NCBI GenBank assembly: GCA_020137815.1
Contig: CM035359.1
Location: forward strand, 7,378,001 to 7,442,000
From: Hormiphora californensis
Taxonomy: Eukaryota > Animalia > Ctenophora
Length of the DNA stretch: 64,000 bases
Direction: 5' to 3'
Shown: positions 1 to 64,000 of the stretch, piece after piece
Numbering within the stretch: position 1 is the stretch's first letter
How the letters are laid out: every line of letters begins with the position of its first letter
Notes under the pieces: model-generated
What the model was told of the DNA's origin: nothing
The model's database searches: none
The model's input: the letters and a program-made list of their open reading frames with translations, nothing else
Position numbers and translations under genes: made by a program

Positions 1-3000
1 GGAGCAGATCTACATCTGAGAGGATAAAGGGGTATAAGAGGGCAATGAATGATGTGATGGTTATGAAGGATAAGTTCCCCTTCCTATCCTTCAACTAAAG
101 ATCATGGAGAAATCAGGGCAACGTGTAAGAAATGTGATAAGAACTTTTCTCTCCCCCAGAGTGCCAACAAGGATGTAGGAGGAGAGTGGTCTGTGGCTAG
201 AAAGAAGCTCCTTAAACATGCCCTGAAGGAACGGAAAGGAAACAACTCACAGCCGGTAGAACCTGCTGAAACAAGATCTGATCCTGAGCCGAAAATGAAT
301 CGGTTAACAAAGCTGAGAAAGAGCCTAAAGTTGACAACAACCTGCCAAACATGTCACCTTCAGTTTAGTAACGGTCTCCTCCTATCACGTCACTACGGTG
401 TTGTCGCAGTGTCAGAGGACTTTGAGGTGGACGGGCACTCTTTTGTAAACGAGTCGAGTGGGGCATTCTACTGCAGCTACTGTACAGGTGTGAGTTTTAG
501 TAGCGGTCAGGCGGTCATGCAGCACCAGATGTTTACCTGTCCCAGAATGTCAGAGCTGAGAGCGATGTCACCCATGGACACGGAGATAACTTCTAAAAAG
601 AGAACTGTGAAGGAAATCATTGTGTTGAAACAGAAGTTCCCATTCCTGTTCTTTGTAAAGGAGCAGAGTCAGATTAGTGTGAAGTGTACAACTTGTAGGG
701 AGGGTTTCTCCCTCCCACTACATGCCAATAACAACAGGGGCAGTGATTGGAAGGTGGCGGTACGGGCCCTTTTCACTCATGCTCTCAGACATCAACCAGA
801 TGTCACTCCTACCAATGACAACACAGTATCCTCCTCAAGCAGTACTACATCCAGTGTAGCCGCTACCAGTAGCATCTCGAAGGGAAAAGTGAAGGCTCCA
901 AGACTAACAACTCTGCCCAGGGGACGTCCCAAGAAACACAAAATGGCCATGTTATCAAAGCCTATCAAGGGGAAATCTTGTCGTACTTGTGACATGACGT
1001 TTAGCAACAAACAGATCCTCTCAAGGCACTACGGCGTCATCGCCATGTCTGAAGATTTCGAGATCGAAGGCCACACATTCATCAATACCAAAGGTTTCTT
1101 CTGCAGCTTCTGTAGTAAGACAGGCACAGGTGCGTTTTCATCCGCCAAAGAGGTAATGGGTCACCAGATGTTTAGCTGCTCTGAGTTAACCTCTCTGAGG
1201 ACCAGTGATAGTTCGGAATTTGTTGGCCGGAAAGAAGCAACGAAGATCATCTCTGAACTGAAGAATAAGTACCCGTTCTTTGCGTTCCATAAGAGTAGAG
1301 GACAGATAAGGGTGGATTGTGGGTCGTGCGATAGAGTAGTGAACATGTTACCCCAGAGTACTAATGCGAGTGAAGAATGGACCAAAGCGATTAACGAACT
1401 GAAAGAACATGCCCGGGAATCCCACAATGACCACACTCAAGTTGACGAAGTCGCCCCATTAGATCCTGAACAACCTTCTTTAGATGATGTTAACTCACCC
1501 GCCACTGCAGTTGTCAACTCACCCGCCACCACCGCAGTTATCAACACCAAAAAGGGAGGTAAAACCCAGAAAAAGCAGTTGCCAATTGGCAGTTCATTGG
1601 GTTTCAATAAGGGTGGACGATGGGGACGTTATAGCTGTAAGATATGTGACTACAAATGTAACGGAGGGGCAAGCATGGGCCGTCATTTTGGAACTATAGC
1701 TGCATCAGAAGACTTCCAACTTGAAGGACATGCCTATGTCAAGGGAGATAGACCAGGTTATACCTGTCGATACTGTGATGGGCTGGTATTCCAGACTGCT
1801 GAGGAAGTGATGCGACACCAATCCTTCGTTTGTGCACAACTAACTGAGATGAGAACAGCCGATCCCGATGATTTCTTTGGGAGGAAAGAGGCTATAAAGG
1901 AAGCAGCTGAAATGAAGAACAATTACCCCTTCCTGACCTTCCAAAAAGAATCGAAAGGTATTCTAGTTGAGTGCACACTGTGTGGTGAGAAGATGGACCT
2001 GCCCCTAAGCACAAAGGAGAAACAGAAATGGGAGTACGTGACGAAATTCGTAGTAGTGGCACACGCTGTACACCACCGTGATTCAAGTGGCAAGAAAGCA
2101 TTGGATAACCAACCTGATTCTCCAACAGTTGGGGATACACCTGCTGAGGTACAGGGATACAAGCGGCGCAGAGTAGCGGACATATTCGCTGAGAACTCCC
2201 TGAACCGAGGAGCCTTTGCAAGAAGTGATTCCTCTACTGTTGATCTTCCAGAGTGTTCCGTCTGTAAGGTAGTGTTCAGTGATAAAGTAACTCTGAATAT
2301 GCACTATGGTATCACACAGATATCAGTAGACTTCGATACAAAAACACACAACTGTATCAGCAGGTCAAAAGCAGATGAGCAGTTTAACTTCCCATCCTAT
2401 CCTTGTAGCTACTGCAAGAAGGACCAGGTGAGTAGCAAGGATCTCCTCCTACATCAGATGGAGAACTGCCCTCAGTTCCCATTTGGAAGGGAGAACGAGG
2501 AGAATGGAAGTGATAATGTCATCCTTGTTGTGGGTTGTGTCACAAACACCTCATCAAATAACACATTACCCAAGAATAAAGAGAACTCTGTTGATGATGA
2601 GGTTGAGATACTACAAGATCCAGAGGAAGTTACCTCTCCCGCTGATCAATCAGGAGTTTTCGAAGAGATGGATAGTACACCACAAGAGGGTGATGGTGTC
2701 AGTAAAAAGGCTTTGGAGATTGTAAACTCCCTCGATCTAGATGAGCCAAACCATCAGACTACAGTGATGGAGCAAGGGTATTCAAGAGGTGATAGCGGTA
2801 GTAAAATAGCGGCTGTTAACCCTATGCCTGTAGTTGCCACTTCCAGCTCTGGGGGGAATTATCAGCCATCTACCAACCTAAGAACTGTCACACAAAGTTC
2901 AGTAGCTGTAATTCACCCTCCTTCTTCACAGACAACACCCGGAGTTGAATTAGGATCCTCTTCCCTTCCCATACAATCTTCTGAAAGCGTTGCCTCCCGT

Positions 3001-3108
3001 CTCCCCACACAAGCAGCGCCTGTAACCCCCTACCTCCCCATACAACCAGCACCCTCTTCTGCACGTCCTGAGTCCCCTGATTCTCTTCCACCGCCACCCC
3101 TAGAGTAA
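1..3108 (+). CDS. Zinc-finger cluster gene A (5'-incomplete): 4 SxDF paired zinc-finger modules, 4 extra long-spacer C2H2/BED-like modules, Pro/Ser-rich tail
   Basis: ORF 193-3108 has CxxC..H..SEDF..H..CSYC..HQxxxC modules (e.g. CQTC..RHYGVVAVSEDFEVDGH..CSYC..HQMFTC). Homologous sequence (MKDKFPFLSF / TKDHGEIRATCKKC) continues to base 1 across a 1-nt frameshift at ~92, so coding starts upstream of the window. TAA at 3106-3108 overlaps a possible GTAAGG donor. Confidence 0.75.
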
Positions 3109-3292
3109 GGGTTGACACGTCACTTGAATATAAACACTATAACGACTGGGAAACCAGGTTTTTTTTATCCCAATACAGATATGGACTGGATAAATTTTTA
3201 TCTTTTATTTAGAGTTTTAAAAATAATATATTCTGCATGAAAATAGTGTGAACACTTTTAAAAATGGTTATTTATTAAAAACGTATATGGTA

Positions 3293-4687
3293 CTGGGTGT
3301 TCATTTTGGATCTTTACAAGCGTTGGCCTTCACTTAGAAAAAAGTTGACAAGATCAGGTCATGAAACTTCATACTTGGACCATTCTATACTCTCATTCAA
3401 GGTTCCTGGGGGTTTTGGAGCTCTAGCACCCCGGGAAGTGTGTTTTTGGCATCAAAACTACCAGAAGGAATTTTTTTGCTGGTGCTGAGACTTTGCTAAA
3501 ATGTTTTTTGGGTATTTTCTATGTCAATCCTAAAGTTTCATAGAGATTGGATGTGTTTTTCGGACTCAAAATTTCGATAAATGTGGCTGGAAGGGCTCGA
3601 AAACAGCTCAAAAACGGCTAAAATTGAGTTATTCCAGCCACTTTTTACGAAATTTTGAGTCTGAAAAACACATCCAATCTCTATGAAACTTTAGGATTGA
3701 CATAGAAAATACCCAAAAAACATTTTAGTTAGGGTAAGCTGGGGTAAAAGTGGCCCATTTTTAACGTTTTGGGTTCTAAAATACGCAATATATACAGCAG
3801 GAAGAAAAAAATTATATAGGCTATCCAATGAGACGTTTTCTTTTCAGCCGAGCTAATTTTTAAAATCTGCAAGTTTTATTTAATGGGTTAATTAATCAAT
3901 TCAAATAATTTGGTGAGGCGTTTTTTGGAAAATTTGCATCGGGGCAAAGTGGCCCAAGCCAATAGCATTGCTCGATTTTATCACGTGCCTGGTGTTGTTA
4001 GACGAAACGATCAAATTAGGGGCAAAGTGGCCCATGTTCTGCACCGGAACATGGGCCACTTTGCCCCTAATTTGACCGTCTGGACTACATGGCGCCTGCA
4101 TTCCAATATCACGTGGTATTGCAGGCGCCATTTCATTGGTCCTAGAGGTGGGCCACTTTGCCCCAGACCGGACCACTTTGCCCCGGAGAGTGGGCCATAT
4201 TCGCCCCGATTTCACAAAATTGACAATTTAATCAACTTAATATTGAGTTTTTTGAAAAAAATTTATATCAAGATTTAGAAGGATAAAAAACCTAACTGGC
4301 AGTTTTTGCAAAATTAAAATCGGCCAACTCAAACAGAAATTACAGCAGTTTTAAAGCAAAAATCCGGAACAGAACGAGCAGGTCTCCGCTGGAGAAAAAG
4401 TCACGTGACCACATGTAATAACTAGGGCCACTTTGCCCCAAACATGGGCCACTTTCCCCGGTGGGCCAAACTACCCCAGCTTACCCTAAGTCTCAGCACC
4501 AGCAAAAAATTCCTTCTGGTAGTTTGGATGCCAAAAACACACTTCCCAGGGTCCTAAAGCTCCAAAACCCCCAGGAACCTTGAATGAGGGTATAGAATAG
4601 TCCAAGTATGAAGTTTCATGACCTATTCTTGTCAACTTTTTTCTGGGTGAAGCCCAACGCTTGTAAAGATCCAAAATGAACACCCTG
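3293..4687. mobile_element. Foldback MITE, Tc1/mariner-like (TA TSD), interrupted by a nested element
   Basis: Ends ta|ctgggtgttcattttggatc and gatccaaaatgaacaccctg|ta. The left arm 3293-~3590 is the reverse complement of ~3630-3728 plus 4489-4687. Confidence 0.85.
3732..4486. mobile_element. Nested non-autonomous DNA transposon (TA TSD, 15-bp TIR)
   Basis: TIRs gggtaagctggggta / taccccagcttaccc flanked by TA. Removing it restores the length of the host arm. Many internal ggggcaaagtggccc motifs on both strands, and an internal hairpin at ~4012-4073. Confidence 0.85.
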
Positions 4688-5146
4688 TACATTGCATGGG
4701 TTAGCTTTATTCACTCTACATTTAAGATGTGTAGCAGGTCGTTTCATAATTTAATCTCGCGATGAATGTTTTTCTTCTTTCAGCAGAATAAGATATAAAA
4801 ACATGTGTAGTTCGTTTATGTTACCATCTTTTTACCAGAAGGAAAACTTAGTTCGTCTCTTATCTTCAATTTAACTTTCTATATCACATGTATCACTGAA
4901 AAAAATGAAGCGACCTACTATGATCAATCATCATACTAATGACGATCTACTATTCTATTTTCCCATAACAGATTACCATTGTTTTATTACGAATGTCTCT
5001 TATCCACCTTCCTAACCCCTCTTCTCAACCTTTCTGCTTTCTAATTCTATCGCATAATGATGACCCCATCTTCCTATCCCCCATACCCCCGTCTGTTTTC
5101 TATCGTATAATAATAATAACCCCATCTTCTATTTCTCTCTCTAGCT

Positions 5147-8100
5147 ATGAACGACCCTGACTTATTACCAGCGGTTCAAGAAGCCAGTAACGAAGGGGAC
5201 AGCTGCACACCACCTAGTAACCAGCCATCAGAAGAACCATCTACCACCGTTAGTAAAGAACAGCCAGAACCATCTACCACCGTTAGTAAGGAACAGCCAG
5301 AACCATCTACCACCGTTAGTAAGGAACAGGGATCTGAAGAACCATCTACCACTAACAGTAAGGAACAGCCATCTGAAGAACCATCTACCACTAACAGTAA
5401 GGAACAGCCATCTTCCACCACAGAACCTGCGGGGACTCTCTCAGCTGAGGTGATGGAGAATGGAGAGTCAGTTGGTAAAGTGAAGACGGTGTCCAGCACA
5501 TGTAGGTATATAGACGATTACGAAGAAGTGGAGCCAGTTGATAAAGAAGTGGAGCCAGTTGATAAAGAAGTGGAGCCAGTTGATAAAGAAGTGGAGCCAG
5601 TTGATAAAGAAGTGGAGCCAGTTGGTAAAGAAGTGGAGCCAGTTGATAAAGAAGTGGAGCCAGTTGATAAAGAAGTGGAGCCAGTTGGTAAAGAAGTGGA
5701 GCCAGTTGATAAAGAAGTGGAGCCAGTTGATAAAGAAGTGGAGCCAGTTGATAAAGAAGTGGAGCCAGTTGATAAAGTGAAGGTAGTCTACAAGATCTTT
5801 AATCCAGTTTTAAAAATGTATGTAGATGATATAGAAATGGAACCATCTGCTAAAAAAATTAAAGCCCGTATCGATTCTGATAAAGTTGAGAAGGCGGTTT
5901 TAGCTTATGATATCGATCAGGATCACGTACAGGACAGCGATAAGGATATCAATTACTAACTCTGAACCCCGGACACGATCACAGAAAAGGGTATGTTACT
6001 CCTGTCCCATCCCACTCCTCCCCTTTTATTTCTCCTCACTCAAAGCATTGGCCTGACAGGTACAGCCTGCATGTTTTGAACTCAAGGTTTTTTTTAGATG
6101 ATCCAATGTAATGTTTTCAGACACTGGACGCTATGATAAAAACTGGTGAACAAATTGCACGTGTGTTGGAAGCACCCCTATATGCGGTAGGTTATGTTTT
6201 AACTTTAGCGAATTTCTAGTAATAGGACAGTGCAAGTTAAACTAATTTATTATGACCCTTTGGCCTTAACGATATCATCTTGCGACTTCATTTTTAGATT
6301 ATTTGTTCTCCTACCCGACCCCACATAAAATTTGTTCTTCGTCTGTGGACGTCCACGTTATGTTTAGGTATCTTCTCTTTTTTACCCGTTCTTCGGGACT
6401 GAGTTGCATTTAGCTAAATACGCTGACCCTGTAACACATTTAATGCGAACACCCCTCCATCCCCCCCCCCCCCCAATACTCAAATACCCCCTCTCCTACA
6501 GGGACCACCAGATGAAACTACCACGTGCGTTGTGTGTGACGCAGTCTTCAAAGATGATTTCCACCTCTCACGACACTACAAAGTTGCCTACAGCTCCATA
6601 GATTTCCGATTCCACGACCACTCCTATACCGGTGAGGTATCCTATTGTTCTTACTGCCTGATAAGTTTTGCAGCTCCAAAGCAGTGGTCCCCTCACAACA
6701 TCATGCTGCACCAGATGATGAACTGTGATGTGTTCGAGAGGATCCGACTGGGTCTCCCAACGAAGAAACCACCAACAAAGAAGAGGAAATTAGACGCACC
6801 ACAACCTGTCATTTGGGAACCTGCCGCACCAGAATCTGCCATTTGTGAACCTACCGCACCACAACCTGTCATTTGGGAATCTGAGGTAGAAACGGATCCT
6901 GAAGAAGATCCTATCCCAGGCGCCAGACCCAAACCCATACCCGAAAGATGTGTTCCATCGAGATTCGCCAAGTTATCAATCCGATTTGGTCGTTTTTCAA
7001 CTTCCAAGGGAAGTATGTTTGTAGTTAACTCTGGTAAACCTCTATCCAAAGACAACAACGTGATTTTCTTCAGTTTCTCCACTACTGACAATGGTCACTA
7101 CGAGTACGATATTCACGAGTGTGATGTTTGTAAAGAGAAGTTCGGGTGTTTGGAAACCCACGCTGCTCACGACATCCTGATGATGCAGGTACGGGACTGG
7201 GACAGACACACCCACAAGTATGTACCGATAAGGGAGTCTTACAAGGGTATGTACCGGTGCAGTTTCTGTGGTAAGAGGTGCGAACTATCTGGGGAGCTGC
7301 AGCAGCATCAAGTCATGGGTAGCTGTACTGCCATGGAGGAGTTCAAACACCACTATGGCACGTTAAACGCGTGCTTAAAAATAGAACGGGAAGGAATAGT
7401 AGAAAGGACAGAGGGACATGCTATAGACAGCAAATTGTCTGAAAGTGATAATATCTACTGCACAAAATGTTACCAGACGTTCCCTAACTCCTCACCAGAG
7501 ACACTGTACCGACACAGGGAACTGATGGAGGATTCAGCAGACTTCAACAAGGACCATCACTACATTGGTCTCCCGGGGACCTTTGAGTGCAGTTATTGTG
7601 AGAGCCAGTGGCCGACATTACAGTTGTTTGAGAAACACCAAATATATGATTGTGATAACTTTGCCCTGAACACTCCAATCAAATCAGCTGATACCCAGAT
7701 CAAGTGTTGTGTGTGTAAGGAGGTGTTCCAGACGATGAAGGACCTGGATCAGCACTCTAACCTAGTGGCAGCTTCTGTTGACTTTAACGAACAACACTAC
7801 CCAATATCTGACAAGTGCTCTTATTGTGACGAGAGATTCCAGACTTTTAAGGAGCTGTACAGTCACCAGAGGGATGATGATTGTAGAGCCTTCTCGATCG
7901 AGGGAATAGCACTCCCACCTGGTCTGCTACCCCCCACACTGCCCCTAGCCCTGTTTGAAGACGAGGTAAAACTAGCAGAGGCCATCCAAACAACACTGAA
8001 CCTAGTATGTCAGGTGTGCAGCAGGTTCTACCCTGATGCAGCCTCCTTAAATCATCATTTCGCGTTAGTGAGGGCTTCAAAAGACTTTGATCTAACTACC

Positions 8101-10019
8101 CATGCGATAAAACCTAGAGCGAACCCCTATCCCAACAAGAACTTCACGTGTTTCAAGTGTAACAGATCGGATATGTATAGCTATGTCCAGTTTGAAGCCC
8201 ACCAGATAAGGTGCCTGCGTCTGAGTGAGAAGTATGGGACGGAGTGTGTGAGGTGTCAGGATGACATGGGTACCATGGAGGATCTGGCGAAGCACATCTA
8301 CTGGGGTGAGAGGACTATAAACTTTGACAACAAACACAACTTAAGGAATAAGGATCAGGATCCTTTCTGCTGTTTCTACTGCGGTATGATAGTACCCCCG
8401 TGGCAACTAAAGACCACCAGCTAAAGCGATGCTGGAGGTTCAGAAACTCAGGTGTAGTACGGGGGAGGCTCAGGGGTAAAGGGGACGTTAAAATGATTTC
8501 CACGGCTGAAGAGGACGTTGAAACTGTTTCCACGGCCGAAGGGGACGTTAAAACAGTTTCCACGGCTGAAGGGGACGTTAAAACTGTTTCCACGGCTAAA
8601 GGGGACGTTAAAAAGGTTCCCGAGACTAAAGGGGACGTTAAAACTGTTTCCACGGCTAAAGAGGACGTTAAAACAGTTTCCACGGCTAAAGGGGACGTTA
8701 AAACTGTTTCCACGGCTAAAGGGGACGTTAAAAAGGTTCCCGAGATCAAAAGACGACGTAAAACTTACGAGTGTAACGTCTGTGGAGAGGCCATGCCGGG
8801 TCCTGTGACCCTAATTCGACACCACTCCGTCATGGCCCAGTCAGTTGACTTTGACCACCATCACCATCTCCAGGAGAGTGTATATAAGGAACTGAAAAGA
8901 GATAATCAGAGGTTTCGGTTAAGGTGCTCCTACTGTTTGAAACAGTTCAAGAGGCAAGCTTATTTCTACGAACACCAAAAGGAGGAGTGTAAGTTGTCCG
9001 GGTTCCAAAATATAACCCACAAACTTGAGGTAGCGAAGAAATTGAGCAAAGTTCAACCCCTCTTCACCACAAACACCACAAACGGCAGACCGATGTGCAG
9101 GAAGTGCGATGTAGAGATAAAATCTGCACAATTTGCTAGATTACATGTTGATCTGATGAGAAACTCCCTTGATTTCGATGAAAAAACCCACGAGTATATC
9201 GGTGATGATGAGATGAAGGTGTGTGGATATTGTGATAAGATTTGTACCTCCCGGACTAAGCTAGAAAAACACCAGTACATGAAGTGTAAAATGTTTGAAG
9301 GAGTAACCAGGAACGCCAAGGCCGCCAATCTTAAAAGATGTGAGAAGTGCGATGTAGATTTCGTGAGTAAGATTGAATTGAAATTGCATCGGAAGCTGAT
9401 GAAAAGCAGTTGGGATTTCAATAGCGACACACACGAACTCTATGAAGACAGCAGAGACGGAGATATGTCGAAGTGTTCTTATTGCGGGGAGGTTGTGAAA
9501 ACTGGTCAAGATCTGGCCGATCACCAGCTGAAACGGTGTGAGAAGTTCTCAATATTTGAAGATAAATATAACCAACTGCAGGAAGAGCAGGGTGAGGGTG
9601 AGGAGGGTGAGGGTGAGGGTGAGGAGGATCAGAAGGAGGGTGAGGGTGAGGAGGGTGAGGGTGAGGGTGAGGAGGAACAGAAGGAGGGTGAGGAAGGCAG
9701 TGAAGAGGAGGTAGAGGAAGAAGAAAATAAAGGTGAAGAAGTTGAAGAAATGGTATTGGAAAATAAAGGAAAGGAAGTAGAGGAAGATGGAAAGGAAGGT
9801 GAGCAAGTTGAAGACCATGCGGAGCGGTGGAGGGAAGAAAAGAAAGGAGAACACGCGGAGGAAATGGGGACTGGAAAGAAAGGGGAGCAAGAGGAGGAAA
9901 TGGGGACTGGAAAGAAAGGGGAGCAAGAGGAGGAAGGTGGAAAGAAAGGTGATCAAGATGAAATGTGGGACCAATTATTAAGGGGTGCCGCAGCATCAGC
10001 AGTTGAAGTTTTGAAATGA
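5147..10019 (+). CDS. Zinc-finger cluster gene B, multi-exon: repetitive N-terminus, 9 SxDF paired zinc-finger modules, Glu/Gly-rich C-terminus
   Basis: Proposed exons 5145-5990, 6121-6186, 6502-10019 with canonical AG/GT; phases fit if one extra A at ~5951 is removed. A one-base frameshift at ~8410 joins CCFYC..WQLK to DHQLKRC, completing a module exactly across the two listed ORFs. Confidence 0.7.
5525..5776 (+). repeat. Coding 21-bp minisatellite (EVEPVDK x12)
   Basis: gaagtggagccagttgataaa in tandem. Confidence 0.95.
8481..8750 (+). repeat. Coding 30-bp minisatellite (GDVKTVSTAK, about 9 copies)
   Basis: ggggacgttaaaactgtttccacggctaaa in tandem. Confidence 0.9.
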
Positions 10020-10349
10020 CGCAAAGTTTTCTTGATACTGTTAATCGTATGATATTGATAGTGGACGTATCTGTCTTTTTATAACATTTATATTGTTGTT
10101 TCAGTAAATTATTTCCCTTCGAAAGAGTTTGTTCTAAAATCTCCCACCTCCCCCCGTAGCAAACCCTCCCCAACCAACCCTCCCTTGGTGAGCTATAGAG
10201 TTAAACCCTTCGCATTATCCGTCAAGCGACATAATAGGTAGCGAGCTACCATTCCCTGTCCAAGTCTCCCCAACCCATCTGATTATCCTCAGCTTCGATC
10301 GTCCTCGTCTCACTCCCAATTTTAACCCCTATTCTCCCTCCTTTTTAGT

Positions 10350-13047
10350 ATGGTACAACAGAATCATTGGGCACAATATGAAATTGAATCCAAATGCGAC
10401 CTCTGTCCCTCAATCCACTTCTCAACAGCGGAGGAACTACAAAAACATATCAGCACGGTAAAATCTTCAGAGGATTTCGATCCTTTTACCCACAAATCTA
10501 AAAGAAGAAAGTGTAGTTATTGCCATGTCATCACCACCACCTCCAAAGATCTCCTTGAACACCAGACTTCATCGTGCCATGTGTTCTATGTTCCCTCTCC
10601 TCTCGGTTCTAACTCCTTGGAGAGTCTCCACCATCAGATGACGTCTGCTATGGAGGGGGCAAATGACGCTGATTCATTCCTCAACAACATGGAGAAGAGG
10701 AACACTATGGAGGAGATACCTGGTGATGAGGAATCCAACAGGGTGGTGAAATGTCCTGCCGTCAGGTGCAAACGGAGAAGGTTCAAACTGCCCGAGTTAC
10801 GTCAGCACATGTCTATTATGACGTCATCGAGGGACTTCAAGAACACCCTCCACACTACAGTGGTGGGTGGTAATTACTGTTCATACTGTGAGACCTCATT
10901 CTCCTCCACGTCTCTACTGGAGAGTCACCAAACCTTCTGGTGTATGGGGTTCACCCCACCCGATATTACCTGCCAGTCCGTCCTTCTTGATATGGAGTGT
11001 GTTGAATTCACTGACAAGGTGGTGGGTGCAATGTTGCAGAGTCTAGATGATGATGATGATCACATGCCTGATCCTAACTGTGGTGAGGAGAGGGGTGAGG
11101 TGTTCAACTTGATACCTGTGACTCCAACCCCTGTTGTCGTTGTCGGACCCCTGTCATTGTTGTCAGGAGGCTGACACAATGAAACGTCATATTGAGACCG
11201 AATTACTGAAATGTCAAGTTGACCAAGCCGACAGACATCAAATTGAAGCAGATAAATGGAGACGCCAAATTGAAGCAGATGAAACGGTGAAGGATCCTAA
11301 GTTTGGAGTCCGAAAAGGATTCTGGAATGGGGCTCCTGAGACCCAAAGGGAAAAATCAAAAAGGAAAGCTTCGATAAATAATGATGGTGAGGTGTTCAGC
11401 AACGCGCTTCTGGTACCTGCTGGTAACTCTGCTGCTGAACTGTTGGAAAAGGAGCAGAAACGTGCTAAACTGGGCATTAATTACAGTTGTGAGAAGTGTG
11501 GTAGTAAGTTTACCAGTGAACTAGAACACTACAAACATGTGTGTAACCATGGTAACCACGACCCAAAACCGGATACTTCCAACTCACTCGATCAACGCGG
11601 ACGCAAATGCTTTGTATGCCGTCGTACTTTTAGTACCAGGATGGAACTTCTTCAACATTTGAGCATTATGGAGATATCGCCAGATTTCAGGACTGACACA
11701 CACATGCCCTGCATTAAGTGGCCCTGGTTTTGCTTCTGGTGCAAATTTTATTTTGGGAACAGACTTCGTTTTGAAGCACATCAGCTGGAAAAATGTCCTG
11801 GAAGAAAAATAGAAAAGATTGAGAAACTGGTATCCCAACTGGCGGCAATGAAACAGCTGCCTATGAAGAAGAAAAGAGTTAAGATTCCACCACTTGTGAG
11901 GCCGAGAAGGCTAAACCGCCAAGCCATGAAACAATTACAAACACGTAGAAAAGGTATTAAGATGGCGGAGGCCGATAAAACCCTGAAGGATCGTAAATTT
12001 GGAGTCCGAAAAGGATTCTGGAATGGGGCTCCCGAGCGAATGTTAACTACTGTGGTGAGTCAAAAGTTAAAAAGGAAACTAAAGAAAACCCTTTCAAATC
12101 GCTTGATCGTGCCAACAGAGGATGTGGCTAAAAGACACGAAGCTGCAGTTGACTACACTAAGGACCCTAAGGATGTCTCTCAAAAGATGCAAACTATTCT
12201 CGATGAGGAGCGAGATAAAGCGGCTCAGGGTTGGAGCCACAAATGTGGAACTGGACGGTGTTCGTCCAGGTTTGATACTGAATTGGACCTCTATAGACAC
12301 CAAGTAGTGACGGCTAAGAGTGTGGACTTTGATAAAGATCACAATCTGATCGCAAAGAATTATAATTTAATTTGCTGTAGCTACTGTCGCAAAACTTTCC
12401 TCACCTCTAGAGATCTAGTGACACACCAGTTCTGGAATTGTGTCGTGGTGAAAGTCATTGGGGAATCTTTCCTAAAGGGAGGGTTTAATACCAGTAAATT
12501 GAGAATAACTACATTGAAAGTGAAGAAGGCAGGACGGGTAAAGTTGGGCGGTCCTAAGATAAAACCGGCAGATGGCACTACTGCTGCAAAGCTGACAACA
12601 TCTACTGCTGCAAAACCGACAACATCTACTGCTGAAAAGCCGACAACATCTGAAGCTGCTGCGGGTGAGAGTGTTGCTGCAGAGAACCAGCCTGAACTCT
12701 CTCCTTGTGGAACTATTGACCCGGATCAGACACATTCTGCTACACCTCCACCTACTGTAACGGGAACTGTTCCGATGGAATCCTCTACTGATGGATACAC
12801 TGTTACATATCCTGCAACCTACTCGTGCACCGTGTGCCCCTTCGACTTCCTCTCTCCTAAAGAGTTGGTTGAGCATACCGGACTTATGGAACAGTCACGT
12901 GACTTTGACGAGAACCACGATTATATCAGCACAGAGGGAGGTGATTTCAAGTGTTCATATTGTGATAAGAGTTTTACAGAGATAGAGTCTCTTATGGAGC
13001 ACCAGTTGGATGTTTGTATCGAGTTTAGAGAGAGTTTAGAGGGCTGA
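10350..13047 (+). CDS. Zinc-finger cluster gene C: 5 SxDF paired zinc-finger modules plus one classical C2H2
   Basis: ORFs 10350-11174 and 11134-13047 can be joined in phase 0 by a 67-nt intron 11100-11166 (weak GTGTTC donor, tgtcag acceptor) or by a frameshift. Modules include CTVC..EHTGLMEQSRDFDENH..CSYC..HQLDVC. AG acceptor at 10347-10348, just before the ATG. Confidence 0.7.
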
Positions 13048-13225
13048 GAGGGTTAAACGAGGGTTTAGAGAGAGTTTAGGCAGCTGAGAGGGTTTAGGGA
13101 GCTGAGAGGGTTTAGAGAGCTGAGAGGGTTTAGAGAGCTGATAGGGTTTAGGGAGCTGAGAGGGTTTGGGGAGAGTTTAGAGAGAGTTTAGAGAGCTGAG
13201 AGGGTTAAACGAGGGTTTAGAGAGA
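13020..13225 (+). repeat. Minisatellite (gagagggtttagagagct-like) spanning the gene C stop codon
   Basis: Tandem variants of gagagtttag/gctgagagggttt. Confidence 0.8.
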
Positions 13226-13375
13226 TATAAGGGATGATTATTGGTACACAAGATCGAGAGAGAAATGTTATACATTTTTTATTGTTCATTATTTTATTTC
13301 TACCGAGCTTTACTAAACATTATCAACGTGTTTCATTCCTCTGCTGTTACAATTTAGTTTCTTCTGTCCACACTT

Positions 13376-13449
13376 TCTCTCTCTGTCTCTCTGTCTCTCT
13401 CTGTCCCTCTCTGTCTCTCTCTCTGTCTCTGTCTCTCTCTCTCTCTCTC

Positions 13450-13541
<92 letters not shown>

Positions 13542-13580
13542 TCCCACTCTCTCTCCTCTCTCTCCTCTCTTTCTCCTGTC
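13376..13580. repeat. (CT)n microsatellite
   Basis: Direct reading. Confidence 0.95.
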
Positions 13581-13622
13581 TACAAAACCCTCCTAACCAC
13601 CCATCTCCCTACAACAAGGCAA

Positions 13623-15709
13623 ATGCTGAATGTTTCCGAGGGGTTACTGATAAAGTTTCAGGAGCAGAAGGAACGCTACAAAATAGAACAAGATGAGGTC
13701 TTCCTCAACTTTCTACTTGATAAATTGGATTACCCACCTGGTATGTGACATCCCAATTAATCACCATCAAATAATTAGCATTAATTAGTTAGGAAATTAC
13801 CATAAAGCGGTAAACCTGGCAATTCTCCAGTTGTATCACTCTGACAATGTCTATCTTTCTCCTTGTTCAGGTGAAACATGCAACTATAAAGAATACAACA
13901 CGTGTACCTCCCCTTTGTTGAGTAAGGGATCCCTAATTGTCACATCTCCTGGACCTAACAAGCTTGTTATTAACAGGAAACGGCGACATAAACAGAAAAG
14001 GTAATGGACTCCTACTACCCCCCCTTTTATAGAGGAGTGAGGACCCTTCTAACTTAAAACCAGCTTCAATTAATATCCCCCATCATGTTCCCTAAAACTA
14101 ATCCCTTTCTTTCTGTTCCAGTGTTTCAATAAAAAGACGGCATCAGCCCGACCCAGGACGAGATCTTCTGGACATCGTCCCACCGAGTCTTACGAAGTTG
14201 AAAAAGAACCGCCGGAGAGCTGGATCTAGATTCTCCTTCACTTTCAATAATCCCGTTGTAAGGAATGATCTCCAGTTACAATTACCAAAAACGACAAAGA
14301 CATCAGAAATGGTAGAACGTTTTGAAACTGCTCCAAAATCAGCGATATTATCTGTATCTGGGACGGCTACTAACTCAGAAACACTGCCTGGGACGGCTAC
14401 TAACTCAGAAACACTGCCTGGGACGGCTACTATCTCAGAAACACTACCTGGGACGGCTACTAACTCAGAAACACTGCCTGGGACGGCTACTAACTCAGAA
14501 ACACTGCCTGGGACGGCTACTACCTCAGAAACACTGCCTGGGACGGCTACTAACTCAGAAACACTGTTGGGGACGGCTACTAACTCGGAAACACTGTCTG
14601 GGACGGCTACTAACTCAGAAACACTGCCTGGGACGGCTACTACCTCAGAAACACTGCCTGGGACGGCTACTACCTCAGAAACATTGCCTGGGACGGCTAC
14701 TACCTCAGAAACACTGCCTGGGACGGCTACTACCTCAGAAACACTGCCTGGGACGGCTACTACCTCAGAAACACTGTCTGGGACGGCTACTACCTCAGAA
14801 ACACTGCCTGGGACGGCTACTACCTCAGAAACACTGCCTGGGACGGGTACTGACTCAGAAACACTCCCTGGGACGGGTACTGACTCAGAAACACTCCCTG
14901 GGACGGCTACTGAAACACTACCTGGGACGGCTACTAACTCAGAAACACTGTCTGGGACGGCTACTACCTCAGAAACACTGTCTGGGACGGCTACTACCTC
15001 AGAAACACTGCCTGGGACGGCTACTAACTCAGAAACACTGCCTGGGACGGCTACTAACTCAGAAACACTGTCTGGGATGGCTACTGAAACACTATCTGGG
15101 ACGGCTACTACCTTAGAAACACTGCCTGTGACGGCTACTGAAACACTGTCTGGGACGGCTACTGAAACACTGTCTGGGACGGCTACTACCTCAGAAACAC
15201 TGCCTGGGACGGCTACTGAAACACTGTCTGGGACGGCTACTGAAACACTGTCTGGGACGGCTACTGAAACACTTCCTACTGATCTTGGTACTGACTGGGT
15301 CCGTGTACCGATCCTCAGTGAACGTTGGAAAGGGACAGTCTGGGGCTGGAAATGTTCAGTGTGCCCTATGGAATTCCGGGATTACTTTGCTAAACAGCGC
15401 CACGAAGTTGTCATGGCCAAGAGCAGGGACTTCCTATCCAACCACCACCCTGTGAGACCTGACTCTCCCCCTGTGTGCTGTTATTGTGGACATTTCACCG
15501 TGGATTGGGTTGCTATGGCAATACACCAGGCAGTTCACTGTGAGCTGTTCCCTGGTTCTGGCCTGGACTCAACGAGGAGGGGGTTCATGAGAACAGAAAG
15601 GGCTATGGGGTGTATGTGGGTAAAGTTGTTAATGGGTTTAATAGTGTTCCTGTTAAGAGTGAACCAATGGATTGTTAGTCAAATTGAATATTTGTATCAA
15701 TGGTACTAA
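13623..15709 (+). CDS. Zinc-finger cluster gene D, three exons: helical N-terminal motif, long Thr-rich repeat, single SxDF module
   Basis: Exons 13623-13740 (MLNVSEGLLIKFQEQKERYKIEQDEVFLNFLLDKL), 13871-14000 and 14122-15709 splice in frame with canonical GT-AG. Module CSVC..RHEVVMAKSRDFLSNHH..CCYC..HQAVHC. The 3' end is uncertain (possible donors near 15612-15620). Confidence 0.75.
14359..15275 (+). repeat. Coding 30/24-bp minisatellite (GTATNSETLP, about 30 copies)
   Basis: gggacggctactaactcagaaacactgcct in tandem. Confidence 0.95.
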
Positions 15710-16912
15710 AGTCCGTTTCAAGCGACTTGACCCGTAATTCTTGGAATTCGGCGCATTGCGCGTGTATTTACAAAGGGGAAATCCTGAATTTCCAGGAATC
15801 TCAGGTCAAGTCGTTTGAAACGCACTTTATTACATTTTTTAACCTCTCTATTTTCTACATCCAATGGTTTATATGTACAGTTATTTTCATATTAAGTTGT
15901 AACTTGTAAAATTATATTGTTCTAAATCTGTAAGTCTGCATTTTTAGTGTCTATTAAGGGAAATGTGACACAAATCGCCCAAGACCCCGGTGTTATTTTT
16001 AATGTCATGTAACGCGCGTAACTTATTCAAGTCTGACTGCGCGGCATAACTCTAAACGAACTTGTGCCGCGCGCTGTACTGAATAAAAAAGTATCCAAAA
16101 CAATTTTTTTGACAAGCTTCGAAGTTTTTTGTTTTGTGATTTTTACGAACTTCGGTCAGTCCTGAGTCACGTCTTTACAGTGACTTGTAACGACGCTGGG
16201 CCTTCGGTCCAGCAAGTCCCTGCATATCCGGGGCCAGGGGTGGTACTTGGTAGCTCCGTGAAACAACCCACAAGCGGTCCAAGTGCTCAGAGCTCAGCCC
16301 TGGCGGGGTGTAGAGCAAGCATGGTCTAAAAACGGTCTTATCGGCCAGGACTTATCGCTGTTCTAAGTTCCCTTACGTGTACGCCAAAACAAATCGTTGC
16401 CCCTAACCTTGTTTTTGAAAGCCTTTTGTTTTCGCATGCGTGGCCCTTTCTTTGAATTTTTCTCTTTTCCCCTGTCTTCATGATCCGAAGTAAAAGTGTG
16501 TCCGCATCGTCGGCATGGTAGAGCCGCCCCTGGGGTGAGGGGAAACACGGTCGAGCGAGGCAACCCGTAATCCTAACCAACTGCTCCTTGCCTAAGTGAA
16601 AGCAACTGTGATATTTTGACCCCACAAAAAGCTCCCACTTCCTAATGTTTGTTCCTATGTTTGACCCCATACCACTGCACAAAAAGCTCCCCCTAATGTA
16701 ACTGTTTTAGCAGCAGCTGTATAATGATTACTATCTGATGAGCACTATGACAATGCTGGCACCGTGCAAAAGGAATCAAGGTGCCCTTACTGCGATAATA
16801 AAACAAGAAAACCACTCCCCACCCACCATGGGCTCTAAATGTAAGTGGTTTTGTGGTTTTTAAGAACAATTCACAACTTCTGAACCACTTTGCTTTGACC
16901 AACTAGCTATTA

Positions 16913-17643
16913 CTAGAGTACCCGTTTGCTGGGAACCCGTGACCTGGTAAATGGTAATTGGTAAATCATTTACTGTAACGCGCGAATTTTTCCAAAAAAG
17001 CGCTGCTTTTTTACGCCGCGCGCGGAACCTAGAATTACGCGCGCAGTGTAAAATTTTAAAATTCATTGAAAATTTCCTCGCGTTTTATGTCGCCAAAAAA
17101 AGTCGACGAAAAATTCCAAATTCGTGAATTTAGAATTATAAGAACTCCGGTCAGTTCTCATCTTGCCAATCCGTTTTCCGGGAACCCCTGGCCAAAGGAC
17201 ATTAAAGTTCACATAACGACCAAGTTTCATATCGATTGGATAAGATTTTGGGTGGCTACGGCCTACGGTGAAAAATATCGTATTTTTGGCATTTTTAACT
17301 TTCCCGACGCGATTTACGACCCTTAAACATTGAGTTACGGGAAATCGCTATCATGTAAAATGAAGTTCAAACGATTCTCTTTCCCCACTATTGCGTTAGT
17401 TTTTGATTTAGAGCCGTTTTCAGGGTCTTAGAAGCGTTTGAAAAATGTAAGTATTTTTGGCGCAATGACGTCACCCCGTGACGTCACTGTTGTAAAGATC
17501 GGATCAAAAATCTGAGCCCGTACTTACACCCGCCTTGGTCCAAAGTACCAGTGTACAAATTTTCAGGGGTCTAGCTCAAAAACTGTAGGAGGAGTAGGGA
17601 GAAAACAATTATCGGACTAACATTTTGGAAATTATTATATGGA
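16913..17643 (-). mobile_element. Non-autonomous Helitron, copy 1
   Basis: On the minus strand it begins TC(catataat) and ends ..acgggtactCTAG, between A and T, with no TSD. A near-identical copy lies at 60940-61766. Confidence 0.75.
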
Positions 17644-20039
17644 TTGATCTGTTTGTCCTGGAAACACTTGTACTGCATGGTACACTTGTTACAAACTTGT
17701 CAGATTGTTATGCTACTCATTAGCCATTAACACATTTCACACAAACACACACAGAGAACGTAACACTTACCAACACTTACAGAGAGAACATGCTGAGTTA
17801 ATACAGTTCACACATGTATTCAGAGGAAAACTTGGTTTTGAAATATCTAGGTTATTGTGTCATTAGTCAGTCCAGTTGCCTTTACATTGGGTATCACGTG
17901 CTTTTTATCGGTTTTTACTCTCTGTTCTAAAAATACACATGATATTGCGTCCACCTGTTATTATATCCCCCCCTCTCTCTAGGTGACACGGGAGACAACA
18001 CAGGACCAGGTGGCAGACCAGTAGCCATGGATCTACAGATTTCAGTCGTAAGTGATGGAATGATGTCAAAATGAATTTGGAGATATTTTCAAAAATATAT
18101 GCACACTTCAGACTTCGTTTGCACCTGACACCACCTTGTCCACACTATTTGAAAGGAATCTAAGAAATAATTCATTACTTGCTTTAAAATATTGCTTTAA
18201 AATATTAGAGAGGGAATTACATAGTTACTCCAACATATTATATCCCAATATCATGTGACCAGCTCATGGACATGAAAAGCAGAACATTACATCCAAAACA
18301 CATCAATCAGATTTTTATATCCCCACGAAGGGAACCACCCTACTACCACAATATATACTGTTTTGTCAATCTATTGACTTTTGATGAGGCCGTTTTTCGA
18401 ACATACCGATCATGTTGAATTTCTAGAACACAATAAACATTAAACAGATTCTTTAATGTAAAGGGGAGATAAGTAAAGAGAGGGTCACGCAATGACAGTC
18501 CCTGTTTGATACACTTCATTTGGACAAATAGAGAAACTAAAGGGGTTGTTGTGTGGGGGTGGGGGGGCACTTCCGTTTTGTGTAGTGTGGTTTAGTGGGT
18601 TGTTGTGGACGATCACCATGCCAGCCTTTGAAATATCAAGATAAATTCTGAATAAAAATAGGCCAATGAAATTTAAAATCCAATAAAAAATTAAACATTT
18701 GACAGAACCAAATTGGTCCACAATTTAAAGCAGAATTCCTTAATTGCCCTTGCGCAACATTTACTACCCCTCGCAGGCAAGTCAAAGGTGTTCTGCGGAT
18801 TTCAAACACACTAGGGTAAGTATTAAGCGTGAAATTAGTTAGAAATTTGTCTTCACAGAACTCGTGGATTATCAAATTGAAAAAAACACTCAGACTGGAC
18901 CTTGCCATTTGCCAAGCTAGACTGCCTTTCCCACACCCCGGGGTTGAACAAAACTTGTCACAGTTCACTCACACACACATTTCACTCCCACAGTTCACAC
19001 ACACACACACACTCAAACACACCGTCCTGTCCAGTGTCCTATGTGGTATCTCCTCATGATAGAGCTCTATGTTTCTACCACGGTCTCTCGTCTCCTTTCT
19101 GTGTACGTTTCTGGTTTCTATCTGAATGCCTGACTGGTTCACTTTCCACAAACAGTGCAGTATTTGTATTCCCGAAGAGTTTAGAAATAACTTTGCTATT
19201 TGTAATTGCCTGTGTAGTCTCCCCTCCCTTGACTAGTATGTCCCGCATCTGTCGCCACCTTTTTTGCCCTTCGTTCTTAGAAAGGTTGTGGGATAACATA
19301 AATTACCCAAAGATCAACCACCTCTGGGTGATTAATTTGGTGGGTGTTTGGTATTTTTAAATAGTGCTACTGCCTCTTGCTATGCTCTCCTTTCGGTCAC
19401 GATTTCTAATCGGCCATTAATATTTTATTTCTCCGCCTCACCCTACACACAACAACCCCTTTTCTAAAAAAACACAAAGCTGTACTACCGACACTCGACA
19501 GTGAGAGGACGAAGACCCAGTGAGTGTATGAGTTAGTAGGTTATATCACTCTAATATGAGTCCCCCATAAATACCCCCCAACCTATTTTTTACAATTATT
19601 TTATGCCTAGTATGTATATGGTGATTTAACTCTTTAGAGGCAATTCTGCTAGAAACATGTTGTAATAAAGAAATGGTTTTTTTTCCACTGAAGGATGGAG
19701 AAACTAAAAATCTTTGAATTAACAGCTGACGTTGTTGTAAAAAATAACACACAGAGAGTGTTGCCATCCATTTCCATCCATTACCCCTTTTTGCATACCT
19801 CCTACTTTCTACTACATGGTAGCATGCATTACAGAACTGCAAAATGTGCAGAATATTAATAGAGCCCTGATTTACCGGAACCCTGATTTACACAACAGAT
19901 CTACATTTTAGGGTGGTAGCAATGCTTTGCTCCTAAGCCTCCTATATCATGTATTTACTGTGCTATTATCCTGATCAGTCAGGTAAATCGAGGTCAGACT
20001 GAATTTAAGACATTGAAATTTGAAGCTCTGTGCTACAGT

Positions 20040-20718
<679 letters not shown>

Positions 20719-21413
20719 GGGTGTGGGCACACGATGCACATTTTTGTGTGATCGCTATCAACATGTCGCTCTTCTCCCCTCCCTCAATTTGGTACGTGTT
20801 CTTTTGCAGTTTGTTTGGATCATAATTTAGCATATTTTAACTCTGCATCAAACTTAGCTTTATTAACAAAATGTCCGTTATATATACTGAAAAACAAGTT
20901 TTCTCTTCTTCTTCCACACTATTCTATTTTCCCACACCTTCCCGTTTATCCGAGGCATTTCCATTTTCAACCGTGGGAACTAGTCGTAGTGTCGGCTGTA
21001 TAATATCAGATGTAGCGGCATAAATCCGGTAAATTGGAGGGTGAAATAGGGAATTATAGAGGTGGAAAAGTGTGTATCAGGAATTATTCTTAATTAATCC
21101 TCTAGCGGGTAAAAAAACTCTCGGAATTTCCTATTTTTCACCATCCTTTTGATTCTCCTCCATTTAGCAGGTTAAATTTCTTCCTGGCAGGTTATGGTGC
21201 CCAATGGTGGGCATTATGGTGCATTAAATGGGTTGCGGTTAGCCCATCCCCAGTCCAGTCCTGCCCCGCCCCACCGATCAGTGAAAATCATTTAAGTTAT
21301 GTCACGTGGTGTATCACGTGACTGTGTAAATCATTGGGCTAGGAGAAGGAAATGGGGGCAGCATGATGTGTAATGAACAGTGGAGGGGGAGACACTTTGG
21401 GGCCTTGAAACAT

Positions 21414-21414
<1 letters not shown>

Positions 21415-21467
<53 letters not shown>

Positions 21468-21552
21468 TCTCTCACTCACTCGTTCACGTTGAATTAACTC
21501 TTTAGGCGGTGTAGTATAGGGCAGTTCACCTTCTTCCTATTTGTGCAGGGGA

Positions 21553-21636
<84 letters not shown>

Positions 21637-21971
21637 GAGAAGAATGAAGGGGAGTGTAAAATATCTAAACAGAGCGTTTCAGACTCCCTGGCACCCAAGC
21701 TAACTTTGTACCACAATAGTAACCACGCCCCCCACGTGTCCTTCAATCCTTTATCATAAAATGAATGAATAATAGATTGATAAATCGTAGAATTGTGGCT
21801 GTATCGAATTATATCGAGTATATATAATGCTACCGTGTAATAGATAGTATACGACGGAATCATCTCAGCAAATTCTGTCTCTATCTATCTATCTATCTCT
21901 CATGCTCTGACTATTTCTCTCTCTCTCTCTCCCTCTCTCTTTCTCTCTCTCTGTCTCTCTATCTCTCTCTT

Positions 21972-22049
<78 letters not shown>

Positions 22050-22050
22050 A

Positions 22051-22081
<31 letters not shown>

Positions 22082-22116
22082 ATCTCTCTCTCTCTCTCTC
22101 TCTCTCCCTCTCTCTC
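21415..22116. repeat. Clustered (CT)n/(GA)n microsatellites
   Basis: Direct reading. Confidence 0.9.
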
Positions 22117-23319
22117 CGGTCCTGGATTTAGACAGTAAAGATTATTTGTGAAGAGAGATACAAAACGAGAGACAGGGGGAAGAGACGGGGGTATTACTCT
22201 TGAGTATGGTGTTGTGCCCGCAAAAAAAAAGTATTAAAAAAAGGGGGGTTTTTTTTTTTGGTTTTTTTTCCTTGCCTAAAGAAAAAAAGGCAAAGTTTAA
22301 AAGGGGTTTCAAAGAAGAGAGAGAGAGAGAGAAAAGAGAGGGGGAGGGGGAAAAGGAGGAGGAAAAAGACGGAGAGAGGGGGGAAAAGAGAGGGAGAGAG
22401 GAAGGGAAAAGAGGGAGGGGAGAGAAAGAGAGAGAAGGAGGAGAGAGAGAGAAAAGAGAGAGAGGGAGGAGAGAAGGGAAAAGAAAGAAAGGGAGAAAAA
22501 GGGAAAAGAGAGAAAAAGAGAATTAAAAAGGGGGAAAAAAAAAGGGAAAAGGGAAAGAAAAGAACTAGAAGGGATAGAGAAGAAAAAGAGAAAAGAAAAG
22601 AGGGAACGGGGAGAGAAAAAAGACGTTTTTAATTCGTGAACCCAGGTTTTTAAAGGGGAAAAACAATTAAACCCCCGACTTCCAAAAAAAAACAGCAAAA
22701 AACAAAAACCCTTTAAAATATTTTTGCCCCCTTTTTTGGAGTCATTTTTTTCAAAAAATTGGGGATTTGGGTTGGAGGAGGAAAAGAATTTTTTAAATTT
22801 TTTAAATTTCTTCGCCTTGTTTTAGGGTCGTTTTTTGGCCCCCATGTTTATTCGGGTTTTTGAACCCCCACGCTTTTTTCTCTCTTTCTCTCTCTCCCCC
22901 AACCCCCACCCCACCCCCTCCTCTCTCTCTCTCTCCTTTTCCCCTCTCTTCCATTCCTTCTTTGGAATGTTTCTTCTCCTTTTTCCCCCTTTTCCTCCCT
23001 CTTCCCTCCCCTCCCCCCATCTTGATTTCCCTCCCTAACTTTTATTTTACACCCCCCCCCCTCTCCAGCCTGGGAAATTTTCTCCCAAAAAATTTTCTTA
23101 ATTCCCTTTTTCCTCTCTCTCTCTCCGCTGAAAAACATAAACTTGAATTATAACGCATTATTTATTGGTCTAGTAAATGGTAAAAAGTAAACTGCAAACT
23201 TTCCGCTTCTAATTTTTGAAGTCATATCATACTGAAAAATTAATTAACTTTCTCCGCTCTACCCTCGTTTAACAAATGTGTGTAATACCAGTATAATTCC
23301 TCTCTCATGTCCCTGTATC

Positions 23320-24173
23320 TCACGTGTTCAAATGACGTTTCATGTGCAATGAAGGTGATCTGATCTACTAAAACAGCGATCACAATGATTACATTTAAAC
23401 GGTTTCTGTCCCGTGTGTTTGCGAGTGTGTCGCGTCAGTTCATCGCTTCGTGCAAACCTCCACACGCACCCTTCCCAGGTGCACCGATATGGTTTCTCTC
23501 CAGTGTGTGTCCTCTGGTGCGCCTTGAGGTGGCTACTCTTCGTATACACTTTAGTACACCCCATATGATCACACTTGTGTACCCTCCGTCTAGAGTTGTC
23601 TGTTGGACTGCGCCGCATTGTGTAACTAGGGGCGTTGTCAGGGAGGTGGGTGAGGGGGTGCGAGTTGACCATACTGAGACTGCTGGTGAGATGGGTTGGT
23701 AGTTGGGAGGGCGGGATGTTAGCTGACCTCATCAACACAGACAAGATATCAGAGGGTTTCAGATTCCCAGAGGAGGAGGGTGTGATGTCAGAATGGCTGG
23801 AGGAGGGGGACCCATAGGCAGGGGGTGGTAGGGCCGCTGCTTCTGGTGGTGATCCATCACCAGGTAGTGATATAACAGGCCTGACATGGTTCACAGGGGG
23901 TGGTGGTGGGATTGTGTAGTCGCTATATCCTGAGTTGCTGCCCTCCCCCATGGTGTAGGGTTCCTGTTTCACGTGTATAGGAGGGGACATGTAGGAGGGT
24001 GGGGCTGGAGGAGGGGGAGGTGTAGGGGCCATGACTCGAGGTGGGGCCGGACCAAACTCGAACCTCTCCTTCTTGATCGTCGGTAGGATGTTGATGGGTG
24101 GAGGGGGTGCTATTAGGGGTGGTGGAGCTGGTCCCGCCACACTGCCATCTCCGTTAAAGAAGTCATCTACCAC
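23320..24173 (-). CDS. KLF5: Kruppel-like factor (KLF5-like), terminal coding exon with three C2H2 fingers
   Basis: [80 protein letters not shown] is the diagnostic KLF finger array. Adding one T at ~23353 restores [10 protein letters not shown]. Pro-rich region with IKKE/VKQE SUMO-type and PPAY motifs. CAG acceptor at 24174-24176; upstream exons not found. The KLF subfamily is tentative. Confidence 0.9.
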
Positions 24174-25781
24174 CTGGGGAGGCAGAGGAGGGGGTTAGGA
24201 TGGGAGAGGGAGAGGATGGTTAGAAGGGGAAAGAAATGGAGGGAGAGGGGCCAGAAAAAAACTGAAAAGGAAAGGAACGGAATCGGAGGGGGTTAGAAGG
24301 AGAAAGGAGACGGCTAGAAGCTTTTTTAAAGAGGTAGAGGAGTAGTTACCCGCTAAAATATAAAGGGGAATGTTTCTGATAGTTAGACAGTATAACACAG
24401 GAGACTATAATAAGGGAAGAGGAATCAAGCAGTGATAGTGGTTTCGCAACATTCTGAGAAAGAAAGTTTCCAAGAACTCAAGAAGCTTTGTTTTTTGTTT
24501 GTTTTTCAACTTTTATTGTTCCCCATGTTACAAAAAGACGTCTTGTGTGTGTGTGTGTGACGTGTGTACATATATTTTTTGTGTCTGTCCATTGTATGAT
24601 TTACAGCTCAATTAACTCTTTAAACTTCCGCCACTTGCCGCCTACCTGTCTCCTATCTCTCTACCTCTTTCTATCTAGCTATCTTTCTCTCTCCCTCTCT
24701 TTCTATCTGTATCTCTCTCCCTCTCGTTCTCCCTTACTGTCTCCCTTTCTCTCTCTATCACTCTCTCCCGTCTTTCTTTTCACTAACACACTGTGTGTCT
24801 CTCTCTTCTCTCTCTATCTCTGTTCCTTCTCTCTCTATCTCTGTTCCTTCTCTCTCTATCTCTGTTCCTTCTCTCTCTATCTCTGTTCCTTCTCTCTCTA
24901 TCTCTGTTCCTTCTCTCTCTATCTCTGTTCCTTCTCTCTTTACTCTTTCCTTCTCCTTTTCTGTTCCTTCCTTTACTTGTTCCTTCTCCTCTATCTCTGT
25001 TCCTTCTCTCTCTATCTGTTCCTTCTCCCCTATCTCTGGCTTCTCTCCTCTCTTTTGTGACCAAAACTGGGCTTGTTTAGAGCTTGCGGAAGACTGTATC
25101 GCAGGATGTCGAAAGGGGGGGAGAGAGGCGGGGAAAGGGGGGGAGAGAGAGAGGGAGAAGAAGGAGAGAGAAGGGGGAGAGAGAGAGGAGAGGGGAGAAA
25201 AAGAGGGATAAAAGAGAGAAAAAAAAGAAAAAAATTTCTTCCCCGACAAAAAAACTCCAGTGAAAAACTGGGGGGAAAAAAAGCAGAACTTTATTGGTGC
25301 GTGGTATCGATGCGGAATGAAAGAGAGACAAAGGACGATAACCCACCACCACGACCCCCCCGCCTTCTCTTGTCCTCTCTGTGCTCTCTCTTTCTCTCCA
25401 AAAACAGATAACGTAATGCACAGGACATGTTAAACTAAAGCATAATTTCACTGACTCGTGACGCGGAGAAGAGTGTTAAAATTGAAGGAAATATCTGAGC
25501 GTCAAAAATATATTTTACAAGAGTTAAATTAAATGCTTGTCAAGTTATTCAAAAATTCAGAAAAATTTATTGATCCATTTATGATATAGATTATTGTGAA
25601 AATTACTGAAGTTTTGAATTCAACATGTAAATTTCCCTTTGGAATTTTGTCTGAAGTTACTTTTGGCTGGTCTGTAGGTTGGTACTGGGGTAGGAAGATA
25701 TTGTTCCATCTCGTCACGGGTTGAGGGAAAAAAATTTGTTACATCAGGAATCAAGTTAATTTTTTTGATTATGTTAAATCA

Positions 25782-25881
25782 NNNNNNNNNNNNNNNNNNN
25801 NNNNNNNNNNNNNNNNNNNNNNNNNNNNNNNNNNNNNNNNNNNNNNNNNNNNNNNNNNNNNNNNNNNNNNNNNNNNNNNNN
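25782..25881. other. Assembly gap (100 N) flanked by low-quality homopolymer-rich sequence (~22.2-27.1 kb)
   Basis: N run, with long poly-A/G/C/T runs typical of unpolished long-read consensus. Confidence 0.95.
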
Positions 25882-26541
25882 CAGTTTTAGGGGAATTTTA
25901 AAAGGGAACCGGTTTTGGGGGAGGGGGGTAAGAAAGGGCCTTTTAGGAATAATACTTTATCTGGGGAAAATTTTTTTTAGAATTAAAGGAAAGGGGGGGT
26001 TTTTAAAAATTATATAAAGGGGGGGATATAAAGTTTTTCCCCGGTTTTAAAAAGGGGGGGAAAAAAGGGGGGCCCCCCCCGGGGGGGAATTTTTTTTTTC
26101 CCCCCTTTTTTTCCCCGTTTTTTTTTTTTTTTTTCCCCTTTCCCCTCCCTCTTCTAAATCTTTAAATTTTTTTACTGGATCTCCCCCGAAGAAATTTTCT
26201 TTTCCCCAGTCAAAAATTTGGGTTAATATTTCGTCTTTAAATGGGGTTTATTGACAAGGAGAGAGGGGGGGGGGGGGAAAAAAGGGGGGGGGAAAAAAAA
26301 AAAAAAAAGGGAAAAAGGGGAAAAAAGGGGGGGCAGGGAAAGGAAAAAAAAAAAGGGAAAGGGGGGGGAAAAAACCCCCGGGGGGGGAAAAAAAACCCCC
26401 CAAAAAAAAAAAAGGGGGGGGGGGGGAAAAAAAAAAAAGGGAAAAGGGGGAAAAAGGGGGGGGGGGGGGGGGGGGGGGAAAAAAAAGGGGAAAAAAAAAA
26501 AGGGGGGAAAAAAAAGGGGAAAAAAAAAAAAAAAAAAAACC

Positions 26542-26591
<50 letters not shown>

Positions 26592-27058
26592 CCCCCTTTT
26601 TTAAAAATTTTTTTTAAAAAAAAAAACCAATCTTCTTTCCTTCCCTTCCCCTTTCTTTTCCCCTCTTTCTTCTTTTTTTATTCTCTTCTCCCCTCTTTTC
26701 CCTCTTTTCCTTCTTCCCTTTTTCTTCCTCTCTCTTCTCCCCTTTTTTCCCTGCGGGCCCAATGAGCAAAAAAGGGAAATTGGATACAAATAGGGTAGAC
26801 GCACAATACAACGAACATTGTTTAAGCAATTTTCCTCTCCCTAGGGTCTGGGGGGGGGTACATGTCCCCCTTTCCCTTTGGCGTGGGTATCACGTGGGAT
26901 TAATGGAATCGTTTGGGTAAACGTCCCTTGTTTGGGAGCTGGTTGTTGGGGGCGGGGGCCAAAAAAAATTTTTTTGGCTACCCCGGGGAAGACGGGAAAG
27001 TGCGTAAGGGGGGGAGAGGAAGAGAGAGAGGAGAGAGAGAGGAGGGGAAGGGGGGAGA

Positions 27059-27135
<77 letters not shown>

Positions 27136-28264
27136 GCACAGAAAATGGATGAGGGAAGTCCCAAAATTACGAAACTCTACACAATATTTAAAAATAAGAT
27201 CAGATATGACAAGATAATGTATTGATATCGGCTAAGGGTATCAGCAGCCAGCAAAGAAACACTTATAAACTGAAGGGACTTTCAATAGATTTCAACTTGT
27301 GATCAACAACAGGGATAGGGACAACTATCAGTTGGCTTATTCATGTTCAGACGGTCTCATGAGTCTTCACAACACTGCGAACAGTGCAATTTATTAGCTG
27401 GTAAATGTTATACAATATGGTGGGATACTGTCCAACAATCAAATTTAACTGCAACACTCTAATATTACGGACATGTAGTAGGGTGGAGCAGCAGGTCCTG
27501 CAGAGTATCCCACTATCTCAGTCTCGCATTATCCCGTTCTGTGTCACACACATCCAGTACTCTAGTGTCGTTACAGGAACGCGCCGTCACCACCACACTG
27601 AGGAGAATACAGTGTCTACACACAAGACAGCGGCGCGCACATACCCTGTGTGAGTGCCCGCCGCTACAAATTAGGAAATTTGTTTTGATAGCCGTCGATT
27701 TGTCCAGTAAATTGGATAATATCTGAGACAGTCTCTCGGATTTCTAGACAGAGAGTAATTCATGCCATGAGGCAGTGTGGAAACTCAAATAAACAAATTA
27801 TCTGAAGGTTAAATCTTTTAAGAATATGAAAATACCAGCCATTCATGTTGGATATTCCCAGATGTTTTGACGTGTTTCAGACCCATTTCAAGGTCTTGTG
27901 AAGAGAAGACCCCAACTCCTTGACATGCTACACTGTCTGTTGCAGCAGACGTCGCTGCAAGGGACAGAATAGCCTGCCAAGTCCATGAACTAACCCAGTG
28001 AATGAATATGACATGTTTTGTCAATATATAAAAAATAAAAACAATTCTCATCCAACTTTTAATGTCTCTTCTGTCCACCTCTTTCTAGCTCTCTCCCAAA
28101 TAGTTATCTTTGTCAAATAAAGACCCTTCCTCGCGTTGCCCAGAACTTTTCTGGTTGTGATTGATGAAGTGGTTGAACATGAAGAGAAACAACAGTCACT
28201 ATATTGGTAATTGTCCCTTGTATATACACTTGTAATAATAAAGTGTTATTGTAACTTCTGGTAT

Positions 28265-30692
28265 CTAGAACTCTCCATCTCCAATTGCCTTCTGAAAAAC
28301 GTGGTCTTTTCCCTTGATGTGCATCACTCCATCCTTAAGATATAGTTTCCACTTGTTCTTACTTCTCGTCACCTACAGAGTGGTGTTTTAGGAGATATTA
28401 TACATCATGCCACCAGACTGGTGACATTTTAACACGATGTCTATGTGTTATTCAAGTTCAGTAGGAATTTGCACATGTATTTGTACACCGCCCACCGGAA
28501 GGAGCCACCCACCTTATCAAAGAGGCAAACAATAACGTTATCAGTCTTGAGGTGTTCCTCTCCATCTTCATCACTCTCATCATCTTCTGAATTTAGTGGA
28601 TCATCCTCTTCTTCCTAGGGGGAGGGGGGGTAATTATTAGCATGTTAATGGTGGAATCGGTGGATATCCGATAGAGTCAAACTTGACCTGTCACCTGTCA
28701 CTTCGGTTCTGATGTTCATGTCACTGTTGTGGGGTGATGGGGGTACGCGCGCACCCTAAATGCTAGCGATTGTTTGTTTTCGTGCAGATGACCCACAAAA
28801 ACTAGCGATAGAAAGTCTCACTTGTTCAGAGTGGGGTTTCTGTGCGTTTTGACTCAGCCACGAGCCATAATTCCGGCATATGTTTTACTTGGATACATTC
28901 AACCGGAAAGAAGTAGAAGCTTTGGGAACTGCGGTTCAGTGGAGGGTGGACAACGGGAATATACTTCAAGTACATGAATACTGGGATGAATATTGAATAA
29001 GGGAAATAGCCAGAGACTTTTCCCGGGGTACCCAGTACCCACCCTGGTACTTACAATCGGTACATCAATACCAGTGCCACCATCACCATCTCCCCCCACA
29101 TCAACATCCTCATCAGTACCATCATCGTCATCATCTTCATCTTCACTCTCATCACTGTCAACAAACTCACCTGGAAGTACAGTTCATTGTATAAATACAG
29201 TAGGATGTTTGATAATTTGAATGAATGAATCTAAAACTTATTTCTTATAAATACAGATAAGATTAGCCGTCGGAGTAACTGACTATAACTAATCATCTTA
29301 CCAGCATCTTCATCTGAGTCTAATCCTCCATCAACCTGTATCACAACACTTCCTTTCTGTTTGGGGGGGGGGGGTTAGTAATGATTGGGGAATATGGGGT
29401 AGAGTAGGGCTCTAAAATTGATGGTAAGGGTACTATTCACAATTGAAATGCAACAAGATTTACCTTGAGAAGGGTTCGTTTCAGCTGAGCCTTGGCTTCC
29501 TCCCCTGACAGGTCAGGTAAGTACACAGATCTACGTTTCTTCTTCTTCTTCTCTGGAGGGGGTGACGATGTAGCGGTACTATCTGGAGGGGGAATAGTTA
29601 ATTAGGGATGGATTATCTGGGGGAATAGTTAGGGATAATAATTAGGGATGGATTATCTGGGGAAGGATTGGATAGTTTGGGATGTCAGCGGCTAGGAGAA
29701 TATCTGGTTTTAATAGTGCTCCTTCTCCCTACCAGTACCCCAACATACCTTCTATAATATCATCACAGTCACCCTGTATAGTGTCACAGCACCCATCAAC
29801 CTGTATAGAATCGCTACCCTTGTTATATTCCTCCTTAGTAGCGGTACACACACCAGACAGAGAGGGGAATGGGACAGTGAAGGTAGAGGATGAACTACCT
29901 GCCTGACTTCCTGTAGGTAAAGTTATGAAATACTCAAAATTAAAAGAGGGCACCCCACTCTCAAAGTAGGAAAGAGTCTTAGTTAACCTACAAAAGTTAA
30001 CAAGTTAACACGTGTTACCTATGTTGGCTGGCCGTGCTGCAATTGGTTGTCGAGCTAGCAGGGTTTGAGGTGGCCTGCCCATCACGAAACCTGCAAAATT
30101 CATTATTAGTCAATCCTAGAATTGTTTTTTTATCCCACTCATTCATGCTAAAGAGGTAGCCGTGGCTAAATAAAAGCAAATAGACGCCCTACAGTGTGAA
30201 ACACCCCATACCGTGGTTCTGAGGTTGCCCCATGTGCATGTGTCGGTGGTGGGGCATGTAATCAGGGGGATTAGAGGGCTCCAACGCTGAACTTGCTTGT
30301 ACCTTTCTCTCCCACAACTGTAGAAGGGAGAATGTTTGAGAAATTCTCCAGACCAAATGTGAACAAAGTAATATTTGATCTACCCTCACAGAGCACGAAA
30401 TAAAATGACGGTGTGAGCCACACAAAGGTATATCGCTCTCTTCAGTATGTCAATAAACACCATAAAAAAAGGATCCTTACCATTTTAAGTTCCTGTAAGA
30501 CACTATCTTCGATTCCCTCATTTAGAAAGGTCTCTCTGGATGACTTGATAGTCTCCTCTATTACACGCTTGTATACAAATTGCTACACAAATCACAGACA
30601 GGGGAGGTTAGAACAATAATAACAACATTAAACTGTCAATTTACCAGATATCAATTGAAACTAACCACAGAAGTATTGGAGTTGTTGGCCAT
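28265..30692 (-). CDS. GTF2A1: Transcription initiation factor IIA large subunit (alpha/beta precursor), about 10 exons
   Basis: N-terminus MANNSNTSV/QFVYKRVIEETIKSSRETFLNEGIEDSVLQELKM/LWERKV. C-terminus EEDDPLNSEDDESD..TDNVMFASFDK/VTRSKNKWKLYLKDGVMHIKGKDHVFQKAIGDGEF*. QVDG motif before the acidic region; canonical splice sites in consistent phases. Confidence 0.93.
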
Positions 30693-31044
30693 ATCCCTTC
30701 AGCAGTGGAGAAGAGAGGGACGAAGGCAGTGGCAGAGGTCCGAGAACTGCCTTTTATACTCCTCGGCTCTCGGGTAAACCCCCATGACTTAGAAATGTGC
30801 GACACATAGCAGGCGTTCATCTGACATCTTTCACCATGTAAAACACATTAAACGCCTGTTCATCCAACGCGACATTTAATGAGTCTATCATAAAATTTCC
30901 ATTTTGAGACGCGGCATCGCACACTTCAAAAACATGGCGCCTGAACGTTTCAAAAATGCGCGCAAGCGCAGTATAAAAATATATAAATATGAAAATCGGC
31001 GCGCTCAAAAAACCAGAACACAACTTTTGAAGGGCGCCGTTACG

Positions 31045-31275
31045 ATCTGGGTGTTTGGTGGCCTGTTTACAGGTGCGCGCTGCCAAAAAAGTTGATTCAC
31101 TAAAATGGCTCTAACCGCCAAACCACTCAACCGTTTTGGCTAATTCAAAGTTTATCTGGTAGGAAATGTCAAGGCCTAACCCCAACCCAAACCCCAGCCC
31201 TAACCCTAACCCCACTTTAGCCCTAACCCTAAAAAACCGTTTGTCAGCACTCTCCAAACACCCAGATTTTAACGC
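31045..31275. mobile_element. Small inverted-repeat element containing degenerate (CCCTAA)n
   Basis: atctgggtgtttgg ... ccaaacacccagat inverted ends; ccctaaccctaa tract at ~31175-31232. Confidence 0.45.
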
Positions 31276-31439
31276 TGGCCACTTTTGAAACTCAGGTTTT
31301 CAAAAGATTTCAGCCTTTGAAAACTGCCGGTGGCGGGTGGCCAGTGGCCACTGGCCCCTGATAAGGCAGCGCTTTTCAATTTGAAAACAGAAAACTGATG
31401 TACCAAATCCTCTATTGGTGCGCCTTTCTGTCACAGATG

Positions 31440-31760
31440 CACTTTGATCGCCCTAAAACCGATTTTACAGTGGAGCACAAGTCATTCTCAACAAAATACT
31501 TCCACTCTTTTACTGTAAGGGCCGCTCGGCTATGGAACACATTGCCGAAAGAGGTTAATACAGCAGTGACCTTAGATACGTTCAAGATCCTGCTGGGCCG
31601 TTGGCTGGACCACTTCCCTGACAATCCACCTGTGAAGAGTTATTCTACCCGGAACAACAATTCTATCATGGACTGGGTTTTGGAGGTTCGAGCTAAAGGG
31701 GGATGCTGAAAAGACTGACACCGGTTACGATTCTGTAATAAAGTATATTTATCAAGTTTA
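31440..31760 (+). mobile_element. 5'-truncated CR1-type LINE 3' fragment
   Basis: HSFTVRAARLWNTLPKEV..LDTFKILLGRWLDHFPDNPP..NNNS is homologous to the C-terminus of the LINE ORF at 62380-64000. Confidence 0.85.
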
Positions 31761-32544
31761 ACGCCAAACGTTAAAATCTGGGTGCCTTGCGGCTTGCTTA
31801 CTACTAAAAATTCCGTCGATTGTGGCGGTTAAGACGGATAAGGGGCCGGGAGGACCCATTAGGCTCTGGTTAGGACTATGTTTGGGCATATCGGTTAGCG
31901 TTTTCGATTATCTATCAAATGGAGACCTCCGAATATGTTGATCACCCCTTCTGACTTCTGTTTGAGTCGCCTGACACTGTGTTCGTGGTCCCGAATATAA
32001 AGAAAGTATGAAAAATTCAACCCTCTGTATCAGAACGGTGTTGATGAAACAAAGAGTTGTTTCTATTCGATTTCTGTTTAAGGAAATTCTAAACAATCAA
32101 CAACGTATACGATACGATTCAAATTTAAGGAACTTCAGTGAATTTCGATTAATTAATGAATTTTCTTGAAGGATCTAAGGATCTCCTAACCCTCCTTTAG
32201 AGGGCGTGGTAAGAGAGGGAGAGAGCAAGGGAAGTAAGCGACAGTTGACACATTGTGCTGGGTATAGGGGATGATCGTCAGAGTGGTATCTTGGAAATTT
32301 AGTCAAGTAGTACATCCGGAGTATGATGGCAGAGAGCTAGAGATCTGGGAAACCGTAGACACTAGACAGTCGACAGTAGACACTAGACAGTGTGCCTAAC
32401 TAGCTTGTACTAGTTAGGCACAAACTTGTATAAATTTCTGGAACTGCTATTTAAAGACCCACACTCAATTTATTATTTTATTTTTCATAATTCCCTCAAT
32501 ATACACATTGCAAATGCTAGTTGGTTTTATTATTTGTACACACA

Positions 32545-32970
32545 GTACACACACTCTATTCTTGAAAGAGTTGAGAGAGAGATAGAAGGTAGGAAGTGAA
32601 TATATGATCGACACACAGCCCACCTACTCAAAAACATATATCACAGGGCACAACAATTCCCGCATACGCATTATGTTCAGTGAAATAGTGACTGGTTCGC
32701 TCTCAACAGGAGGTTGTACTAGCAGGCAGCTACATTGTGTGTACTAGCCACACCCATTCCACTGTAACACTATACCTCCCAAAAGGGAAAGGGAGAAAAA
32801 GAGAGGATGTTTTGGTAGTGAGAGTGTAGGAGAAGGTGAGAGGTGGTGAGTCTGAGAGGGAAAGAATATACTATAGAGAGAGGTGACAAGGTTAAGTTCC
32901 TAAGTATATGACTAAAGAATCCTTACAATTTGAACTCTAAGTCACACTTTATTCTTGAGAGATGCCAATA
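32545..32970 (+). repeat. Unclassified ~420-bp dispersed repeat, copy 1
   Basis: Near-identical direct copy at 36693-37120. Confidence 0.8.
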
Positions 32971-33471
32971 GAGAGACTACATAAAAACATAGACAAAACT
33001 TGAGACTTGACCATTTAAGTTGTTTGTCATTTGTTTATTAAATCCTGCCTGATTTTGTTTTCTCCTCTTCCTTAAATACGCTTACACTTGCTGCAGGCTG
33101 CTGTGAAACTTGGCAGAGGATGGGCAGTATTCCTGCAGTGTATCATGGTAGTGTATGGTAGTGTATAGTACACCTACCCTCTCCCACGGATATATATGAT
33201 AATGAGTCATTCTAATCGCTTCTTTCATCCAAGCTTCTCCCCTCTCTCTCTCTCTCTCTCTTCTTCTCCCCCTCTCCTCTCTTCCCCCCCTTCTCTCTCT
33301 CTCTTCTCCCATGTTTTCGCGTTATGGGGTGCCTTTTTGAACAATGTTTGGAGAGAAAATGTGGGACGTGGGGAAAAAGGATCGAGATGGGGGAGGGAGT
33401 GGAAAAAGATCTTTTTTACTCATACTTTTTCTTCCCCCCCCCCGGAAGGCCTAAATGACTTGATGATTTAA

Positions 33472-34861
33472 GGGGACGCTAACCCAAAAATTTTTTTTTT
33501 GGTGCAGGGGGCTCTCACCGTAGGGTTGTAGGCCATGCCAAGGAGACCTCAAATATGCAATTTGAGCTCTCAAGTCGAATTCATATTTTTGCTACAGCTG
33601 CTTGAAAAATGAACTGAAAATAAGTTTTTGGCATCTTAAAAATACATTTGTAAAGATAGGATCATAAAAATTTGTGGATTTGAAGAGGACAAAGAGGTGA
33701 GTAGCCACAAAAAATGTTTTTGAAATCCGAGCTGATTTCCGGTCCTGAGATGGATTTCTTTTTTTTGACTTTAACGCCATATTTGGCCAAGTTCCGAAAA
33801 TATGTGAAAGCTGTAAATTGGTCAAAAGTTGCGTCTAACGATTCTCCATATGGCCATAAATTTTGGGCGCGTCCTTATTTGAGATAAGCTGTACAGAGGT
33901 TTTTTTGTGAAAGCCGTCATTTCAGAAATAAATAAATTCCCTGTATCTCAAAAACGACTGATCGTAGAGACCTGAGACTATGCTTAAACGATTCAGAAGG
34001 TCCGATTTTGGGGGGGTCTTCTGAGAGACATTTTGCTCCTACTTCAACCGTTTTTGCTGTAATTGCGAAAAACAAAAATCCATCTTCGCCATCGTGGATT
34101 TTTTGTGATTTTGTTTTTGGTGATTATAGGGACCCATATGGACCAAATAGTGAAGAAAGTAGCTTGTTACACATTTTTCCATAGTTTCGGTCCTTTCTTA
34201 GCTAAAATTCCCTAATTACAGGATATTGGATTTTAGCTTTTGCCCTTTTCATAGAATTTGTTTTTCGCAATTACAGCAAAAACGGTTGAAGTAAGAGCAA
34301 AATGTCTCTCAGAAGACCCCCCCAAAATCGGACCTTCTGAATCGTTTAAGCATAGTCTCAGGTCTCTACGATCAGTCGTTTTTGAGATACAGGGAATTTA
34401 TTTATTTCTAAAATGACGGCTTTCACAAAAAAACCTCTGTACAGCGTATCTCAAATAAGGACACGCCCAAAATTTATGGCCACTTAGATAATCGTTAGAC
34501 GCAACTTTTCACCAATTTACAGCTTTCACATGTTTTCGGAACTTTGCCAAATAGGGCGTTAAAGTGGAAAAAAAGAAATCCATCTCAGGACCGGAAATCA
34601 GCTCGGATTGCAAAAAAAAATTTTGTGGTTATTCACCTTCATGTCCTCTTCAAATCCCCAAATTTTCATGCTCCTATCTTTAAAATAATTTTTTTGAGAT
34701 GCCAAAAACGTATTTACAGGACATTTTTTAAACAGCTGTAGCAAAAATATGAATTCGACTTAAGGGCTAAAATTGCATATTTGAGGTCTCCTTGGCATGG
34801 CCTACAACCCTACGGTGAGAGATTTCCCTGCACTCGAAAAAAAATTTTGGTTAGCGTACCC
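33472..34861. mobile_element. Foldback MITE with ~600-bp inverted arms and TTAA TSD (Kolobok-like)
   Basis: ttaa|ggggacgctaacc ... ggttagcgtaccc c|ttaa. Arms 33472-~34080 and ~34255-34861 are reverse complements. TTAA with RR termini fits Kolobok rather than piggyBac (inference). Confidence 0.85.
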
Positions 34862-34982
34862 TTAACAAATTATTGACTGATTGATTAACATGATTAATGA
34901 TATTACTAATATTGATTCTCTATGATATAGGTCATAGGATGATTGATATTGTTTAGAGTGTTTCCCTCGACCGATGCTGTGA

Positions 34983-53614
<18,632 letters not shown>

Positions 53615-54272
53615 CTTTGCGTGCTGATTACTGCTAGCGCTATTATTGTTTCGACAGTTTGAGTTTCGTGTTGAGCTTTAATAATACACCTCTATTATTA
53701 TATGCTAATTTCCATTAGTTTTGGCTTAATTTTACTCTTTTTATAAAGAATTTTATATGAAATACTGTTGTTTCATCATACAAGTGGGGGAGAGAGAACC
53801 CTCAGATAGTTTTGTGTTTGTTTTGGTTGATTTATAAGGTGTCTTGAACTGAGGAAATTGTTTTTCAAAATTTAGGAAACGTACTGACCCAAATTCATTT
53901 GTATACAGATAACAGAAATTGAAGAGAGAAAGAGTCTTGTCAAACGTATAATAGGGAATCATTTATTAGGTTGTTAGGCTATTGGTTCGGTTTCTTTTTC
54001 TCGCTGCCCAGTGACTTGATTTTGACGCCCGATTACACATTTAGTGATCTGTTTGTTTCATTTTGTTTCTCACCATTGTACTTGTATAATCCGGCTCTGA
54101 GCTGTCTGGCGGCGCAGACCCGAAGTGAGGATCAAAACAGGGCCTGGCGACACCAGACCGGTTTAACAGTATCCACTTTATGGAGCGCGCGATATATTTG
54201 TGATTACGCTGCGTTTGATGGTTGTCAGGTGTGAGCCGCGCACGCTAAAACTCAGCGCCGGCCCGACAGACA

Positions 54273-54417
54273 TAGTGGAAGCTCTTACGGTATTTCCCAC
54301 GACCGTGGGAAAAGAGAGATAGATAGAAATAGTAAGAGAGAGCAATTTCTCTCTCTTAGTAATTCTATCTATCTTTCTTTTCCCACGGTCGTGGGAATAC
54401 CGTAAGAGCTTCCACTA
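54273..54417. mobile_element. Short hairpin MITE
   Basis: tagtggaagctcttacggta..cccacgaccgtgggaaaaga / tcttttcccacggtcgtgggaataccgtaagagcttccacta inverted arms. Confidence 0.75.
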
Positions 54418-54420
54418 ACA

Positions 54421-54575
54421 TAAAGTCGGATTTTTTGAAGTTGTCACCCCAAAATGACCGCGCATGTGAAATTTATCAATTTTCACGCGCACACCACACG
54501 TTAACATGTGATGTGACGCGCAAAAACATTCCGCGCACGAGAAGGGGGGTGACAACTTCAAAAAATCCGACTTTA
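54421..54575. mobile_element. Short MITE with 30-bp TIR
   Basis: taaagtcggattttttgaagttgtcacccc / ggggtgacaacttcaaaaaatccgacttta; a related left end at 62223-62246. Confidence 0.78.
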
Positions 54576-55320
54576 ACAACTTTTTTAACTTTCCACTTTC
54601 TGTTTTTAAACAAATTTTTAAAACGACCGCATTAAGATTTAAGTCTGGTTGTTATGTTACGTCCCCTGCAACGTATGGCTGGCCGCTGATACTGAAGTAC
54701 AAATCCCTCGTGTTGCCTATCGTGTTTACCAACCAAAATAGTTTTCAAACTTTTTTCCTGAGGAGGGGGTGTCGGGTGACCCCTCTGGCGAACTCGCCAG
54801 CGGCCAGTTACTCGCGTGGTTTGCCATTGCATGAAGCATAGTCTTGAAATCAGATAATGGAGTACTAGAGTCATTATTTTGTACTTCATTGATGTCTATG
54901 CCATGCTAGAGAGAGAAAGAGAGAGAAAGGAAAAAACCAAAATTCACAGATTTAATTTGATCATAAAATTAAAATATCCGGTCTCAGTAATGAACTGAAT
55001 GAGAATCAATTAAAGAGAAACAACGATTTTGCAGTACTAATATTCAATTAAGAACAGGAGCTTTCGGCTAATCTATGTCAGACGTCTTCAGTTATGAGAA
55101 TCCCCTTTTTAATGTAAACTGCAGCAAGCTGTACTTTGTACCCGACTCTTTCACTCGTGCTGCAATAGTTGAAGAAGGGGTATTTTAACTCGATATCCAC
55201 AATCCCCCTCGATACCTCCCATATATCTCCCATATTGCCTCTATTTCTTGTCAAAAATCTGCCTTTAGCCCCCATTGTTATCCGTCCTGTGTGTGTATGT
55301 CTGACTGTATGTTGGAAGAA

Positions 55321-57523
55321 ATGCTAGCCCGATCTGTTATGGGTGCTGCGGCATGTACCGGAACAAAGGGAGTCACCAGTGCGGGGGCAGGAAACAGGAA
55401 ACCAATTGTGGTGATCAGTGGACCGAGTGGGTGTGGAAAGAGTACACTTCTCAACAAACTGTTTAAACAGCATCCCGATAGGTTTGTGGGGAGATGGAAT
55501 GGGGATTATCAAATGGGAAACTTGAATTAATTATACCGAAGAAATCTAAGATTTAAGACCCTCCCGTTTTATTGGCCCACGCGGTATATAGAGTAGTCGA
55601 AGTTTTATGAGATAATCTTGTTTATAAAGATCCAAGCACCAAATCCCATATATACTTTCTACAGGTTTGGGTTTTCTGTGTCCCACACAACAAGACAGCC
55701 ACGACCTGGGGAGGCAGATGGAGTTCACTACCATTTTGTAGAAAGGGCAAAGGTAACAATTCAGAATATATTTTCAGACTTTTTGCCTTTCCTTTGGTTA
55801 ACTAGCCTGTATATCACAGCTATCACTTGGTGGTGCAGTCACCTCACTCAGTTGTTTTGCCGCACTTTATGCGGGAGTTGTAAGGGTGAATGCTTGAACA
55901 CAAAAACTATCACCTTTTCTGAGCTACGCCCCCCCCCCCCCCCCACCCCCGGTGACTCACCACAAAACAAAGTCTAAGAGTGAAGTCCTTGCGGAGAGGT
56001 CATCCCCCCCCTCCCCCGGCTTCATAATTTGTAGACCACCCTGTGTACACGGCCCTCACATCAACTTTTATAAAACAATATAAATGGAACAAGGGTTAAT
56101 TAATAACCCAGGTAAACGATCACACAATTAACGTCGTTTCTAGGTTTTAGCCTAGTTTCTCCTTCATTTCTGAAAACTTTATTTCCTTTCCTATCCGTAG
56201 AAGTGCTAATTTTGTATTTTATCCTTCAAACCACACATTTTTCTAGAAATTTCTTTCCTCGAATACTGAAACATTCTCTCTAGAACCAGGAGAATCATAC
56301 TAATTTTTCACAAATTATCCTTTCCAATATCATGGATTTTCATACATTATATTAATTTTTCACAAATTATCCCTTCCAATACAGATGGATTCTCTGATAG
56401 CGGAAGGGGAGTTTCTGGAACACGCTAATTTTGGCAGTAACACTTATGGGACATCCCGGACAGCTGTGGAGAGTGTCTGTGGGATCGGGCAGATATGTAT
56501 ACTGGATATTGAACTTCAAGGGGTCCTTCAGGTAAATGGCAGGAACCGACCGAATCAGGAAATACTGGTCCCTGATTGGCTGATAACCAGTCACGTGACC
56601 TAAATAACGAGTTCTGATTGGTTGTTTACTTGTTTCGGTCGGTTCCTTGTAAATGGTGTCTAAATGGTGTCTATAGTCTATACTAGTAGACAATACTACT
56701 CAGTTGTTATAGTCGGTGTTAGTTTGTTCGTTTGTGTCATAGGAACAGCTGGGATATTCTATAGGTTCATGATCTGTTACAACATTATTATCAGTTTGGT
56801 TACGAAGTCACCCCTTTTATTGCATACATGAGCAATAATAACAGAGGGGTAATTTCATTACCAAATTATCAGTTGTCTCTGTCAGTTGTAGTACCAAATA
56901 CTATCACCGTTATTGTATTGTTAGTTGTTACTGTGCTGTACTTCCCTTTCTCTCCCTGTATAACAACAAAAGTCTGCTACCAGTGTTGTTCGTACAGACC
57001 TGTTTGTTCAAGAGTCCATGATATGTACCGCAGTTTCCTCCCCTTGCAACACCCTCTCCCTCCTTGCTAGCAACCCTCTTTCACTGCACCCCACATCCTT
57101 TAGAGGATGGTTAGTCAGATAATAGAGGATGGTTAGTCAGATAATACCCCCCCCCCTTCAGGTAAAGGAGCTGACCAAGGACCTCATACCGTTATTCGTG
57201 TACATCCAGCCCCCATCTTACGAGGTCCTGGAACAGCGACTAACTAACCGGAACACTGAGACTTCAGAAAGTCTGGAAAAGCGCCTGAAACAAGCTAAGG
57301 TTAGAACACGTTCCTTTCTCTGAGAGAGGGTGCACGAGGCAGTTTGAAACAGACGATTATGTTATAAAGGGTTGTCCATGACAAGTTATAATGTCTAGTT
57401 AATGACGGGTTACTGTCTTGTTATGTGTGTGTGTCTGTTGGAGGAAGCATGTCGTGTGAAGTCACGTGATGTGTCAGATTTTTCCTGGGCGTGTAAAAAG
57501 CGACAATTCCCCTGGGATTCCGG

Positions 57524-57590
<67 letters not shown>

Positions 57591-58032
57591 CGGATAGAGA
57601 CAGAGACAGAGACAGAGACAGAGACAGAGACAGAGACAGAGACAGAGACAGAGACAGAGACAGAGACAGAGACAGAGACAGAGAATGATGACGGTGTGTT
57701 AAAACTATTTTATATTCCTCCACGCCGTCAACATTTCCGGTTCCTGAGAAATTGAAAGCAGAAAGATTGCTTTCTTGCGGCATTTCCAGTTCCCCTTCGC
57801 TTTGTTTCCAAGTTCATATTCGAAGGGCCGACACACAGAGAGACATGGTACGTCACATGGGGGGTACACCGTTATAATTTAGCCTACAACAGACAGACAC
57901 ATGCTAGTATATTGTAATTTACTGCTGTCTCACGTCTGTCTGTCATATTACCCTCATAATATAGAGGGGAGGGAACATCGGTGGAAAGAAAGCAGTAGAG
58001 AAGAGAGAGGTAGAGAGGTAGAGAGAGAAAGA

Positions 58033-58096
<64 letters not shown>

Positions 58097-60170
58097 CTAA
58101 AAGGAGAGTGGCTAGAAGGGAAGAGAATGGATATAAAGAAAGATTCCGTGAGAGAGAGGGCTAATACCTGACACCTATCAAATCTGCATGAGTAGTTAGG
58201 AACACTATTGGTGCGCGGTCGTGCCCACGGAAGGAGTGCTTGGATCATCTTGAAACCGGTTTTAAGTTAACTAATGCATATCCAAAAGTGTCTGTAGCTA
58301 TTTGGGTGATGTTCTGACAATCCAATCACGAGTTATGACCAAAAAACAGTCAAAAAAGACGTTTTAAAGTGACAAAAAGGAGGACCTGAACACAGCCCTT
58401 ATATGAAGGGTTAGGGCTATGAAACTTCTTGAGTGGACAGAGAATCGTCCCAATTTGCAGTGTCAACTTTGGAATAGTTTCTATCTTTTGTAGTTATCTA
58501 ATTAGAGCCGTTCAAACATGTGAGACGATCTGCAAAACAGGGTAATTTGGTACTGTTTCCGTCCCATATTGCTTGCTCTCACCGCTTGTATGCTTTAATC
58601 TGCTCTCTAATTGGGTAAATCTCGTCAAGTGATCACTTCACAAGCAAAAATACACAGTATTAGAGGCCCCTGCAGCATCTTCTCACATGTTTAAACAGCT
58701 GTAATTAGATAACTACAAAAGATAGAAACTATTCCAAAGTTGACACTGCAAATTTGGACGATTCTCTGTCCACTCAAGAAGTTTCATAGCCCCAACCCTT
58801 CATATAAGGGCTGTGTTCAGGTCCTCCTTTTTGTCACTTTAAAACGTCTTTTTTGACTGTTTTTTGGTCATAACTCGTGATTGGATTGTCAGAACATCAC
58901 CCAAATAGCTACAGACACTTTTGGATATGCATTAGTTAACTCAACAAATAGAAACACGTTGGTTTACAAACAAATGTTTCGATCTTGCGATCTCATCAGT
59001 GACACTGATGAGATCGCAAGATCGAAACATTTGTTTGTAAACCAACGTGTTTCTATTTGTTGTACTATCTGCTCTCGGTTCCACGCCGATAGAGCTCTCT
59101 TGTGGCCTACTGAAACAACAATATTGATATGCATTAGTTAACTTAAAACCGGTTTCAAGATGATCCAAGCACTCCTTCCGTGGGCACGACCGCGCACCAA
59201 TAGTGGTCCTGACTAGAGTACATGACGTGTGTGTGTCTGGGGATTAGGAAGGCTGAACACTATATGACACCTGAGCTGTACATGCCACATGCGTGTGTGT
59301 GTATGGGGGAGGAGGGGTGGATTAGGACACACCGCTGAATACTCAGTACAAAGTTATTCTGCAGAGCGGGATAGAGAGCGGGGATAGAGAGCGGGTTGTT
59401 GAGGAAAAGAGAGAGTGAGAGAGATAGAGAGAGTGAGAGAGATTTAGAACTGAGAGCTTAGAGAGCTAATGAGTCTTGACAGCAGTCTGAATATATGAGG
59501 TGCTTATGAATTGTATTGGAGAGCTCTGTGCTGGGAGGCAGATAAAGACGACATGCAGATATATTCTCAATATCCTCTTTGTCATTCTCCCTTCCACTGA
59601 CCACTGCTATAACACTTTGAGAGCTTGTACACCGTGGTGATTATCATCACCTCATTATCCTGTAGAACCCCTTTCATCACCATGGAAATACATGGTACGG
59701 GGCTCAAGCTCTTTGTTTTGTTGTAGCCTCTATAACACACCGTCTAACACCAGTGTTAATATTAACACCACCACTCTGAGAGCATCATATTATATTCAGG
59801 ACTGTGTGTACAGTGTCGTGGTTTTAGACAATTAATTGCGGTAAAACCCAAAGAAACCACAATTGTGTTACTTCATAGAGTGTTACAAAGATCTAATAGT
59901 GTTAATTACCATTTCTCTGTCGTGTGATCTAAATCAACATCACCAAGTGTTGACACTGTATCAATTCTACATAGTAGTCTGTCTGTCTGTGTGTTCAGAG
60001 AGATCACTGGAGACTTCTTTTTTAACCATCCCCCTCCCCCTTTTCAGACGGATATGGCGTATATTGAAAAGTACCCGGAAATATTTGACCACCGGATAGT
60101 CAATGATGATCTTGAAATGGCATTCTCCCAACTTACAAACGTCCTTCAACCGTTAATTTCTAGTCAATGA
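55321..60170 (+). CDS. GUK1: Guanylate kinase, 5 exons
   Basis: P-loop [14 protein letters not shown]; [23 protein letters not shown]; [25 protein letters not shown]; [29 protein letters not shown]; [17 protein letters not shown]. Exons ..55481, 55665-55752, 56385-56531, 57162-57299, 60048-60170; AATAAA at ~60223. Start ATG uncertain (55297/55309/55321/55339). Confidence 0.95.
56540..56648. mobile_element. 109-bp hAT-like MITE with 8-bp TSD
   Basis: TIR caggaaccgaccga / tcggtcggttcct; GTAAATGG duplicated at 56532-56539 and 56649-56656. Confidence 0.85.
57527..57683. repeat. (GA)n + (GAGACA)n microsatellite
   Basis: Direct reading. Confidence 0.95.
58193..59215. mobile_element. Foldback MITE with ~330-bp inverted arms; right arm interrupted
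   Basis: tagttaggaacactattggtgcgcggtcgtgcccacgg / ccgtgggcacgaccgcgcaccaatagtggtcctgacta; arms are reverse complements apart from the insertion at 58942-59125. Confidence 0.85.
58942..59125. mobile_element. Penelope-like/retrozyme-like mini-insertion with an inverted hammerhead pair, 18-bp TSD
   Basis: gatatgcattagttaact duplicated at 58924-58941 and 59126-59143; perfect palindrome 58942-59062 centred at 59002; CTGATGA-GATC-GCAA-GATC-GAAAC-attt-GTT from 59005. Confidence 0.8.
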
Positions 60171-60529
60171 ACACGATTTTGTGAATTTTCATTTGTTATA
60201 GAGACACATTGTGTGCGTCACTAATAAAACCAGTTTAATTTGTTATGTGTGAGAATTGTCAATTACTGCATCGCCTTCAGCTTCAAAATCAGAGTTTTTG
60301 CTTTGTATATCTGTAGCGCGCGGTGATTGAAATGTTGGAAACATCGCGCGTGGTGTGATTTGGCAACGCGCATTTCTGACGCGCGCAATAAATCGTAGTG
60401 AGCCGCGGATTTTATTTTTTTTAAAGTTTGGATTTTTGTTGTGCCTTGGATTTTTCGAAATTTTTTTCTAAACCCCCCGAAATATCGAGAAACATCATTT
60501 TGCTTACGGCTTACCAACCGGAGTGATAA

Positions 60530-60827
60530 CTCAATTTCTTTACATCACTTAATGTTTCTCTCCTCTGGACGGAGAAGGAGCTACCACCCTGTGAAAATCC
60601 GGAGAATCCATACTCCGAATCATTTGACAGCAAAACAACCATCCTTCCACTCGAGATATTATTGGATATAATGAGTTACATGGATCGCAGTAAGGATCTT
60701 GCTCAATGTGGTGCGGTATCTCATCGATGGAGGGATGTTTCTGATAACATTCTCTCCTCCAGAACCCAGTCATTGGCCTTCTCTGAAACACCAGATGGAG
60801 GAATATATATCATATCTTTTTAACCAA
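60530..60827 (+). CDS. F-box domain exon (gene fragment, not in the ORF track)
   Basis: The open frame 60530-60823 reads ..TTILPLEILLDIMSYMDRSKDLAQCGAVSHRWRDVSD.., matching the F-box consensus LP.EIL..I.SYL...DL.....V...W. No in-frame upstream ATG; possible donor at 60828. Confidence 0.6.
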
Positions 60828-60939
60828 GTAATCGTATAGCTTATCTACACCGTTATCTACTGAATTAACTAATATTAATCATTAATCTACTACTTTTTTT
60901 ATGATTGGAATTCTAAATTCTTCTTTTTAATTATAACTA

Positions 60940-61766
60940 CTAGAGTACCCGTTTGCTGGGAACCCGTGACCTGGTAAATGGTAATTTATCCTCATATAAC
61001 CGGTGACATTTGTGTTTGATTTTTAAAAGATAAATTAATTTGTTTGTTCCTTAGAGCAATGAGTCTCATAGTAGGAGCGCGTTAAAATTTTGGCGAGGCG
61101 GGTAAATCATTTACTGTAACACGCGAATTTTCCCGAAAAAGCGCTGCTTTTTTACGCCGCGCGCGGAACCTAGAATTACGCGCGCAGTGTAAAATTTTAA
61201 AATTCATTGTATTGAAAATTTCCTCGCCAAAAAAAAGTCGACGAAAAATTCCAAATTCGTGAATTATAAGAACTCCGGTCAGTTCTCATCTTGCCAACCC
61301 GTTTTCCGGGAACCCCTGGCCAAAGGACATTAAAATTCACATACCGACCAAGTTTCATATCGATTGGATAAGATTTTGGGTGGCTACGGTGAAAAATATC
61401 GCATTTTTGGCATTTTTAAACTTTCCCGACGCGATTTACGACCCTTAAACATTGAGTTACGGGAAATCGCTATCAGGTAAAATGAAGTTCAAACGATTCT
61501 CTTTCCCCACTATTGCGTTAGTTTTTTGATTTAGAGCCGTTTTCAGGGTCTTAGAAGCGTTTGAAAAATGTAAGTCTTTTTGTCGCAATGACGTCACCCC
61601 GTGACGTCACTGTTGTAAAGATCGGATCAAAAATCTGAGCCCGTACTTACACCCGCCTTGGTCCAAAGTACCAGTGTACAAATTTTCAGGGGTCTAGCTC
61701 AAAAACTGTAGGAGGAGTAGGGAGAAAACAATTATCGGACTAACATTATGGAATTTATTATATGGA
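60940..61766 (-). mobile_element. Non-autonomous Helitron, copy 2
   Basis: Same termini and body as 16913-17643, plus ~115 bp extra at ~60986-61100. Confidence 0.75.
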
Positions 61767-62246
61767 TTTTAATTAACTTATTCATACAGTCCCTCAGTGT
61801 GTACCCACCTTTATCTATCTACTGTTTCTGTATGGACTGCCGCACAAGAAGGCTGGCTTAAGAGCTCTGGCGTTTTAATTATGAGTTATTTTTTCTCTGT
61901 TTTTTGCGTTTATCTCTTAGCTATATTGAGTCAATTTGCGGGGTATCAAATGTAACAATTGAATTGAATTGAATTGAATTGAATTTTATGTGGAGGATAT
62001 AATGATGATAATGATTATGATGACGATGTCTTTGGCCAGCTTCAAGATAAAGAGTTGTGTTCGAGTTTTAAGGAAACTCAGTATCTAGTAAATATATCTC
62101 AACACGGAGTTAGACACCTTCTCCTAAACCATGGGAGTTTTGATGTGACGTATTGGGATCTAATAGGGATCCCTAAAAAAGTTCAGTATTTACACAGCGT
62201 TTACACAGTCTTTACACAGTCGTTAAAGTCGGATTTTTTGAAGTTG

Positions 62247-64000
62247 TTTACAAGTTTACAAGTTTACAAGTTTACAAAAATAGATTCGGTATACAATGCA
62301 TTATAAAGACAAATATACCACGTTCTCAGCATGATGCTTCTACGTACAATGATGTGAATGATGCAGTGACCAACATACACTACCCAGGGGGGAGCAGTGT
62401 AACCAATGAGTTGTCGTTGGGACTCCTGTAGCCCCGAACTGGAGGGTGATCAGGTATACCATCCAGGAACTTGCCGAGAGAAACTTTGAGATCCTCTAGT
62501 GTTTCGCATCTTCGAACTTCTTTCGGCATCCTATTGAAGAGCTTGACTGACCTCACTGAGAATGATCCTTCCCTGATGGTCTCAATTGAATCTTGGGCCG
62601 AAGTGTAAAGGTCCGGGTATTCAGCTAGGAGACCTCGCCGTGGATGGACCTTGAATGACTCGTCCACGGGCCTGGTGGTATGGTTCGGGACGAGTCCATG
62701 ATATACTTTCCAGAGATGGATTATCATAAATCGCTCCCGTCGCCGTTGAAGTGACTGGATCCCCAGGAACTTGAGCCTCTCCCAGTAGTCCATCCCGATG
62801 CACTCCTCGATCCGCCGCGTAAAGAATCTCTGGACTCCCTCGAGCTTAGCAATGTTACTAATCGTCGTGGGAGACCAGAGAGCCGAACAGTATTCTAGCT
62901 TTGGCCTGACCAATGCCTTGAAAAATGTTATCATCGTTCGTTTCGACCGGTTTCTGAACACTCCGAGGGCCCATCCAGCGATCCTCTTGGCCTCTGTTGC
63001 GATGGTTGCGATGTGGAAATCGAACTTTCCATCCTCTGTCAGGTATATCCCAAGGTCTTTTACTCCGAATTCTGCTTCGATGATATCTCCGTTCGGGTTG
63101 AAGTAGAAATAGCATTCAGCATTGAAAGGTAGATCTCTCAGTGGCTTCGTGGAGTTTAACCTGTAATTCAGGACCTGAAACTTTTTCTCGTGGAGAGCCA
63201 TGTTGTTCTTCCGGCTCCACTCCTCTATCAAGTTCAAGTCTCTCTGGAGGCTGTCCCTATCGTTCAGGTCCCTGATATCTTGACCAATCTTGGTATCATC
63301 AGCGAAAGTTCCAAGTTTTCCGGTCGTTCCTGATACCAGATCGGTAATGTAGATAATGAACAATAGTGGGCCCAAGACTGATCCTTGAATGACACTGCTG
63401 ATCACCGCCTCCATCCTCGATCTGCATCCTTCCAGTACGACAGTCTGCGATCTTCCTGTGAGAAAAGCTTGTATCCACATGAACAGCTTCCCAGTTACTC
63501 CATACCTTTGAAGCTTTTGAAGAAGGACTTGAATATCAACTTTGTCAAAAGCCTTCTCAAAATCTATGTAGGCTACGTCTACTTCTAGTCCACTGTTCAG
63601 ACTCTCCAGAATCGTGTCGTAGTGTAACAGTAGCTGTGTGAGACAGCTCCGACCAGCCCGAAAACCATGCTGCTCCTCATTCAGGATTCCACTGTTCTCC
63701 ACGTAGTCCGAAAGTTGTGTCCTCACTACTCTCTCAAATGTCTTGACCAGATGCGAAGTTAGTGCAACTGGGCGGTAGTTCTCTGGTTGACATTTGTTGC
63801 CCTTCTTGAAAATTGGGGCAATCTGCTGCTCCTTGAGTTGTTGAGGTATAAAGCCGGCCTCAAATGAGCGACTCCAGAGTTTCCATAACGGGTATGCCAG
63901 TACTCCTCTGCAGTCGTGGAGAATCTTTGCGGGAATATCTCCATCCGGCGCAGCAGAATGGGGATTCAGTTCCGCAAGGGCCTCCTCGATAGTAGATGGG
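62247..64000 (-). mobile_element. CR1-type non-LTR retrotransposon (RT ORF2), extends beyond the window
   Basis: Uninterrupted frame from the window end (PIFKKG..ENYRPVALTSHLVKTFE) through QHGFR, YIDFEKAFDKV, QGSVLGPLLF, FADD, KDLG, RPKLEYCS to the stop at 62380; short 3' UTR ending in a (gtaaactt)n tail. Confidence 0.93.

What the first reader, a model, noticed from the sequence alone, without database searches (positions are those of the whole stretch)
343..15541. Gene cluster built on an unassigned paired 'SxDF' zinc-finger module (19 copies in about 4 genes)
Seen: 19 divergent copies (4+9+5+1) of C-x2-C-x~12-H-x6-S-x-D-F-x3-4-H-x(6-20)-C-[SGF]-[YF]-C-x~12-H-Q-x3-C. The first finger has 13-14 residues between its two His, with a strongly conserved SxDF. 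The second is a C2HC finger with conserved HQ and mostly CSYC. There are no TGEKP linkers. Known: classical C2H2 fingers have H-x3-5-H. Inference: the two halves always co-occur and the motif is kept while spacers have diverged completely, suggesting one obligate two-zinc fold under purifying selection. It may be a lineage-specific expanded family of nucleic-acid- or protein-binding regulators, analogous to KRAB-ZNF/ZAD-ZNF clusters. I do not recognise it as a named domain.
Basis: partly seen in the sequence, partly recalled or inferred. Interest (0 to 1): 0.85.

Follow-up and report, generated by a model that had tools for sequence, protein, structure and literature searches.

The report
Comb-jelly double zinc-finger gene cluster
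Four neighbouring genes of a comb jelly, each with a Pleurobrachia bachei counterpart, carry 19 copies of an unnamed 65-residue double zinc-finger unit that is predicted to fold as one compact block and likely serves as a protein-docking module in nuclear gene regulators; it is a real, conserved, undescribed domain variant whose function is untested.

Summary
In detail: 18 intact modules plus one split by a frameshift lie at 343-15541 (+), grouped 4+9+5+1 in four genes; residue shuffles give none. All four genes have Pleurobrachia bachei counterparts that read through the window's five 1-base frameshifts, and modules are better conserved (86%) than flanks (75%). No Pfam family covers the whole module above its cut-off; only single-finger models pass. 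AlphaFold2 models it confidently (pLDDT 93, pTM 0.76), in keeping with one packed two-zinc unit, but coordinates and a packing control were unavailable. Modules are neutral to acidic (mean -0.8 against +4.9 for TGEKP-linked pairs), so classical DNA reading is unlikely. Best reading (0.45): protein-docking units of nuclear, chromatin-associated scaffolds. Main rival (0.3): non-classical DNA binding. New here: gene A adds a third, different zinc finger and an AT-hook-like core, and genes A and D share a short N-terminal module. True relatives came only from P. bachei and one unnamed fragment; range across ctenophores is unresolved. The scan's earlier notes hold nothing like it.

The parts
1..3108 (+). 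Gene A, 3' part (5' part lies before the window); 4 modules here, 5 in the P. bachei counterpart; 1-base frameshift near 93-96
   Evidence: 81.5% identity to P0002 residues 573-1648, P0002 542-572 in another frame at 3-95; ORF 67-3108
343..540 (+). module A2
   Evidence: identical to P0002 module 2
979..1179 (+). module A3
1636..1833 (+). module A4
2254..2469 (+). module A5
67..237 (+). third-type zinc finger of gene A, copy 1 (frameshift near its start; last His missing)
   Evidence: alignment A4
589..801 (+). third-type zinc finger of gene A, copy 2 (helix, three strands, Cys-x2-Cys, Trp, helix with His-x3/4-His)
907..942 (+). AT-hook-like Arg-Gly-Arg-Pro core, kept in P0002
   Evidence: Pfam AT_hook 9.4 bits in P0002, under the 17.4 cut-off
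1222..1425 (+). third-type zinc finger of gene A, copy 3
   Evidence: AlphaFold2 model of module plus this finger, pLDDT 93, pTM 0.84
1879..2085 (+). third-type zinc finger of gene A, copy 4
5147..10019 (+). Gene B: exon 5147-5990, GT-AG intron 5991-6501, exon 6502-10019; 9 modules; 1-base frameshifts near 5950 and 8410
   Evidence: P0001 aligned at 43%, 67% and 67% over three segments; splice sites
6526..6726 (+). module B1
7120..7326 (+). module B2 (Val-x-Asp-Trp variant)
7459..7653 (+). module B3
7705..7884 (+). module B4
8008..8214 (+). module B5
8245..8432 (+). module B6, degenerate (Thr-x-Asn in place of Ser-x-Asp), split by the frameshift near 8410; whole in P0001
8772..8990 (+). module B7
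9096..9287 (+). module B8
9339..9539 (+). module B9
10350..13047 (+). Gene C, 5 modules; 1-base frameshift at 11166
   Evidence: 76% and 66% identity to P0151; a contig of run X1 lacks one base at 11166
10395..10577 (+). module C1
10752..10943 (+). module C2
11281..11352 (+). first copy of a conserved ~20-residue repeat of gene C (second copy from 11977); two copies also in P0151 and P0003
11488..11550 (+). lone ordinary C2H2-type finger of gene C, without the Ser-x-Asp-Phe extension
11608..11796 (+). module C3
12244..12441 (+). module C4
12826..13017 (+). module C5 (the one modelled)
13623..15709 (+). Gene D: exons 13623-13740, 13871-14000, 14122 onward, spliced in frame at GT-AG sites; long tandem Thr/Ser repeat; one module; frameshift near 15640-15670
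   Evidence: P0152
13623..13740 (+). Gene D exon 1: 39-residue peptide resembling the extreme N-terminus of P0002 (gene A counterpart)
   Evidence: best of 155 proteins held, 1 of 5000 shuffles as high; 33% identity
15353..15541 (+). module D1
   Evidence: 95% identical to P0152 module

Best explanation
A cluster of four conserved comb-jelly genes encodes large, mostly low-complexity proteins that each carry one to nine copies of a 65-residue module, predicted to fold as one packed two-zinc unit and likely used as a protein-docking surface in nuclear, chromatin-associated regulators. Shown: the genes, the copy numbers, eight candidate zinc ligands per module, conservation against P. bachei, neutral-to-acidic charge, long spacers. 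Predicted: finger 1 is a beta-beta-alpha finger whose helix runs six residues past its first His, turns at Ser-x-Asp-Phe and returns a far His as fourth ligand; finger 2 is a Cys-x2-Cys-x12-His-x4-Cys finger. Inferred: Ser, Asp, Phe (half 1) and Tyr, Gln (half 2) form the interface that locks the halves together, as the Trp pair does in Zic/Gli/Zap1; the outward helix faces, which differ between copies but are kept between species, each bind a partner; basic clusters import the proteins into the nucleus; gene A is tethered to chromatin by its AT-hook-like core and third finger; the N-terminal module of genes A and D may dimerise them.
For: Signature residues outside the zinc ligands are split between both halves and are 97% kept between species (105 of 108). 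No half occurs alone in the window. AlphaFold2: pLDDT 93, pTM 0.76, helix 14-26 running past His20, 4 of 5 models near or above 90; same secondary structure in a second copy. DNA-wrapped CTCF finger pairs superpose only at 7.6-7.9 A rmsd over 51 residues. Net charge averages -0.8, 12 of 18 at or below zero, against +4.9 and 5 of 754 for TGEKP-type-linked pairs taken from the generic hits (p 1e-10); Asp/Glu fill 26 of 108 of the -1/3/6 helix positions against 232 of 2262 in that control. Finger 2 has the spacing of FOG-type CCHC fingers (Pfam CCHC_ZFPM2 in 3 of 18 copies, best E 0.0011; U-shaped finger 1fv5 Z 2.1, rmsd 2.8 over 35 residues), which bind proteins (PMC7614390, passages). Packed finger pairs with long linkers are proposed to act outside direct DNA binding (PMC2837044, Discussion). 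Basic NLS-like clusters are kept in genes A, B, C of both species (the NLS label is recalled).
Against: No partner is identified and nothing was tested for binding. Arg/Lys at the -1/3/6 positions (15 of 108, 14%) is not far below the control (474 of 2262, 21%), so those positions do not exclude DNA contacts; 6 of 18 modules are net positive, up to +5. The position-by-position comparison did not single out a binding face (84-89% kept on both helices and the extension). The FOG residues recalled as needed for GATA binding are absent, and the FOG, NLS and AT-hook signals are all weak or short. The identity of His34 as fourth ligand and the packing rest on confidence scores, not on inspected coordinates; Asp could be a ligand instead.
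Confidence: 0.45

Rival explanations
1. The modules bind DNA in a non-classical way: each rigid pair reads a short site and the long spacers let one protein span distant or repeated sites, as an architectural or repeat-silencing factor.
For: AT-hook-like core and a third finger in gene A, which I recall as resembling the TTF/BED fingers of hAT transposases; ctenophores lack CTCF and use lineage-specific C2H2 proteins at loop anchors (PMC12221973, passages); ZNF512/ZNF512B bind pericentric repeats and recruit SUV39H (PMC13537249, one passage); 6 of 18 modules are net positive and Arg/Lys occur at recognition positions.
Against: Most modules are neutral or acidic, down to -11; the published tethering proteins CTEP1/2 are ordinary tandem arrays without this module in the rows seen; the TTF resemblance got no Pfam support.
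Confidence: 0.3
2. The modules bind structured RNA or RNA-processing complexes, like matrin/JAZ/Serrate-type fingers with an N-terminal extension.
For: Top structural rows are Serrate (Z 3.6, rmsd 3.3, 54 aligned), ARS2 (Z 2.8) and U2/spliceosome fingers (Z 2.2-2.7); zf-C2H2_jaz in 9 of 18 and zf-met in 5 of 18 copies; widely spaced fingers.
Against: These Z values are at the level of common arrangements by the tool's own note; the Pfam matches cover only the generic Cys-Cys-His part; RNA-binding fingers of this kind are recalled as basic, these are not.
Confidence: 0.12
3. The halves are two ordinary independent fingers and the conserved Ser-x-Asp-Phe only stabilises an extended finger 1; the proteins are unremarkable scattered-finger proteins.
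For: Each half scores on generic zf-C2H2 models (18 of 18 on zf-C2H2_4); linker length varies from 6 to 19 residues; packing was not tested against a control.
Against: Strict co-occurrence in 19 of 19 copies, invariant Gln and conserved Ser-Tyr in half 2, pTM 0.76.
Confidence: 0.08
4. The cluster is decaying (pseudogenes), as five frameshifts suggest.
For: Five 1-base frameshifts in about 12 kb of coding sequence; no run on record as RNA could confirm transcription.
Against: P. bachei proteins read through all five; a contig of run X1 lacks the extra base at 11166 (one contig, depth 2.6) and another ends one base shorter than the window near 5950 (read by eye); long ORFs without internal stops; ligands 143 of 144 kept between species. 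Assembly errors are the simpler reading.
Confidence: 0.05

Closest known systems
Tandem CWCH2 motif (Zic/Gli/Glis, Zap1, PacC; PMC2837044)
   Same: Two adjacent beta-beta-alpha fingers with a long, variable linker and conserved non-ligand residues that (here: predicted) pack them into one unit; an aromatic residue between the Cys pair of finger 2 in 18 of 18 copies (Tyr, Phe or Trp); Zap1 ZF1-2 appears at Z 2.5, rmsd 3.5, 48 aligned.
   Different: No Trp pair (0 of 18 in finger 1, 1 of 18 in finger 2); finger 1 has His-x13/14-His, finger 2 ends in Cys; the unit is repeated up to nine times and is not followed by canonical DNA-binding fingers.
FOG/U-shaped CCHC finger (Pfam PF25445 CCHC_ZFPM2; PDB 1fv5)
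   Same: Finger 2 has Cys-x2-Cys-x12-His-x4-Cys spacing; weak Pfam and structural matches.
   Different: The two residues before the last Cys vary freely; the Tyr-Tyr recalled for FOG fingers is in 0 of 18; always fused to the extended finger 1.
Classical C2H2 arrays (KRAB-ZNF, ZAD-ZNF, CTCF, ctenophore CTEP1/2)
   Same: Clustered, duplicated multi-finger genes; each half derives from the beta-beta-alpha finger; a short N-terminal module shared by two genes.
   Different: No TGEKP-type linkers, no tandem array, neutral-to-acidic charge, no KRAB or ZAD match in Pfam.
ZNF451 C-terminal double finger (PF23107), DUF5810 (PF19126), CASZ1 finger (PF26743)
   Same: Weak profile or language-model look-alikes: PF23107 spans residues 2-62 at 20 bits in the first copy and matches 3 of 18; DUF5810 3 of 18; Atlas lists DUF5810 and CASZ1 clusters at 0.95-0.96.
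   Different: All below curated cut-offs; Atlas rows are mixed generic finger clusters sharing 110-153 of 256 features; no alignment showing Ser-x-Asp-Phe was seen.
Serrate/ARS2 and SF3A2-type fingers
   Same: Helix or hairpin followed by a finger superposes loosely on residues 12-71 or 26-71.
   Different: Z 2.2-3.6 only; those proteins have one zinc site there (recalled), not two.

Membership tests
Classical tandem C2H2 DNA-binding array | His-x3-5-His spacing | tested here: not met
   His-x13/14-His in finger 1, His-x3-5-Cys in finger 2, 18 of 18
Classical tandem C2H2 DNA-binding array | TGEKP-type linkers between adjacent fingers | tested here: not met
   none in the six cluster ORFs
Classical tandem C2H2 DNA-binding array | beta-beta-alpha core with Cys-x2-Cys-x12-His | tested here: met
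   zf-C2H2_4 matches 18 of 18 copies at E up to 1; spacing 12 in 15 of 18 first fingers; model
Classical tandem C2H2 DNA-binding array | sequence-specific DNA binding | not testable with these tools
   charge argues against
KRAB-ZNF / ZAD-ZNF | N-terminal KRAB or ZAD domain | tested here: not met
   no such Pfam match in window ORFs, gene D exon 1 or full P. bachei proteins; ZAD needs four Cys (recalled), the shared N-terminal peptide of gene D has none
tCWCH2 | Trp between the Cys pair in both fingers | tested here: not met
   0 of 18 and 1 of 18; definition from abstract of PMC2837044
tCWCH2 | two fingers share one core | tested here: inconclusive
   pTM 0.76, Zap1 row Z 2.5; coordinates not seen
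FOG-type CCHC finger | Cys-x2-Cys-x12-His-x4-Cys | tested here: met
   His-x4-Cys in 15 of 18, x12 in 13 of 18
FOG-type CCHC finger | Pfam PF25445 above cut-off; GATA-contact residues (recalled Tyr-Tyr before last Cys) | tested here: not met
   15.5 bits against 27 in the gene C ORF; 0 of 18 Tyr-Tyr
Matrin/JAZ/Serrate-type RNA-associated finger | same fold over the domain | tested here: inconclusive
   Z 2.2-3.6
ZNF451 double finger PF23107 | score above cut-off 30 | tested here: not met
   12.6-20.1 bits in the tables shown
TTF/BED finger (third finger of gene A) | family profile match or shared fold | tested here: inconclusive
   resemblance recalled only; Pfam scan of 4 copies gave none of these families; fold rows were generic alpha/beta at Z up to 5.9
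Ctenophore tethering proteins CTEP1/2 | orthology to the published sequences | tested here: not met
   supplement rows show ordinary tandem fingers; the string CSYC is absent from the searchable files; long cells were cut and two PDFs could not be read

The most novel reading that the evidence does not exclude
The module is a new obligate two-zinc fold, invented in ctenophores independently of tCWCH2, and the four genes form a lineage-specific chromatin-architecture or repeat-silencing system: dimerising N-terminal module (strand-helix-helix, ribbon-helix-helix-like as I recall that pattern), a domesticated transposase-type third finger and AT-hook in gene A, and up to nine rigid recognition units per protein, filling the role that ZAD-ZNF or ZNF512 proteins fill elsewhere in a lineage without CTCF.
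Probability: 0.2. Interest if true: 0.75.

Novelty: new variant of a known kind. Interest (0 to 1): 0.5.

Why it matters
It adds a sharply defined, so far unnamed zinc-finger architecture (His-x13/14-His finger locked to a CCHC finger) in one of the earliest-branching animal groups. Ctenophores have thousands of chromatin loops without CTCF and rely on lineage-specific finger proteins (PMC12221973, passages); a conserved cluster with 20 rigid, divergent modules is a concrete candidate for that missing regulatory layer and is easy to test by DAP-seq, pull-down and structure. Its reach is limited: known so far from Pleurobrachia-like animals only, with no function shown.

Tried and rejected
Fold searches found nothing clear: for the module, best Z 3.6 among 48,161 chains and no Foldseek match at E 0.001 in PDB or BFVD; for module plus third finger, best Z 5.9 to unrelated alpha/beta domains. 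These blanks do not show that the fold is new. The complex-prediction tool, meant to test the two halves against controls, was not available, so packing is untested. No whole genome is held, so genome-wide copy number is unknown. No RNA holder listed; run X1 (RNA is only a guess) gave low-depth contigs on coding parts and no splice joint, so transcription is not shown; the 29 substitutions scored in X1 contigs (of 30 listed; one in the acidic repeat left out) were 13 synonymous and 16 not, too few and too mixed (alleles or paralogues) for a selection test. Range: the HMMER search of 1.84 billion representatives lists only the best 150, of which 4 are true relatives; the other 149 of 155 proteins held score at most 28.9 bits per stretch against 52-78 for true copies. 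The single-module P0152 was not among the 150, so diverged or low-copy relatives in other ctenophores could be hidden, and I had no control that other ctenophores are in the library. Word-based searches added only P0151 and P0152, nothing for the third finger beyond P0002 and P0046, nothing at module length. Metagenome and viral scans gave no relative; a degenerate DNA pattern (finds 6 of 18 window copies) hit 59 + 3 loci, all chance (best 15.6 bits). Giant-virus Atlas look-alikes rejected as generic fingers. The module tree resolves orthologue pairs but not duplication order (17 of 36 forks open). The shared N-terminal peptide matched nothing useful in Pfam, PHROGs or PDB. No co-repressor motif (CtBP, EH1, WRPW, NuRD patterns recalled) was found; a SUMO-interacting-like stretch in gene A and P0002 is too short to weigh. 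Ten literature searches (open-access library only) listed no paper that by title or abstract describes the module; the P. bachei ids gave only spurious numeric matches in the supplements of PMC10027918, which use other ids.

Full report
Observation. The motif is in the sequence as described. A relaxed pattern finds 18 intact modules on the + strand from 343 to 15541, and a profile built from them adds a 19th at 8245-8432 that a 1-base frameshift splits; no further full copy lies in the six frames of the window. Chance is excluded: 18 against 0 in 1000 residue shuffles, 14 against 0.42 expected at DNA level. His-to-His spacing in finger 1 is 13 or 14 in 18 of 18, the linker 6-19 residues. There is no TGEKP-type linker. 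Copies are 31% identical on average (21-58%). The ligand residues were selected by the pattern, so their invariance is partly built in; the Ser and the Ser-Tyr of the second Cys pair were not.

What the genes are. A profile search of 1.84 billion representatives and a word-based search returned five Pleurobrachia bachei proteins and one unnamed fragment as the only true relatives; the other 149 of 155 proteins held are generic finger arrays scoring at most 28.9 bits per stretch against 52-78. The P. bachei proteins map one-to-one on four genes: A (to 3108, P0002), B (5147-10019, P0001, one GT-AG intron), C (10350-13047, P0151, with a second similar protein P0003) and D (13623 to about 15700, P0152). 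The window is therefore from a close relative of P. bachei. They read through all five 1-base frameshifts of the window; a contig of run X1 independently lacks the extra base at 11166 (one low-depth contig). I read the frameshifts as assembly errors. Between the two species modules are 86% identical (1019 of 1182) and flanks 75% (1661 of 2214; p 8e-15); ligands 143 of 144, signature residues 105 of 108. That is protein-level evidence of constraint; dN/dS could not be computed. Each module pairs with its own orthologue, so the duplications predate the species split; their order is unresolved.

Gene A repeats a 150-residue unit, module plus a third, different finger, at 41-43% identity; module plus third finger is modelled at pLDDT 93, pTM 0.84. 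I recall its Phe-Pro-Phe-Leu ... Cys-x2-Cys ... Trp ... His-x3/4-His pattern as TTF/BED-like, but Pfam gave no such match. Gene A also has an AT-hook-like core kept in P. bachei (below Pfam's cut-off). Gene D splices in frame from an upstream exon whose 39-residue peptide resembles the very N-terminus of P0002 (best of 155 proteins, 1 of 5000 shuffles; noticed after the fact); its strand-helix-helix look is a recalled resemblance only. Basic NLS-like clusters are kept in genes A, B and C.

Is it a named domain? Each half scores on generic zf-C2H2 models, some above cut-off, but only over about 20 residues; the one family that spans the module, the ZNF451 double finger, stays at 12.6-20.1 bits against 30. 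PDB sequence hits are ordinary finger arrays matched piecewise. Atlas look-alikes are mixed generic finger clusters. The published ctenophore tethering proteins CTEP1/2 are ordinary arrays in the supplement rows seen. Ten searches of the open-access library listed no description.

Structure. AlphaFold2 on the 18-copy alignment gives pLDDT 93 and pTM 0.76, with two hairpins, a first helix (14-26) running six residues past His20, a small turn carrying Asp29-Phe30 and His34, and a second helix 56-66. Tandem CTCF pairs superpose at 7.6-7.9 A over 51 residues; the best rows are Serrate (Z 3.6, rmsd 3.3, 54 aligned), ARS2, spliceosomal fingers, Zap1 ZF1-2 (Z 2.5) and the U-shaped CCHC finger (Z 2.1), all weak. 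I could not view coordinates and the controlled test of the two halves was not available, so one packed two-zinc unit is a prediction supported by strict co-occurrence and by conserved non-ligand residues on both halves.

Mechanism. Modules are neutral to acidic (mean -0.8; 12 of 18 at or below zero) while 754 TGEKP-type-linked finger pairs from the generic hits average +4.9 (5 at or below zero); acidic residues are enriched at helix positions -1, 3, 6. Against my reading, Arg/Lys at those positions (14%) is not far below the control (21%), six modules are net positive, and no single face stands out in conservation. With finger 2 spaced like protein-binding FOG CCHC fingers (PMC7614390, passages) and the precedent that packed tCWCH2 pairs may act outside direct DNA binding (PMC2837044, abstract and first part of the Discussion), I put protein docking in nuclear scaffolds at 0.45, non-classical DNA binding at 0.3 (context from PMC12221973, 12 of 14 passages and supplement 5 rows, two PDFs unreadable; ZNF512 from one passage of PMC13537249), RNA binding 0.12, independent ordinary fingers 0.08, decay 0.05. 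PMC10027918 (12 of 28 passages, supplement search) shows that Pleurobrachia domesticates transposon-derived finger genes but does not mention these.

Verdict. A real, conserved, apparently undescribed paired zinc-finger module in a four-gene ctenophore cluster. It works most likely like a packed finger pair of the tCWCH2 kind but is not a member of that family, nor of FOG, KRAB-ZNF or ZAD-ZNF. Range beyond Pleurobrachia-like animals, transcription and function are open. Novelty: new variant of a known kind.

Noticed in passing
window 3290-4690: Nested non-coding DNA-transposon-like elements between genes A and B: 187-base inverted arms (3290-3476 / 4504-4690, 94%), an internal 97-base hairpin, and an inner element with subterminal 20-base repeats.
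   Followed up: partly
window 23340-24194 (-): KLF/SP-type three-finger gene fragment with ordinary TGEKP linkers, proline-rich upstream part.
   Followed up: no
window 62380-63999 (-): LINE-type reverse transcriptase ORF, open at the window end (family read from the sequence, not scanned).
   Followed up: no
window 10350-13047: Gene C may be duplicated: P. bachei has two similar proteins (P0151, P0003), and run X1 has two different contigs over 11680-11795, one identical to the window and one with 6 differences.
   Followed up: partly
window 11281 and 11977: A ~20-residue motif rich in Gly, Phe, Trp and basic residues is repeated twice in gene C and kept twice in both P. bachei proteins; possibly a linear binding motif.
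   Followed up: partly
P0046 (unnamed 1051-base contig): Fragment 64% identical to gene A, more distant than P. bachei (81.5%): a third species or a paralogue.
   Followed up: partly
window 46948-51028 (+): Two long proline-rich tandem-repeat ORFs (584 and 354 residues), probably exons of one gene.
   Followed up: no
window 15703-15833: 44-base inverted repeat directly behind gene D.
   Followed up: no
window 25782-25881: 100-base assembly gap with low-quality sequence around it; with the five 1-base frameshifts this points to a noisy assembly.
   Followed up: no
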